Of a DNA stretch of 64,000 nucleotides, positions 1 through 64,000 are shown in pieces (position 1 is the stretch's first letter; each line of letters begins with the position of its first letter). A program made the position numbers and the translations under genes. Origin of the DNA: Allosphingosinicella sp. (lineage in GTDB: Bacteria > Pseudomonadota > Alphaproteobacteria > Sphingomonadales > Sphingomonadaceae). Location: positions 1,108-65,107 of the forward strand of contig DATAIU010000077.1 in the NCBI GenBank assembly GCA_036262495.1, given 5' to 3'. The notes below the pieces were generated by a model. The model ran no database searches, was not told the origin of the DNA, and saw nothing but the letters and a program-made list of their open reading frames with translations.

Positions 1-458
1 TGGCCAAGGAAATGCAGGACGAGGTGCTCTTCACCGATTCGAAGATGAACAAGGCCAATTGGCAGACCGGTGCCGCCGGCGTCGCCGGGATCATCGGCCT
101 CGGCCTCGGCTGGTGGTGGGCCGATTCGATCGCGGCGGCCTTCATCTCCGTCGGAATCATCGCGGACGGCTGGAAGGCGCTGCGCATCGCGGCCGCCGAG
201 CTGATCGACGGAGTCCCGCGGGCGCTCGGCTCGATCGAGGAGGACCCGGAAGCCAGGAAGCTCACCCGAAAGCTGCAAGAGCGATATCCTGGCGCCGATA
301 TCCGGCTGCGCGAGACCGGCCGCTACATCCATGCAGAGGTCTGCGGCGTCGAGCCCGATGCCCGCCAGGATCTCGCGGCCTTATGGCCCGGAGCGAAGAA
401 GCGCGCTTGGCGTCTCGCCCAGCTGAGCTTCGTGCCGCCCCATCAGGAAGAGGCGTAG
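1..458 (+). CDS. cation diffusion facilitator (CDF) family metal exporter, C-terminal part (5' end outside window)
   Basis: The reading frame is open to the window edge. A last TM helix (GIIGLGLGWWWADSIAAAFISVGII) is followed by a cytoplasmic C-terminal domain (ADIRLRETGRYIHAEVCGVEP), as in CzcD-like CDF proteins. Confidence 0.65.
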   Translation, partial: AKEMQDEVLFTDSKMNKANWQTGAAGVAGIIGLGLGWWWADSIAAAFISVGIIADGWKALRIAAAELIDGVPRALGSIEEDPEARKLTRKLQERYPGADIRLRETGRYIHAEVCGVEPDARQDLAALWPGAKKRAWRLAQLSFVPPHQEEA

Positions 459-874
459 GTGATCGAGGGCGCCGACGCGGCGTCGATATAGGGCAGGGCG
501 ATGGCGTAGAGCGCGAGGCCGATCAGGATCAGGGCGGTGAGGATCATTCCGATCGTCCGTAGGCGAAGCGGATCGGGCCGGGGACGCGACATTCCGAGGC
601 CGTGGCAGATGCGGGCGAGGATGAAGACCAGGGTGACGATCCACAGCGGGAGCGAAGAGCCCTTGGCCGCCTCGACCAGGCCGAGCAGGATCAGGAAGAA
701 GGGCGCGTTCTCGATGTAATTGGCCTGCGCGCGCATCGCCGCGATCAGCGCCTCGTTGCCGCCATCCCCGATCGACACCTTGTGGGCCATGCGCAGCCGG
801 CCGATCCGCATCCCGAGCCAGATGTTGAGCAGAACCGCGGCGCCCGCGGCGGTTAGCGTGATCGGCAGAATCAT
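443..874 (-). CDS. MAPEG family membrane protein
   Basis: Within ORF 443..1036 the plausible start is the ATG at 874 (MILPITLTAAGAAVLLNIWLG...). The 143-aa product has 4 hydrophobic helices, a GDGGNEALIAAMRAQANYIENAPFFL motif typical of MAPEG/inner-membrane YecN-like proteins, and high GC3. Confidence 0.65.
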   Translation of the reverse strand: MILPITLTAAGAAVLLNIWLGMRIGRLRMAHKVSIGDGGNEALIAAMRAQANYIENAPFFLILLGLVEAAKGSSLPLWIVTLVFILARICHGLGMSRPRPDPLRLRTIGMILTALILIGLALYAIALPYIDAASAPSITYASS

Positions 875-1068
875 GGCGTTCCTCCCCCTCGTCGGGGGGA
901 GGCGTCGCATGGCCCGTGCGCGCTTGCAACAGCGGGCGAAATCGCTATAGGGCGGCTCGCTCACGCGTGCGCAATCCGGCCGCCATGGTCCGCGGCCGAC
1001 CCGCCGCTTAACATGGGCCTCAAGCGCTCGCCACATCAGTAGCCGATTAGATTGGAACAGGTGCCAGG

Positions 1069-1248
1069 ATGGCCGTCCCCAAAAGAAAAACCACGCCGTC
1101 GAAGCGCAACATGCGCCGCAGCCATCACGCGCTGAAGCCGGTCAATTATCAGGAATGCCCGAATTGCGGGGAGCTTCGGCTGCCGCACAATCTGTGCGCG
1201 GGCTGCGGCCATTATAACGGGCGTGAAATTCGCCCGGTCGAGGCGTAA
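1069..1248 (+). CDS. rpmF: 50S ribosomal protein L32
   Basis: Absent from the ORF track (59 aa). Translation is [59 protein letters not shown], with the classic MAVPKRKTS-type N-terminus and CxxC..CxxC zinc ribbon. It sits upstream of plsX-fabH as in many bacteria. Confidence 0.95.
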
Positions 1249-1279
1249 GACCGCGGCGGACTTTCGGGAGACCGCATAA

Positions 1280-2326
1280 GTGGGCAGCGCGCCGCGGATC
1301 GCAATCGACGCGATGGGCGGCGATGTCGGGCCCGAGATGATGCTTGCCGGGGCCGCCCGCGCCTGGCGCCGCCGCCAGGACATCTCCTTCATCCTCTTCG
1401 GCGGCGAGCGGGCGCTCCGCGCCGAGCTCGACAAGCACGAGGCGATCGCGTCGGTGTGCACCATCGTCCATGCGGAGGACGTGATCAGCGCGGACGACAA
1501 GCCGAGCCAGGCGATCCGCCGGGCCAAGACGACCTCGATGGGCATGGCGATCGCCGCGGTGAAGGCTGGCGAGGCGCAGGCCGCCGTCTCGGCCGGCAAT
1601 ACCGGCGCGCTGATGGCCATGTCGAAGCTGGCGCTCAGGACCATGCCGGGGATCGACCGGCCGGCGCTCGCCGCCTTGTTGCCGACGCTCGGCGAGAACG
1701 ACCTCGTCATGCTCGATCTCGGCGCCAACACGGAGTGCGACCCGAGGAACCTCGTCCAGTTCGCCGTCATGGGGGCGGCCTATGCCCGCGTCGTGCTCGA
1801 TCTCGAAAAGCCGCGCGTCCAGCTGCTCAACATCGGCACCGAGGAATTGAAGGGCACCGACGAGCTGAAGGAGGCCGCCGCCATCCTGCGCGAGGCCGAT
1901 TATCTGGGCATGCGCTTCGACGGCTTCATCGAGGGGGATAAGCTCAGCCGCGGCGACGTCGACGTCGTCGTGACCGACGGCTTTTCGGGGAATATCGCGC
2001 TGAAGTCGCTCGAAGGGACGGCGCGCTTCGTCACCGATCTTCTCCGCCGGGCCTTCCAGAGCTCGGTCCGCTCGAAGATCGGCTTTTTGATCTCGCGCCC
2101 GGCGACCGAGCTTTTGAAGCACCATCTGGATCCCAACAACCATAACGGTGCGGTCTTCCTCGGTTTGAACGGCCTCGTGGTGAAGAGCCACGGCAGCGCC
2201 AACGAGAAAGGCGTCGCCAACGCCATTCGCGTCGCGGCGCGGATGGTGCGCGAGGACCTGACCCGAAAGATCATCGAGGATCTCGACAATATCGCCGCCC
2301 ACCGGGCGCAGATCGCGGCCAAGTGA
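1280..2326 (+). CDS. plsX: phosphate acyltransferase PlsX
   Basis: GTG start. The N-terminus [17 protein letters not shown] and the motifs [10 protein letters not shown] and HGS match PlsX. Synteny is rpmF-plsX-fabH. Confidence 0.93.
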
Positions 2327-3285
2327 GCCGCCGCTCGATCATCGTCGGCACCGGCTCGGCGCTTCCGCCGCGGCGGGTGACCAATGCCGAGCTCGCCGAG
2401 CGCGTCGACACCACGCACCAGTGGATCGTCGAGCGGACCGGCATCGAGGCGCGTCACATCGCCGCCGACGGCGAGACCACCGCGACCCTGGCCACCGAAG
2501 CGGCGCAAAACGCCTTGGCGGCGGCCGGCGTCGCGGCGGACCGGATCGGCCTCATCGTCCTCGCAACGGCTACTCCGGACCAGACCTTCCCGGCGAGCGC
2601 CACCCGTGTCCAGACCGCGCTCGGAATCGACGATTGCATCGCCTTCGACGTCGCCGCCGTCTGCACCGGCTTCCTCTATGCGCTCTCGGTCGCCGACAAC
2701 ATGCTGAAGGGCGGCATGGCCGAATATGCTTTGGTCATCGGATCGGAGACGTTCAGCCGGATCCTCGACTGGGAGGACCGCGCGACCTGCGTCCTGTTCG
2801 GCGACGGGGCCGGCGCGATCCTGCTCCGCTCGGTCGACGCGCAGGACAAGGGGGTGCTGGCAACCAAGCTCCACGCCGACGGGCGCCACAACGATCTCCT
2901 CTTCGTCGACGGCGGCGTCTCGACGACCGGCACGGTCGGCAAGCTTCGGATGAAGGGGAAGGAGGTCTTCCGCCACGCCGTCGTCAACCTCGCCGCGGTG
3001 CTGAACGAGACGCTGGAGGCCGCCGGCCACACCGCCGACGAGGTCGACTGGGTGGTCCCGCACCAGGCCAACAAGCGGATCCTCGACGCGACCGCGAAGA
3101 AGCTCGGGCTCGATCCGGACCGGATCATCGTCACGGTCGACCAGCATGCCAACACTTCGGCGGCCTCGGTCCCGCTGGCCCTCGACACCGCCGTCAAGGA
3201 CGGGCGGATCAAGCCGGGCGACCTCATCGTGCTCGAGGCGATGGGCGGCGGTTTCACCTGGGGCGCCGCGGTGGTGCGCTACTGA
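2323..3285 (+). CDS. fabH: 3-oxoacyl-ACP synthase III (KAS III)
   Basis: The GTG start overlaps the plsX stop (GTGA). Motifs: [17 protein letters not shown], the active-site Cys context ([13 protein letters not shown]), HQANKRIL and GGGFTWGA. Confidence 0.93.
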
Positions 3286-3307
3286 GGGCGCTCGCCGCAA
3301 AGGCCGT

Positions 3308-3336
3308 TTGCACATAAGATCAAGCTAGACTATGCA
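3308..3336 (+). promoter_or_regulatory. candidate sigma70-type promoter for ihfA (TTGCAC-N17-TATGCA)
   Basis: An AT-rich island lies in an otherwise GC-rich intergenic region. TTGCAC is at 3308-3313, followed by a 17-nt spacer and TATGCA at 3331-3336, about 30 nt upstream of the ihfA ATG. This is pattern match only. Confidence 0.35.
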
Positions 3337-3367
3337 CTTACCTTGTCCTCGGGGGGAGGGAGAACCC

Positions 3368-3688
3368 ATGGCCGACGCAGGCACTATCAGGCGGAACGAC
3401 GCCGGAACCTTGACGCGGGCGGACCTCGCCGACGTCATCCACAGGGAGATCGGCCTTTCGCGCGCCGAGTCGGCCGGGCTGGTGGAGCGGATCCTTCACC
3501 ATATGTGTCACGCCCTGTCCGACGGCCACAACGTCAAGATTTCCGGCTTCGGCAGCTTCATCCTGCGCGACAAGGGCGAGCGGGTCGGCCGCAACCCGAA
3601 GACCGGCGTCGAAGTGCCGATCGCCCCGCGCCGAGTCCTCACCTTCCGCGCCAGTCAGCTGATGCGCGAGCGGATCGCCCGCGGCTGA
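3368..3688 (+). CDS. ihfA: integration host factor subunit alpha
   Basis: ATG at 3368 is preceded by [36 protein letters not shown]...[37 protein letters not shown] is the HU/IHF fold with the IHF-alpha signature. Confidence 0.9.
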
Positions 3689-3696
3689 GCCGCGCC

Positions 3697-4077
3697 ATGG
3701 CCGAGGCCGGCAAGAGCGAACAGGCGTTCCGGACGATCGGCGAGCTCGCCGCCGATCTCGGCGTCCCGCAGCATATCCTGCGCTACTGGGAAAGCCGCTT
3801 CCCGCAGCTGAAGCCGCTGCAGCGGGCCGGGAACCGCCGCTACTATCGCCCGGCGGACGTTGCGCTGGCCCGGCGGATCCATCGCCTGCTCAACCAGGAC
3901 GGCTATACGATCCGCGGCGTCCAGCAGCTCCTCGCCGGCAGCTCGCCGGAGGAAGCGCCCGCTCCCCCCGCCCAGCCGGCGGCCGAGCCGAACGCCGCGC
4001 CTACCGCCTTCCCCGTCGAGGAGCTGCGGACGATCCGCGACACGCTCGCGCGCGCGCTCGAGGCGAGCGCGGCCTAA
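3697..4077 (+). CDS. MerR family transcriptional regulator
   Basis: The N-terminal HTH ([55 protein letters not shown]) is typical of MerR-like regulators and commonly follows ihfA in alphaproteobacteria. Confidence 0.85.
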
Positions 4078-4601
4078 TCCTCCGGGCCCAGTTCCGGGTC
4101 CAGGTCGCGCGGCCGGATGAAGCGGCGAAGCTCGCCGCTGCCAGGCTTTACCTTCCGCCAGCTGTCGACCGGAACGGCGATCTCGGCCAGAGTGGCGGTC
4201 GGATATTTGAGCGCAACCTCGTCCCGCAACTCTCCTCCCCCTGTCAGCGAGAGCGTGAGCATCTCCAGGCCGGGATTATGGCCGACGATCAGCAGCGTCC
4301 CCGCGTCTGGCGGGGCTTTTCGGACGAGGTCGAGGAGCGTCTCGGGCGACGCGAGGTAGAGCCTGTCGTCGTAGCGCGGCTCGAGCGGGCCGAAAGCCGC
4401 GGCGATTTCCGCGATGGTCTCTACGACGCGCGTCGCAGGGGAGGCGAGGACCGCATCGAAGCGAAGGCCGAGCGCGTGCATCTCGTTCGCCACGGTGCGC
4501 GCCGCCCGCCGCCCACGGGGATTGAGCGGCCGGTCGAAATCGCGCGCGATCGGATCGTCCCAGCCCGATTTGGCGTGGCGCAGCAGCGTCAGGATCTTCA
4601 T
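4074..4601 (-). CDS. histidine phosphatase family protein (SixA-like)
   Basis: N-terminal RHAKS (RHG-type catalytic motif), an internal RGRRAA and the downstream GHNPG motif. Confidence 0.8.
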
Positions 4602-7324
4602 TCCGCCTCTTCGGGCAGCCTCTCCAGCGGGGCGTGATGCCCGAAACCGACCGCACTTGAAAGGCGGGCGCGGACCCGCTCGACCGCTTCGGCAAGGCCG
4701 ACGCGCCGGATCGGCGTGCCGGGTGGAAAGGCCGCGAGGAGGCGGCTCGGCGTGGCTGCGGAGAGCAGGACGAAGACGCCCCTGTCGCCCTCCCGGCGGA
4801 TCAGCCGTCCAAAGGCCTGGGCGAGGCGGGCGCGGACGACGCGGTCGTCATAGGCGGTGCCGCCGCCGGCCGCGCGCCGGGCCGCGTGGAGCACGGTCGG
4901 CCGCGGCCAGGGCACGCCTTCCATGACGACGAGGCGGAGCGAATGGCCCGGCACGTCGACCCCGTCCCTCAGCGCGTCGGTGCCGAGCAGCGAGGCGTGC
5001 GGGTCGTCGCGGAAGATGTCGACAAGGGTCCCCGTGTCGATCGGGTCGACATGCTGGGCGTAGAGCGGCAGGCCGGCGCGGGCGAGGCGGTCGGCGATGC
5101 GGGCGTGGACGGCTTTCAGGCGCTGGATGGCGGTGAAGAGGCCGAGCGTGCCGCCCTCAGCCGCCTCGATCAGCCGCGAATAGGCGCCGGCCAGCTGGGC
5201 GACGTCGCCGCGCTTGACGTCGGTGACGATCAGCACCTCGCTGTTGGCCGCATAATCGAACGGGCTCGGCGCCGTGAAGCGGCCGGCCGGAGCGCCGACA
5301 TGGGCCGCGCCGGTGCGCGCCTCGGCGCTCTCCCATCCTTCCGCGCCGCGCAAAGTCGCGGAGGTCACGACGACGCTGTGCGCCGGCTTCAGCACCACCT
5401 CGGCGAGGGGCCGGGTCGGGTCGAGCCAGTGGCGGTGGAGGCCGATGTCGAACTCGCGCCCCTCGATCCGCTCGACCGCAAGCCAGTCGACGAAATCCGC
5501 GTCCGCGGGGCCGCCGATCCGCGCCGCGAGAGCGATCCAGGCGCCGAGCGTCTGGGTCCGCAAGGAGAGACCGCCGATCGCGCCCTCGATCCGCGCGCGC
5601 GCCTGGCCGTCGAGCCAGTCGGGGGCATCCTCGAGCACCGCTTCCAGCCGCCGGGCGAGAGCCATGAGCGGCCGCATAAGCTGCTCCAGCGCCTCGGCCG
5701 CGGGCGCGGCGGCGGCGACGATGTCGCCGTCGAGCTCCGCCATCTCGGTCTCGAGCCCGTAGCCGGCGTCCTGCGCGGTGGCGCGGGCGTAGACGGTACC
5801 GCGCACCGCTGCGAGCAGCTTTTCGACCGGGCCGAATGGCATGCCCTCGGCGATCCGTCCGATCCAGCCGTCGCCCGGCAGCAGCCCCGCGGCCTCCACT
5901 GCGGCGTCGAGTGCCAGCGCGCCGGCCTCGTCGTAGGAGACGACGTCCATCAGCCGGGCGGCGAGGCCGCGGCGCCGCCCGCGCGACTTGCCTTCGGGCC
6001 CGACGATCCAGCGCCGGAGCTCGATCGCTTCCTGGCCGGTCAGCGCCGCGGCGAAGGTCGAATCGGCGGCCTCGAACAGGTGATGGCCCTCGTCGAAGAC
6101 GATGCGGGTGGGCGGATTGCCGCCGTCGCGGCCGCGGGTCGCGTTGACCATCACGAGCGCGTGGTTGGCGATGACGATGTCGGCCGCAGCGCTCGCCCGC
6201 GCGGATCGCTCGATGAAACATTTCCGGTAATGCGGGCAGCCGGCATAGACGCATTCGCCGCGCCGGTCGGTGAGCGCGGTCGAGCCGGCGCGCCGGAAGA
6301 GGGTCGGCAGCCAGCCCGGCATGTCGCCGCCGATCATGTCGCCGTCCTTCGTATAGGCCGCCCAGCGCGCCGCCAATTGTGCGAGGATCGCGGCGCGCCC
6401 CGCAAAGCCCCCTTGCAGCGCGTCCTCGAGATTGAGCAGGCAGAGATAATTCTCCCGCCCCTTGCGGACAACGACCTTGGCGCGCCGCTCGGCCGCATCG
6501 GGGAAGAGGCGCAGCCCCTCGCGGTCGAGCTGGCGCTGCAGCGCCTTGGTGTAGGTCGACACCCAGACGGCGCCATCGGCTTTCTCGGACCAGAGCGAAG
6601 CCGGCGCGAGATAGCCGAGCGTCTTGCCGATCCCCGTTCCCGCCTCGGCGAGCAGCATGTTCGGCTGACCCTCGGCCCGGCGCGGCGCGAACACGCCCGC
6701 GGCCGCGGACGTGTAGTCGCGCTGACCGGTGCGCACCTCCGCGCCGCTGCCGACGAGACGGGCCAGCCGTCCGAGCGCCTCGGCCTCGTCGAGTCGCACG
6801 GTGCGCGGCGGCGGCCGCTCGTTCCCTTCCTCCCATTCCGGCAAGCGCGAGAACAGCCAGCGCTCGTCCCGCTCCGGGCGCTTCAGGCGCTGGGCGATCG
6901 CCGGAGCCCACGACCAGTGCATTCGCCAGAGGGCCTGCGCCGAGGCCCAAGCGCCCTCGCGCTCCGGCCAGTCGCCCTCCAGCGTCGCGAGGAGCCTCTG
7001 GGCCGCAGCGACCAGGAAGGGCGCCGCCGCCCCGTCGTCTGCAGGTACCTCCAGCCCGAGCGCTCCGGCGAGACCGCGCGGCGTGGGCACGGCAAAGCGC
7101 GCCGGGTGCACGAAGGCATAGAGCTCGAGCAGGTCGAGGCCGGAAAGATCGGGATAGCCGAGGCGCTGGCCCACGAGCGGCGCGTTCAGCATGATCGTTG
7201 GCGTCTCGGCGGCGCGCGCGATCGCCTCGCCCCGCCCGAGCGCGCGAACCTCTCCGCCGGGCGCCGCGAGCCATATGCCTGCGTGGGTTGCGTGGAGCGC
7301 GGGATAAGGCAAAGAAGCGGCCAT
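4598..7324 (-). CDS. ATP-dependent DNA helicase, DinG/XPD (Rad3) family with Fe-S cluster cysteines
   Basis: 907 aa. Walker A AEAGTGIGKT, DEGH box (VFDEGHHL), a Cys cluster (YLCLL...CVYAGCPHYRKC) and C-terminal helicase motifs (TSATL, LLGTDALRDGVDVPG). Confidence 0.85.
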   Translation of the reverse strand: MAASLPYPALHATHAGIWLAAPGGEVRALGRGEAIARAAETPTIMLNAPLVGQRLGYPDLSGLDLLELYAFVHPARFAVPTPRGLAGALGLEVPADDGAAAPFLVAAAQRLLATLEGDWPEREGAWASAQALWRMHWSWAPAIAQRLKRPERDERWLFSRLPEWEEGNERPPPRTVRLDEAEALGRLARLVGSGAEVRTGQRDYTSAAAGVFAPRRAEGQPNMLLAEAGTGIGKTLGYLAPASLWSEKADGAVWVSTYTKALQRQLDREGLRLFPDAAERRAKVVVRKGRENYLCLLNLEDALQGGFAGRAAILAQLAARWAAYTKDGDMIGGDMPGWLPTLFRRAGSTALTDRRGECVYAGCPHYRKCFIERSARASAAADIVIANHALVMVNATRGRDGGNPPTRIVFDEGHHLFEAADSTFAAALTGQEAIELRRWIVGPEGKSRGRRRGLAARLMDVVSYDEAGALALDAAVEAAGLLPGDGWIGRIAEGMPFGPVEKLLAAVRGTVYARATAQDAGYGLETEMAELDGDIVAAAAPAAEALEQLMRPLMALARRLEAVLEDAPDWLDGQARARIEGAIGGLSLRTQTLGAWIALAARIGGPADADFVDWLAVERIEGREFDIGLHRHWLDPTRPLAEVVLKPAHSVVVTSATLRGAEGWESAEARTGAAHVGAPAGRFTAPSPFDYAANSEVLIVTDVKRGDVAQLAGAYSRLIEAAEGGTLGLFTAIQRLKAVHARIADRLARAGLPLYAQHVDPIDTGTLVDIFRDDPHASLLGTDALRDGVDVPGHSLRLVVMEGVPWPRPTVLHAARRAAGGGTAYDDRVVRARLAQAFGRLIRREGDRGVFVLLSAATPSRLLAAFPPGTPIRRVGLAEAVERVRARLSSAVGFGHHAPLERLPEEAE

Positions 7325-7362
7325 TCCACTACATCTGGATCAGCCGGAACGAAAGGGCAACA

Positions 7363-8946
7363 GTGACCGTCTCGCAGGAGCTTCACTCCGCCGCACTCGT
7401 CTCCAAGGCCTGGCCGTACGAGGAAGCGCGCCGGCTGATGAAGCGCTACCCGGACGGGCCGGGCGAGCGCGGGATCGTCTTCGAGACCGGCTACGGCCCG
7501 TCGGGCCTGCCGCACCTCGGCACCTTCCAGGAGGTGGCGCGTACGCTCATGGTCAAGCACGCGCTCTCGGAACTGACCGACTGGCCCAGCCGGCTGATCG
7601 CCTTCTCCGACGACATGGACGGCATGCGCAAGGTGCCGCCCGGCGTGCCGCACCAGGAGATGATGCATCAGCATCTCGACCAGCCGCTCAGCGGCGTGCC
7701 GGACCCCTATGGCTGCGGCCACGAAAGCTATGCCGCGCACAACAACAACCTGCTGCGCCAGTTCCTCGACCGGTTCGGCTTCGAATATGAGTTCCTGGCT
7801 TCATCGGACTGCTACCGCTCAGGCCGCTTTGACGAGGCGCTGCGCCAGGTGCTGCGCCGCTACGACGCGATCCTCGCGGTCATGCTGCCGACTCTGCGCG
7901 ACGAGCGGCGGGCGACCTATTCGCCGGTGCTGCCGATCAGCCCGGAGAGCGGCAAGGTTCTCCAGGTGCCGGTCGAGGTCGTTGACCCGGAGGCGGGGCT
8001 GGTACGCTACCGCGACCCGGCGACCGGCCAGGAGGTCGAGCAGTCGATCCTCGCCGGCGGCGCCAAGCTGCAGTGGAAGGTCGACTGGGCGATGCGCTGG
8101 GTCGCCCTCGGCGTCGATTATGAGATGTCTGGCAAGGACCTTATCGATTCCGTCACCCAGAGCACGAAGATCGCGCGAATCCTCGGTGGGCGTCCGCCGG
8201 AATGCTTCACCTATGAGCTCTTCCTCGACGAGAATGGCGAGAAGATCTCGAAAACCAAGGGCAACGGCGTCACGGTCGACGAGTGGCTCGCTTATGCGCC
8301 TCGGGAGAGCCTCGCTTTCTACATCTACCGGGAGCCGAAAAAGGCGAAGCAATTGAGCTTCGGAATCATCCCCAAGGCGGTCGACGAATACCACCAGTTC
8401 CTCGCCGCCTATCCGCGGCAGGAATGGGACAAGAGGCTGGGGAACCCGGTCCATCACGTCCACGCCGGGCGGGTGCCGGAGGTACGGATGCCGCTCAGCT
8501 TCGCGCTGATCCTCAACCTCGTCGGAGTCGCCTCGACCGACGACAAGGCGCTGCTCTGGGGCTTCGTCAGGCAATATGCGCCCGACGCCAGCCCGGAGAC
8601 GCACCCCGAGCTCGACGCTTTGCTCGGCTACGCGCTCGCTTATTTCCGCGATTTCGTTGCCGGATCGCTCCGCCGCCGCGCCCCGGACGCGCGCGAGGCG
8701 GACGCGCTGAGGGCGCTCGACTCGAAGCTCGCCGCGCTCCCGGAAGATGCGTCGGCCGAACAGATCCAGACCGAGGTCTACGAAGTCGGCAAGGCGGGCG
8801 GATTCGACAATCTGCGCGACTGGTTCAGGGCGCTCTACGAGACGCTGCTCGGCACCAGCCAGGGCCCGCGCATGGGGAGCTTCATCGCGCTCTACGGCAT
8901 CGGCAACAGCCGCCGCCTGATCGGCGAGGCTCTGGCTTCGGAATAG
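7363..8946 (+). CDS. lysK: lysine--tRNA ligase, class I
   Basis: The GTG at 7363 is preceded by AAAGGG. The class I HIGH-type region is GYGPSGLPHLGTFQEVAR and the KMSKS-type loop is GEKISKTKGNG. The 527-aa length is typical of class I LysRS. Confidence 0.88.
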   Translation: MTVSQELHSAALVSKAWPYEEARRLMKRYPDGPGERGIVFETGYGPSGLPHLGTFQEVARTLMVKHALSELTDWPSRLIAFSDDMDGMRKVPPGVPHQEMMHQHLDQPLSGVPDPYGCGHESYAAHNNNLLRQFLDRFGFEYEFLASSDCYRSGRFDEALRQVLRRYDAILAVMLPTLRDERRATYSPVLPISPESGKVLQVPVEVVDPEAGLVRYRDPATGQEVEQSILAGGAKLQWKVDWAMRWVALGVDYEMSGKDLIDSVTQSTKIARILGGRPPECFTYELFLDENGEKISKTKGNGVTVDEWLAYAPRESLAFYIYREPKKAKQLSFGIIPKAVDEYHQFLAAYPRQEWDKRLGNPVHHVHAGRVPEVRMPLSFALILNLVGVASTDDKALLWGFVRQYAPDASPETHPELDALLGYALAYFRDFVAGSLRRRAPDAREADALRALDSKLAALPEDASAEQIQTEVYEVGKAGGFDNLRDWFRALYETLLGTSQGPRMGSFIALYGIGNSRRLIGEALASE

Positions 8947-8966
8947 ACCGCCTGCCCCGCCTGCCC

Positions 8967-10127
8967 TCAGCTCCGGCGCGGACTGCGCCGCGTCATCGGC
9001 CCCGTAGGTTTCACTTCGGCGCTGATCTTTTCCGCCGCCGCGCGCGAGAGGCCGGCGCGCACCAGCGCCTCGGTCAGCGCCTGCTCGGCCGGAACGGCGA
9101 CGTCGGGTGCGATGCCAGTGTCTTCCCAATCCTTGCCGGTGTCGGCGTCGAAGGTCCGGCCGACGGGGATGAAGGCGGAGAAACGGTCGCCGATCGGCTG
9201 AACCCCGCCATAATGGCCGGCGCCGGCGGTGCTCTCGCCGACGATCGTGGCGCGGTGGGTGCGCTTGAGCGCCAGCGTCATATGCTCGGCCGCGGACGCC
9301 GTGGCGCCGGAGGTGAGGACGAAGACCTTCGCCTTGAACAGCCTCTTCTCGGTCTTGCTCGGCTCGACATAATGTTCGTGACGCACGACGTCCCCCGCGG
9401 CTGGGACGACGCGCACCCTGGAATCCTCCACCGGATTGCCGCCCGCTTTATCGACGGAGGCCCGAGTGTCCATCGTCACCAGGGTGGTCGGCTTGGCGAA
9501 GAGATAGGGGAACATGACGTCCATTTCGTCGAGCCCGCCGCCGTGGTGCGTGCGGTTGTCGAAGATGATCGTCCGGGCCGTCGCGTGCTCGGCCATGAAG
9601 CGCCGGACGCCCTCGATCGTCTCTGGATCGCCGGGAAAGACGTTGAAGCGGATATAGGCGATGCGGGGTGCGAGCCAGCGCGCCTCGTCGATCGGTTTCA
9701 GCGGCGTCCTCGCCCGCATCGCCGGCGCGGGGCCCGCCCCGGCGGGAGCCGGACCGGCGGGGCTCGACCCTGGGCCCGACGGGCGGGGCCCGACCCTGAG
9801 GTGCGCATCGGGCGAGACGGCGCGAAGGTCCGCGCCCAGCCGGATGGCGAACTCGCGGCCCGATGTGAAGCCGTCGTAGGCGCCGCTCGCGACATTGGCG
9901 CGCAGCATCGCGCCGTAGCGCTTGGCCACGTCGGGGAAGACATAGTTTTCCTCCAGCTTGGCGGCCAGATCGAGGGCGGTGCGGCGGCATTCCTCGGCCG
10001 TCACCGTGAAATCCTGCGCCGGCCGCGGCGCGGCGCTGGTCGGGGCTGCCCCGGGCGGCGGCGTCTGGGCCGAAAGCGCGGCGGCGGTGCCGGCGAGCAA
10101 GCCGGCGGCGATGTAACGCTTGAACAT
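8967..10127 (-). CDS. S41 family peptidase (tail-specific/IRBP-like), secreted
   Basis: Signal peptide MFKRYIAAGLLAGTAAALSA. S41 core motifs IAYIRFNVF...IIFDNRTHHGGG and VLTSGATASAAEHMTLALK...IVGESTAG. A Pro/Ala/Gly-rich insert lies mid-protein. Confidence 0.7.
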   Translation of the reverse strand: MFKRYIAAGLLAGTAAALSAQTPPPGAAPTSAAPRPAQDFTVTAEECRRTALDLAAKLEENYVFPDVAKRYGAMLRANVASGAYDGFTSGREFAIRLGADLRAVSPDAHLRVGPRPSGPGSSPAGPAPAGAGPAPAMRARTPLKPIDEARWLAPRIAYIRFNVFPGDPETIEGVRRFMAEHATARTIIFDNRTHHGGGLDEMDVMFPYLFAKPTTLVTMDTRASVDKAGGNPVEDSRVRVVPAAGDVVRHEHYVEPSKTEKRLFKAKVFVLTSGATASAAEHMTLALKRTHRATIVGESTAGAGHYGGVQPIGDRFSAFIPVGRTFDADTGKDWEDTGIAPDVAVPAEQALTEALVRAGLSRAAAEKISAEVKPTGPMTRRSPRRS

Positions 10128-10271
10128 GGCAAGTCTCCCAAGAACCCGTGATCGAACCCGTCCGCGAGGGGCGGCGATCCCTGGACCTTATGGCTTGGAA
10201 GAGACGCTTTTTGCGCGATTTTCCGGCCCTTCCTGTGCCACACACGCGCAATTGGACGACATCGGGACGCC

Positions 10272-10757
10272 ATGGCCAGGAAGCTCGACAGTTTCGACAT
10301 CGCCCTGCTCAACCGGCTGCAGGGGGACAATCTCGCGACCAGCGAGGGGCTGGCCGGCGACATCGCTCTTTCTCCCTCGGCCATCGCGCGGCGCTTGCGG
10401 AGCCTGCGCGAGGAAGGGCTGATCGCCGCGGACCGCGCCATCCTCGCCCCGGAGCTGACAGCCGACCGGCTGAGGGCGATCGTTCAGGTGCAGGTCCACG
10501 AACATGCCGAAGAGAAAGGCATAGCTGCGTTGCGCGCGCGCCTCGCGGCGGCGAAGGAGGTGCAGCTCCTCCTCAACGTCGCCGGACCCGTCGATCTGCT
10601 GGTCTTGGTCGTGACCCGCAACATGGCCGCCTTCAACGCCTTTGCCGACAGCCATTTCGCCGCCGACCCCTCCGTGCGGCGCTACGAGACGAGCTTCGTC
10701 AAGGCCGAGATCAAGAATCGCCCGGTCGTGCACCTCGACGGCCAGGACATCCGCTAG
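10272..10757 (+). CDS. Lrp/AsnC family transcriptional regulator
   Basis: N-terminal HTH LDSFDIALLNRLQGDNLATSEGLAGDIALSPSAIARRLRSLREEGLI plus a C-terminal RAM/AsnC_trans_reg-like domain. Confidence 0.85.
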   Translation: MARKLDSFDIALLNRLQGDNLATSEGLAGDIALSPSAIARRLRSLREEGLIAADRAILAPELTADRLRAIVQVQVHEHAEEKGIAALRARLAAAKEVQLLLNVAGPVDLLVLVVTRNMAAFNAFADSHFAADPSVRRYETSFVKAEIKNRPVVHLDGQDIR

Positions 10758-10766
10758 CAATAGGCC

Positions 10767-12581
10767 TCAGGTGGACTTCTTCGACGCGATCCAGTCGTCG
10801 ATCTTGCGCTCGAGCACGGCCAGCGGAAGCGCGCCGGACATCAGCACCTGCTCGTGGAACTGACGGATGTCGAAGCGCGGCCCGAGCGCTTTTTCGGCCC
10901 GAGCGCGAAGCTCGCTGATCTTGAGCTGCCCGATCTTGTAGGCCAGCGCCTGACCGGGCATCGCGATGTAGCGCTCCGTCTCCGCGGTCGCGTTGCTGCG
11001 TCCGCGCGAACTGTTGTCGAGTATGTACTGGATGGTCTGATCGCGCGTCCATCCCTTGGAATGGATGCCGGTGTCGACGACCAGCCGGATGGCGCGGAAC
11101 AGCTGAGAATCGAGATAGCCGAAATATTGATAGGGGTCGGTGTAGACTCCGAGCTCGCGGCCGAGCGTCTCGGCGTAGAGGCCCCAGCCTTCGACGAACG
11201 CGGTGTTGCCGCCGAAGCGCTGGAAGTTCGGCAGTGCCTTATTCTCCTGCGCCAAGCTGATCTGGAAATGGTGACCCGGCGCGCCTTCGTGGAGGTAAAG
11301 CGTCTCCATCCCGGGAGTGGTCCGCGAGGGAAGATCGTAGGCGTTGAAATAGAAGACGCCGGGCCGCGCGCCGTCGGTCGAGCCCTGTACATAGGATCCG
11401 CGCGCGGCGCCCTTTTCGGTCAGCGCGGGCACCGGACGGATATCGAGGCGCGTCTTCGGCATCGTCGAGAAAAGTCGCGGCAGCGCGGACGCGACCCGCG
11501 CGCCGATCGCGACATAGCCCTGCTGCAGCGCCTCGCGGCTCTTCGGCTTGAACCTGGGGTCGGTCCGGATGTGCTCGAAGAATTGCTTCAGCGTGCCGGT
11601 GAAGCCGACCTGGCGCTTCACATTCTCCATCTCGCCCTGGATTCGAGCGACGTTTTCGAGGCCGATCCGGTGGATCGCGCCGGGCGTGAGGTCGGTCGTC
11701 GTGCTGACGGCGACGAGGTGGGCGTAGAGCTGAGCGTCGCCCGGCAGCGCGCCCAGGCCGACACTCTCGCGCGCTCTGGGCAGATATTCGTTCGCCATGA
11801 AGGTGCGCAGGCGCTGCAGGGCCGGGCGCACCGTGCCCTCGATCTTGCCGAGGAAGGCGGCGCGGAGGCGCCCCTGCTCCGCGGTCGGGACGTCTGCGGG
11901 GAAGCGGGTCGCGGGCCGGAAGAAGGCGCTTTGCGCTGGCTTCTCGGCGAGCATCGCATCGAGCTGCTCGATGACGTTGGCGACGACGATGCGGGGCTGG
12001 ACGATGCCGCTCGCCATGCCCTGCCGCATCCGTCCGGTCGCCCGGTCGAGGACGCTAGCGAAATCGTCCATCCGGGTCAGGCTGTTCTCATAATCCTGGA
12101 CGGTCTTGAACGGTGCTATGCCCTCGCCGGAGCTGATCTCGGCGACGAGCGCGTGGACGCCGTTGAAATGGTCGATCGGCAGTGCCGAGCTGATCGCCAG
12201 CAGGGACGGCTGAAGGCCCCGAAGGTCGCTCTCCCGCTGCCATTTGAAGACGTCGTACGAGATGCGCTCGTCCGCGGTCAGATCGGCGCGGTCGATCCGC
12301 TCGAGCGCCGCCAGCTCGCGCTCCGCCGCCTGCCGCTCGGCGGCGTAATATGCCTCGGAGAACCAGTCGGGGAGATGCGCCCCCGCACCGGGAACCCCCC
12401 GGGAGAGCGCCTCGATGGGATTGCGGCGGAGCAAGGCCGAATCGGCTTCGGCGAACAGCGTTGCGAGGGCCTCCGAGGCAGACTGGCGCGGCGCCTCCGC
12501 AGCGACGGCGGGGCGATCGGCCCGGGTGCAGCCGGTCGCCGTCAGGGCGGCGCAGGCGAGAAGCGAAATGACCAGCCTCAT
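10767..12581 (-). CDS. DUF885 family lipoprotein (putative metallopeptidase), paralogue 1
   Basis: ATG at 12581 (MRLVISLLACAALTATGC, lipobox). HEGAPGHHFQ motif. The C-terminal block EGWGLYAETLGRELG...VVDTGIH...RYIAMPGQALAYKIG is typical of DUF885. Confidence 0.85.
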   Translation of the reverse strand: MRLVISLLACAALTATGCTRADRPAVAAEAPRQSASEALATLFAEADSALLRRNPIEALSRGVPGAGAHLPDWFSEAYYAAERQAAERELAALERIDRADLTADERISYDVFKWQRESDLRGLQPSLLAISSALPIDHFNGVHALVAEISSGEGIAPFKTVQDYENSLTRMDDFASVLDRATGRMRQGMASGIVQPRIVVANVIEQLDAMLAEKPAQSAFFRPATRFPADVPTAEQGRLRAAFLGKIEGTVRPALQRLRTFMANEYLPRARESVGLGALPGDAQLYAHLVAVSTTTDLTPGAIHRIGLENVARIQGEMENVKRQVGFTGTLKQFFEHIRTDPRFKPKSREALQQGYVAIGARVASALPRLFSTMPKTRLDIRPVPALTEKGAARGSYVQGSTDGARPGVFYFNAYDLPSRTTPGMETLYLHEGAPGHHFQISLAQENKALPNFQRFGGNTAFVEGWGLYAETLGRELGVYTDPYQYFGYLDSQLFRAIRLVVDTGIHSKGWTRDQTIQYILDNSSRGRSNATAETERYIAMPGQALAYKIGQLKISELRARAEKALGPRFDIRQFHEQVLMSGALPLAVLERKIDDWIASKKST

Positions 12582-12585
12582 CCGC

Positions 12586-14421
12586 TCAACTCCCTCTCTT
12601 CGCGGCGATCCAGTCGTCGAGCTTCTTTTCGAGGACGACCATCGGCAGGGCACCGGTCATCAGAATCTGGGCGTGGAACTCGCGCGGGTCGAAGCGGTCG
12701 CCGAGCGCCGCCTGCGCTTTCGACTTGAGCCGCTGGATGGTCAGCGCGCCGACCTTGTAGGCGAGCGCCTGGCTGGGGATCGCAATGTAGCGCTCGACCT
12801 CGGCGGTCGCGTCGGTCCGGCTCATGCCGCTATTCTCGAGCATATAGGCGATCGCCTTGTCGCGGCCCCAGCCCTTGGCGTGGATGCCGGTGTCGACCAC
12901 GAGCCGCATGGCGCGCAGCATCTCGTCGTTGAGCCCTCCGAAGCGTTGGTAAGGGTCGGTCTCCATGCCCAGCTCGTCCCAGAGCGTCTCGGCGTAGAGC
13001 GCCCAGCCTTCGACGAAGGCGGTGTTGCCGCCGAACCGCATGAAGGCGGGAAGCGCCTCGTTCTCCTGCGCGAGGCTGATCTGGAAATGGTGGCCGGGGA
13101 TCGCCTCGTGCAGATAGAGCGTCTCCATCCCCGAGATGCTCCGCGAGGGCAGGTCGTAGGTGTTGTAATAGAAGATGCCGGGGCGCGATCCGTCCGGCGT
13201 CCCCTGCTGATAGGATCCCGCGGCCTCCGTCTTCTCGCGGAACGCCTCGACCGCGCGAATCTCGAGCGGGCTCTTGGGGATGGTCGAGAATTGCTCGCGG
13301 ACCCGCGCGTCGACGCGCTTGCCTATCGCGAAATACTGGTCGCGCAGCCACGCCGCCGAGGCGGGCTGGAAGCGCTTGTCGGTGCGCTGATAGTCGAAGA
13401 ACTGCGCCAGCGTGCCCTTGAAGCCGACCTTGTGCTTGATCGCCTCCATCTCGCCGCGGATGCGCGCCACCTCCGATAGGCCGAGCCGGTGGACCTCGTC
13501 CGCCTTGAGCGGCAGCGTCGTCGTGCTTTCGATCAGCCGCTGGTAGACTTCGAGCCCGCCCTTCATGTTGACCAGGCCGACGCCTTCCCGCGCTTTGGGC
13601 AGATATTCGCTCTTGAGAAAGTCGCGCAGGCGCCGGTAGCTCGGATAGATCTGCTGCTCGATCGAGGCCCGGTAGGCGGCGCGCAGCCGGTTTCTGTCCG
13701 GTTCGGATACGCTGTCGGGGAATTTCTGCGTGGGGGCGTAGAAAGGCGAATCCTCGACTTTCTGGCCGAGCTGGAGGTCGAGCTGGTCGATGACGTTGGC
13801 GATGGTCAGCTTCGTCTCGACGACGCCGGCGGCCATGCCCTGGCGGAAGCGGCCGATCGAGCGGTCGAGATAGGCGACGTAATCCGCGTGGCGCTTCAGG
13901 TTGTTCTCGTAATCGGCGACCGTGTTGAACGGCGCCGCGCCCTGGCCCGACGCGAAGGTCGGATAGAAGGTCTGGAAGCCGCTGAAATGGTTGATCGGCC
14001 GGACGATGTTGAGCTCGAGCATGCGCGGCGAGAGGTTCTTGAGCGTGTCCTCGGTCTGCCACTCGAAGACGTCGTAGGCGATCCGATCGGTGGCGTTGAG
14101 GGCGGCGCGGTTGATCCGGTGAAGATTGTCGAGATCCGCCTGGGCCGCCGTCTTCTCCGCAGCGAAATATTCGTCGGTGATGAAGTCGCCGAGACGGTCG
14201 GCGTAGCGCAGGTCGCCGCGGAAGATGGCGTTGACCGGATTGCGCCTGAGGCCCGCCTCGTCGCTCTCGTGGAACAGCGCGAAAAGGCGATCATGCTCGG
14301 TCGCGGCGGGCGCGACAGCCTCCGGCAGGGCCACGGCGGTCCCGGGCCCGTCCGATTGCGCCGCGCAGGCGGAGAGCGCTGCCGCGGCGGCGGCGGCGAA
14401 AAGCAGCGTCGATCGGCGCAT
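12586..14421 (-). CDS. DUF885 family lipoprotein (putative metallopeptidase), paralogue 2
   Basis: ATG at 14421 is preceded by GAGGA (MRRSTLLFAAAAAAALSACA). HEAIPGHHFQ motif. The C-terminal half aligns with the adjacent paralogue along its whole length. Confidence 0.85.
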   Translation of the reverse strand: MRRSTLLFAAAAAAALSACAAQSDGPGTAVALPEAVAPAATEHDRLFALFHESDEAGLRRNPVNAIFRGDLRYADRLGDFITDEYFAAEKTAAQADLDNLHRINRAALNATDRIAYDVFEWQTEDTLKNLSPRMLELNIVRPINHFSGFQTFYPTFASGQGAAPFNTVADYENNLKRHADYVAYLDRSIGRFRQGMAAGVVETKLTIANVIDQLDLQLGQKVEDSPFYAPTQKFPDSVSEPDRNRLRAAYRASIEQQIYPSYRRLRDFLKSEYLPKAREGVGLVNMKGGLEVYQRLIESTTTLPLKADEVHRLGLSEVARIRGEMEAIKHKVGFKGTLAQFFDYQRTDKRFQPASAAWLRDQYFAIGKRVDARVREQFSTIPKSPLEIRAVEAFREKTEAAGSYQQGTPDGSRPGIFYYNTYDLPSRSISGMETLYLHEAIPGHHFQISLAQENEALPAFMRFGGNTAFVEGWALYAETLWDELGMETDPYQRFGGLNDEMLRAMRLVVDTGIHAKGWGRDKAIAYMLENSGMSRTDATAEVERYIAIPSQALAYKVGALTIQRLKSKAQAALGDRFDPREFHAQILMTGALPMVVLEKKLDDWIAAKRGS

Positions 14422-14435
14422 TCTTGTCCTCGATT

Positions 14436-15146
14436 TCAATATGGGGAGACGGGCTTAACGCCATGCTGGCCGTACCAGCCCCACGGGCGCTCGCGATACC
14501 ATTTGGTGATCACATATTTGACGCCCGCCTCGACCGGCGTGCCGGTGTGGAGGGAATTAGGGTTGGGCTGGCCGAACTCGTCGAGATTGTTCCAGGCGAG
14601 AAGGTTGCCGGTGCGCGGCGTGACGCGGACATTGGCCTTGGGGAAATGGGTCTGGCCGCCCGCCTCGGGCTCGTTGAGGAAGACCATCGCCGTCCAGGTG
14701 CGCTGCCCGCCCTGGCGCTCCTGCTCGGGCCAGTAAGGCTGGTTGGTGTAGAAGAAATCGTGGTGCGGCTTGAACTGCTGGCCGACGGAGTAGCGCTGGC
14801 CCTGGATCGTCTCGCCGTGCGTCGGGTCGATGCCGGTCAGGGCGTTGATCTTGACCTCGACCCGCTGGTTCGCCCGGTCCTCGACGCGCAAATTGCAGCT
14901 CTCGCTGGTCCGGAACTCGGGATCGTCCGTGGGGGCGAGCAGCCCCGAGGGGATCCGGTCCTTGTCGATCAGCGCGATCACCGCCTCGCATTCGGCCCGC
15001 GGCAGGAAGTCGCGGACCACGAAGATGTCGAGGCCCTGGGCGGGGATCTTGAGGGCGTTGGGCGCGCGCAGCAGCCGGTTCTTCACATGGGTGCCGATCT
15101 GCATCCGGTAGAGGGCACCGGGATCGCTGGAGGGCCGGGTGCTCAT
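14436..15146 (-). CDS. 2OG-Fe(II) oxygenase, prolyl 4-hydroxylase-like
   Basis: The ATG at 15146 overlaps the upstream amidohydrolase stop (ATGA). HxD facial-triad context (FKPHHDFF), distal His (NSLHTGTPV) and basic residue (KYVITKW). The N-terminal 400 aa of track ORF 14436..16361 is an off-frame artefact. Confidence 0.78.
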   Translation of the reverse strand: MSTRPSSDPGALYRMQIGTHVKNRLLRAPNALKIPAQGLDIFVVRDFLPRAECEAVIALIDKDRIPSGLLAPTDDPEFRTSESCNLRVEDRANQRVEVKINALTGIDPTHGETIQGQRYSVGQQFKPHHDFFYTNQPYWPEQERQGGQRTWTAMVFLNEPEAGGQTHFPKANVRVTPRTGNLLAWNNLDEFGQPNPNSLHTGTPVEAGVKYVITKWYRERPWGWYGQHGVKPVSPY

Positions 15147-16417
15147 GGGAGCGTCCTGCCGCGGGCCATGACGAAATCGACATGCTCGAGCGCTCGGACG
15201 TCGCGCAGGGGATCTGCCGAGACCGCGATGATGTCGGCCGAATAGCCGACCGCGATCCGGCCCGTCTCCCGCTCGAGCCCGAGCAGCTTCGCCGCGCCGG
15301 TGGTCGCCGCGGCGATAGCTTCGGACGGGCTCATGCCGAGCAGGTCCACCATCTGGCCGAGTTCCTCGGCATTGCGGCCGTGCTCGAAGACCCCGGCGTC
15401 GGTCCCGAAGATGACCGGCACGCCCGCCGCCCGCGCCAGCCGCCCGGCCTTGCCGACCTCGGACAGGGTCATCCGCACCTTTTCCTCGACGATCGGCGTG
15501 TAGATGTTCTTGCCCAGGCGCTCGCGAATTCCCGTGAAGGCCATGAGCGTGGGTACGAAGACCGTGCCGCGCTGCTTCATCAGCTGGACGGTCGCGGCGC
15601 TGGCGAAGGTGCCGTGCTCGATCGAATCGACTCCGGCCCGTACCGCCGCCGCGATGCCCGCGTCGGCATGGGCATGGGCCGCGACCTTGAGCCCGATCGC
15701 GTGTGCGGTGTCGCAGATAGCCTTCATCTCGGCGTCGGTGAAGGCCTGGCCGAGGCTCTTGTCGCCCTGGCTGAGGACTCCGCCGGTGGCGTGGAACTTG
15801 ATGACGTCGGCGCCGGCCCGCGCCGCCTCGCGGACCTTGGCGGCGCATTGGTCGGCGCCGGTGCAGGTGTTGTGCCCGTCGAGCGCGGCGGCGACCTCCG
15901 GGCGGAAACCGGCGACGTCGCCGTGGCCGCCGATGGTCGAGAGCGCCTGCCCGGCGGCGAGGATGCGCGGGCCCGGAATCAGTCCTTCCTCGACGGCACG
16001 GCGGAGGGCGAAGCCGTTGAGCGGGCCGGAGCCGAGGTCGCGGACCGTCGTGAAACCCGCCTTCAGCGTGGTCAGCGCGTTCCGCGCGCCGACCAATGTG
16101 CGCCACTCCTCCGAATCGATCGCCTCGCGCCAGAAGGGCTCGCCCGGATTGCCAGTGAGGTGGACGTGGCTGTCGATGAGGCCCGGCAGGACCGTCTTGC
16201 CGGAGAGATCGACGACGCGGGCGCCGGCGGGGCCGGGCTTCGTTCCTGCTTCGACCGCTGCGATGCGCCCGTCGACGACAATGATGGTGGAGGGGCCCGC
16301 GGCGGGGCGCGACGCGTCCGTTATCAGGCGGCCGGCGTGGATGACCACCGTCTCGGCGCACGCCGGCGCGGCGGCGAGGAACAGGAGGCCGAGGAGCGAG
16401 AGCAGGCGAAAGCGCAT
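15143..16417 (-). CDS. metal-dependent amidohydrolase (imidazolonepropionase/Xaa-Pro dipeptidase-like), secreted
   Basis: Signal peptide MRFRLLSLLGLLFLAAAPACA. The metal-binding motif is PGLIDSHVHL, with further motifs AAHAHA, IEHGTF and GTDAGV. Confidence 0.85.
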   Translation of the reverse strand: MRFRLLSLLGLLFLAAAPACAETVVIHAGRLITDASRPAAGPSTIIVVDGRIAAVEAGTKPGPAGARVVDLSGKTVLPGLIDSHVHLTGNPGEPFWREAIDSEEWRTLVGARNALTTLKAGFTTVRDLGSGPLNGFALRRAVEEGLIPGPRILAAGQALSTIGGHGDVAGFRPEVAAALDGHNTCTGADQCAAKVREAARAGADVIKFHATGGVLSQGDKSLGQAFTDAEMKAICDTAHAIGLKVAAHAHADAGIAAAVRAGVDSIEHGTFASAATVQLMKQRGTVFVPTLMAFTGIRERLGKNIYTPIVEEKVRMTLSEVGKAGRLARAAGVPVIFGTDAGVFEHGRNAEELGQMVDLLGMSPSEAIAAATTGAAKLLGLERETGRIAVGYSADIIAVSADPLRDVRALEHVDFVMARGRTLP

Positions 16418-16482
16418 CGAGTCACCTAAAAGCCAGGAAGGCCTCTCTTCTGCTGCGGCCCTCCGGGACTGGCAAGAGAAAA

Positions 16483-16508
16483 GCCCGGAGCCGTTTCGGG
16501 CTCCGGGC
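16483..16508 (-). terminator. rho-independent terminator (bidirectional-looking) downstream of the RcnB-like gene
   Basis: A perfect 10-bp GC-rich stem (GCCCGGAGCC / GGCTCCGGGC) with a 6-nt loop. It is flanked by AAGAGAAAA on one side and TTCCTGTTTTT on the other, so either strand reads as hairpin plus U-run. Confidence 0.7.
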
Positions 16509-16534
16509 TTCCTGTTTTTCGAGCCTGGGCTCGC

Positions 16535-17458
16535 CTACCAGAAGAAGTCGTAGATCACGTCGATGACTTCGCCCGTGTAGACGTCGACCAGCAGCACGTC
16601 GTCGTAATAACGGACCCAGCGGGTGCCGTACGGGGCCTGGGGCAGGCGATACTGCCAGGGGTCGCTCAGCCAGTAGCGATTCGAGAAGAACAGCGAATCG
16701 AGGAACAGGCCGATCGATAGGCGCCGGTAGCGGTAGCCGCGATACGGCGCGTAATAACTGCCCGAACGGAAGATGTTCCGGTTCGAATAGCGGTAACGCT
16801 GCCAGTCGTAGCGATTGTCACGGCGCCAGCCGTGGTTCCAGCCGCCGTCGCGGCGGTCGCTCCAGCGGTCCCGGTGGCGCGAGCCATATTGCTGCTCGCG
16901 TAGACGCTCCTCGTAGCGACGCTGGTTGCGTTCCGCCTGGCGCTCGTAATTGCCGCCGATCGTCTGGTCGGCGCTGCGCCGCGAAGCCTCGCGGCTCGCC
17001 TCGATCTGACGCTGCAGCGCGTCGTCATTGCCGCGGCGGCGGTCGCCCCAGCGGCTGCCGCCCCACTGCTGCTGGCTCTGCTGCTGGCTCTCCTGCTGGC
17101 TTTGCTGCTGCTGCCGGTCCTGCCAGCTGCCGCGCTGCGAATCGCCGCGATCGCGGCCGCCCCAGCGCTCGGCGCGCTGCTCGGTCACGGGGGCCTGGAC
17201 CTCCACTCGCTCCTGGCGCTGCTCGACGCGCTCCTGGCGCTGCTCGACCCGCTCCTGGCGCTGCTCGACGCGCTGCTGGCGCGCCTCGTAGCGCTCCTGG
17301 TTGCGCTCGCCGACCTGGCGGTAATGCTCCTGGGCGCGCTCGGCGCGGGCTTCCGACCGGGTCGGGGCCTGGGTCTCGCCGTCGACTTCCTGCGCCTGGG
17401 CCGCGATCGGGGTCACCGCCGTCGCCGCCATCAAAATTCCGAAAAGCACCTTACGCAT
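16535..17458 (-). CDS. RcnB-like secreted repeat protein
   Basis: ATG at 17458. Signal peptide MRKVLFGILMAATAVTPIAAQA. A central highly charged region carries QRQERVE heptad repeats and a Q/S-rich tract. The C-terminal RcnB-type domain is YWLSDPWQYRLPQAPYGTRWVRYYDDVLLVDVYTGEVIDVIYDFFW. Confidence 0.7.
   Translation of the reverse strand: MRKVLFGILMAATAVTPIAAQAQEVDGETQAPTRSEARAERAQEHYRQVGERNQERYEARQQRVEQRQERVEQRQERVEQRQERVEVQAPVTEQRAERWGGRDRGDSQRGSWQDRQQQQSQQESQQQSQQQWGGSRWGDRRRGNDDALQRQIEASREASRRSADQTIGGNYERQAERNQRRYEERLREQQYGSRHRDRWSDRRDGGWNHGWRRDNRYDWQRYRYSNRNIFRSGSYYAPYRGYRYRRLSIGLFLDSLFFSNRYWLSDPWQYRLPQAPYGTRWVRYYDDVLLVDVYTGEVIDVIYDFFW
17208..17291 (-). repeat. in-frame 21-bp tandem repeat (3 near-perfect units plus 1 degenerate) inside the RcnB-like gene
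   Basis: Units CGCTCCTGGCGCTGCTCGACG at 17208-17228, 17229-17249 (1 mismatch) and 17250-17270, with a degenerate fourth unit at 17271-17291. They encode (QRQERVE)n on the minus strand. Confidence 0.85.
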
Positions 17459-17559
17459 CTCGTCCCACTCCTTGTCCCCGGCCTTGCGAGAGCCGCCGAA
17501 TGGACGGGCTGTGCCGATTCGAGGATGAGCCGTTGCTGAACCAGTTCGGCAACAGGGGC

Positions 17560-18105
17560 TTAGCGTCTTTTCGCCGGGCGCAGCGACGGGACGGCCCGGG
17601 AGGCGTCCGCCGGGTCGATCGCGGCGGGGGGAGCCGCCGAGAGCGTCTCCTCGCCGCGGCGCACCCGGCCGGCGCGCCGCACCGCTTCGCGAAGCCTGGG
17701 ATAGGTGCCGCACCGGCAGAGGTTGGCGAGCGCGCCGTCTATCTCCGCGTCGGTCGGGGCGGGATTGGCGTCGATCAGCGCCGCGGCGGCCATGATCATG
17801 CCCGGCGTGCAGAAGCCGCATTGCACCGCCCATTCCGCCGCGAAGGCCTGCTGGACCGGGTGCGAGCGGTCGGGCGAGAGGCCCTCGATCGTCGTCACGA
17901 ACCGGCCCTCGAGCGCAGCGATGGGGACGAGGCAGCTGCGCACCGGCTCGCCGTCGACATGGACGGTGCAGGCGCCGCACTGGCCGGCGCCGCAGCCATA
18001 TTTGGTCCCCGTAAGGTTCGACGCGTCGCGCAGCGCCCAGAGCAAGGGCGTGGCCGGATCGAGCCGGTAGTGGACGGGCTGGCCGTTGACGGTAAAGCGG
18101 CTCAT
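17560..18105 (-). CDS. (2Fe-2S)-binding small subunit of the xanthine dehydrogenase/aldehyde oxidase family (IorA-like)
   Basis: FTVNGQPV..., the plant-type cluster motif GCGAGQCGACTV and the second cluster motif QCGFCTPGMIM...CRCGTY. Confidence 0.85.
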   Translation of the reverse strand: MSRFTVNGQPVHYRLDPATPLLWALRDASNLTGTKYGCGAGQCGACTVHVDGEPVRSCLVPIAALEGRFVTTIEGLSPDRSHPVQQAFAAEWAVQCGFCTPGMIMAAAALIDANPAPTDAEIDGALANLCRCGTYPRLREAVRRAGRVRRGEETLSAAPPAAIDPADASRAVPSLRPAKRR

Positions 18106-18134
18106 TCGGCCGTTCTACGAGGAGACAGGCGAAG

Positions 18135-18944
18135 ATGGAACGGATCAGCATCGCCCGCGAGGGCGGCGTCGCCCATGTCGAGCTCATCCGCGAGGAAAAG
18201 CTCAATGCGATGGACGGCGAGATGTTCGCCGCCATCGGCGAGGCCTTCCGCAACCTCGGGGCCGATCCTTCCGTACGCGCCATATTGCTCTCGGCGCGGG
18301 GCCGGCACTTCACGGCGGGCCTCGACCTGCATTACGCGAGCAGCCAGTTCCCGACGAGCGAGGACCCGGGACGGGCCGCCGAGGCGCGCCTGCGCCACAT
18401 AAGATGGCTCCAGGACAGCTTCACCGCGGCGGAGGAGGCGCGCGCGCCCGTGATCGCGGTTATTCACGGCGGCTGCATCGGGGCCGGCGTCGACCTCGTT
18501 ACGGCGTGCGACATCCGCATCGCGTCGGCCGATGCCTTCTTCCAGGTGGCCGAGGTCGACGTCGCCATCACCGCCGACCTCGGCACGCTTCAACGCCTGA
18601 CCCGCCTCTTGCCCGAGGGCATGGTTCGCGAGCTCGCTTATACCGGTCGGCGGATGGAGGCGGAGGAGGCGTTTCGGCTCGGCCTTCTCAACCGCGTCGA
18701 AGCAACGCGCGAGGCCGCGATCGGGGCGGGGATGGAGCTGGCGCGCACCATCGCCGCCAAGTCGCCGCTCGCCGTCGCCGGCGCCAAGATGAGCCTCAAC
18801 TACAGCCGCGGCCGCACCGTCGAGGAGGGCCTCGGCCACGTCGCCTTGTGGAACGCCGCGACCCTCGTCAGCGCGGACCTTCGCGCCGCGATGAAGGCGC
18901 GCCTCGCCCGCGAGACGCCGGAATTCGGCGATCTCGCCGGGTGA
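18135..18944 (+). CDS. enoyl-CoA hydratase/isomerase (crotonase) family protein
   Basis: VAHVELIREEKLNAMDGEMF...RAILLSARGRHFTAGLDL...VIAVIHGGCIGAGVDL is the crotonase fold with oxyanion-hole segments. Confidence 0.85.
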   Translation: MERISIAREGGVAHVELIREEKLNAMDGEMFAAIGEAFRNLGADPSVRAILLSARGRHFTAGLDLHYASSQFPTSEDPGRAAEARLRHIRWLQDSFTAAEEARAPVIAVIHGGCIGAGVDLVTACDIRIASADAFFQVAEVDVAITADLGTLQRLTRLLPEGMVRELAYTGRRMEAEEAFRLGLLNRVEATREAAIGAGMELARTIAAKSPLAVAGAKMSLNYSRGRTVEEGLGHVALWNAATLVSADLRAAMKARLARETPEFGDLAG

Positions 18945-19103
18945 GGCGGGTTGAAAAGTCGGCCCCCCCCTGCTAACGGCCGCACGCGACGGCGCGAGCT
19001 CATGCTCGCGACGAACAGATTTTTATGGTATCGCCGCTGCGTTTACGGCGGGCCTCGGGCCCAGCCGCGCAAGGCCATTTGAACCGGAGAGTGACGAGCC
19101 TTT

Positions 19104-19310
19104 ATGCAGATTCTAGTTCGCGACAACAATGTCGACCAGGCGCTGCGAGCGCTCAAGAAGAAGCTCCAGCGCGAAGGCGTCTACCGCGAGATGAAGCTGC
19201 GCCGCCACTACGAGAAGCCGTCCGAGAAGCGTGCCCGCGAGCGCGCCGCCGCCATCCGCCGCGCCCGCAAGCTCGAGCGCAAGCGCATGGAGCGCGACGG
19301 CGTCCGCTAG
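19104..19310 (+). CDS. rpsU: 30S ribosomal protein S21
   Basis: [46 protein letters not shown] matches S21. Confidence 0.95.
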
Positions 19311-19400
19311 GACGCCGCTGCCGGCCGTGCGCAGCCGGTGCTTGCTTCACTCCCGGGCGGCGATATGTATCGCCGCCCTTTCCCGTTCCAAGGTGAAGCC

Positions 19401-19985
19401 ATGAGCGTGACCGCCGTCCCGATCCGTCCGCTGAAGAAGGGCACGGTTGCGAGGATGTGGATCGCGCTTGCTTTGCTCGCGCTGGCCGCCGCGGCGTTCG
19501 CCTGGTTCGGCACGCGCGGCTTCCAGCCGATGCGGACCGCGAGCGGCGTCGAGGTGCGGCCGCTCCGGCAGGGCAGCGGCGAGACGATCGGCGACAAGGA
19601 CGTCGCCGCGCTCCACTATAAGCTCCACGTCGGCAGCCTCGCCAAGCCGGTGATCCAGGACAGCCGCGAGCAGGGGCAGCCCTTCGTGACGACGACGCAG
19701 GGCATCTATCCTGGCTTCGCCGACGGCCTGAGGCAGATGCGCGAGGGGGGCCGCTACGTCCTCACCCTCCCCCCGGGGACGCACGAGCAGGGGCCGATGC
19801 CACCCGGAGCGCCGTTCACGCCGCAGGACGCTTTGGTGTTCGAGATCGACATCCTCAAGGTCGAGAAGGGCGCCGCCGAGCGCTACATGCAGATGCAGCA
19901 GCTCCAGGCGCTGCAGCAGATGCAGCAGATGCAGCAGCAAGGCGGGGCCGGGAACGAGGCCCTGCCCGAGGCCTCCGGGCGCTAG
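19401..19985 (+). CDS. FKBP-type peptidyl-prolyl cis-trans isomerase, membrane-anchored/secreted
   Basis: ATG at 19401 follows AAGGTGA. An N-terminal hydrophobic anchor (MWIALALLALAAAAFAWF) precedes an FKBP core (VAALHYKLHV...GFADGLRQMREGGRYVLTLPP...ALVFEIDILKV). The tail is Q/M-rich. Confidence 0.78.
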   Translation: MSVTAVPIRPLKKGTVARMWIALALLALAAAAFAWFGTRGFQPMRTASGVEVRPLRQGSGETIGDKDVAALHYKLHVGSLAKPVIQDSREQGQPFVTTTQGIYPGFADGLRQMREGGRYVLTLPPGTHEQGPMPPGAPFTPQDALVFEIDILKVEKGAAERYMQMQQLQALQQMQQMQQQGGAGNEALPEASGR

Positions 19986-21052
19986 GCCTTCGCGTTTCGC
20001 CTGGGGGTGCGGTCCGCCAGCGACTTGCTCTCCAGCCCGACCTTCAGCATCGCAACGATCGGGTCGGCGAGCATCAGGCCCATCAGCCCGAACAGCGCGC
20101 CGAACAGGAGCTGGGCGCTCAGCACCAGCGCCGGCGCAAGGTCGACGGTCCGCCGCGCCACGTACGGCACGATCAGATAGCCGTCGACATTCTGGACGAT
20201 GAAATAGACGGCGATCGCCCAGATGCCCGCCTCGGTGCTGACGCTGAAGCCGGCGAGGACGATCAGGACGCCGGAGACGATCGCGCCGATATTGGGGATG
20301 AAGGCGAGCAGGCCGGTGATGATGCCGAGCAGAGCCGCCATCGGCACTCCGCCGAGCAGCAGGAGCAGCCAGGTCCCCACGCCCTCCACGGCCATACCGA
20401 CGAGGCGGCCGGCCATCAGGCGCCGCAGCGTGAAGCCCATTCGCTCCGCCGTCGTGTAGAAGCGCTCCCGGCTGGACAAAGGCAGCATCCAGGCGATGCC
20501 GCGCTGATAGAGGCGCGGCTCGATCGCGATGAAGATGCCGATGACGAGGATCATGACGATCGAGGTGACGACGCCGAGCGCGCTCGAGACGGCGGAACCC
20601 AGGCGCCCGAGCGTGCCCATGATCTGACCCGACAGCTGATCGATGCCGACGCCGCCCTGGACGATGCCGAGCTCGTTTCCCCAGGCGAGGATACGGTTCG
20701 CCTGGGCGGTGATCGCCATCCTCAGATGCTCGGCCTGCCCGACGAGGGTCTGGCCGGCATAATAGAAGGTCCATATTATGAAGGCGACGGCGATCAAGGT
20801 GACGATCGCCAGCCGGAAGCCGCGGCGGATCTTGAGGACGCGGCCGAGCAGGCGCGTGCCGCCGTCGAGCATCGAGGCGAGCACGACCCCCGCGAAGATG
20901 AGCAGCAGCGGCTGGGCGAGGACGATGACGGCGGCGATGGCGAGGGCGAGGCCGAACCAGACGCTGGCCTTCTTCAGCTCCTGGCGGACGAGCGGGTCGC
21001 GCATTTCGGCGGGGCCGGGCTGCTCGACATGCTGCGCGTCGGCGTCGCTCAT
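19982..21052 (-). CDS. AI-2E family transporter (PerM/UPF0118)
   Basis: ATG at 21052 ([10 protein letters not shown]...). About 8 TM helices and the conserved C-terminal block FIPNIGAIVSGVLIVL...IVQNVDGYLIVPYV. The start overlaps the lepB stop by 4 nt. Confidence 0.82.
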   Translation of the reverse strand: MSDADAQHVEQPGPAEMRDPLVRQELKKASVWFGLALAIAAVIVLAQPLLLIFAGVVLASMLDGGTRLLGRVLKIRRGFRLAIVTLIAVAFIIWTFYYAGQTLVGQAEHLRMAITAQANRILAWGNELGIVQGGVGIDQLSGQIMGTLGRLGSAVSSALGVVTSIVMILVIGIFIAIEPRLYQRGIAWMLPLSSRERFYTTAERMGFTLRRLMAGRLVGMAVEGVGTWLLLLLGGVPMAALLGIITGLLAFIPNIGAIVSGVLIVLAGFSVSTEAGIWAIAVYFIVQNVDGYLIVPYVARRTVDLAPALVLSAQLLFGALFGLMGLMLADPIVAMLKVGLESKSLADRTPRRNAKA

Positions 21053-21933
21053 CTGGCGGGACGTTCCTGCGGGCGCAGCGAGGTGCCCGATCGGCCGCCG
21101 CGCATCGCCGTGAACCAGCTGATCGGATTCCAATATTCGGACGATCCGTCGAGCGAGAAGGTGATGAACTCGGCGCGGCCGCCGATATTCTCCCACGGCA
21201 CCGGCCCGCCTAGTCCCTCGCGAGACGCGGGCACGCGGCTGTCAGCCGATCGGTCGCGATTGTCGCCCATCACCCAGACGTGGCCCGGCGGGATGCGGAC
21301 CCGTGCGAACTCGTCGATCTCCGGGTCGTAGCCATAGTCGATCGTGTCGTAGCTGCGCCCGTTCGGCATGGTCTCGCGGACCACGGGGAGGCGACAGAAC
21401 AGCTTGCCGGCGCTCTGCACCTGGTTCTGGGTCGCGCAGGGAACGTTCGGATCGACGGGAATCATCGCGGGCGGGCGCGGGCGGCGCTTCACTTCCTGAT
21501 CGTTGATATACAGCGTGCCGCCGACCATCTCGACGGTGTCGCCGGGCAGCGCGATGACGCGCTTGATATAATCGGACGTCTTTCCCGGCGGAGTCAGGAT
21601 GACGATGTCGCCGCGGTTCGGCAACCGGCCGAACATCCGCCCGTGCCAGTGCGGCAGGACGTGGAAGCTCGGGCTCACCCACGACCAGCCATAAGGATAT
21701 TTGCTGACCACCAGCCGGTCGCCCTTGAGAAGGATCGGCATCATCGATTCAGAAGGGATGTAGAACGGCTTGGCGACGAAGCTGTGGAAGGCGAGGACGC
21801 CGAGGATCAGCCAGAAGATGGCGCGCAGCTCGCCCCACCAGTCCGTCCCCCGCTTGGCGGCCGGAACGGAGTCGCCGCCGGGCGCCGCGGCGGGCGGGGC
21901 GGCAATATCGGCAGCGGGGTCGCTCGAACTCAC
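21049..21933 (-). CDS. lepB: signal peptidase I
   Basis: Catalytic Ser box PSESMMPIL, then GDRLVV, Lys box [11 protein letters not shown], and [11 protein letters not shown]. Confidence 0.92.
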
Positions 21934-22343
21934 CCTTGGCTCCTCGGCACGGCGGTGATGATGACGAAAGCCTGCGCGAACGGGTGGTCGTCGGTCATCG
22001 TGAGGTGGATGAGCGGGAGGTGGCCCGCCGGAACCATGGCGTCAAGCCTCGCCTTGGCGCCGCCGGTGAGCGCGAGGGTGGGCGCGCCCGAGGGAAGGTT
22101 GACCACGCCGATGTCGCGCATGAAGACGCCGCGCCTGAAACCGGTCCCGACGGCTTTGGCGAAAGCCTCCTTCGCCGCGAAGCGCTTGGCGTAGGTGCCG
22201 GCGCGGGTCATCGGCCGGCGCTCGGCCCTGGCGCGCTCCACGTCGGTGAAGACGCGGCCGACGAACCGGTCGCCGAAGCGCGCCAGCGAATTCTCGATCC
22301 GCTCGATGTTGCAGAGGTCCGAGCCGATGCCGAGGATCATCAA
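21930..22343 (-). CDS. acpS: holo-[acyl-carrier-protein] synthase
   Basis: [14 protein letters not shown]...[10 protein letters not shown]...[15 protein letters not shown]. The gene overlaps the lepB start by 4 nt. Confidence 0.9.
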
Positions 22344-22362
22344 GGCAAGACCCTCATCCCGG

Positions 22363-22434
22363 CCTTCTCCCGCAAGCGGGAGAAGGGGCAGACGGACTGT
22401 TGCCTTCTTCCCCTCTCCCGCTCGCGGGAGAGGG
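22363..22434. repeat. pair of REP-like GC-rich hairpins (CCYTCTCCCG-N4-CGGGAGARGG) between pdxJ and acpS
   Basis: Hairpin 1 is at 22363-22386 (CCTTCTCCCG caag CGGGAGAAGG). Hairpin 2 is at 22411-22434 (CCCTCTCCCG ctcg CGGGAGAGGG). Both have 10-bp perfect stems, share the same orientation and lie inside an operon. Confidence 0.75.
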
Positions 22435-22454
22435 TAGGGTGAGGGTCTTCTTTC

Positions 22455-23186
22455 TCATCCCCGCGCCTCGTCCATCAGCGCGCGCATGCGGCGGACCGTC
22501 GGCCCGAGCCCGGCGAGGATCGCCTCGCCGACCAGGAAATGGCCGATGTTGAGCTCGCGGAGCTGCGGGATGGCGGCGACCGGCTGGACGTTGGCGAAAG
22601 TGAGGCCGTGGCCGGCATGCGGCTCGATGCCGTTCCTGGCGGCGAGAGCGGCCGCGTCGGCGATGCGGCGCAGCTCCGCGGCGCGCCCTTCGCCGTCGAG
22701 ATGGGCGTAGCGGCCGGTGTGAAACTCGACGACCGGCGCGCCGAGGCGGATCGCGGCGTCGACCTGGCGCGGGTCCGGTTCGATGAAGAGGCTCACGCGG
22801 ATGTTCGCCTCGCGCAGCCGGGCGACGAACGGGCGGAGGTGATTGTCCTGGCCCGCGGCGTCCAGGCCGCCCTCGGTGGTCCGCTCCTCGCGCTTTTCCG
22901 GCACGATGCAGGCGGCGTGGGGACGATGGCGGAGCGCGATCTCGAGCATCTCGTCGGTCGCCGCCATTTCCAGGTTCAGAGGGATGGTGAGCCGCGCGAT
23001 CAACGCGCTGATGTCCTCGTCGCGGATGTGGCGGCGGTCTTCGCGCAGGTGGGCGGTGATTCCGTCGGCGCCGGCCTCGGCGGCGGCCAGGCCGGCCTCG
23101 ACCGGGTCGGGATGATCGCCGCCGCGCGCGTTCCGGATCGTCGCGACATGATCGATATTGACGCCGAGGCGAAGGTCGCCGGTCAC
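22455..23186 (-). CDS. pdxJ: pyridoxine 5'-phosphate synthase
   Basis: The GTG at 23186 overlaps the pyrE stop (GTGA). [21 protein letters not shown]...[13 protein letters not shown]...LNLEMA...PEKREE.TTEGGLD...HAGHGL. Confidence 0.9.
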
Positions 23187-23767
23187 GGGGACTTCCGGCT
23201 TCCCGGCTTCTCGGCGGGGAGAGCGGCGAGCTCGGGCGGCAGCTCGTCCTGGCGATAGACCGGCACATTGAGCCGGATCAGCGGGAAGAAAGGGACGCCG
23301 AGATCGGCGGCGCCGTTCGAGCGGTCGACCAGCGCGGCGGCGGCGATCACCTCGCCGCCCGCGGCCTCGACGGCGGCGATGGCCTCGCGGGAGCTGAGGC
23401 CGGTGGTCACCACGTCCTCCATCAGGAGGACGGGCTGCCCCGGCTTCAGCCGGAAGCCCCGGCGCAGCTCGAACGTGTCCGCAGGCCGCTCGACGAACAG
23501 GGCTTCGACGCCGAGGGCGCGCGCGACCTCGTGGCCGGCGATGACGCCGCCCATCGCGGGGGAGACGACGATTCCGATCCGGCTCCGGATCTCGCGGGGC
23601 ATCGAGGCGACCAGCGCCGAGGCGAGGCGGGAAGCGCGGACCGGGTCCATCAGCACCCTCGCGCACTGGAGATAGCGCGGGCTGTGCAGGCCCGAGGACA
23701 GGACGAAATGCCCTTCGAGCAGCGCGTCGGCGGCGCGGAATTCGGCGAGTATGTCCTCTTCGTTCAT
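23183..23767 (-). CDS. pyrE: orotate phosphoribosyltransferase
   Basis: [17 protein letters not shown] and the PRPP-binding motif [13 protein letters not shown]. Confidence 0.9.
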
Positions 23768-23937
23768 GGGCCCCTTCCCGACCGGTTCGGCGGCCGCGGC
23801 TGATAGGCCCCGAATCGGGCCGCTTCAAGGCGATCCAAGAGCCTTGAGGCGGCCCACCCTCCTGCCTATAAGGCCGCCCAATCCGCCGCTCGACCCCGAA
23901 TCCGCCACGCTCCGTCCGGAGGTCCCGAAAGGGTAAG

Positions 23938-26773
<2,836 letters not shown>

Positions 26774-26783
26774 CGCCAAAGGC

Positions 26784-26863
26784 GTCACCCCGGCGAAGGA
26801 CGGGGTCCCAGTGGGAAGTGCCGTGACTTCTCGCCCTGGGGCCCCAGCCTTCGCTGGGGCGAC
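26784..26863. repeat. inverted pair of REP/MITE-like elements (GTCRCCCC-GCGAAGG-GGGG-CCCAG) between ctaD and ctaB
   Basis: Copy 1 is 26784-26811 (GTCACCCCGGCGAAGGACGGGGTCCCAG). Copy 2 is 26836-26863, whose reverse complement is GTCGCCCCAGCGAAGGCTGGGGCCCCAG. Each copy is itself a hairpin, and together they form a larger palindrome. Confidence 0.75.
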
Positions 26864-26875
26864 GGGACAGCCTAT

Positions 26876-27787
26876 ATGACCACAGTGACCGCCAACGCCG
26901 ATACAGCCCTTCCCGCCGACTGGCGGGACCTGCTGGCGCTGACCAAGCCGCGGGTGATGAGCCTCGTCGTCTTCACCGGCCTGTGCGGCCTGCTCGCCGC
27001 GCCCGTCCCGGTCCATCCGGTCCTCGGCTTTGCCGCGATCCTGTGCATCGCGCTGGGCGCGGGCGCCGCCGCCGCGCTCAACATGTGGTACGAGGCGGAT
27101 CTCGACGCAAAGATGAAGCGGACGGCCGGGCGCCCGCTGCCGTCCGGTCGGCTCGATCCCCAGACCGCGCTCCATTTCGGCGTCGGCCTCTCCGTCTTCT
27201 CGGTGCTGCTGATGGGGCTGGCGAGCAACTGGCTGGCCGCCTCGATCCTCGCCGTCTCGATCCTCTTCTACGTCTTCGTCTACACGATCTGGCTGAAGCG
27301 GCGGACGCCCCAGAACATTGTCGTCGGCGGGGCCGCCGGCGCCTTCCCGCCCGTGATCGGCTGGGCCGCGGCGACCGGCGACGTGACCTTGCTCCCGGTC
27401 CTGCTCTTCACCCTGATCTTCCTCTGGACCCCGCCCCATTTCTGGGCGCTCTCGCTCTTCGTCCGCTCCGATTATGCCGCCGCAGGAGTGCCGATGCTCC
27501 CCGTCGTTTCCGGGCCGAAGGTCACGCGCCAGCATATCGCCCTCTATGCCGTGCCGATGGCGGCGGCGGCGGTGGCGCCCTGGCCGCTCGGCCTGACGGG
27601 CCCCGTCTACGGCCTGGCGGCGGGGACGCTCAGCGCCGTCTTCCTCGGCCTCGCGCTTCGCGTGCTCGCTAACCACGCGACCGAGGCCGCCGACATGAAA
27701 CCGGAGAAGCGGCTCTTCGCTTATTCGATCCTCTATCTCTTTGCCCTGTTCGGCGCTCTCGTCGTCGACCGCTGGCTGCTGGCATGA
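26876..27787 (+). CDS. ctaB: heme o synthase (protoheme IX farnesyltransferase)
   Basis: UbiA-family motifs [24 protein letters not shown] and 8-9 TM helices, located in the cox cluster. Confidence 0.9.
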
Positions 27788-27924
27788 CAAGGCCGAGCGA
27801 GCCTCCCGAGGACGAGATCCGCCGCCGCCAGAAGGCGCGTGCGCTGATCATGGCTCTCCTCCTCGGCGGCTTCGTGATCCTGATCTACGCCATCACGATC
27901 GCCAAGCTGACGGTGAACCGGTGA
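27784..27924 (+). CDS. small single-TM membrane protein in the cox operon (46 aa)
   Basis: Absent from the ORF track. The ATG overlaps the ctaB stop (ATGA) and its TGA overlaps the ctaG GTG start (GTGA). Translation [46 protein letters not shown] has one clear TM helix and high GC3. Confidence 0.55.
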
Positions 27925-28469
27925 CGAGCGTCGCGCGGCGCAACGGCCGGACGGCGGCGCTCGCCGGCCTGCTCGCGCTCACCATGGTGGCGCTCGCCTT
28001 TGCCAGCGTGCCGCTCTACCGCCTTTTCTGCCAGGTGACCGGCTTCGACGGCACGACGCAGCGCGCCGCCGCCGCGCCCGGTCCGATCGCGGGCAAGGAG
28101 GTCTCGGTCCGCTTCGACGCGAACGTGGCGACGAGCCTGCCCTGGAAGTTCGGGCCCGAGAAGACGCGCGAGATCGTCACGATCGGCGAGCGCGAGATGG
28201 CCTTCTACACGGCGAAGAACCTCTCGGCCCGCGCCGTAACGGGCAGCGCGACGTTCAACGTCACCCCGACCCAGGCCGGAAAGTATTTCAGCAAGATCCA
28301 GTGCTTCTGCTTCACCGAGCAGCGGCTCGAGCCGGGCCAGGAAGTGCGCATGCCGGTGGTCTTCTTCGTCGACCCCAAGATACTCCAGGATCCGGACGCT
28401 CGGCAGATCAGCGAGATCACCTTGAGCTACACCTTTTACCCGGTGGATTCGGCGAAACAGGGAAGCTAG
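27921..28469 (+). CDS. ctaG: cytochrome c oxidase assembly protein CtaG/Cox11
   Basis: GTG at 27921. PLYRLFCQVTGFDGT, KIQCFCFTEQ.L.PGQ and LSYTF are Cox11 signatures. Confidence 0.9.
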   Translation: MTSVARRNGRTAALAGLLALTMVALAFASVPLYRLFCQVTGFDGTTQRAAAAPGPIAGKEVSVRFDANVATSLPWKFGPEKTREIVTIGEREMAFYTAKNLSARAVTGSATFNVTPTQAGKYFSKIQCFCFTEQRLEPGQEVRMPVVFFVDPKILQDPDARQISEITLSYTFYPVDSAKQGS

Positions 28470-28498
28470 AGACCCGTCGGCAAGACAGAGGACGACAC

Positions 28499-29317
28499 AT
28501 GGCCAGTGCCAAGAACCATCCCTATCACATCCTTCCCCCCAGCATCTGGCCGCTGGTCGGGGCCTTCTCGGCGCTTTTCCTGTTCGGCGGTCTCGTCATG
28601 TGGATGCACAGCGTCAACGGCGGCGGCTATGTGATGGGCGCGGGCCTGCTCGGCGTTCTGTTCACGATGTTCAGCTGGTGGGTCGACGTCGTCCGCGAGG
28701 CGCATTCCGGCGACCATACGCCGATCGTCCAGCTCCACCTGCGTTACGGCATGATCCTCTTCATCGCGTCGGAGGTGATGTTCTTCCTCGCCTGGTTCTG
28801 GGCCTTTTTCGACGCGGCGCTCTTTCCCTCCACGGCAGAATCGATCGGCGGCACCTGGCCGCCCAAGGGCATGGAGGTGCTGAACCCGTTCGGCTTCCCG
28901 CTGCTCAACACGCTCATCCTGCTCTGCTCGGGGACGACGGTGACCTGGGCCCACCATTCGCTGATCCACGGCGACCGCCGCGGCCTGATCAACGGCCTGT
29001 GGCTGACGATCCTGCTCGGCCTCACCTTCACCAGCATCCAGGCCTATGAATATGCCAATGCGCCGTTCGGCTTTAAGGACAATATCTACAGCTCGACCTT
29101 CTTCATGGCGACCGGCTTCCACGGCTTCCACGTCATCATCGGCACGATCTTCCTGATCGTCTGCCTGATCCGTTCGTACAAAGGCCATTTCACGCCGCGC
29201 CAGCATTTCGGCTTCGAGGCGGCGGCCTGGTACTGGCATTTCGTCGACGTGGTGTGGCTGTTCCTCTTCATCTGCATCTACGTCTGGGGCGGCTGGGGCG
29301 CCGAATATCACGGCTGA
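28499..29317 (+). CDS. ctaE: cytochrome c oxidase subunit III
   Basis: ATG at 28499. HPYHILPPSIWP, FIASEVMFF..WFWAFF, GFHGFHVIIGT and AAAWYWHFVDVVWLFLF. Confidence 0.9.
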   Translation: MASAKNHPYHILPPSIWPLVGAFSALFLFGGLVMWMHSVNGGGYVMGAGLLGVLFTMFSWWVDVVREAHSGDHTPIVQLHLRYGMILFIASEVMFFLAWFWAFFDAALFPSTAESIGGTWPPKGMEVLNPFGFPLLNTLILLCSGTTVTWAHHSLIHGDRRGLINGLWLTILLGLTFTSIQAYEYANAPFGFKDNIYSSTFFMATGFHGFHVIIGTIFLIVCLIRSYKGHFTPRQHFGFEAAAWYWHFVDVVWLFLFICIYVWGGWGAEYHG

Positions 29318-29350
29318 GCCCCGTCTCCTGGGCGGCCGCGCGAGGGCCTG

Positions 29351-29986
29351 ATGCGCTTGCCGCTCATCCCGTCCGTGCTGGTCGCCGCCGCGGTGGCGAC
29401 GATGATCGCGCTCGGCGTGTGGCAGCTTGGCCGGGCGCGTGAGAAGGACGCGCTCCAGCAGCGCTATGAGCAGAATTCCAGGCTGCCGCCCATGGCGCTG
29501 GCGCAGCCGCGGGCCGCCGCCGACGAGACCATGCTTTTCCGCCGCGCCAGCGCCTTCTGCCTCGAAGTGACGCGCTGGCGGAAGACCGGCGGCAAATCCG
29601 CGTCGGGGAAGGGCGGGACGCGCTTCATCGCAGAGTGCCGGACCGGCGCCGAGGGCCCCGGTTTCGCCGCCGACATGGGCGTCTCGGCCGATCCCAAGAC
29701 GCAGCTCCGCTGGGCCGGCGGCGAGGTGGCGGGGATCGTGGTCGGCGAGCCGCCCGAAGCCGGCATCTTCGACCGGCTAACAGGCAAGGCGCCGCCGCCG
29801 CGGCCGATGATCGTCGCCGCGCGAGCCGCGCCCGGTCTCGAGGCTAGCTCACCGCCCGAGGCCGACGTCCCGAACAACAGCCTCTTCTACGCCTTCCAGT
29901 GGTTCTTCTTCGCGCTGGCGGCCGCCGTGATCTACGTCCTGGCGCTCCGTCGGCGCTCGGCCGGGCGATTGCCGCCCGAGGCCTGA
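29351..29986 (+). CDS. SURF1 family cytochrome oxidase biogenesis protein
   Basis: N-terminal TM plus LGVWQLGRAREKDAL, and a C-terminal TM with YAFQWFFFALAAAVIYV. It occupies the conserved position after cox subunit III. Confidence 0.82.
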   Translation: MRLPLIPSVLVAAAVATMIALGVWQLGRAREKDALQQRYEQNSRLPPMALAQPRAAADETMLFRRASAFCLEVTRWRKTGGKSASGKGGTRFIAECRTGAEGPGFAADMGVSADPKTQLRWAGGEVAGIVVGEPPEAGIFDRLTGKAPPPRPMIVAARAAPGLEASSPPEADVPNNSLFYAFQWFFFALAAAVIYVLALRRRSAGRLPPEA

Positions 29987-30005
29987 GGCCCTACTTCCGC
30001 TCCCG

Positions 30006-31229
30006 ATGCAGCTCACCATCCTCCCCAGCGGCCTCAAGGTCGCCAGCCGCGCGATGCCGGGCCTCGAGACCGCCGCCGTCGGCCTCTATGCGGAGGCGGG
30101 CTCGCGCCACGAGCCGCAGCGCGTCAACGGCATCGCCCATCTGTTCGAACATATGGTCTTCAAGGGGGCGGGAGGCCGCTCGGCGCGCGAGATCAGCGAA
30201 GCGATCGAGGACGTCGGCGGAGACCTCAATGCCTGCACGGACCGCGACGGAACGAACTTTACCGCCTCGATCCTCGCCGAGCATCTGCCGCTCGGCGTGG
30301 AGCTGATCGCCGACCTCATCCTCCGTCCCCATCTCGACGCCGGCGACCTCGATCGTGAGAAGGGCGTGGTGCTGCAGGAGCTCGGCGAGGCGCGCGACAC
30401 CCCGTCCGACATCATCTTCGACGATCTCTGGTCCGCAGCCTTCGCCGACCAGCCGCTGGGGCGGCCGGTTCTCGGGGAGGAGAGGACGATCGAGGCCATC
30501 AAGGGCGCCGACCTCCGGGCCTGGCGCGAGGAGCGGTTCCGGGCGGGCAGTCTCGTCCTCGTCGCCGCCGGCAAGGTCGATCACAATCGCCTCGTCGAGC
30601 TCGCAGAGCGTCACTTCGAGGACGTGCCCGAAGGCGGCCTCGAGCCTGGCGTGGAAGGCCGGTTCACAGGCGGCACCCGGGTGGGCCGCGGTGCTGCCGA
30701 CCAGGCGCATCTCGCTTTGGGGTTCCCTGCTCCGGCCCAGCTCGACCCGGATTATTACGCCGCTCGCCTGTTCTGCGACCTGGTCGGCGGCGGCATGTCG
30801 TCGCGCCTCTTCCAGCAGGTGCGCGAGGATAGGGGTCTCGCTTATTCGGTCTATTCGCAGCTCCAGCCTTATTCCGACGCGGGCCTCTTTTACGTCTATG
30901 CGGCGACGGCGCGCGCGAAGTCGGCCGCCGCGGCGCAGCTGATCGAGGAGATCGTCGGCGGAGCGGTGGACGAGGCAACGCAGCGCGAGGTGGACCGGGT
31001 GCGGACGCAGGCGCGCGCCGCTCTGCTGATGTCGCTCGAAAGTCCATGGGGACAGTCGCATTACGTGGCCCGCCAGCTCGCCGTCCACGGCCGCCTGGTC
31101 GAGCCGGCCGAGGTGGTCGCCGAGCTCGAGGCGGTGACGCTCGAGCAGGTCCGCGCGGCCGGGGCGAAAATGCTCTCCGGGCCGCGGGCGCGGGCGACGA
31201 TCGGCTTCCCGGCCGTCCGGGCGGCGTGA
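30006..31229 (+). CDS. M16 family (pitrilysin/insulinase-like) zinc peptidase
   Basis: Inverted zinc motif HLFEHMVFKG with the downstream Glu region (EKGVVLQELGE). The 406-aa length is typical. Confidence 0.85.
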   Translation: MQLTILPSGLKVASRAMPGLETAAVGLYAEAGSRHEPQRVNGIAHLFEHMVFKGAGGRSAREISEAIEDVGGDLNACTDRDGTNFTASILAEHLPLGVELIADLILRPHLDAGDLDREKGVVLQELGEARDTPSDIIFDDLWSAAFADQPLGRPVLGEERTIEAIKGADLRAWREERFRAGSLVLVAAGKVDHNRLVELAERHFEDVPEGGLEPGVEGRFTGGTRVGRGAADQAHLALGFPAPAQLDPDYYAARLFCDLVGGGMSSRLFQQVREDRGLAYSVYSQLQPYSDAGLFYVYAATARAKSAAAAQLIEEIVGGAVDEATQREVDRVRTQARAALLMSLESPWGQSHYVARQLAVHGRLVEPAEVVAELEAVTLEQVRAAGAKMLSGPRARATIGFPAVRAA

Positions 31230-32089
31230 GGCTCGCCACCCTCGTCGCCGAGCCGTGGGCCGATTACGGCCTCGTCGACAGCGGCGGCGGCCGCAAGCTC
31301 GAGCGCTACGGGCCCTACCACTTCATTCGGCCTGAGGCGCAGGCCCTCTGGATGCCTGCCCGATCCGAATGGGAAGCGGACGGCGAGTTCGTCCCAGGGT
31401 CCGACGAGGACGGCGGAGGACGGTGGAGGTTCGACCGGCCGGTGCCGGCGGAGGGCTGGGAATTGGCGTGGGAGGAGCTGCGCTTCCGCGCCTTGGCGAC
31501 TCCGTTCCGCCATCTCGCCTTCTTCCCGGACATGGCGCCGCAATGGGCATGGATGCGCGAGCGCCTCGGCGGGGGAAGCGAGGGGTTGAACCTGTTCGGC
31601 TATACCGGCGTCGGAACCCTGGCGATGGCCGCCGCGGGCGCACGCATGACCCATGTCGATGCTTCGAAGAAGTCGGTCGAGGCGGCGAAGGAGAATGCGC
31701 GCCTGTCGGGCATGGACGACCGGCCGGTCCGATGGCTGGTGGACGATGCGGGCAAGTTCGTCGCGCGCGAGGTGCGGCGCGGGCGGCGTTACGACGGCAT
31801 CATCCTCGATCCACCCAAATACGGCCGCGGCCCGGCCGGCGAGATCTGGAAGCTGGAAGAGGGGCTTCCGGCCTTGGTCGCCGATTGCCGCCGCCTGCTC
31901 GACGCGGAGAGCCGCTTCCTCGTCCTCACCGTTTATGCCGTGAGGATGTCGGCGCTCGCGATCGGCGAGCTGCTTCGCCAGGCGCTCGGCGATCTCGGCG
32001 GCAGCGTCGAATGCGGCGACATGGCCGTCCACGAGGAAGCGCGCGGGCTTCTCCTCCCGACGGCGATCTTCGCCCGTTGGTCGCGCTAG
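31226..32089 (+). CDS. class I SAM-dependent methyltransferase (RlmI/RlmK-like)
   Basis: The GTG at 31226 overlaps the M16 peptidase stop. SAM motif I LNLFGYTGVGTLAMA plus VDASKKSVEAAKENA and the catalytic DPPKYGRGP. Confidence 0.75.
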   Translation: MRLATLVAEPWADYGLVDSGGGRKLERYGPYHFIRPEAQALWMPARSEWEADGEFVPGSDEDGGGRWRFDRPVPAEGWELAWEELRFRALATPFRHLAFFPDMAPQWAWMRERLGGGSEGLNLFGYTGVGTLAMAAAGARMTHVDASKKSVEAAKENARLSGMDDRPVRWLVDDAGKFVAREVRRGRRYDGIILDPPKYGRGPAGEIWKLEEGLPALVADCRRLLDAESRFLVLTVYAVRMSALAIGELLRQALGDLGGSVECGDMAVHEEARGLLLPTAIFARWSR

Positions 32090-32727
32090 TCGCGGGCAGC
32101 GCGGATCGCGGCGCCGGCGGCGAAGGGCGCAAGGGCGACAAGGATGAGGGAAGCGGCGGCGAGCAGCTTCAGCGCGCCGGCATTGCCGCCCGGGGCCACC
32201 ATTCCGGCGCCGAACACGATCAGCGGCACGGCCAGGGGCAGGAGCAGCAGCCCCGCCAGCGCCGCGGTCGCGCGCAGGCCGGACGTCAGGGCGGCGACGA
32301 TCAGGCCCAGGGCCGCGAGACCCGGCGTTCCCGCGAGGAGGCCGACCTCGAGGCGCCACAGCACGTCGGCCGGCAGCTTGAGGAGCGCGGCGCCCGGGAG
32401 CGCGGCCAGCATCAGCGGCGGCCCGAAGCTCAGCCAGTGGCCGATGAGCTTGGCGGCCGCCACCGTCTCCTCGCCGATGCCGCGGACGGTGAGCTGATCG
32501 ACGAAACCGGCCGCGCGGTCGGGCTCCACGAGGCGGTCGACCGGAAGCAAAGCGGCGAGCAGCGCGGCCATCCACAACGCGCCGCCGCCAGTGCGGGCAA
32601 GCAGGGGCGCGTCGGGTCCGACCGCGAACGGAAACAGGGTCGCGACGAGCAGGAAGAACGCAAGCGGAAGAAGCGCCGCGCCCCCCGTCCAGGCCAGGCG
32701 CAGCTCGCGAAGGACCAGTGCGCTCAC
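32086..32727 (-). CDS. ccmB: heme exporter protein CcmB
   Basis: The GTG at 32727 overlaps the ccmA stop. It is a polytopic membrane protein (LLPLAFFLLVATLFPFAVGPD...VDRLVEPD...G.VDQL) directly downstream of ccmA. Confidence 0.85.
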   Translation of the reverse strand: MSALVLRELRLAWTGGAALLPLAFFLLVATLFPFAVGPDAPLLARTGGGALWMAALLAALLPVDRLVEPDRAAGFVDQLTVRGIGEETVAAAKLIGHWLSFGPPLMLAALPGAALLKLPADVLWRLEVGLLAGTPGLAALGLIVAALTSGLRATAALAGLLLLPLAVPLIVFGAGMVAPGGNAGALKLLAAASLILVALAPFAAGAAIRAARD

Positions 32728-33293
32728 CCGAGCACGACTTCCGCCGCCGCGGCGAGCCCGAGCGGCTGATGGGATGCGGCGAGGATGGCGCCCCCTTCGG
32801 AAAGGTGACCCGCCATCAGCGCCGCGAGCTGTTCCCGCCCCTCCTCGTCCAGGCCGTTGGCGGGCTCGTCGAGGAGCCAGAGCGGAGCCCCGCTCGCGGC
32901 GACGCGCGCGAGCGCGGCGCGGCGGCGCTGGCCGGCCGAGAGCATGTGCACCCGAACCTGCCGCAGGGCGGAGAGGCCGAGGGCGGCGGTGGCCGTCCGG
33001 CCGGAGCTCCCGTCGAGCCGCGCCCAGAAAGCGAGGGCTTGTTCGAGGGTCAGGCGCGGATCGAGGGCGATATTGTCGTCGGCGAGCGCGGCCCGATCTC
33101 GCGTTACGGAGCCTGCGGCGGGCCGGAGCAGCCCGGCGGCGAGGCGGAGCAGGCTCGACTTGCCGACGCCGTTCGGACCGGTGACGACGGCGGCCGCTCC
33201 GGCTTCGATGCATAGATCGAGCCCCTCGAACAGCAGTCGCCCGCCGCGCAGACAGGCGACGCCCGCCATCCTGAGCCGCGGGCCTGCCGTCAC
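32724..33293 (-). CDS. ccmA: heme ABC exporter ATP-binding protein CcmA
   Basis: The GTG at 33293 overlaps the upstream stop (GTGA). Walker A GPNGVGKSS, signature LSAGQRRR and Walker B LWLLDEP. Confidence 0.85.
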   Translation of the reverse strand: MTAGPRLRMAGVACLRGGRLLFEGLDLCIEAGAAAVVTGPNGVGKSSLLRLAAGLLRPAAGSVTRDRAALADDNIALDPRLTLEQALAFWARLDGSSGRTATAALGLSALRQVRVHMLSAGQRRRAALARVAASGAPLWLLDEPANGLDEEGREQLAALMAGHLSEGGAILAASHQPLGLAAAAEVVLG

Positions 33294-33691
33294 CCGGCGG
33301 CATCCTCGATGGCGTGCATGTCCGCGTCGGAGAAGCCGAAATGGTGGCCGACCTCGTGGACGATGACGTGGGTAATCAGGGCGTCGAGGCTCACGCCCGT
33401 ATCGACCCACTCGTCGAGGAGGGGACGGCGGTAGAGATGGATCATCGCCGGCAGCTCGCCCGAGAGCAGCGACGATTGCTCGCCCATCGGTCGGCCCGTG
33501 TAGAGGCCGGTCAGATCGAACGGGTCTTCGATGCCGAGCTCGTCGAGCACAGCGTCTTCGGCGAAATCGTCGACCCGGAGTACCACGCCGCGGAGGTGGC
33601 GCCGGAACGTTTCCGGCATGCGCGCGATCGTCGCCTCGGCGAGGCGCTCTATCTCGGCCGCGGTCGGCGCCAGCATTTGACCCTCGCTCAT
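33290..33691 (-). CDS. metallopeptidase family protein (DUF1025/zincin-like, HEXXH)
   Basis: HVIVHEVGHHFGFSD motif. The start is uncertain (ATG at 33691 or 33676). The track start at 33730 would abut the divergent gene. Confidence 0.65.
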   Translation of the reverse strand: MSEGQMLAPTAAEIERLAEATIARMPETFRRHLRGVVLRVDDFAEDAVLDELGIEDPFDLTGLYTGRPMGEQSSLLSGELPAMIHLYRRPLLDEWVDTGVSLDALITHVIVHEVGHHFGFSDADMHAIEDAAG

Positions 33692-33729
33692 CGCCCGTCG
33701 CACATAGAGGGCGAAGGAGGGTCGAGACA

Positions 33730-34020
33730 ATGACGGACGGGGAAAGGGAGGAAGCGCTCGAGCGGCTGGCCGGCTGGCGCTACGACGCGGAGGCCCCGGC
33801 GCTCCGCCGCGGCTTCCGCTTCGCCGATTTCGGCGAGGCCTTCGCCTTCATGACCCGCGTCGCCCTGCTTGCGGAGAAGGCAGACCACCATCCCGACTGG
33901 TCGAACTGCTGGAACCGCGTCGACATCGCTCTTTCGACGCACAGCGAAAAGGCGGTCACCGAGGAGGATTTCGCGCTCGCCCGGGCGATTGACGCGCTTG
34001 CCGACGGCGGCTTGCCCTGA
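33730..34020 (+). CDS. 4a-hydroxytetrahydrobiopterin dehydratase (PCD/DCoH-like)
   Basis: F.DF..AF.FM..VAL.AEK..HHPDW.N.WNRV.I.L.TH signature (ADFGEAFAFMTRVALLAEKADHHPDWSNCWNRVDIALSTH). Confidence 0.85.
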   Translation: MTDGEREEALERLAGWRYDAEAPALRRGFRFADFGEAFAFMTRVALLAEKADHHPDWSNCWNRVDIALSTHSEKAVTEEDFALARAIDALADGGLP

Positions 34021-34060
34021 ACCGGCCGCGCCTCTAGAGGGGCGCGCTTCCAGAGCATGC

Positions 34061-34151
34061 GGAGCGGTGGCCGAGTGGTCGAAGGCGCTCGCCTGGAAAG
34101 TGAGTATACGGCAAAACCGTATCGAGGGTTCGAATCCCTCCCGCTCCGCCA
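34061..34151 (+). tRNA. tRNA-Ser (anticodon GGA), CCA encoded
   Basis: Manual cloverleaf. Acceptor stem is GGAGCGG/CCGCTCC. The anticodon stem CTCGC/GTGAG carries loop CTGGAAA (GGA). There is a long variable arm (TATACGG CAAAA CCGTAT), T arm GAGGG TTCGAAT CCCTC, discriminator G and CCA. Confidence 0.9.
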
Positions 34152-34403
34152 CGGACGTCCCAGCCATAAAAAATCGGAAAAACCGGGATTAAAGCCGGGT
34201 CCGCCGTCGTTTGAAGGGAGTCACCCGCCGGGCGATCCCTCTTGTCGCGTATCGAGGGCGGGGCCGGGAGGCCGACCGACGGCGTCCCGGCCCCTTCGGC
34301 CTCCCGGTCGGAACGTCGCTGAAACGAACAGGCTAAACTTTTCTCGCGCAAGGATTAAACGGGGCGGGCGAATCGTTGTTACCCCAGGTCTGGAGACCGC
34401 GCC

Positions 34404-34892
34404 TTGGAGGCATTCGAGCGCGAGTTGCTGACGCTGCTGCCAAGGCTGCGCCGCTTCGCCCGCTCGCTGGCACGGGACGCGGCCGACGCGGACGACCTGA
34501 CCCAGCTGGCGCTGGAGCGCGCCCTCAAGGCGCGCGCCCAGTGGCAGAAGGGCACGAGAATGGATTCGTGGATGATGAAGATCATGCGCAATTGCTGGAT
34601 CGACGAGGTGCGCAGCCGCGCTCGCCGCGCGGCGGCTCTCGGCTCGGAGGACGTTCGCGCGGTCATGCCGGCCGCGACGGCGAGCGAAGCCGAGCGCGCC
34701 GCCGACGCCGATGCCATCGACCGCGCGATGAATGCCCTTCCTGTCGAGCAGCGCGAGGCAGTGGCCCTCGTCCTGGTCGAGGGGCTTAGTTACCGCGAGG
34801 CGGCGGAGATGCTCGACGTTCCGGTCGGCACCTTGACCTCGCGCCTCACTCGCGGGCGCCAGGCGCTCGCCCGCACGCTGGAGGCGGCATGA
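34404..34892 (+). CDS. ECF (sigma-70 family group 4) RNA polymerase sigma factor
   Basis: Region 2 is DADDLTQLALERAL...SWMMKIMRNCWIDEVR. Region 4 HTH is LPVEQREAVALVLVEGLSYREAAEMLDVPVGTLTSRLTRGRQAL. The TTG start at 34404 is uncertain. Confidence 0.85.
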   Translation: MEAFERELLTLLPRLRRFARSLARDAADADDLTQLALERALKARAQWQKGTRMDSWMMKIMRNCWIDEVRSRARRAAALGSEDVRAVMPAATASEAERAADADAIDRAMNALPVEQREAVALVLVEGLSYREAAEMLDVPVGTLTSRLTRGRQALARTLEAA

Positions 34893-35584
34893 TGAGTATC
34901 CGCGAAGAGCAATTGATGGCCCATCTCGACGGCGAGCTGTCGGTCCTGGAGGAAGACAGGGTGGCGCGCGCCTTGGCCGAGGACGAGGCGCTGCGCGCCG
35001 AGGCCGAGGCCCAGCGGCGGCTGAAGGAGAAGCTGGCGCGGCGCTACGACGCGATCGTCGAGGAGCCTGTGCCCGATCGCCTGCGCGCCATGCTCGAGAC
35101 CAACGTCGTGCCTCTTTCCGGGCCCCGCCGCTCGCCGCACCGGCCCGGCTGGCCGGCGGCCGCCGCGATCGCCGCGAGCCTCGCGCTCGCGGTCGTCGCC
35201 TTGAACCTGTTCTCCACGCGCAGCGATGCGCCGGACGCGAGGGAGCCGGTGGCGGGGGGGATCCTGGCTGCGGCGCTGGATACCCAGCTTGCCTCGACCC
35301 AGACCGGCGATGCTCCGATCCTGATCGGCATCAGCTTCGCGGCGCGCGACGGGAGACTCTGCCGCACCTTCGAGGCCGATGCGACGGCGGGCCTCGCCTG
35401 CCGCGGCGGCAGCGGATGGCAAGTCGTCGCCTCGGCGCGCTCGGCCCCGAGGGGCGGCGAATATCGCCAGGCCGGCAGCGGCTCCGCCTCGGTGATGGAG
35501 GCGGCGGAGAAGATGATGGTCGGGGGGCCGTTCGAGGCTAAGGCGGAACGCGCGGCCCGGGATAAGGGTTGGAGCGGCCGTTGA
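34889..35584 (+). CDS. anti-sigma factor (single-pass membrane protein)
   Basis: The ATG overlaps the sigma stop (ATGA). An N-terminal anti-sigma-like helix region (LMAHLDGELSVLEE) is followed by one TM helix (WPAAAAIAASLALAVVALNLF) and a periplasmic C-terminal domain. Confidence 0.65.
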   Translation: MMSIREEQLMAHLDGELSVLEEDRVARALAEDEALRAEAEAQRRLKEKLARRYDAIVEEPVPDRLRAMLETNVVPLSGPRRSPHRPGWPAAAAIAASLALAVVALNLFSTRSDAPDAREPVAGGILAAALDTQLASTQTGDAPILIGISFAARDGRLCRTFEADATAGLACRGGSGWQVVASARSAPRGGEYRQAGSGSASVMEAAEKMMVGGPFEAKAERAARDKGWSGR

Positions 35585-35600
35585 GACAGAGGACGGGCTG

Positions 35601-37400
35601 ATGGCGCTGCGGCATGTAGATCGCTGGTTGGGCGCCGCGGCGCTGTTGTCCCTGTCCTGCGCGGTATGGGGCCAGTCCCTTCCCCTGCCCGTGGACAAGG
35701 TCGAGCGCGCGGTCGCCGCGGCGCAGCGCGGTCAGCAGCAGGCGCAGAAGGCTGCCGAGAAAGCGGAAAAGGCCGTCGAGCGCGCCGAGGCGGTCAACCA
35801 GCGCGTCGACGCGGCGCAGGGCGCCGTGGAGCGCGCGGCCCAGCAGGCGAACGCGGCCGAGCGAGCCGCGGAAGCGGCGCAGCGCAAGGGCGGCATGGCG
35901 GACTCGGTCGCCGCCAGAGCCGACAGGACGGCGGCGGCCGCGCAGGAGCGGAGCGCGGTCGCGCAACAGCGCGGCAGCATGGCCGGCCAAGCCTCCGACC
36001 GCGGCGCCCAAGCCTCGTCGCGGGCCGGTACCACCCCGGAGCAGGCCCAGCGCGGCCAGGACCGTGCCGAGCTCGCCTCGAACGGCCGTGCCCATCCCGT
36101 CGAGAAAACGCCGCGAGGGCCGCAAGCCGAGGACGACAAGAAAAGGCGCGCGAAGAAGGGCCATGGCGACAATGGCGGCAATTCCGCCGCCGCGCCGCGC
36201 GGCCGAGGCAAGGAGCGTTCGCAGGCGGCCCAGGCGAAGCCTCCCCAAGGCCACCAGGCCGGGCGCCGCGGCGCGCAGGAGCGCAGCCCCGCCGCCGTCG
36301 CCGCGACCGAGCAGGCGCTCGCCGATTCTCAGGTCCAGCGATTCACCCAGATGCTGCGCCTCTATCCGCGCGACCTCGAGCCCACCCGCCTCGGCCCCGC
36401 CGTCCGCGCCCAGGTCGTCGGCATCGAGATTTCGCCAAGGGCGCTCGCCGCGGCGAAGAAAGCGGGCTTCAGCGTGGTGTCCCAGGAAACGGTGGAAGGC
36501 CTGGGCATGCACTTCGTAACCTTGCGCACGCCGCCCGGCATGTCGGTCGATGCGGCGATCGCAAGGCTGGCGAGGGTCGCGCCCGGCGCCGAGTTCGTCG
36601 CCAACCACATCCATATCCAGAGCGGCGTGTCGGGCCCGGCGCCCTCGAGCGCGACTCTCGCCCAAGGCGCCGTCCGCAGCGCTCAGCTCGGCATCATCGA
36701 CGGCGGCGTCGCGCGCCATCCGGCGGTGCGGGCCCCGGTCGAGCATCGCGGCTTCGCGTTCGGCGCGCCGGCGGTGAGCGGCCATGCCACAGCGGTCGCG
36801 TCGCTGGCGATCGGCGAGGGCCGGCTGCGCGGCGCCGCGCCGGGGTCGCCGATCCTCGTCGCGGACGTCTACGGCCGCGATCCGGCCGGCGGCAACGCCA
36901 TGGCGCTGGTGCGCGCGCTCGGCTGGATGGTCAGCCGCCATGTTCCCGTAGTCGCCATACCGCTCGCCGGCCCGCCCAATTCGCTCGTCGCCAAGGCGAT
37001 CCTGAAGGCGCGGCAGCAGGGTGTCTTCGTCGTCGCGCCCGTCGGCAATGGCGGCCCTGCCGCCCGCGCTTCCTACCCGGCGGCCTATCCGGGCGTGGTG
37101 GCCGTGACCGGCGTTGACGGCCGCAATCGAGTGCTGATCGAAGCCGGGCGCGGGCCGCGCATCGATTATGCCGCGCCGGCGGCCGACATGGTCGCCGCGA
37201 GCGCGTTCGGCGGCGTCACACCGGTGCGCGGCACTTCCTACGCGGTGCCGCTGGTGGCCGGGCGTCTCTCCGCGGCCGCGCGCGGCAACCCCCAGCCGCT
37301 TGCCGCGCTCGATCGGGAGGCCGTGGACCTCGGCCCGCGTGGACCGGACAGCGTCTACGGTCGGGGACTCGTCTGCGCGCGGTGCCGAATCCGCAAGTAA
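35601..37400 (+). CDS. secreted S8 (subtilisin-like) serine peptidase with long Ala/Gln/Arg-rich N-terminal region
   Basis: Signal peptide MALRHVDRWLGAAALLSLSCAVWG. The catalytic triad contexts are IGIIDGGV (Asp), SGHATAVASL (His) and GTSYAVPLVAG (Ser), with oxyanion Asn in VAPVGNGG. The first roughly 270 aa are low-complexity and helical-looking. Confidence 0.8.
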   Translation: MALRHVDRWLGAAALLSLSCAVWGQSLPLPVDKVERAVAAAQRGQQQAQKAAEKAEKAVERAEAVNQRVDAAQGAVERAAQQANAAERAAEAAQRKGGMADSVAARADRTAAAAQERSAVAQQRGSMAGQASDRGAQASSRAGTTPEQAQRGQDRAELASNGRAHPVEKTPRGPQAEDDKKRRAKKGHGDNGGNSAAAPRGRGKERSQAAQAKPPQGHQAGRRGAQERSPAAVAATEQALADSQVQRFTQMLRLYPRDLEPTRLGPAVRAQVVGIEISPRALAAAKKAGFSVVSQETVEGLGMHFVTLRTPPGMSVDAAIARLARVAPGAEFVANHIHIQSGVSGPAPSSATLAQGAVRSAQLGIIDGGVARHPAVRAPVEHRGFAFGAPAVSGHATAVASLAIGEGRLRGAAPGSPILVADVYGRDPAGGNAMALVRALGWMVSRHVPVVAIPLAGPPNSLVAKAILKARQQGVFVVAPVGNGGPAARASYPAAYPGVVAVTGVDGRNRVLIEAGRGPRIDYAAPAADMVAASAFGGVTPVRGTSYAVPLVAGRLSAAARGNPQPLAALDREAVDLGPRGPDSVYGRGLVCARCRIRK

Positions 37401-37486
37401 GGCGGCGTCTGTCAGGAAAGTTTCCTCCCACGGGATGAATCGGGGCACGTCTGCCGTTCTTACCGGTGGGGCCGGAAGGAGAGACG

Positions 37487-38230
37487 TTGCTCGATACCGC
37501 TTCACTCTACCTCGTCGATGCGGACAAGGCGTCGCGCGGTCTCATGTCGCGCTGGCTCGCCGAACGCGGCATCGAAGCCTGGCCGTTCGGGGGGGCGGCC
37601 GAGCTTTCGGACCTCGCCGGCCAGCTGCGGCCCTCGATCGTGCTTCTATCGTTCGACAGCCTCGTCGGGGACCCGTTGGCGTTGCTCGATCGCCTCACCG
37701 GGCGCAGCACCGACTGGCCCGTCATCGCCTATGGCGGCCACGCGGATGTCGCGACCGCCGTGGCGACGATGCGCCGCGGCGCTCTGGACTTCCTGGAAAT
37801 GCCGCTGGATCCGCATCTCTTCGACGCGGCCTTCATCGCGGCCCGCGACCGCCTCGACCGTTCCTTCGTCGACCGCCGCCTCACCGAGGCGGCGCGCGAA
37901 CGGGCCGCCCGGCTCACCGCCCGCGAGCGCGACGTCGCTTCCGCTCTCCTGAGGGGCGAAAGCAACAAGAACGTCGCCTATGCCCTGGGGATAAGCGTCC
38001 GCACCGTCGAGATGCATCGCGCCAATCTGATCGCCAAGCTCGAGGTCCGCAACATCGCCGAAGCGGCGGTTCTGCTCGCCCGCGCCGGCTTTGCGGGAGC
38101 GACGAAGGAACCGGGGTCGTCGCCGCGACCCGCCGGGGTGGTGTTACCCCTCTCCTTCAGGAGAACGACCGCGAGCGCCGTGGACGCACCCCGGTGGGCG
38201 ACCGCACGCAGCGTCCGGCGGACTCCTTGA
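37487..38230 (+). CDS. FixJ/LuxR-family response regulator with atypical receiver domain
   Basis: The TTG at 37487 is preceded by GGAAGGAGAG (track start 37466 is also possible). The receiver-like N-terminus is LYLVDAD...IVLLSFDS...GGHADVATAVATMRRGALDFLEMP. The LuxR HTH is LTARERDVASALLRGESNKNVAYALGISVRTVEMHRANLIAKL. Confidence 0.75.
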   Translation: MLDTASLYLVDADKASRGLMSRWLAERGIEAWPFGGAAELSDLAGQLRPSIVLLSFDSLVGDPLALLDRLTGRSTDWPVIAYGGHADVATAVATMRRGALDFLEMPLDPHLFDAAFIAARDRLDRSFVDRRLTEAARERAARLTARERDVASALLRGESNKNVAYALGISVRTVEMHRANLIAKLEVRNIAEAAVLLARAGFAGATKEPGSSPRPAGVVLPLSFRRTTASAVDAPRWATARSVRRTP

Positions 38231-38289
38231 TTGACCCCACGGAGTAGCGCACAACGAGCTCAGCTCCACAATCACACACGGAGGCTGAG

Positions 38290-38610
38290 GTGAAGGTACG
38301 AAAGCTCGTTGTGGCCGCCTTGCTGCTGAGCAGCGCCACCCCCGTCGTCGCCCGACCTGCCGCCGACGCTATCGCGCAGGCGCGTGCCGCCGCTGCGCGG
38401 GCTCAGGCTGCTGCCGCGCAGGCCCGAGCGAACGGGAATGACGCGAAGGCCGCGGCGGCCCTGGCGCGCGCACAGGACATTCGCGCTATCATAAAGGAAG
38501 AGATCCCGATCCTTCGAGACGCCAAAGGCGATCCGGCGACCGTGCGAGACGCCGTGAAGGACCTGCGCGACGCGATCCGGGCCTTGCCGAAGCCGGGCGG
38601 GGGCGGCTGA
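38290..38610 (+). CDS. small secreted Ala-rich hypothetical protein
   Basis: The GTG start is preceded by GGAGG. The signal peptide is VKVRKLVVAALLLSSATPVVA. The mature part is Ala/Arg/Gln-rich and helical (AQARAAAARAQAAAAQARANG). No family was recognised. Confidence 0.5.
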   Translation: MKVRKLVVAALLLSSATPVVARPAADAIAQARAAAARAQAAAAQARANGNDAKAAAALARAQDIRAIIKEEIPILRDAKGDPATVRDAVKDLRDAIRALPKPGGGG

Positions 38611-38648
38611 GCGCACGGCAGGCGCGCCGTCCGGGGCTCCCAAAAGCC

Positions 38649-39464
38649 TCAAAATACTTTGGCGGTTACGAGCAGGCCCACGCCATAATCCGGGGCGCCG
38701 TTGCTGAGGCCCGCGATGCCGTAGCCTGTCAATGTCAGGCGCTTCGATAGAGGGGCCGCCAGCGCCGCGAAGAGGCTATGGGAATCCTCGCTGAGGGCGC
38801 TCGTGGCGCTCGAATAATCGTACGAGGCGATGGCCGCGACCGATCCGAGAGTGAAGCCGCTGCCGATCGATGCGGACACCGTGTTCTTGAGATCGAATCC
38901 GGCGAGGTCGCCGGGAACCCGATAGCCAAGCGTGACGAAGGGGGTCGCCGTGCCGATCGTCCGCGATATGTCCACGCTCGCGCCAAAGTCGGTCTTGCCC
39001 GTGCTGAGGCCCTCCCGGTGCGACGCGGTGGGGAGCTTGACCCGACCGGTGAGGTCGATCTCGAAACCTGCCAGATTCTCCTTGGGGAGCGCGTAGGTCA
39101 CTGCCAGGCTCAGATCGCCCAGGCCCTCACGCACCGTGCGCGGCGCCGATCCGTTCGGATCGATGATGATCGGGCCCTGCTCGCCGCCGCCGACGATGTT
39201 CGCGGGGCTGTCGATGCGCAGATAGGGCAGGGTGGCGCTGAAGCGCAGCGATCCCGTCGAGCCGCGAAAGCTGAGCGGGGCGACGAGGATCTTGGTATCG
39301 GCCGGGCCGCCATAACTCCCGACGGAGAAATCGACGCCGCTGGTGATCGAAAAGCCGACCGACTTGTCGCGCCCCAGAGGTTTGTCGGCCTGCTGCGCCG
39401 TCGCCGCGGCGGGAACTGCCGACGCGGCGAGGGCGACAATGACGAGCTGGTCCCTGAACTTCAT
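38649..39464 (-). CDS. outer-membrane beta-barrel protein (transporter/MetA-like family)
   Basis: ATG at 39464. The signal peptide is MKFRDQLVIVALAASAVPAAATA. It shows alternating beta-strand patterns and a terminal aromatic residue (..LLVTAKVF). The upstream 400 aa of the track ORF is off-frame noise. Confidence 0.7.
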   Translation of the reverse strand: MKFRDQLVIVALAASAVPAAATAQQADKPLGRDKSVGFSITSGVDFSVGSYGGPADTKILVAPLSFRGSTGSLRFSATLPYLRIDSPANIVGGGEQGPIIIDPNGSAPRTVREGLGDLSLAVTYALPKENLAGFEIDLTGRVKLPTASHREGLSTGKTDFGASVDISRTIGTATPFVTLGYRVPGDLAGFDLKNTVSASIGSGFTLGSVAAIASYDYSSATSALSEDSHSLFAALAAPLSKRLTLTGYGIAGLSNGAPDYGVGLLVTAKVF

Positions 39465-39692
39465 ATGACACCCCCCAACGAAAACGCGCGCCGCCGTCCC
39501 CGGCGACCCTTCCGGAATATGCGAAGCGGCCCGCCGGGTCGAACCCAAATGTCTTCTCGTGCAAAACGACGGTCGAGGCGCCGCACTAAAGGTGGCTAAT
39601 CGATCGGAGCCGCGCAATATGGACGTCGCGGTGCCGTTCGTCCCTACCGCCCCACGACCCAGCGGAGTAGAGGAGCCGCGGGGAGGATTCCG

Positions 39693-41249
39693 ATGCAGGC
39701 CAGCCGCACGCCGCGTGCGTCGATCGTTGGTGAGCGGGCACCCATCTTCTGGGGCGCGTGCATCGCGATAGGGGCCGGCGTGCTGATGCACCTTCCCATG
39801 CTCGCCATGGCGCACCGCATGGGGAATCGCCTCTACGGCATGCCGATGGACCCGGAGATGTGGGCGGGGATGGCGCTGATCGTCCTCGGCGTCCCCGCGG
39901 CCGTCTATGGCGCGCTGCCGAAAGAGCGGGCAAGGCACGGCACCCACGCCGTCACCAGCTACGAGGCGCCGGATTCGACCCGGCTCGGGATCTGGCACGC
40001 CGGCGTCATCGCCGTGCTGATCCTGGGGCTGGTCATCGACGTCATGAAGCCTGCGACCCTCGGCTTCGTGCTTCCGGGCATGCGCTCGGAATATGGGATC
40101 TCGGCGTCGACCGTGGCCCTCTTCCCATTCTCCGCGCTCGTAGGGACGACGGTGGGGTCGTTCGTCTGGGGCTGGCTCGCCGACGTCTACGGCCGGCGGG
40201 TGTCGATCCTCCTTTCCACGATCCTCTTCGTCGCGACCTCGATCTGCGGCGCGATGCCGCGTTTCGAGCTCAATCTCGTCATGTGCTTCCTGATGGGCTC
40301 CTCGGCGGGCGGGATGCTGCCGGTCGTCTACACCCTCCTCGCGGAGGTGATGCCGCCCAGGCACCGCTCCTGGGTCCTCGTGCTGGTCGGCGGCACCGGG
40401 CTCATCGGCGGCTATCTCGCCGCGAGCACCGCCGCCCACGCCTTCGAGCCGATCTTCGGATGGCGGGTGCTCTGGCTGCAAGGATTCCCGACCGGTATCC
40501 TGCTCCTTCTCTTCGCCCGATTCATCCCGGAATCGCCGCGCTTCCTTGCCGAGCAGGGACGGGATGCGGAACTTGCCGACATGCGACGCAAATACGGCAT
40601 CGCGCCGAAGGCTCGCGAGCCCGTGCCGCCCGATGCGCAGACCGCCGCTCAGCGGCACGGGAAGCTCACGCTCGCCCTCGTGGTGACCGCCCTGTCCTGG
40701 AGCTTCATCAATTTCGGCCTGCTCCTCTGGCTTCCCTCTGACCTCCAGGCGCGGGGCTACAGCTCCGCGCTGGCGAGCGGAATCCTCGCCAAGTCTGCGC
40801 TCGTCGCGCTGCCGACAATCATGCTCGCGGCCTGGGCCTATGCGCGGCTGAGCAGCAAATGGACCTTGGTCGCAACGATCCTGCTCACCCTCACCGGCCT
40901 GGTGGGCGCCCTTCTCCCCGGAAGCCTGCTCCGCTCCGAAATCCTCGTCATCGGCATCATCGCAATGCTCATCGTCGGCTCGAACGGCATGATCGCCGTG
41001 CTGCTCCCCTATGCGGCCGAGAATTACCCGCTCGGCATTCGCGGCCGCGCGACGGGCCTGGTCGCCGGGAGCAGCAAGTTCGGCGGAGTCGCCGTGCAGA
41101 GCTTCGCCCTCGTCGGCCTCATCCCCACTCTGACCGGAGGGGCGCTGGCGTTGCTGCCCCCGCTGATCCTGTCAGGGGTGCTCATCGCCTATGCGGGCCG
41201 CGAAACCCGCGGCCGGAGCCTGCGCGAGCTGGAGGCGGGAACGGCGTGA
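39693..41249 (+). CDS. MFS transporter
   Basis: 12 or more TM helices and the MFS loop 2-3 motif GWLADVYGRRVS. Two additional N-terminal hydrophobic segments are present. Confidence 0.85.
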   Translation: MQASRTPRASIVGERAPIFWGACIAIGAGVLMHLPMLAMAHRMGNRLYGMPMDPEMWAGMALIVLGVPAAVYGALPKERARHGTHAVTSYEAPDSTRLGIWHAGVIAVLILGLVIDVMKPATLGFVLPGMRSEYGISASTVALFPFSALVGTTVGSFVWGWLADVYGRRVSILLSTILFVATSICGAMPRFELNLVMCFLMGSSAGGMLPVVYTLLAEVMPPRHRSWVLVLVGGTGLIGGYLAASTAAHAFEPIFGWRVLWLQGFPTGILLLLFARFIPESPRFLAEQGRDAELADMRRKYGIAPKAREPVPPDAQTAAQRHGKLTLALVVTALSWSFINFGLLLWLPSDLQARGYSSALASGILAKSALVALPTIMLAAWAYARLSSKWTLVATILLTLTGLVGALLPGSLLRSEILVIGIIAMLIVGSNGMIAVLLPYAAENYPLGIRGRATGLVAGSSKFGGVAVQSFALVGLIPTLTGGALALLPPLILSGVLIAYAGRETRGRSLRELEAGTA

Positions 41250-41332
41250 CGATCCGGACGACGGCGGGCGGATTCGTCGGCGCCGTCTTCGGCCTCTATG
41301 CCCGCTCGGGTCGCGGAGCCGGCCCATCGTAA

Positions 41333-42214
41333 TCAGGCAGCCGGCTCGAGAGCGACGGGAGTGCATGGGATTCCCGGCACTTGGGCGGCAAATTCGAAGA
41401 GATCGCCTGCTTCAGGCTGGGACTCGAGCTGCTCCGGTCGCAGCAGGTGACGGGCGGTGGTCGCGTAGCCGGTCCGCCTATCCCGGCCACCGAACACGAC
41501 CTTGGTGATGTTTGCGGTCGGGAAGCGCACCGACCGGACCAATTCCCCCCCGGGCGAGTAGCGGCGCGCCTCCCAACCTCCGAACAGTCCGATCCAGAGG
41601 CAGCCTTCGGAGTCCACGGACGGGCCGTCGATATGACCGCTCGACGGGTCGAGGCGGAGAAATTCGCGGCTCGGCCCGAGGGTGCCGTCGCTCGCGACGT
41701 GACAGGCGCCGATCGTGTTGGCCAGGGTATCGACCCAGTAGAGAATGCGGCCGTCCGGCGACAGCGCCGGGCCGTTGGTGATCGCGATTCCGCGGAGCCC
41801 GGTGGGGATGACCCGACCGCCCTCGAAGCGGTAGAAGCTTCCCGAGGCCGAGGTCTCGCCATTGTCCATCGTTCCAAACCATAAGCGACCGAATGGATCG
41901 GTGACTCCGTCATTGAGGCGGTTGCCGGGCAGTTCGGGCTCGACTTCGGCGATCAGGGAGAAAGCGCCGGTCCGTTCGTCGAAATGGTACAGCCCGTTTT
42001 CCAGCCCGGCGACGAAGCCGCCCGATCCCGCGGGGAGAAGGAAACCGACCTCGCTCGGGGCGCTCCAGGTCCGGCGGCCACCCGATGCGGGGTCGAAGCG
42101 ATGGATCTTGCGCTGTTTGATGTCGGTAAACCAGAGCGCGTCGTCGCGCTCGACCCACACCGGTCCCTCGCCCAAAGTGGCGCCTATCGGCCACACGCTT
42201 GTCGGGTTTCCCAT
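41333..42214 (-). CDS. SMP-30/gluconolactonase/LRE family protein
   Basis: GEGPVWVERDDALWFTDI...NDGVTDPFGRLWFGTM...NGPALSPDG..LYWVDT...DG.SVDSEGCLW is a six-bladed propeller lactonase signature. Confidence 0.85.
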   Translation of the reverse strand: MGNPTSVWPIGATLGEGPVWVERDDALWFTDIKQRKIHRFDPASGGRRTWSAPSEVGFLLPAGSGGFVAGLENGLYHFDERTGAFSLIAEVEPELPGNRLNDGVTDPFGRLWFGTMDNGETSASGSFYRFEGGRVIPTGLRGIAITNGPALSPDGRILYWVDTLANTIGACHVASDGTLGPSREFLRLDPSSGHIDGPSVDSEGCLWIGLFGGWEARRYSPGGELVRSVRFPTANITKVVFGGRDRRTGYATTARHLLRPEQLESQPEAGDLFEFAAQVPGIPCTPVALEPAA

Positions 42215-43159
42215 TCAACGCGTCCCCTTTGACTCTGCAGCGCGCGCGAACGCCGCGGCGGCCCCATAGAGCCCGGGCTCGGGGTGCGCGACGAGCTTTA
42301 CCGGCATGGCCTCCATCCGTCGGCGAAAGCGGCCCTTCGCCACGAAGCGGTCGTGGAAGCCGGACGCCGGCAAGCGGTCCGCGATCCTCTGCCCTTGGCC
42401 CCCCGCCAGCACCACCGCTTCGGCGCCCTGCGCAAGGGCGAGATCGCCGGCGACCGACCCGAGGCTGAGGAAATAGCGCTCCAGAGCGGTGGCGTGCGCG
42501 CCGGAAAGAGCGGACTTCCACAGCGCCTCCGTGTCCGCCGGTGCCCCGTCTGTCATGGCTCGCAACCCGCTCGCCGATACAATGCGCTCGACGGATACCC
42601 GTCCATATTCCTTGCGCAGCCGGTCGAGCATCACATCCTCGGCCGGGTCGAGCGGCGCGAACGCGATATGACCGCCTTCGGTCGGAACGATCTCGTACCC
42701 GGCCGCGTGCCTCACCACCATCGCTGCGCCAAGGCCCGTGCCCGGCCCTATGACGCTGATCACGCGTTTGTCGGACAGCTCCTGACCGGGGCCGGCGACG
42801 TGCTTGAAGTGCTCATCGGGGAGGACGGCGACGGCGTGAGCGATGGCGGCGAAGTCGTTGATGATCAGAGGGCGGTCGATGCCAAGCTCCTGCTCGAGCG
42901 ACGCCGGGCGGATCACCCACGCCCCGTTGGTCAGCCTTACTTCGTCCCCGTCGACCGGCCCGGCTACGGCGATCGAGGCCGCTCGGGGCAGGGGATAGGG
43001 CGATATGGCCGCGTAGGCGCGCCACGCCGCTTCGAAATCCTCATGGTCCGCCACCCTGACGGTGGTCGAATCGCTTACGCCCGCCACTCGGCACCCGTCG
43101 AGACTCGCAACAGCAAAACGCGCGTGCGTTCCGCCGATGTCCGCGACCACGATCTCCAT
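42215..43159 (-). CDS. glk: glucokinase
   Basis: ATG at 43159. ADIGGTHARFAV, INDFAAIAHAV, GPGTGLGAA and TEGGHI are ROK-less Glk family motifs. It abuts the lactonase gene with no gap. Confidence 0.85.
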   Translation of the reverse strand: MEIVVADIGGTHARFAVASLDGCRVAGVSDSTTVRVADHEDFEAAWRAYAAISPYPLPRAASIAVAGPVDGDEVRLTNGAWVIRPASLEQELGIDRPLIINDFAAIAHAVAVLPDEHFKHVAGPGQELSDKRVISVIGPGTGLGAAMVVRHAAGYEIVPTEGGHIAFAPLDPAEDVMLDRLRKEYGRVSVERIVSASGLRAMTDGAPADTEALWKSALSGAHATALERYFLSLGSVAGDLALAQGAEAVVLAGGQGQRIADRLPASGFHDRFVAKGRFRRRMEAMPVKLVAHPEPGLYGAAAAFARAAESKGTR

Positions 43160-43345
43160 CGGCAGAGACGTGGCGGAGGCTGCACGTGGCGACAAGCCCT
43201 TCGATGTCAAATGGGAAGCCGCCGGACACCGGGCCCATTGCTCCCGTGTGAGCGCGCCGGCCTCTCCATCGAGCGCGCCTTGCCCTGGCGCCCGCAATGG
43301 CGCACCTAGCGTCCGGCGCCGGTCCGGCCGCCTGAGGGTCCACAA

Positions 43346-43531
43346 ATGAACTTACCTGCGATCATGCTCGTCGTCCTCATCTTCGGAAGCGTCGCAGGCT
43401 TCGTGATTCTGCCCAGCGTGTGGGGGGCCTGGGCGCGCCGGCGGCGGCGCAAGCATGTCGCGTTCGATCAGAGGCACGGGAATCTGGACCTCTTCGAAGG
43501 GCGGCGCGGGCACGGCGAGCCGGATCAGTGA
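43346..43531 (+). CDS. small membrane protein (61 aa), hypothetical
   Basis: The ATG is preceded by GAGGGT. It has one N-terminal TM helix (LPAIMLVVLIFGSVAGFVILPSVWGAW) followed by RRRRRK. About 84% GC3 by hand count fits coding, and it is the first ORF of the same-strand block. Confidence 0.45.
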   Translation: MNLPAIMLVVLIFGSVAGFVILPSVWGAWARRRRRKHVAFDQRHGNLDLFEGRRGHGEPDQ

Positions 43532-43654
43532 TCTGAGATCGGATGTCGGGAGGGAGCGGAACCGACGCCGGCAGCTCGCGGCGCGGGAACAGAAGGAGCC
43601 GCGGAAAGCGCCTCGATTTGCATCGCGCGGCGGCGATCCTGTAACCGGCGCGCC

Positions 43655-44098
43655 ATGTCCGCCCGAGCCCCCGCATCGCGCCTCGCCCGCCTGCGCCCCG
43701 CCGATTGGGCGGCGCTGGCCGAGGCGGGCCTGACGCTCGCGCTCGGGTCGGCGGCGATCAAGCTGCTCTCCTTCCGGCGCGTCGCGGCCTGGGCCTCGAC
43801 GGGAGGGCGGCCGGCGGCCCGAAATGACGCTGCGAAGGTCCGCCGCGTCCGCTGGGCTGTCGAAGCCTGGGCGCGGCGGGTGCCGTGGCGGGCGGTTTGC
43901 TTTCAGCGCGGACTGGCCGTTCATCTCATGCTGCGGCGCCGCGGCATCGCCTCGGTGATGCGTTACGGCGTCGCCGACTTGCCCGACAAGGGGCTTCAGG
44001 CCCACGTCTGGGTCGATGTCGGCGAGGACACCGTGATCGGCGGCGAGGAGGCGCCGAATTTCGCCTGCGTCGCGCGCTTCCCGCCGGAGGCCGCTTGA
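43655..44098 (+). CDS. lasso-peptide-biosynthesis B2-type protein (transglutaminase-like cysteine protease, McjB C-terminal domain-like)
   Basis: 147 aa. The pattern VPWRAVCFQRGLAVHLMLRRRGIASVMRYGV....GLQAHVWVDVGEDTVIGGEE..NFACVARF matches the B2/Transglut_core3 consensus as I know it. The candidate nucleophile is Cys82 (TGC 43898-43900) and the candidate His is His117. Confidence 0.72.
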   Translation: MSARAPASRLARLRPADWAALAEAGLTLALGSAAIKLLSFRRVAAWASTGGRPAARNDAAKVRRVRWAVEAWARRVPWRAVCFQRGLAVHLMLRRRGIASVMRYGVADLPDKGLQAHVWVDVGEDTVIGGEEAPNFACVARFPPEAA

Positions 44099-45900
44099 CC
44101 GACGCCCCCTCTCGCGTCGGTCCCTCTCGCACCGGTCGTGAGGAGGGGCTGGCGGCGCCGCTGCTGCGCTTCGCGGCGGACATCTTCGCCTTCGCGGGGC
44201 GGGGCTGGCCGAAGATCCTCTTTCTTCTCGTCGCCGGCTCCCTCGTCGAGGGCTTCGGCATCCTCCTCCTGGTGCCGCTTCTCGGCATCGTCATCGGCGA
44301 GGCGCCCGCGGGCAGCTGGCTCGGCCGGTTCACCGCATCAGTCCTCGCTTTGTCGCCGAGCGCCTCGCGCTTCGGGCGCATATCCTTTCTGCTCGGCCTC
44401 TTCGCTCTCCTCTTCGCGGTGCGGGCCTGGCTCATCCTGACCCGCGACACGGCCATGGCACGGCTCCAGATCGACTTCATCCAGGACCAGCGCCTCCGCC
44501 TCGTTCGCCTGCTCGCGCGCAGCCGCTGGGACCGGCTGGTCCGCCTCCGCCACGGGCGAGTGACCCATGTGCTCGGCAGCGACCTCGACCAGTGCGCCAG
44601 CGCGGTCTACCTGCTGCTCCAGGCCACGGTGGCGCTGGCCATCCTCGCCGGTCAGCTCATCCTCGCCTTCCTGCTGTCGCCTGCGCTGGCGGGGCTGATC
44701 TTCGTCCTCCTCGGAATCGGGGCACTGACGCTCCGGCCGATCGTCCGGCGCTCGCGCGACCTCGGCGAGTGGGTGCTTGCCTCCAACATGGGGCTGGTCG
44801 TCACCACGACCCAGTTTCTCGGCGGGCTGAAGCTCGCGGTCAGCCAGAACCTCCAGAAAAGCTTTGTCGCCGAGTTCGAGGCCGCACTGAAGCGGGGCCG
44901 GGAGCGGCGCGTCCAGTTCACCCGGCAACGCACCGGCGCGCAGCTGGCCCTGACGGGCGTCGCGGCCGGAGTGGCGGGGCTCACGGTGTTGCTCGGCATC
45001 GGCGTCCTTGGCCTGGCGCCCGCGGCCGCCATCGCGTTCCTCTTCATCCTCGGCCGAATGAACGGTCCCGCGACGCAGCTCCAGACCGGTGCCCAGCACG
45101 TCTTCCACGCACTGCCGGCCTATGGCGAACTCAAGGCCCTGCAGGCCGAACTGACGGCCGCCGACGGCAGCGAAGCGGCCGCCCCGCTCGGCTCTGGGCA
45201 GGACCTTCCGAAGGGGGCTTTGGCCCTGGAGAATCTGTCCTTCTCGCATGCCGCGGGCGGAGCCGAGGCGGCAGGGCTGAACGGGGTCACCTTGACGATC
45301 GAGCCCGGCGAATTCGTCGGTCTCACCGGCCCTTCCGGGGCGGGCAAGACCACCCTCCTCGACCTCATCGTCGGCCTCTACAGTCCCGCCGCGGGCAGGA
45401 TCACGCTCGCCGGGGCGCCTCTCGAAGGGGCGCTGCTCGACCTCTGGCGCGAGAGAGTGAGTTACGTCTCGCAGGACCCGTTCCTGTTCCACGACAGCGT
45501 CCGGCGCAACCTCCTCTGGGCGCGGCCCGACGCGGACGACGAGGCGCTGAGGGAGGCGCTGCGGCGGGCCGGCGCAGAAGATCTGGTCGCGCGCCTCGAC
45601 GGCGGTCTCGACGCCATCGTCGGCGAACGCGGCACCTTGCTTTCAGGAGGGGAGCGCCAGCGCATCGCCCTGGCCCGCGCCTTCATCCGCCGCCCTCGGC
45701 TCCTTCTGCTCGACGAGGCGACGAGCGCGATCGACGTAGCCGGCGAGCGCGTCGTGCTCGAGACGCTGGCACGCGATCCGGATCGCCCTGCCATCATCAT
45801 CGTTTCCCACCGTGCGGAGAGCCTCGCCTTGTGCGACCGGCTGCTCGAACTGAGCGGCGGCCGCATCGTCCAATCCCTTGGCGCAGGAAGGTTTTCCTAG
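44095..45900 (+). CDS. ABC exporter, fused permease/ATPase half-transporter (McjD/MsbA-like)
   Basis: The TTG at 44095 overlaps the B2 stop (TTGA) and there is no in-frame ATG for over 100 codons. It has 6 TM helices, Walker A GPSGAGKT, signature LSGGERQR and Walker B LLLLDEATSAID, with no N-terminal C39 domain. Confidence 0.85.
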   Translation: MTDAPSRVGPSRTGREEGLAAPLLRFAADIFAFAGRGWPKILFLLVAGSLVEGFGILLLVPLLGIVIGEAPAGSWLGRFTASVLALSPSASRFGRISFLLGLFALLFAVRAWLILTRDTAMARLQIDFIQDQRLRLVRLLARSRWDRLVRLRHGRVTHVLGSDLDQCASAVYLLLQATVALAILAGQLILAFLLSPALAGLIFVLLGIGALTLRPIVRRSRDLGEWVLASNMGLVVTTTQFLGGLKLAVSQNLQKSFVAEFEAALKRGRERRVQFTRQRTGAQLALTGVAAGVAGLTVLLGIGVLGLAPAAAIAFLFILGRMNGPATQLQTGAQHVFHALPAYGELKALQAELTAADGSEAAAPLGSGQDLPKGALALENLSFSHAAGGAEAAGLNGVTLTIEPGEFVGLTGPSGAGKTTLLDLIVGLYSPAAGRITLAGAPLEGALLDLWRERVSYVSQDPFLFHDSVRRNLLWARPDADDEALREALRRAGAEDLVARLDGGLDAIVGERGTLLSGGERQRIALARAFIRRPRLLLLDEATSAIDVAGERVVLETLARDPDRPAIIIVSHRAESLALCDRLLELSGGRIVQSLGAGRFS

Positions 45901-45952
45901 TGCCGGAAGGCGAAGGCAAGTAAGGGCTCGAACCCGGGAAGAGGGTAAGCGA

Positions 45953-47368
45953 ATGCCGTGGAGAAGCCTGGGAGCGCTGGGTTGCGCGCTGTCCGTCGTC
46001 GCGGCCGCGACGGCGGCCGCGCAGCCGCGCCCTGGCGCCACGCTGCCGCCGCCTTCGACCAACCCGCTTTCGATAGACGTGTCGAAGGATCCGGTCCTGC
46101 AGCTGGCGCGCAGCCAGGCGGCGCCCGAATTCTTCCGGAGCGTCGTCGCGGCCGCCGTCCAGCACCACCCGGCGACGCAGGAGGCGCGGGCGACCAGTGC
46201 CGAGGCTGAGGCGGTGGTCGACGAGGCGCGCGAGCGCCGGCTCCCGTCGGTCGACCTCAACATCTCATCCTACCGCGTGATCTCGCGCGAATTCTCGAAC
46301 GACCCGCAGAACGTTCTCGAACGCTCGCGGCCTTCGCATCGCACCGACGCGCAACTGACCGTCCAGCAGACCATCTTCGACTTCGGAGCGAGCGCCGAGC
46401 GCGTGCTGGCCGCGGGCGCGCGGCTGCGCGCGGCGGCAGCGGAGGCGGAGCTCAGCGCCGACCGAATCGCTTTGTCGTCGGTCGCGGCCTGGTACGACGT
46501 CTTCGCATACCGGGCGCTGGTGGCGCTCAGCGAATCGTTCGTCGCGGGCCAGAAGGAGTTACGCGCTGCGGTCGAGGAGCGGGTCAGGCTGGGTGCGTCT
46601 GCCCCGGGCGACACGGCTCGCGTGGAGAGCTATCTCGCTTCCGCCCAGACCCGTCTCGCCGTCTTCCGCCGAGGCCTCGCCAATGCCGAGGCGCGCTATA
46701 CCGAGCTGATCGGATCGCCGCCGCCGCCGAGCCTCGAGCGCGCGCCGATCCCGAAGCTTCCGGCGATGACCAAGGAAGCCGCCGAGCTCGCCGCGATGAG
46801 CGGCCCGGAAGCGCGCTCCGCCCAGGCCCTGGCCGATTCGACCCGGCGCGAGGCGAAAGCCGCCAAGGCCGACCGGCTGCCTCAGATCGGGGTCGGAATC
46901 GACGCGGGGCGCTACGGCGTGTTCGAGAATGCCACCGACTACGACGTCCGCGGGCGCGTCACACTGCGCCAGCGCCTGTTCGGCGGCACCGAGGCCCGGG
47001 TCGCTCAGGCCGAGGCAAGGGTCCGCTCCGCCGACGCCCGCGCCGCCCGAATCCGCGACGAGGCCGCGCGCGACGCGTCGATCGCCTGGTCGGACGTGCG
47101 CGCGCTCGAGGAGCAATTGCGGGCGCTGGAGGACAGCTACATCGCCAGCCGGCGCTCGCGCGACGTGCTGATCGAGCGGTTCATCAATTCGCGCGGCAAT
47201 CTGTTCGACGTCGTCGCGGCCGAAGACGCTTATTTCGAGACGGCGACTGCCTACATTAGGGCGCTCAGCGAGCTCGACGCCGCGCGCTACGTTCTCCTTT
47301 CCCGCACCGGCGGGCTGCTGGACGCGCTCGGCATCGACCCCGCCCGGGTTGGAGGCCTGGATGGCTAG
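45953..47368 (+). CDS. TolC family outer membrane efflux protein
   Basis: ATG at 45953 follows GAGGGT. The signal peptide is MPWRSLGALGCALSVVAAATAAA. Two OEP repeats are visible (LPSVDLNISSY..., RLPQIGVGIDAGRY...) with long helical segments. Confidence 0.85.
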   Translation: MPWRSLGALGCALSVVAAATAAAQPRPGATLPPPSTNPLSIDVSKDPVLQLARSQAAPEFFRSVVAAAVQHHPATQEARATSAEAEAVVDEARERRLPSVDLNISSYRVISREFSNDPQNVLERSRPSHRTDAQLTVQQTIFDFGASAERVLAAGARLRAAAAEAELSADRIALSSVAAWYDVFAYRALVALSESFVAGQKELRAAVEERVRLGASAPGDTARVESYLASAQTRLAVFRRGLANAEARYTELIGSPPPPSLERAPIPKLPAMTKEAAELAAMSGPEARSAQALADSTRREAKAAKADRLPQIGVGIDAGRYGVFENATDYDVRGRVTLRQRLFGGTEARVAQAEARVRSADARAARIRDEAARDASIAWSDVRALEEQLRALEDSYIASRRSRDVLIERFINSRGNLFDVVAAEDAYFETATAYIRALSELDAARYVLLSRTGGLLDALGIDPARVGGLDG

Positions 47369-49100
47369 GGACGAAGACGTGATCAAGATGCCCCAGCCGC
47401 GGTTCGCTCCGTGGCTGATGGATCCGATGCGCCGCAACCGACCCGTCTACATGAAGGTCGCGCTGGCGGCGGTGATGATCAACATCTTCGGGCTGATGAC
47501 GTCGCTGTTCACGATGACGGTCTACGACAGGGTCGTTCCGAACAACGCGACCTCGTCGCTCATCGCGCTGTCGATCGGCCTTGCGATCATCGTGATCTTC
47601 GACTTCATCCTGAAGCTGCTCCGGGCCTATTTCGTCGATATCGCCGGCGCCTCGATCGACCGCGAGGTGGGCGAGACCCTGTTCGAGCGGCTGCTCAAGC
47701 TCCGCCTCGACCTCAAGAAGGGCTCGACGGGGTCGCTCACCGGCCTGATGCGCGAGCTGGAGGCGCTGCGCGACTTCTTCACCTCCGCGACGATGACGGC
47801 GATCGTCGACCTGCCGTTCATCCTCCTCACCCTGGTGGTCATCGCCCTGATCGGCGGCTGGCTGGTGCTCGTTCCGGCTTTGATGATCCCGCTCGTCGTG
47901 CTCGTCGGCGCGCTGACGCAGCCGGCGATGGACCGGCTCTCGGCTAAAGCGATGGGGGAGGGCCTGGCGAAGCAATCCGTGCTCGTCGAGACGATCGGAG
48001 GGCTGGAGACGGTCAAGGCGTCCGGCGCCGGGCCTCTTCTCGCGAAGCGCTGGGATAAGGCTATGGAGAATCACGCCAGCTCCTCGCTCCGCCAGCGCCT
48101 CATCGCCAGCATCGGCATCACCACCGCGACCTCGGCGGGAACCATCTCCTATGCCGGCGTCGTCATCGTCGGCGTCGGCATGATCGCCGAGCAGGAGCTG
48201 ACCATGGGCGGTCTCATCGCCTGTTCGATCCTCGGCGGCCGCGCGGTCGCCCCGCTCGCCCAGATCTCGCAACTGCTCTCGCGGATGACGGCGACCCGGA
48301 CCGCCTACCGCCAGCTCAACGAGATGATGAACCTGCCGCCCGAGGGTCCCGAGAAGGAGGGGCTGAAGCTCGGCCGGCCGGAAGGGCAGATCGAGTTCCG
48401 CAACGTCAGCTTCCGTTATCCGGGATCGCCGGAGAAGACGCTCGAGGGCATCAACTTCGTCGTGAAGCCCGGGGAGAAGGTGGCCCTGCTCGGCCGCGTC
48501 GGCTCCGGCAAGTCGACCATCGCGCGTCTCCTTCTCGGCCTCTACCCGCCCGAGGAGGGGCTGGTGATGCTCGACGGGACGGACATCCGCCAGCTCGATC
48601 CGGCGGACCTCAGGCGCCACATCGGCGCGGCGCTGCAGGAGAGCGTTCTCCTGACCGGCACCGTCCGCGAGAATATCGGGCTCGGCCGCGACCATGTCGA
48701 CGACGAGGAGCTGCTGCGGGCGGCGGACCTCAGCGGCACCCACAGCTTCATGGGCCAGATCGCCAACGGCTACGACCTGCGCCTCGCCGACCGCGGCGAG
48801 GGCCTGTCGGGCGGCCAGCGCCAGTCGATCGCGCTGGCACGGGCGCTGGCCGGCAAGCCGCCGATTCTCGTCTTCGACGAGCCGACCAGCGCGATGGACG
48901 CGCAGACCGAGACGGCGCTTCTGCAGCGGCTCCAGGTGGAGCTGAAGGAACGCACCCTCGTCCTGATCACCCATCGCCCCCCCTTGCTCGCTTTGGTCAG
49001 CCGCGTGATCCTCGTCGACCACGGCAAGATCGTCGCGGACGGTCCGCGCGACCAGGTGATGCAGCAGATCATGCGGCCGCGGGCGGCGACGGCGGCCTGA
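47361..49100 (+). CDS. type I secretion system permease/ATPase (PrtD/LapB-type, no C39-like domain)
   Basis: ATG at 47361 follows GGAGG and overlaps the TolC stop. TMD motifs are MTVYDRVVPN and ETIGGLETVKA. The NBD has GRVGSGKST, LSGGQRQSIALARAL and ILVFDEPTSAMD. Confidence 0.9.
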   Translation: MARDEDVIKMPQPRFAPWLMDPMRRNRPVYMKVALAAVMINIFGLMTSLFTMTVYDRVVPNNATSSLIALSIGLAIIVIFDFILKLLRAYFVDIAGASIDREVGETLFERLLKLRLDLKKGSTGSLTGLMRELEALRDFFTSATMTAIVDLPFILLTLVVIALIGGWLVLVPALMIPLVVLVGALTQPAMDRLSAKAMGEGLAKQSVLVETIGGLETVKASGAGPLLAKRWDKAMENHASSSLRQRLIASIGITTATSAGTISYAGVVIVGVGMIAEQELTMGGLIACSILGGRAVAPLAQISQLLSRMTATRTAYRQLNEMMNLPPEGPEKEGLKLGRPEGQIEFRNVSFRYPGSPEKTLEGINFVVKPGEKVALLGRVGSGKSTIARLLLGLYPPEEGLVMLDGTDIRQLDPADLRRHIGAALQESVLLTGTVRENIGLGRDHVDDEELLRAADLSGTHSFMGQIANGYDLRLADRGEGLSGGQRQSIALARALAGKPPILVFDEPTSAMDAQTETALLQRLQVELKERTLVLITHRPPLLALVSRVILVDHGKIVADGPRDQVMQQIMRPRAATAA

Positions 49101-49101
49101 G

Positions 49102-50403
49102 ATGAACCAGCACGTCCATATCGAGGACCTGACCGACCGGATTCGCCCGCGCACGGCGTCGAACGTCCTGCTCTGGGTCGTCGCGATCTTCTTCATCGCC
49201 TTCTTCGCCTGGGCGGCGCTCACGGAGCTCGACAGGACGGTGCGCGGCCAGGGGCGGGTCATCGCCAATTCGCAGCTCCAGACCATCTCCAACCTCGAGG
49301 GGGGAGTCGTCGAGGCGATCCTCGTCCGGGTTGGACAGGTGGTGAAGGCCGGGCAGGAGCTCGTCCGGCTCGATCGCACCGCGACGGGGGCCGAACTCGG
49401 CAGCGGCGAGTCGTCGGCCAATTCGCTGATGGTGAAGATCGCTCGACTGCAGGCCGAAGTGGCAGGGCGCGAGCCGGCCTATCCGGCGGTCGGCGATCCC
49501 AATGCGGTCAACCAGATCCGCATCGAGCAGGCCCTGCACGCGGCGCGCATGTCGGAGCTGGCGAGCCTGATCTCGGCGGGACAGGCGCGGATCAACCAGG
49601 CCGGCCGCGCGGTCGCCGAGGCGGAGGCGATGTACCAGGCGAAGGTGACGGCGCGCGAGGCGCGGGTCGACGAGCTGCGCATGATCCGCCGGCTCGTCGA
49701 GAAGGGCGTCGAGCCCCGCCTGTCGCTGATGCAGGCGGAGAGCGCCTGGTCGATCGCGGTGAGCGAGGCGACGGCCGCCGCCGCCGCGGTCTCCCGCGCC
49801 CGTTCCGCCGTCTCTGAGGCTCAGTCGACGCTCTCCCAGCAGCGCCAGGACTGGCGCTCGCTCGCCGCCACCGAGCTGGCCACCGCGCAGGCGGAGCTCG
49901 GAGCCCGGCGGCCGACGCTTCCGGCGCTCGCCGAGAGGGTGGCCCGGACCGAGGTGCGAGCGCCGCTCGCCGGGCGCGTCAACCGGGTGCTGGTGACCAC
50001 GGTCGGCAGCGCCGTCGGGCCGGGCGCCCCCCTGGTCGAGCTGGTCCCGTCGGAGGAGACTTTGCTGATCGAGACCCTGGTCCGCCCCAAGGACATCGCC
50101 TTCGTTCGCATGGGCCAGAAAGCGAAGGTCGGAATCACCGCCTACGACCCGTCGATCTACGGCTCGCTGGAGGGAGTCGTCGTCGCCATCTCGCCCGACG
50201 CGGTCGTGAACGAGAAGACCGGCGAGAGCTTCTACATGGTCCAGGTGCGGACCAGGACGAAGGGGCTCGTCCACAACGGCCGGGCCATGCCGATCTCCAC
50301 CGGAATGATCGCCGACGTGTCGCTGCTCGGCGACAAGCGGACCATCCTCGACTACATCCTGACGCCGATCACCCGCCTCAAGGAAGACGCGCTACGAGAA
50401 TGA
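49102..50403 (+). CDS. HlyD family type I secretion periplasmic adaptor
   Basis: It starts 1 nt after the ABC stop. It has an N-terminal TM helix, the lipoyl-like motif GRVIANSQLQTISNLEGGVV, a long coiled-coil, RTEVRAPLAGRVN and C-terminal G.I..G.RT.LDY.L.P. Confidence 0.9.
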   Translation: MNQHVHIEDLTDRIRPRTASNVLLWVVAIFFIAFFAWAALTELDRTVRGQGRVIANSQLQTISNLEGGVVEAILVRVGQVVKAGQELVRLDRTATGAELGSGESSANSLMVKIARLQAEVAGREPAYPAVGDPNAVNQIRIEQALHAARMSELASLISAGQARINQAGRAVAEAEAMYQAKVTAREARVDELRMIRRLVEKGVEPRLSLMQAESAWSIAVSEATAAAAAVSRARSAVSEAQSTLSQQRQDWRSLAATELATAQAELGARRPTLPALAERVARTEVRAPLAGRVNRVLVTTVGSAVGPGAPLVELVPSEETLLIETLVRPKDIAFVRMGQKAKVGITAYDPSIYGSLEGVVVAISPDAVVNEKTGESFYMVQVRTRTKGLVHNGRAMPISTGMIADVSLLGDKRTILDYILTPITRLKEDALRE

Positions 50404-50448
50404 CTTAGCGTAAGTGCGGACCCTTTCGGCTCCGTTCCGGATATTTTT

Positions 50449-50466
50449 GATTGATCCGGATCAATC
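50449..50466. promoter_or_regulatory. perfect 18-bp palindrome GATTGATCCGGATCAATC in an AT-rich gap upstream of the giant RTX gene (candidate operator)
   Basis: The reverse complement is identical to the forward sequence. It lies in the only markedly AT-rich stretch of this region (50430-50500), about 100 nt upstream of the ATG at 50567. Confidence 0.45.
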
Positions 50467-50566
50467 CGCCTTTTCGCATTCTCCAATCTGTGCCATGGTT
50501 TAGGTGGGAGGGAGTCGCATCTGCGGCTCCGCGCGCACCGGGGCGCGCGCTGAGGGGTTTAGCAAA

Positions 50567-53500
50567 ATGGCATTGACGGTTACGCGTTCGACGACGCTGT
50601 TCAACGATTTGGACGGCGACAGCGCCTTCGATCCGGGCGAGATAGTCCTCACCAAGATCCGCCTCACCAACGGCGGCACCCCCGTCACCAACGTCTCGGT
50701 GACCGACACGCTGAACGGCGTCACCGTCGTCCCCGGTTCGGTGAAGGTCACGCCGATCGCGGTCGACGACAATTTCAACATCACCGGCAACACGCCGATC
50801 ACCCTGACCTTCGCCCAGCTCCTCGGCAACGACGTCGACCCCGACGGCCTCAACTCCGGCCTCACCGTCACCAACGTCACCAGCGCCTCCGCCGGAAGCA
50901 GCTTCACGGTCGACTACAACGCCCAGACGGTCACCTTCACGCCCCAGACCGGCCTCGACATCGGCCAGACCGCGTCGTTCCAATATACGATCACCGACGC
51001 GCAGGGCCTGCAGAGCGTCTCTACCGGAATCGTCACCCTGAACATCACCGACGTCGTCTGGTATGTCGACAACACCGCGAGCGCGGCCGGCGCCGACGGC
51101 TCCTACCTCCACCCCTTCACCAGCCTGACGCCGCTGAATGCGGTCGGTGACGTCGATTCCGCCAACGAGACGATCTTCGTCTACCACAATGGCGGCAACT
51201 ACACGGCCGGGATCGCCCTCGAGGCCGGCCAAAAGCTGATCGGCGACGGCGTCGCGTTCAGCGCCAACAACAAGTCCATCGGCGGCACGCTGAGCAGCCC
51301 CGGCGGCGCCGACGTCGCGACCAACGCGGTCATCTCGCAGACCACCGGCACGATCCTCACCCTCTCCACCGACAACACGGTCAAGGGCCTGACCTTCGAT
51401 TCCAACGGCTCAACCGTGGTCGGGATGGCCGACAACGGCGGAAGCGTGACGACCGCGGCCGGCACCCTGCTCGTCTCCAACGTCAGCTTCACCGGCACCG
51501 GCCAGGCCGTCGACATCGACGCCGGCGGCAATCTCAACGTCACCATCGATTCGCTGACCTCGACCGGCGCCGGAACCAACATGCAGGGCGTCCAGCTCGC
51601 CGGAACGGCGTCGAGCGGCACCGGCCTGATCTCGGGCAGCTTCACGGTGACGGGCGGCAACATCCAGAGCGCCTCGGGCGACGACTTCCTAATCGGTGGC
51701 TCGGGCCCGAGCAGCGGCGGCACCATCGCGGTGACCTATGCCGGAACGCTCGGCACCTCGATCAACGGCTCGGCGCTCCGCATCGCCGACCGCCTGGCCG
51801 GCTCCGGCGACATCAACTTTACCGGCAACATCTTCCAGAATTCGGGCGCGAGCAGCGCGACGGCCGGCCTCTCCTTCTCGAACATCGCCGGCGGCAACAT
51901 CAACCTCACCGGCACCAAGACGATCCTGGTCACCGCCGGCAGCCAGCACGCCATCTCGATCAGCGTGATGAGCGCGGGCACGATCAACCTCACCAACGGC
52001 GCGATCGACATCGACTTCCAGAACGCGGCGAGCGGCAACGCCTTCTCGGTCGGCAGCCTGTCGGGTGGCTCGGTCAACGTCTCGACCGCCGCCGACATCG
52101 ACTTCACCGGCACCGCCAGCGGCCGCGGCATCAGCATGGCGAGCGTCAGCGGCGGCTCGGTCAACTTCACCGGCGGCAACCTCACCATCAACACGCTCGC
52201 CGGCACGGGCATTGCCGACGACGCCGCCGGAACCGGCGGGCAGCTCAACATATCCGGGGCAGGCAACGCCGTCGCCTCGACGACGGGCAAGCTCGTCGAC
52301 CTCAACAATATCGGCACGACCGGCATTGCGCTGAGCAGCGCGTCGAGCACCGGCATCGTGGCGGGCGACGCGATCCTCCTCAACAATGTTGACGCGGTGA
52401 GCGCTGGGAGCGTCTCGATCACCACCGTCAACATCGCCGGCGGCACGAGCGCCGGGGCGGACGGGATCCGGGTCCAGGGCGGCGGCACGGCGAACGTCTC
52501 GCTCGGCACCGTCACGGTGACGAACGCCGGCCAGGACGGCGTCGAGGTGAACGGCGCCGGCAACGGCACCGTCACGATCACCAGCCTGACCACGACCGGA
52601 GCGACCTCTAACGGCCTCAACGTCACCAGCAGCGACAACAGCGTCACCGTCAACGGCGGGACGATCGACGCGGCCGCGGCCGGAAACGCCGTCCTCGTCT
52701 CCGGCGGGACGGGGGCGGTGACGATCGCGGCCGGACTTACCAAGACCACGGCGGGGAACGTGCTCGAGGTCAGCAACCACAGCAGCGGCACGATCGCCGT
52801 CAGCGGCGCCGTCTCGGCCACGGGCGGCCAGGACAATGGCATATTGCTCACGAACAACACGGGCGGTCAGATCAACCTCACCGGCAACGTGACCCTGACG
52901 ACCGGCGCCTTCGCCGGCCTGACTTTCACCAACACCGCGGGGACCGGCGCGACAGTCACGCTCTCGGGCGGCAACCTCAACCTCGACACGACGAGCGGCA
53001 CCGGCGTCAACGCGACGAGCACCACGATCGGCGCGGGCACGCTCAACGTCACCGGCGCGAACAACAGCATCGCCGCGACGAGCGGGCGCGCGATCAACGT
53101 CGACGGCGTCACCCTCAACATGACCCTGCACGACGTCGGCACCACCGGCGGCGGCACGACGACGGGCGTGTACCTCAAGAATACCGGCGCGGGCGGCCAG
53201 TTCGTCGTCACGGGCACGGGCTCGACCGCCGGTTCGGGCGGCACGATCGCGAACGTCGGCGGAACCGACAACAACGTGCAGACCGGCATCGGCATGTATC
53301 TGGAGAACGTCTCGAACGTATCCCTCGCCAACCTGATCTTCGGCGCGACCGGCGCCACGGCGGGCAATTTCGGCATACGCGGCGAGAACGTGACCAACTT
53401 CACGCTCACCGATTCCGAGTTCCGCGGCAATTTCGGCGACAATGCCGGCGCGGACGAAGGCACGATCCGCTTCGGCACGCAGAGCACGTCGACGGGCCTC

Positions 53501-56500
53501 AAGGGCACGGCTTTGTTCCAGGGCAACGTCTTCAACCCGTCGAACGCGAGCAGCGGCGCGGTCGAGGATACGCTCGGCATCTACGTCTACGGCAACAACA
53601 CGCTGAACCTGACGATCAAGGACAGCGCGAACGACCAGTCGATCTTCGGTGTCAACAACGCCGCGTCGGGCGGCGACGGCATCGTCATCGACAATGGCGG
53701 CACTTCGAACGTCACGGCCCTGATCGACGGCGTCACCTTCAACGGCGCGCGCAGCGACCTTCTGCAGGCGACGATGAACGGCACCGGCGCCACGCAGACC
53801 ATCACAATCCAGAACAACACCTTCGCAAACTCGATGGTGACCAGCCTCGGCGGCGGCATCAGCGTCGGCGCCACCGGCAGCAACTACAACCTCAACTACA
53901 CGATCCAGGGCAACACGTTCACGGGCGCCCGGTCAGGCGCGGTCATCCACGGCATGGTGAATGGCGCGGGCACGGTGAAGGGACTGATCCTCAACAACAT
54001 AATCGGCACCGACGACGGCGCCCTTGGCGGCATCGGCGGCACCAACGGGATGATCAACGGCTCGGGCATCTTCGCCGGCATCGACGGCACCAGCGGCACC
54101 GTGAATTACGCGCTTCGCATCGAGGGCAACCAGATCCGCGACATCGCGAGCGGCATCGGCGGCGGTATCTTCCTGCGCTCGAACATAACGCCCGGCACCG
54201 GCGGCCGTCTCGAGGCGACGATCAAGAACAACACCGTCGAGGAGATCAACAACACGGCGGGGCAGAACGGCCAGGGCCTGTTCGGCTCGCTCTATCTGCA
54301 GGTCGGCGGCGCGACGACGACCGACATCGGACTCCTCGGGGTGGAGCTCCAGAACAACAGGTTCGACAATAGCGGATCGACCTACGGCAACGCGATCATC
54401 ATCGACCAGGTGTCGGCGGCGGCGCACGTGATCGTCCCCGGCTTCGGCGGACCTTTCGACGGCATTGCGGCCGAAACGCCGCTGACCAACTACTGGCAGG
54501 GCAAAGGCAACGTCCTAGTAAACGGCACCGCGGCGAACTCGGCGACCAAGGTGGACGCTCTGACCGCGCAGGGCATCCAGAACACCGCCTTCGTCCTCGC
54601 CGTGCCGATCCTCGAGGCGCCGCAGGCGAATAACGGCTGGGAGATAGACGATCCGCTCGCTCCGGCGATCGCCGAGAAGGGCCCCGACGCCAATGTGGTC
54701 GACACGAGCGGCGAGAGCGGCGGCGCCGCCTCGACCGACGGCGGCTCGACGGGCGACGCCGGCGGATCGACCGCGACGGGCGGCGCGACCCCCGGACCGG
54801 CGCCGACCGTCGTCGACGACGGCGTTCTCAGCCAGGCCGAGCTCGACCTCATCGTCGCCGCGGCGATCCAGCGCTGGGCCGATGCGGGCGCGAGCGAGGA
54901 GCAGATCGCGGCGATGCGCGCCGTCGACATCAACGTCGTCGACATGGCCGGGATCTATCTCGGCGATTCGACGCAGGGCGTGATCAACGTCGACAGCGAC
55001 GGCGCCGGCAAGGGCTGGTTCATCGACGCGACGCCGGGCGAGGACAGCGAGTTCTCCGGCGCCGGCAATCCGCTGACCGCGGCCGCCGGCGGCGGCGCCG
55101 AGGGCAGGATCGACCTTCTGACGGTCGTCATGCATGAGCTCGGCCACCAGATCGGCCTCGACGACATCTACCAGAATGCCGAGGCCGACGAGTTGATGTA
55201 CGGCTACGTCAACGCCGGCGAGCGGCGGCTTCCGCAGGCGGACGACCTGGCCGGAGCCGACGGCACCCTCGGCGTCAGCAACGGCTATGCGCTGAGCCCG
55301 GTCATCGTCGGGACGATCCCGGCGAACAAGATCGTCGACGTCTATTTCCAGGCGACGATCGACGGCCAGACCGACAAGTTCATCGTCAATCCCGCCAACA
55401 CGTCGACGGCGAATTACGACCCGTCGCTCACCGCGACGGCCAACGAGACGATGACGCTCGACTCGCTCACGCTCGGCAACCGGGTGTTCAACGACCTCAA
55501 CTTCAACGGCTTGTACGACAGCGGCGAGGGCGTGGTCGGGGTGATGCTCGACATCTACGCCGACACCAACGACAGCGGCGGCTGGGACGCGGGCGACGCC
55601 CTGCTCGGCAACACTACGACGCTCGCGGGCGGCCTCTACAGCTTCGCCGGACTCGCGCCGGGGGACTATATCGTCGTCGTCAGGGCATCCAACTTCAACT
55701 CCGGCCAGCCGCTCTTCGGGCTTCAGTCGGTCGCCGGCGGGACGGATCCCGACGACAATATCGACAATGACGACAACGGCGTCGCCATCGCGGGCGGCGC
55801 CTTCGCGTCGCAGACCATCACGCTCGCCTACAACAGCGAACCGACCACCGACGGCGACGCCGACGCCGACACCAACCTGACGCTCGACTTCGGCTTCAAG
55901 GGCAACCAGGCGCCCGACGCGGTCAACGACAGCGTCACCGTCGCCGAGGATTCGGGCGCGAACGACCTGACGTCGCAGCTTCTTTCGAACGACACCGATC
56001 CGGATGGGGACACGCGGACGATCACGGGCGGCACCAACGGCGCGAACGGGACGGTCAGCGTCAGCGCCGGCGTCCTCACCTACACGCCGAACGCCAATTA
56101 CAACGGCTCGGACAGCTTCACCTACACGATCAGCGACGGCCAGGGTCATACCGACACCGCCACCGCGACCGTCACGGTGACCGCGGTCAACGATGCGGTG
56201 ACGACCAGCGCGCCGCTCACCGCGACGGTCGGCGAGGACGCATCGAACGTCGCAATTACCGGCCTCTCGATCTCCGACGTCGACGCGACGCTGGCGCCGG
56301 CCGGGGTCTACGAGGTCACACTGAGCGCTACCCACGGCCTGCTGACGCTGACGACGATCACCGGCCTCACCTTCACCGGCGGCGACGGCACGTCCGACGC
56401 GACGATGACCTTCCACGGCACGCTCGCCGCCATCAACACCGCGCTTGCCACCGCGAAATACACGCCCGATGCCAATTACAACGGCGCCGCGGCGATCCAG

Positions 56501-59392
56501 ATCAGCGCCACCGACACGTTCGGCGCCGTGGTCGCGACCGGCACCGGCTCCGCCACCAACGACACGGACACGGTCGCGGTCACCGTCACTTCGGTCAACG
56601 ACGCGCCGACCGGGCAGAACGGCAACGCCGGCACGACCGAAGGCACGACCTACGTCTTCGGCCTGGCCGACTTCGCGACCGGCTTCGACGACCCGAACGA
56701 CAACCCCGACAACGTCTTCGCCGGTATCAAGATCGCCGCTCTGCCGTCGGCCGGGACGTTGAAGCTGAACGGCGTCGCGGTGAGCGTCGGCGACGTCATC
56801 ACGGCGACCCAGCTCAACAACGGCAACTTCACCTATGACGCGCCGGCGGGCTCGGCCGGCACCTCGCCGAGCTTCAGCTATTACGTAATGGACGATGGCG
56901 GCACCGCCGGCGGCGGCGTCAACACGGCGCTCAGCACGAACAGCTACACGATGAACATCGCCGCCGCGAACGCTTCGCCCCAAATCGACCTCAACGCGGG
57001 AGTCGCGGGGATCGACAATGCGGCGAACTACACCGAGAACGCCTCCGCGGTCCTTCTCGCCACGGGCCTCACGATCGCCGACGTCGACGATACCGACCTC
57101 GAGGGCGCCACAGTCTCGGTCGGCACGGGGTTCGTCGCCAACAAGGATGCGCTGACCGTCAACGGTCTCGCATCCGGAACGATCAACGGCATCACCTTCA
57201 GCTACAATGCCGCGACCGGCGTGCTGACCCTGACGGGCACCGCGTCGCTTGCGACCTACGAAGGCGTGCTCCGCCAAGTGGGTTTCGCCTCGACTGCCGA
57301 CGCCGGCGCCAGCCGCACGATCGACTGGAAAGTCAACGACGGCAGCACGAACAGCGCGGTCGCGCACACGGTCGTCACGATCGCCGAGATCAACGACGCA
57401 CCGGTCAATTCGCTCGGCGGCACGATCGGCACCGGCGAGGATGCTGTCGACGCCTGGCTCAGCGGAATGTCGATCTCCGATCCGGACGCCAATCCGGCGA
57501 CCGACCTGGTGACCGTCGTCTTCCACGTCGCCAACGGAACGCTCGACATCCGCACCGACGTCGTGGGCGGCGTCACCAACGCGCAGGTGAGCGGGGACGA
57601 TACCGGCACGGTAACCGTCACCGCGACCCTGAACGCGATCAACGCGACCCTCGCGGCGTCGAACGGGCTCACCTACACGCCGAACCTCAACTACAACGGA
57701 AGCGACACGCTCACGGTCACCACCAACGACCAGGGCCACAACGGAAGCGACCCAGGCCTCACCGGGAACGGTACCAGCGAAGAGGACGTCGACACCCGCA
57801 CGATAACGATCTCGGCGGTCGACGATCCCGCGGTCGCGAACGACGACAATGCGTCGACCCCGGAGAACGCGACGAAGGTCATCACGGTCCTCGCCAACGA
57901 TTCCGACGTCGACGGGCCGGCGCCGCAGGTGACGCAGATCGAGGGCACCGCCGTCGTCGCGGGCCAGACGGTCACGCTCGCGTCGGGCGCGAAGGCGACG
58001 CTGAACGCCGACGGCACCATCACCTACGACCCGAACGGCAAGTTCAACTGGCTGGCCGACAACACGTCCGGCGCGGTCAACACCTCGGCTCAGGACAGCT
58101 TCGCCTACACGGTGACCGGCGGCGACACGGCAATTGTGACCGTCACCGTGAACGGCGTCGCCGGGCCGGGCGACCTGCTCTACGGCGACAGCGGCAACAA
58201 CACGATCACGGGCACGCCGAACGTCGACATCTTCATGCTCCAGCAGGGCGGCAGCGACACCGCCTATGGCCTCGGCGGCAGCGACGGCTTCTACATGGGC
58301 GGCGCGCTCGACGCGCTCGACTATCTGGACGGCGGCGACGGCAGCAACGACCAGCTCATCCTGCAGGGCAATTACGGCGCCCAGCTCACGCTCGGCGCGA
58401 ACAACCTGCTCAATATCGAGGTGCTCGCTCTGGTCTCGGGGACCAACACGCAGTTCGGCGATACGGCGAACAACCTTTACGATTACAATCTGAAGTCGGT
58501 GGATGCGAACGTCGCCGCCGGACAGCGCCTGGTGATCGACGCGACGGCGCTCAAGGCCGGCGAGGACTTCACCTTCGACGGTTCGGCCGAGACGAACGGC
58601 GCCTTCACCATCGGCGGCGGCAACGGGACCGACACGCTGACCGGCGGCGCGGGGGCGGACCTGTTCCTCTTCCACAGCCAGGGCCAGTGGGGCTCCAGCG
58701 ACTCGGTCAACGGCGGCGGCGGCCAGGACGAGCTGGCGCTGCGCGGCAATTACACCGTCACGTTCGGCGCCACCGCGATGACCGGGATCGAAGTCATCTC
58801 GCTCCTCTCGGGCCAGATCGCGCGGTTCGGCCATGTCGAGGGGAATTTCAATTACAACATCACGACGAACGATGCGAACGTCGCCGCCGGGCAGCGCATG
58901 GTGATCGACGCCGGGCAGCTGACTGCGACCGAAACGGTGCAGTTCAACGGCAGCGCCGAGACCAACGGCTTCTTCTGGATCGCCGGCGGCGCCGGCAACG
59001 ACGTGCTTATCGGCGGCGCAGGCAACGACCTGCTCATCGGGGGCGGCGGCGTCGACGCCCTCACTGGCGGAAACGGCAACGACACCTTCCGCTACCGCTC
59101 GGTGTCGGAGTCGACGGCGGCCAGTCCGGATAGCATCGGCGACTTCAAGCTCGGCGACGTGATCGACCTGTCGCGGATCGACGCGAACACCAACCTCGCC
59201 GGCGACCAGGCGTTCAGCTTCGTCGGCAACGCCGCGTTCAGCAATACGGCGGGGGAGCTGAGGTTCCAGCTGGTCAGCGGTCAGCAATGGCTGGTCCAGG
59301 GCGACGTCAACGGCGACGGCGTCGCCGACTTCGCTTTGCTCGTCACGACGCCCGACAATAACCCGATCACGAGCGGCGACTTCCTGCTCTAG
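50567..59392 (+). CDS. giant (2941 aa) T1SS-type secreted RTX protein: N-terminal Ig/cadherin-like modules, about 1100-aa parallel beta-helix-like region, embedded metzincin motif, SdrD-B/CNA-B-like domain, tandem cadherin/VCBS-like modules, C-terminal RTX repeats
   Basis: ATG at 50567 follows GAGGGG. No Sec signal peptide is present. Repeated ..DNDTDPDGD..TYTPNANYNGSDSFTY.. modules occur. RTX nonapeptides are GGAGADLFLF and GGAGNDVLIGGAGNDLLIGGGGVDALTGGNGNDTF. A serralysin-like C-terminal block (DVIDLSRIDANTNLAGDQAFSFVG...GDVNGDGVADFALLV) ends in D-F-L-L. The T1SS genes are adjacent. Confidence 0.9.
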   Translation: MALTVTRSTTLFNDLDGDSAFDPGEIVLTKIRLTNGGTPVTNVSVTDTLNGVTVVPGSVKVTPIAVDDNFNITGNTPITLTFAQLLGNDVDPDGLNSGLTVTNVTSASAGSSFTVDYNAQTVTFTPQTGLDIGQTASFQYTITDAQGLQSVSTGIVTLNITDVVWYVDNTASAAGADGSYLHPFTSLTPLNAVGDVDSANETIFVYHNGGNYTAGIALEAGQKLIGDGVAFSANNKSIGGTLSSPGGADVATNAVISQTTGTILTLSTDNTVKGLTFDSNGSTVVGMADNGGSVTTAAGTLLVSNVSFTGTGQAVDIDAGGNLNVTIDSLTSTGAGTNMQGVQLAGTASSGTGLISGSFTVTGGNIQSASGDDFLIGGSGPSSGGTIAVTYAGTLGTSINGSALRIADRLAGSGDINFTGNIFQNSGASSATAGLSFSNIAGGNINLTGTKTILVTAGSQHAISISVMSAGTINLTNGAIDIDFQNAASGNAFSVGSLSGGSVNVSTAADIDFTGTASGRGISMASVSGGSVNFTGGNLTINTLAGTGIADDAAGTGGQLNISGAGNAVASTTGKLVDLNNIGTTGIALSSASSTGIVAGDAILLNNVDAVSAGSVSITTVNIAGGTSAGADGIRVQGGGTANVSLGTVTVTNAGQDGVEVNGAGNGTVTITSLTTTGATSNGLNVTSSDNSVTVNGGTIDAAAAGNAVLVSGGTGAVTIAAGLTKTTAGNVLEVSNHSSGTIAVSGAVSATGGQDNGILLTNNTGGQINLTGNVTLTTGAFAGLTFTNTAGTGATVTLSGGNLNLDTTSGTGVNATSTTIGAGTLNVTGANNSIAATSGRAINVDGVTLNMTLHDVGTTGGGTTTGVYLKNTGAGGQFVVTGTGSTAGSGGTIANVGGTDNNVQTGIGMYLENVSNVSLANLIFGATGATAGNFGIRGENVTNFTLTDSEFRGNFGDNAGADEGTIRFGTQSTSTGLKGTALFQGNVFNPSNASSGAVEDTLGIYVYGNNTLNLTIKDSANDQSIFGVNNAASGGDGIVIDNGGTSNVTALIDGVTFNGARSDLLQATMNGTGATQTITIQNNTFANSMVTSLGGGISVGATGSNYNLNYTIQGNTFTGARSGAVIHGMVNGAGTVKGLILNNIIGTDDGALGGIGGTNGMINGSGIFAGIDGTSGTVNYALRIEGNQIRDIASGIGGGIFLRSNITPGTGGRLEATIKNNTVEEINNTAGQNGQGLFGSLYLQVGGATTTDIGLLGVELQNNRFDNSGSTYGNAIIIDQVSAAAHVIVPGFGGPFDGIAAETPLTNYWQGKGNVLVNGTAANSATKVDALTAQGIQNTAFVLAVPILEAPQANNGWEIDDPLAPAIAEKGPDANVVDTSGESGGAASTDGGSTGDAGGSTATGGATPGPAPTVVDDGVLSQAELDLIVAAAIQRWADAGASEEQIAAMRAVDINVVDMAGIYLGDSTQGVINVDSDGAGKGWFIDATPGEDSEFSGAGNPLTAAAGGGAEGRIDLLTVVMHELGHQIGLDDIYQNAEADELMYGYVNAGERRLPQADDLAGADGTLGVSNGYALSPVIVGTIPANKIVDVYFQATIDGQTDKFIVNPANTSTANYDPSLTATANETMTLDSLTLGNRVFNDLNFNGLYDSGEGVVGVMLDIYADTNDSGGWDAGDALLGNTTTLAGGLYSFAGLAPGDYIVVVRASNFNSGQPLFGLQSVAGGTDPDDNIDNDDNGVAIAGGAFASQTITLAYNSEPTTDGDADADTNLTLDFGFKGNQAPDAVNDSVTVAEDSGANDLTSQLLSNDTDPDGDTRTITGGTNGANGTVSVSAGVLTYTPNANYNGSDSFTYTISDGQGHTDTATATVTVTAVNDAVTTSAPLTATVGEDASNVAITGLSISDVDATLAPAGVYEVTLSATHGLLTLTTITGLTFTGGDGTSDATMTFHGTLAAINTALATAKYTPDANYNGAAAIQISATDTFGAVVATGTGSATNDTDTVAVTVTSVNDAPTGQNGNAGTTEGTTYVFGLADFATGFDDPNDNPDNVFAGIKIAALPSAGTLKLNGVAVSVGDVITATQLNNGNFTYDAPAGSAGTSPSFSYYVMDDGGTAGGGVNTALSTNSYTMNIAAANASPQIDLNAGVAGIDNAANYTENASAVLLATGLTIADVDDTDLEGATVSVGTGFVANKDALTVNGLASGTINGITFSYNAATGVLTLTGTASLATYEGVLRQVGFASTADAGASRTIDWKVNDGSTNSAVAHTVVTIAEINDAPVNSLGGTIGTGEDAVDAWLSGMSISDPDANPATDLVTVVFHVANGTLDIRTDVVGGVTNAQVSGDDTGTVTVTATLNAINATLAASNGLTYTPNLNYNGSDTLTVTTNDQGHNGSDPGLTGNGTSEEDVDTRTITISAVDDPAVANDDNASTPENATKVITVLANDSDVDGPAPQVTQIEGTAVVAGQTVTLASGAKATLNADGTITYDPNGKFNWLADNTSGAVNTSAQDSFAYTVTGGDTAIVTVTVNGVAGPGDLLYGDSGNNTITGTPNVDIFMLQQGGSDTAYGLGGSDGFYMGGALDALDYLDGGDGSNDQLILQGNYGAQLTLGANNLLNIEVLALVSGTNTQFGDTANNLYDYNLKSVDANVAAGQRLVIDATALKAGEDFTFDGSAETNGAFTIGGGNGTDTLTGGAGADLFLFHSQGQWGSSDSVNGGGGQDELALRGNYTVTFGATAMTGIEVISLLSGQIARFGHVEGNFNYNITTNDANVAAGQRMVIDAGQLTATETVQFNGSAETNGFFWIAGGAGNDVLIGGAGNDLLIGGGGVDALTGGNGNDTFRYRSVSESTAASPDSIGDFKLGDVIDLSRIDANTNLAGDQAFSFVGNAAFSNTAGELRFQLVSGQQWLVQGDVNGDGVADFALLVTTPDNNPITSGDFLL

Positions 59393-59422
59393 GGGGCGCT
59401 CCGCTTCGGCCGAACGGGCTGG

Positions 59423-59444
59423 CCGGCGGGTTCGTTCCCGCCGG
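59423..59444 (+). terminator. candidate stem-loop downstream of the giant gene (weak terminator)
   Basis: CCGGCGGG ttcgtt CCCGCCGG forms an 8-bp perfect stem 30 nt after the stop. It has no clean U-run, so termination is uncertain. Confidence 0.3.
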
Positions 59445-59711
59445 TCATGTCGTTGAAGAAAAACGAATAATTCGCGCGCCGAAGTGAGCGTCACGGGCGC
59501 CATAGCGTGGCTTTGCGGCTACCCAGCGGCCGGCTTCTGTGGCATTGCCGGACGGCGCGATTCGCATCGGGAAAAGCGCGACGACGGGGGACGCGGGTCG
59601 CGGCCGGGGGGCCGCCTTCACGAAAAGCCCTGAGGCTGAACAGACGAGCGGCGCCGCCCGCTTTGGCGCGGGCGGGCGGGTGCGCTCTTATCGAAAGGTT
59701 GTCAGGTCATC

Positions 59712-62700
59712 ATGGTCAGCACGACGCTCGTGATCAACGAATTCGCTGTCGCCGGTGCGAGCGCCGCCGATGAATATGTCGAGATCAAGAACATCAGCGG
59801 CCAGGAGATCGACCTCACAGGCTACCGGATCGTGTACCGTTCCTCGGCGGGAACGACAGACGTCGCTGTTTTCGCGTTCCCGGCGGGCACGAAGATCGCC
59901 GCGGGCGGATATCTTCTGATCACCAATTCGTCGGGCTACGCAGGAGCCGTGGCCGGCGATTTTACCTGGACCACAGGGAGCACGGGCACGTTTGCTGCTG
60001 CCGCGGGAGGACTCGCTATCCGCAACGGCGCCCTCAACACCGGGACGATCGTCGACTCGGTGGCTTACGGAACGGCGACAAACGCATTTCGAGAAGGCGG
60101 CGCGAACGCTCCCGCTCCTTCCTCGGCGCAGGCGGCGCTGCGGAGCCAGGATACCGACAGCAATTCGACCGACTTCGCGGTCGGAGCGCGTGCTCCGCAA
60201 AATTCCAGCACAACGCCGGGTCCCATAGGTCAGACGCAGACCGTTCAGTTCAACCCGGTCTCGGTGACTCACGACGAGGGCAATAGCGGCAGCACGGCCT
60301 ACGTCTTCACGGTCACCCGGACCGGCGGGACCACCGGCCAGCTCGATTTCTCCGGCACGATCGCGGCGGGGACGACGAACGGCGCCGATTATGTCGGCGG
60401 CACCGCGCCGACGACGTTCAGCGGCTCCATCGCGGCCGGGCAAACGAGCGCCACGGTCACGGTCAACGTCCAGGGCGATTTCACGGTCGAATCGGCCGAG
60501 GCCTTCACGCTCACGCTCACCAACGCGACCAACGCCGACGGAACCGTCACCGTCTCGATCGGCGCGAACAGCGGCGCCACCGGAAACATCACCAACGACG
60601 ACGGCCCTGGTACGATCAACATCGACGACGTCGTCATCGCCGAGGGCGATTCGGGGACGACCTCGGGAAGCTTCGCCCTGCACCGCGTCGGCGGCGCGAC
60701 CGGCACCGTTAGCGTCGATTACACGATCACCCTTCCGGGCGGCGCCGGCGGCGCCGACGGAACGGACGTCACCGGCCCGCTGACCGGCACGGTCACCTTC
60801 CTCGAGGGCCAGACCGGCGCCTCGGTGCCCTTCACGATCAACGGCGACGTCACCAACGAGCCGAACGAGACCTTCACCGTCGCGCTCGCAAACGCGACGG
60901 GCGGCGCCTCGATCGGCGACGGCTCGGCGACCGCGACGATCACCAACGACGATGCCCCGCCGACCCTCTCGATCGGCGACGCGACCTTGGTCGAGGGCAA
61001 TGGCGGGATCACCTATCTCGTCTTCACGGTGAGCCTCTCCAAGGTGTCGCTCGATCCGGTCACCGTCGATTTCGCGACCGCGAACGGAACCGGGACGGCC
61101 GGGAGCGACTATCTGGCGCTAAGCGGCCAGGTCGGCTTCGCCGCCGGCGAGCTGACCAAGACCGTTTCCGTCGCGGTCGTCGGCGACACCGCCATCGAGG
61201 CCAACGAAACGCTCACCGTCGGCCTCTCCAACCCGGTCAACGCGACGATCCTGGACGGAAGCGGCCTCGGCACGATCACCAACGACGACACGCTCGCTTA
61301 TCATTTGCTCGCCGCGGGTCCTCTCTCCGAGAACTGGACCGACACGAGCCGCATCGCCGCCAACGACGACTGGAGCAAGATCGCCTCGATCCGCGGCTAT
61401 CTCGGCAACACCGATCCCGACGGCGCCGCGACCGGCGTCGATCCGCGGACCATCACCGGCGCCAATCCGGGAGACGTAGACGTCATCGCGAACCTCACGG
61501 CCACGACCAGCACCTCGGGCGGCGTCGGCGAGTTCCACCTCGCCGATCCCACCATCGGCCTGCAGGGCTCGGGCACCGCCGACGCGCCGAGCATCGTCCT
61601 TTTCCTCGACGCCAGCGGCCGCACCGACATCCGCCTGACCGCCAACCTTCGCGACATCGACACCACCGCCGACAATGCCGCCCAGCAGGTCGCGGTCCAG
61701 TATCGCACCGATCCGAACGGTGCCTGGACCAACGCGCCCGGCGGCTATTTCGCCGACGTGACCACGGGCGGCACGGCGACGCAGGTGACGGCGCTCGACG
61801 TCACGCTCCCGGCCGACGCCAATTATTCGCCGACGCTGCAGATCCGGATCCTCACCACCAACGCGGCCGGCAACGACGAATGGGTCGGCGTCGACGACAT
61901 CGTCGTCACGAGCGCACAGGGGAGCCTGCCGAGCTACGGAATCGCCGACGCCGCCGCTTATGAAGGCACCGGAGCCTCGCCGACCCCCATCAGCTTCACC
62001 GTGACCCGCGTCGGCGATTCGAGCGCGGCCGGGACGGTCGATTACAGCGTCACCTTCGCGGGCGGCGGCTTCAGCGCGGGCGCCTCGGACCTTTCCTCGC
62101 CGCTGGCCGGCACGGTCAGCTTCGCTCCCGGCGAGACCTCGAAGATTCTGACCCTCGACATCGTCGCCGACTCGACGCCGGAGGCCGACGAGGCATTCAC
62201 CGTCGCCCTCTCCAATCCGTCGTCGGGCAACGTCACCCACCCGGCCGCCACCGGCACGATCGTCAACGACGACGGCGCGCCGCCCTACGTCACCGTTTCC
62301 GACGTCAGCAAGGACGAGGGGAATTCGGGCACGACCAGCTTCGCCTTCACCGTGACGCGAACCGGCGGCACGGGCGCGTTCAGCGTCGATTACGCGACCC
62401 TCGACGGCACCGCCTCGGCCGGGGACGATTATGTCGCGGCCGCCGGCACCCTCAATTTCCTCGCCGGCGAGAATTCGAAGACGGTGACGGTCACCGTCAA
62501 CGGCGACACGATTCCCGAGCTTCGCGAGACCTTCTCGCTCCAGCTCTCCAATCCGACCGGATTTGCGGTGCTCGCCGATCCGGCCGGCACGGCGACCATC
62601 CTCAACGACGACCTCACCGCGATCTACGTCATCCAGGGCAGCGGCAACTCGTCGCCGCTCGTCGGCCAGGAGGTCCGCACCCGCGGCATCGTCACGGCGG

Positions 62701-64000
62701 TCGACAGCAACGGCTATTACATCCAGGACGCGGCCGGCGACGGCAACAGCGCGACCTCGGACGCGGTCTTCGTCTTCACCGGCGCGACGGCCCCGACCGT
62801 CACGGTCGGCGAGCTCGTCGAGGTGACGGGCACCGTCACCGAGTTCGTCGCCGGCACCAACGCGCTTTCAGTGACGGAAATCTCCAGCGTCACCACGACG
62901 ACGCATATCTCGACCGGCAATCCGCTGCCCGCCGCGATCGTCATCGGCGCGGGCGGGGTCGTTCCGCCGACCGCGAACGGCCCGGGCGACGGCTTCGGAA
63001 ACGCACTCGCCTTCTACGAATCGATGGAGGGAATGCTCGTCACGGTGAAGGCGCCGCTCGTCGTCTCCGACACTAACAGCTTCGGCGAGACCTGGGTGCT
63101 AGCCTCGGGCGGCGCCGCAGCGACCGGAGTCAACGCGCGCGGCGGAATCACCCTCTCCTCGGGCGACTACAATCCCGAGCGGATCCAGATCGACAACGAC
63201 GCCAATCTGAGCCCGACCTACACTCCGACGCACACGACCGGCGACGTGCTGGCCGACGTCACCGGGATAATGAATTACGCGAACACGAGCTACGAAGTGC
63301 TCGTCATCGGCACTGTTTCGACGACCACCGACATCACTCTGCCCAAGGAGACGACGAGCCTCGCGAAGGATGCGGGACACCTGACCGTCGCCAGCTACAA
63401 CGTCGAGAATCTCGACGTCGGCGACGGCCAGGCCAAGTTCGACCTGCTCGCGGGCAATATCGTCTACAACCTCGCGGCGCCGGACATCATCGGCCTCCAG
63501 GAAGTGCAGGACGCCGACGGCCCGGGCAACGGCTCCGACCTCTCGGGCGTCGTCACGGCGCAGAAGCTGATCGACGCGATCAAGGCGATCGGCGGTCCGA
63601 ACTACGTCTATATCGAGATCGCGCCGACGACGGCGGGCTCCACGGGCGGCGAGCCGGGCGGCAATATCCGCAACGGCTATCTCTACAATCCCGATCGCGT
63701 CACCTACGTCGCGGGCAGCGCTCACCTGATCGACGTCTCGGCGTTCAACGGCAGCCGCAAGCCGCTGGTCGCCGACTTCATCTTCAACAACCAGACCATC
63801 GAGCTGATCAACGTCCATCTCACCTCGCGCCTCGGCAGCGAAGACCTCGAAGGCGCCCACCAGCCGGCGACGAACGCGGGCGACGCGACGCGCACCGCCA
63901 TGGCGCAGGCGGTCCGGTCCTACGTCAACGACACGTTGGCGACCAACCCGGCGCTGAAGCTCGGCGTGCTCGGCGATTTCAACGGCTTCTATTTCGAAGG
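59712..64000 (+). CDS. ExeM/NucH-type extracellular nuclease (LTD, 5 Calx-beta, OB-like, endonuclease/exonuclease/phosphatase domain), 3' end outside window
   Basis: Absent from the ORF track because there is no stop in the window. The ATG at 59712 is the first possible start after the in-frame TGA at 59637. The N-terminal lamin-tail domain is LVINEFAVAGASAADEYVEIKNISGQEIDLTGYRIVY. Five Calx-beta units follow (e.g. GSDYLALSGQVGFAAGELTKTVSVAVVGDTAIEANETLTVGLSN). Next is IYVIQGSG...VEVTGTVTEF. The EEP start is LTVASYNVENLD...DIIGLQEVQD from about 63381. Confidence 0.8.
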   Translation, partial: MVSTTLVINEFAVAGASAADEYVEIKNISGQEIDLTGYRIVYRSSAGTTDVAVFAFPAGTKIAAGGYLLITNSSGYAGAVAGDFTWTTGSTGTFAAAAGGLAIRNGALNTGTIVDSVAYGTATNAFREGGANAPAPSSAQAALRSQDTDSNSTDFAVGARAPQNSSTTPGPIGQTQTVQFNPVSVTHDEGNSGSTAYVFTVTRTGGTTGQLDFSGTIAAGTTNGADYVGGTAPTTFSGSIAAGQTSATVTVNVQGDFTVESAEAFTLTLTNATNADGTVTVSIGANSGATGNITNDDGPGTINIDDVVIAEGDSGTTSGSFALHRVGGATGTVSVDYTITLPGGAGGADGTDVTGPLTGTVTFLEGQTGASVPFTINGDVTNEPNETFTVALANATGGASIGDGSATATITNDDAPPTLSIGDATLVEGNGGITYLVFTVSLSKVSLDPVTVDFATANGTGTAGSDYLALSGQVGFAAGELTKTVSVAVVGDTAIEANETLTVGLSNPVNATILDGSGLGTITNDDTLAYHLLAAGPLSENWTDTSRIAANDDWSKIASIRGYLGNTDPDGAATGVDPRTITGANPGDVDVIANLTATTSTSGGVGEFHLADPTIGLQGSGTADAPSIVLFLDASGRTDIRLTANLRDIDTTADNAAQQVAVQYRTDPNGAWTNAPGGYFADVTTGGTATQVTALDVTLPADANYSPTLQIRILTTNAAGNDEWVGVDDIVVTSAQGSLPSYGIADAAAYEGTGASPTPISFTVTRVGDSSAAGTVDYSVTFAGGGFSAGASDLSSPLAGTVSFAPGETSKILTLDIVADSTPEADEAFTVALSNPSSGNVTHPAATGTIVNDDGAPPYVTVSDVSKDEGNSGTTSFAFTVTRTGGTGAFSVDYATLDGTASAGDDYVAAAGTLNFLAGENSKTVTVTVNGDTIPELRETFSLQLSNPTGFAVLADPAGTATILNDDLTAIYVIQGSGNSSPLVGQEVRTRGIVTAVDSNGYYIQDAAGDGNSATSDAVFVFTGATAPTVTVGELVEVTGTVTEFVAGTNALSVTEISSVTTTTHISTGNPLPAAIVIGAGGVVPPTANGPGDGFGNALAFYESMEGMLVTVKAPLVVSDTNSFGETWVLASGGAAATGVNARGGITLSSGDYNPERIQIDNDANLSPTYTPTHTTGDVLADVTGIMNYANTSYEVLVIGTVSTTTDITLPKETTSLAKDAGHLTVASYNVENLDVGDGQAKFDLLAGNIVYNLAAPDIIGLQEVQDADGPGNGSDLSGVVTAQKLIDAIKAIGGPNYVYIEIAPTTAGSTGGEPGGNIRNGYLYNPDRVTYVAGSAHLIDVSAFNGSRKPLVADFIFNNQTIELINVHLTSRLGSEDLEGAHQPATNAGDATRTAMAQAVRSYVNDTLATNPALKLGVLGDFNGFYFE

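Follow-up and report, generated by a model that had tools for sequence, protein, structure and literature searches.

A lasso B2-type cysteine protease gene and the ABC exporter gene that follows it, located in the 64-kb stretch of DNA analysed here (hereafter the window), originated in a kinase-type lasso peptide cluster that has been reduced locally, and the appropriate annotation for the two genes is that of a lasso-cluster remnant rather than a biosynthetic gene cluster. With a probability of about 50%, the two genes are a selectively retained leader-peptidase/exporter remnant of that cluster, feeding TolC. The initial annotation had described an orphan B2-type protease coupled to an ABC exporter. 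The protease type, the coupling, the lack of precursor (A), RRE (B1) and cyclase (C) genes and the recurrence of the gene order in relatives all stood up to analysis, but the origin in a lasso cluster had been missed. Coordinates of the pair and of the genes downstream are given in Table 1.

Table 1. Genes of the B2-ABC pair and of the adjoining tolC-T1SS-adhesin locus, with positions in the window.
Feature	Position	Strand	Basis
Lasso B2-type (Transglut_core3) cysteine protease, 147 aa; Cys82, His117, probably Glu131	43655..44098	+	PF13471/NF033537, invariant residues, AlphaFold topology
ABC exporter, TMD-NBD half-transporter, 601 aa	44095..45900	+	ABC_tran 120 bits; ABC_membrane 25.7 bits, slightly below cut-off
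TolC-family outer-membrane factor, signal peptide	45953..47368	+	PF02321 143.6 bits; TIGR01844 134 bits, under its cut-off
LssB-type T1SS ABC permease/ATPase, 583 aa	47349..49100	+	TIGR03375 737 bits, cut-off 693
HlyD-family T1SS periplasmic adaptor	49102..50403	+	TIGR01843 323 bits
Giant RTX adhesin, about 2940 aa from MALTVTRS; presumed T1SS cargo	50567..59392	+	Pfam matches, last 1000 aa

The reading frame that had been quoted for B2, with its Cys82 and His117, was recovered with exactly that sequence at 43655-44098 of the forward strand. It exceeded both family cut-offs, with 78.5 bits to PF13471 Transglut_core3 (cut-off 26) and 77.1 bits to NF033537 lasso_biosyn_B2 (cut-off 33), and a LapG-family model was absent from its Pfam/NCBIfam matches, where the lasso-type model alone was found. 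Its membership of the B2-type lasso leader peptidase family is established at the sequence level, and leader cleavage is the predicted activity. Cys82 and His117 were conserved in 100% of 71 B2 homologues (43 T1SS-linked and 28 cyclase-linked). Position 131, likely the third catalytic residue, was Glu or Asp in 97% of T1SS-linked homologues and 75% of cyclase-linked ones. In an AlphaFold model (pLDDT 79), helix 82-95 begins with Cys82, and the adjacent strands 113-122 and 125-132 carry His117 and Glu131, respectively, in agreement with a papain/transglutaminase-like topology. Foldseek comparison of this model with the PDB gave no match at E<=0.001 and so adds no independent support for the fold, and a PDB sequence search with B2 returned chance matches alone (E of 0.05 or more). 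No signal peptide was apparent by eye, the N-terminus being the usual B2 helical region.

Translational coupling of B2 to the exporter was confirmed. The TGA of B2 (44096-44098) overlaps the TTG start of the ABC gene at 44095, and a GGAGG is located 4 nt 5' of this TTG. Both the 4-nt overlap and the Shine-Dalgarno sequence are kept in the window and in L004-L006, at 78–80% protein identity, and in 12/12 loci having the pair the two genes either overlap or are at most 11 nt apart. The Walker A, signature, Walker B and H-loop motifs of the ABC protein are all intact. Orthologues of it are found 3' of B2 in complete lasso clusters (L043, L050, L055, L048 and L159), and it is 45–58% identical to the B2-following ABC of L033, L043, L050 and L055; it is orthologous to the D exporters that related lasso clusters encode. 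The earlier designation as 'McjD-like' holds for the D-type placement of the gene next to B2 and not for the TMD, which has no significant similarity to McjD. The TMD half gave no PDB match at E<=0.01, McjD and other solved exporters included, and the label therefore describes context only. Full-length matches in the PDB were ABCB/ABCC proteins and were driven by the NBD, and the best NCBIfam match, the HepA family, was far under its cut-off.

For comparative analysis, a set of 150 related loci was assembled, with 80 species-representative loci carrying B2. Homologues of the window's B2 at 56% identity or less were mostly located within complete kinase-type (paeninodin/SyanA-like) lasso clusters. 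Besides B2, such a cluster encodes a precursor whose last residue is Ser, the RRE protein PqqD-B1, the cyclase C, the exporter ABC-D, an HprK-like kinase and a nucleotidyltransferase resembling PsmN (NTP_transf_5, PF14907). C was present in 28 of the 80 species representatives, accompanied by PqqD, kinase, NTP_transf_5, ABC and the Ser-terminated precursor. The precursors carry a W-x-x-P-x-L/V leader motif besides the C-terminal Ser, the pattern in the HMM built for them being W-x-x-P-x-[LV]...A-G-x-A-E...D...S*, and the best NCBIfam matches of C and PqqD were the lasso cyclase NF033535 and lasso_PqqD, respectively. A full precursor/B1/C/B2/kinase set was found in L043, L048, L050, L055, L071, L073 and L155, and L159 carries C, B2, D, kinase and PqqD. 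Known clusters of this type include those of paeninodin (PadeKACB1B2D), ThcoK, SyanK from Sphingobium yanoikuyae and pseudomycoidin (PsmK/PsmN); PadeK, ThcoK and SyanK are kinases phosphorylating the C-terminal Ser of the precursor, and PsmN modifies the phospho-Ser (PMC9266682). Related Sphingomonadales carry clusters of the same type, whose B2 and D are orthologous to the B2 and ABC of the window, but the window has B2 and D only, with no A, B1, C, kinase or nucleotidyltransferase in 64 kb, and the pair is located inside a T1SS/adhesin operon.

This arrangement recurs. In 40 of the 80 species representatives, B2 lies directly 5' of tolC-T1SS ABC-hlyD-giant RTX adhesin with no cyclase, and it heads 15 of 16 informative operons that were sampled independently via TolC. 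These orphan-B2 loci belong to one Allosphingosinicella/Sphingomonadales clade of about 40 related soil species, together with many soil metagenome contigs. A neighbour-joining tree placed 41 of 43 T1SS-linked B2 sequences in one clade nested inside the cyclase-linked diversity, with those of L035 and L039 branching apart alongside L036/L049. Orphan B2 is usually accompanied by a divergent NTP_transf_5 with intact KG...DxD motifs. In the window's sublineage the ABC replaces it, and an ABC partner is confined to this sublineage and L007, 39 of the 40 T1SS-linked loci being without one. Identity of the window's B2 falls from 78–80% with L004/6 to 65% with L007 and 52–55% with L043/50/55, and that of the ABC from 84% to 64% and 53–58% for the same loci; this parallel divergence from the complete clusters indicates vertical inheritance of the pair. 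Intermediate stages exist, as a complete lasso cluster adjoins the T1SS in L071 and L073 and L007 has the arrangement NTP5|B2-D-TolC.

The orphan B2 is not decaying. No disrupted reading frame occurs among the 40 species-level or the 15 metagenome loci, the catalytic Cys and His never vary, and purifying selection is as strong as on the B2 of complete clusters: the orphan clade gave dN/dS (NG86) values of 0.26 (core) and 0.37 (whole gene), compared with 0.16–0.24 and 0.23–0.39, respectively, in the cyclase-linked groups.

A kinase-type cluster (paeninodin/SyanA-like, C-terminal-Ser-phosphorylated) thus once adjoined the tolC-T1SS-adhesin locus. Its A, B1/PqqD and C genes, HprK-like kinase and PsmN-like nucleotidyltransferase have been lost from the locus in the window's lineage, leaving B2-D as the leading two genes of a likely B2-D-tolC-T1SS ABC-hlyD unit. 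According to the preferred reading, B2 would most likely still remove the N-terminal leader of a small peptide encoded outside the 64-kb window, and the coupled ABC would export the cleaved product via the TolC encoded just downstream, the pair thus working like a split peptidase-containing ABC transporter (PCAT). A true lasso peptide, made through unlinked B1, C and A, and a linear peptide that is only leader-cleaved are roughly equally probable as products. Counting against this reading are the lack of an RRE, cyclase or substrate nearby, the TMD without McjD similarity and the presence of the ABC in only 1/40 T1SS-linked loci, from which it follows that an export-coupled role is not general. 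Split B2 enzymes also require B1 to engage the leader.

Known systems resemble the pair in part. Microcin J25 (McjB, McjD, TolC) likewise combines a Cys-His transglutaminase-like protease with a half-size ABC that would need TolC, and in the window tolC is directly 3' of the pair. The window's B2 is nevertheless a stand-alone protein and lacks the RRE half that is fused to the protease in McjB, no equivalent of McjA or McjC is present, and its ABC differs from McjD in the TMD. The likeness to PCATs such as CvaB and PCAT1 is a functional analogy, in that a papain-like-fold Cys protease and an ABC exporter delivering to TolC are encoded by coupled genes. Here, the protease is a separate PF13471 polypeptide and not a fused C39 domain, neither ABC protein has C39, and the window holds no double-glycine substrate and no dedicated MFP adjoining this ABC. 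The earlier proposal of a minimal PCAT-like module accordingly fits the gene coupling, but it finds neither a substrate nor an RRE in the window.

The absence of a precursor, RRE or cyclase, as first reported, was borne out by tblastn and profile HMM searches in six frames of the window, which gave no match for precursor, PqqD, C, kinase or NTP_transf_5. C, PqqD and precursor were also missing from the 40 T1SS-linked loci, and the roughly 10 kb around each T1SS-linked B2 yielded no substrate, RRE or cyclase; a precursor-like gene is kept 8–9 kb upstream of B2 in one T1SS-linked sublineage (L035/L151/L152). Candidates for missing genes were rejected. The 61-aa ORF at 43346-43531 encodes a small membrane-type protein and not a precursor, and its counterpart in L004/L006 adjoins glucokinase and is parted from B2 by a 7.8-kb adhesin gene. 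The interval from the B2 stop to the TolC start (about 40–110 bp across loci, the Pro-rich N-terminus of TolC included) holds no small peptide gene, the TolC signal peptide and Pro-rich N-terminal extension filling the gap. A weak Asn-synthase-like match in L039 sits in an EPS locus and is not a lasso cyclase.

As a sub-case of the preferred reading, the pair could be the satellite of an intact A/B1/C/kinase set elsewhere in the genome, with a phosphorylated lasso peptide being made; we consider this possible, if doubtful. Cyclase clusters without B2 are abundant, containing PqqD, a 244-aa protein, A and C, and several have no B2, D, kinase or NTP_transf_5 within 10 kb (L154, L156-158), so B2 and C can be unlinked. 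Selection on B2, the intact motifs of NTP_transf_5 in T1SS-linked loci and the distant precursor-like gene of L035/L151/L152 would fit continued pathway function. However, these B2-less clusters are of a different subfamily, with C closest to L077/L155, and the only one with an ABC (L154) has an exporter just 40% identical to that of the window, which leaves them unsupported as the missing half. None of the genomes among the 80 species representatives held both T1SS-linked and cyclase-linked B2 loci, and no C or precursor homologue was found, among the best 120 matches per search, on the large contigs carrying T1SS-linked B2 (3.87 Mb, a chromosome, and 1.58, 1.43, 1.27, 0.74 and 0.46 Mb).

The genes 3' of the pair bear on a further reading. 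The TolC gene begins 52 nt past the ABC stop codon, and no terminator-like site was found upstream of it or anywhere from the ABC to the HlyD genes; B2-D-tolC-T1SS ABC-hlyD is likely to form one transcription unit, as predicted from this layout. The TIGR03375 match of the T1SS ABC spans profile positions 125-694 only, the N-terminal C39-like domain being absent. Within its last 1000 aa, the giant adhesin has Pfam matches to cadherin-like/Big_9 domains and a C-terminal RTX/serralysin-C region. Its N-terminus, MA(V)..T.TR.S.LF.D.DGDG, is conserved clade-wide and begins at Met, which means that there is no leader, and no LapA-like N-terminal retention or cleavage module or precursor-like motif was recognisable in the protein. 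Exact look-up of the adhesin and HlyD sequences retrieved no recorded protein for either.

Alternatively, B2 may have been exapted, together with NTP_transf_5 or, in the window, with the ABC, as an accessory factor of the T1SS/giant-adhesin operon, independent of lasso chemistry; as a cytoplasmic protease its possible targets would be the adhesin or a T1SS component. Its lead position in half of the species representatives and in nearly all TolC-sampled operons agrees with this, as does purifying selection that continues without a nearby cyclase. A link between lasso-family and RTX/T1SS genes also recurs in rearranged form (L071, L073, L102 and L061/63/65, the last three with a giant RTX gene between B2 and A-D), and AdhN-type adhesins adjoining a T1SS are almost confined to loci with B2, but this co-occurrence may be mere shared ancestry in one clade. 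The T1SS does not need B2, since about 35 sister operons lack both B2 and NTP_transf_5 (TolC 46–66% and T1SS ABC about 75% identical) and L114, a close T1SS operon, has neither gene. The comparison with LapG/LapD-LapA, in which a gene for a transglutaminase-like-fold cysteine protease likewise adjoins a T1SS and giant RTX adhesin, is limited by the same sister operons, which have no protease. LapG, moreover, is periplasmic and of a different family, whereas B2 matches the lasso-type model and has no evident signal peptide, and the adhesin starts with a conserved structural domain where LapA has its retention and cleavage module. The recruitment of the protease to the T1SS/adhesin system that was suggested at first thus gains from the first-gene position of B2, and is weakened by the operons without B2 and by an adhesin without a leader-like N-terminus; we regard exaptation as rather unlikely.

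A non-functional relic of cluster decay, possibly kept by a T1SS promoter upstream of B2, is less probable still. The local absence of all remaining pathway genes, among them the B1 that B2 normally needs, would agree with decay, and remnant content varies (NTP5+B2, B2+D or all three) as stepwise loss predicts. Against it stand reading frames intact in every orphan locus with invariant Cys and His, a dN/dS well under 1 that does not exceed that of complete clusters, and the coupling and Shine-Dalgarno sequence preserved between the window and L004-L006; constraint on a promoter alone would leave the protein sequence unconserved. Very improbable is orphan immunity, with the ABC as a self-protection pump against the lasso peptides of neighbouring sphingomonads and B2 merely carried along: D exporters such as McjD do confer immunity, and complete clusters of the same family are common in related soil Sphingomonadales, but it is the ABC that is dispensable in T1SS-linked loci and B2 that is conserved.

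To our knowledge, lasso B2 proteases are viewed as working exclusively alongside a cyclase and an RRE. The orphan B2 described here has long been maintained under selection with neither gene nearby, at the head of a tolC-T1SS-adhesin operon, and no paper was found in the published literature on PF13471/PF14907 with type I secretion or on an orphan lasso protease with RTX adhesins. Either lasso pathways can be split across the genome and missed by cluster-based mining (RODEO/antiSMASH-style), or a leader peptidase has taken on a non-lasso role. It is unlikely, though worth stating, that B2 was kept after the loss of the lasso pathway for a cyclase-independent job as lead gene of a T1SS/giant-adhesin operon, accompanied in most of the clade by the PsmN-like nucleotidyltransferase, with targets in the cytoplasm that could be, for example, the adhesin, a T1SS component or a T1SS-exported linear peptide. 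If true, this RiPP protease family would gain its first role outside lasso peptide biosynthesis.

The 147-aa lasso B2-type cysteine protease (B2) ORF of the initial annotation was recovered with an identical sequence and passed both curated B2 models comfortably, scoring 78.5 bits on PF13471 (cut-off 26) and 77.1 bits on NF033537 lasso_biosyn_B2 (cut-off 33). An identical database protein from an Allosphingosinicella MAG is annotated as 'lasso peptide biosynthesis B2 protein'. The overlap reported between its stop and the start of the ABC exporter gene was confirmed (TGA 44096-44098, TTG at 44095), with GGAGG 4 nt 5' of the TTG, and the junction was an overlap or a gap of at most 11 nt in all loci carrying both genes. 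The exporter's NBD scores strongly (ABC_tran, 120 bits); its TMD is divergent, reaching 25.7 bits on ABC_membrane, slightly under cut-off. The exporter's top NCBIfam match, the HepA family, was well under threshold, and the TMD half matched no solved exporter; 'McjD-like' is therefore contextual, holding by gene context and not by sequence.

The genes 3' of the exporter are closely packed, and no terminator-like sites were found between the exporter and hlyD genes. The T1SS ABC matches TIGR03375 at positions 125-694 only and so lacks the N-terminal C39-like domain of the LssB family, yet scores above that family's cut-off; the same short form occurs in sister operons without B2. The N-terminus of the adhesin was checked for a leader-like segment and none was found, the conserved domain starting directly.

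Coordinates of features in the window (no prefix) and in related loci (L prefix)
Feature	Position	Strand	Remarks
B2 protease, 147 aa	43655-44098	+	PF13471, NF033537
ABC exporter, TMD-NBD, 601 aa	TTG 44095 to 45900	+	ABC_tran, ABC_membrane
TolC-family gene	45953-47368		follows ABC exporter gene
LssB-type T1SS ABC	47349-49100	+	TIGR03375, 737 bits
HlyD adaptor	49102-50403		T1SS gene
Giant cadherin/Big_9/RTX adhesin, ~2940 aa	ends 59392		3' of HlyD gene
Second giant ORF, >1429 aa	59712-63998	+	directly 3' of RTX adhesin, continues past window end; Lamin-tail and four Calx-beta domains; possibly an additional surface protein or T1SS cargo
61-aa ORF	43346-43531	+	N-terminal hydrophobic helix and basic stretch; not linked to B2
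Second RTX adhesin, ~2620 aa	L004 1879-9738; L006 1780-9645	-	divergent, upstream of B2
Precursor-like peptide (…NWVQPQVSRLDTASAQAGPGDLIADATEFS), then TPR/2OG-Fe(II)-oxygenase (PF13759)	L035 822-1034; L151 10001-11378; L152 1347-2682		upstream of NTP5/B2-TolC
Giant RTX protein, then precursor-like gene (…LAWSPPRLTRFRAGEAEVGGNPINPEGAFATGS), then tolC and T1SS ABC	L102 1832-7377		B2 and NTP_transf_5 on far side of RTX gene from precursor
2330-aa RTX protein gene within lasso cluster	L061 3395-10387		Sphingomonas; between B2 and precursor plus ABC exporter; L063, L065, L078 similar
tolC, T1SS ABC and hlyD homologues split over several frames	L001/L021 10700-15200		3.87-Mb long-read MAG chromosome; probably assembly frameshifts, not pseudogenes
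Compact cluster: PqqD, 244-aa protein, precursor, cyclase	L154 8380-13771; L156 8343-11941		widespread, also L157, L158; 244-aa protein without Pfam match; 57-59-aa precursor ends in Ser; B2, kinase and NTP_transf_5 all missing within 10 kb, ABC often missing too
B2 frame running 800 aa through cyclase homologue	L075, L076 9974-12373		two Gemmatimonadales MAGs; possible B2-C fusion or missed stop codon
47-aa ORF MRTLDTNELKFVSGAGKKPNYGGGPGNSGPG…	L039 7461-7604	+	double-glycine-type leader look; ~2.4 kb upstream of NTP5/B2-TolC
~80-aa Pro/Thr/Ser-rich TolC linker after signal peptide (…PPPPTPTPPYIPE…)	L002 ~10500-10800		in most of main subclade; missing from window's TolC

The window was searched by tblastn with the cyclase (C), PqqD (RRE), kinase, NTP_transf_5 (NTP5, PF14907, a PsmN-like nucleotidyltransferase) and precursor of related complete clusters, and with profile HMMs built for all of these except NTP_transf_5. 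None gave a match across the six frames of 64 kb, in agreement with the earlier statement that cyclase, RRE and obvious precursor are lacking.

For comparison, a B2-profile scan of species-representative genomes yielded 80 loci, annotated with tblastn, Pfam and NCBIfam, which separated cleanly into 40 T1SS-linked loci and 40 others. In the first group (B2 53-71% identical to that of the window), B2 immediately precedes tolC-T1SS ABC-hlyD, after which a giant adhesin usually comes next; a divergent NTP5 gene is present ~100 bp upstream in 39/40. C, PqqD and kinase were found in the flanks of 0/40, for 30 of which the sequence extends 8 kb or more to each side. The cyclase-free synteny raised by the initial annotation recurs as B2-TolC-T1SS in all 40, but with the ABC exporter in just one (L007). 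In the second group, 28 of the 40 loci carry an Asn-synthase-like C (top NCBIfam match lasso cyclase NF033535), PqqD (top match lasso_PqqD) and an HprK-like kinase, often with NTP5 and ABC as well. Their 40-60 aa precursors end in Ser and share the leader motif W-x-x-P-x-[LV]-x-x-[IM]-x-A-G-x-A-E; an Asp located 7-9 residues past G/A/S is invariant. These clusters fall in an established lasso class, kinase-type with C-terminal phosphorylation (PadeK, ThcoK, SyanK from Sphingobium, PsmN nucleotidyltransferase; PMC9266682).

Relative to complete lasso clusters, B2 and the ABC of the window show parallel divergence. In an NJ tree, a single clade nested inside the cyclase-linked diversity holds 41 of 43 T1SS-linked B2 sequences, the other two (L035, L039) grouping with L036 and L049. 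Intermediates exist: L071 and L073 are complete clusters adjoining a T1SS, L007 is NTP5/B2-ABC-TolC, and the window sublineage (window, L004-L006) is B2-ABC-TolC with NTP5 absent. Together, these observations indicate that the pair is a vertically inherited lasso-cluster remnant, an origin well supported by the comparisons. A newly assembled protease-exporter module was rejected on the parallel divergence, the nested clade and the intermediates. The second RTX adhesin of L004 and L006, the window's closest relatives, is missing from the window, where 123 bp separate B2 from the 61-aa ORF; this ORF is also called beside glucokinase in both relatives and is thus probably a genuine small membrane protein.

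Our preferred reading, given a probability of about one half, is that B2 would still act as a leader-type endopeptidase on a substrate encoded elsewhere. In the window sublineage its product would pass to the co-translated ABC and leave the cell via the adjacent TolC.

A true split lasso pathway, a sub-case of this reading, is rather unlikely. Split arrangements do occur, since cyclase clusters without B2 were found (L154, L156-158), all of another subfamily. In one T1SS-linked sublineage (L035, L151, L152), a conserved precursor-like gene with a TPR/2OG-Fe(II) oxygenase neighbour lies 8-9 kb upstream of NTP5/B2, and no cyclase, RRE or kinase occurs within 10 kb. C and precursor profiles were run against a large protein collection; among the best 120 matches of each, none fell on a contig matching in length those that carry T1SS-linked B2, the 3.87-Mb chromosome among them.

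Exaptation of B2 to the adhesin system is less likely still. Because a B2-based search favours loci that have B2, T1SS operons were sampled independently with a TolC query against metagenome contigs. In the close clade (TolC at least 68% identical), B2 lay upstream in 15 of 16 informative loci (NTP5 too in 13), L114 being the sole exception. The TolC start, counting the Pro-rich N-terminus, lies 40-110 bp past B2, making B2 the operon's first gene. About 35 more distant, clearly orthologous operons (TolC 46-66%, T1SS ABC ~75% identity) have no B2, NTP5 or adjacent adhesin; B2 is therefore not required by the T1SS. RTX/T1SS genes are repeatedly associated with this lasso-cluster family in rearranged order (L071, L073, L102 and Sphingomonas loci with an RTX giant between B2 and A-D), and part of the association may be functional. 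Lasso D exporters need TolC, and the window's exporter gene immediately precedes tolC. By its gene order, L102 has a lasso-type precursor directly before the T1SS operon.

That B2 is a plain relic is improbable. Cys82 and His117 are invariant in T1SS-linked and cyclase-linked groups, position 131 is mostly E or D, and the AlphaFold model (pLDDT 79) predicts these three residues in a papain/transglutaminase arrangement. NG86 dN/dS in the orphan clade (T1SS-linked B2 without cyclase) was 0.26 over the core and 0.37 over the full gene, against 0.16-0.24 and 0.23-0.39 in cyclase-linked groups; constraint is not visibly relaxed. The NTP5 of orphan loci keeps its KG...DxD motif, and sequence conservation supports continued function of the pair. 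An orphan immunity role is highly improbable. With B2 as a putative leader-type endopeptidase, the point of interest is that a RiPP leader peptidase has been kept without its own cyclase throughout a clade.
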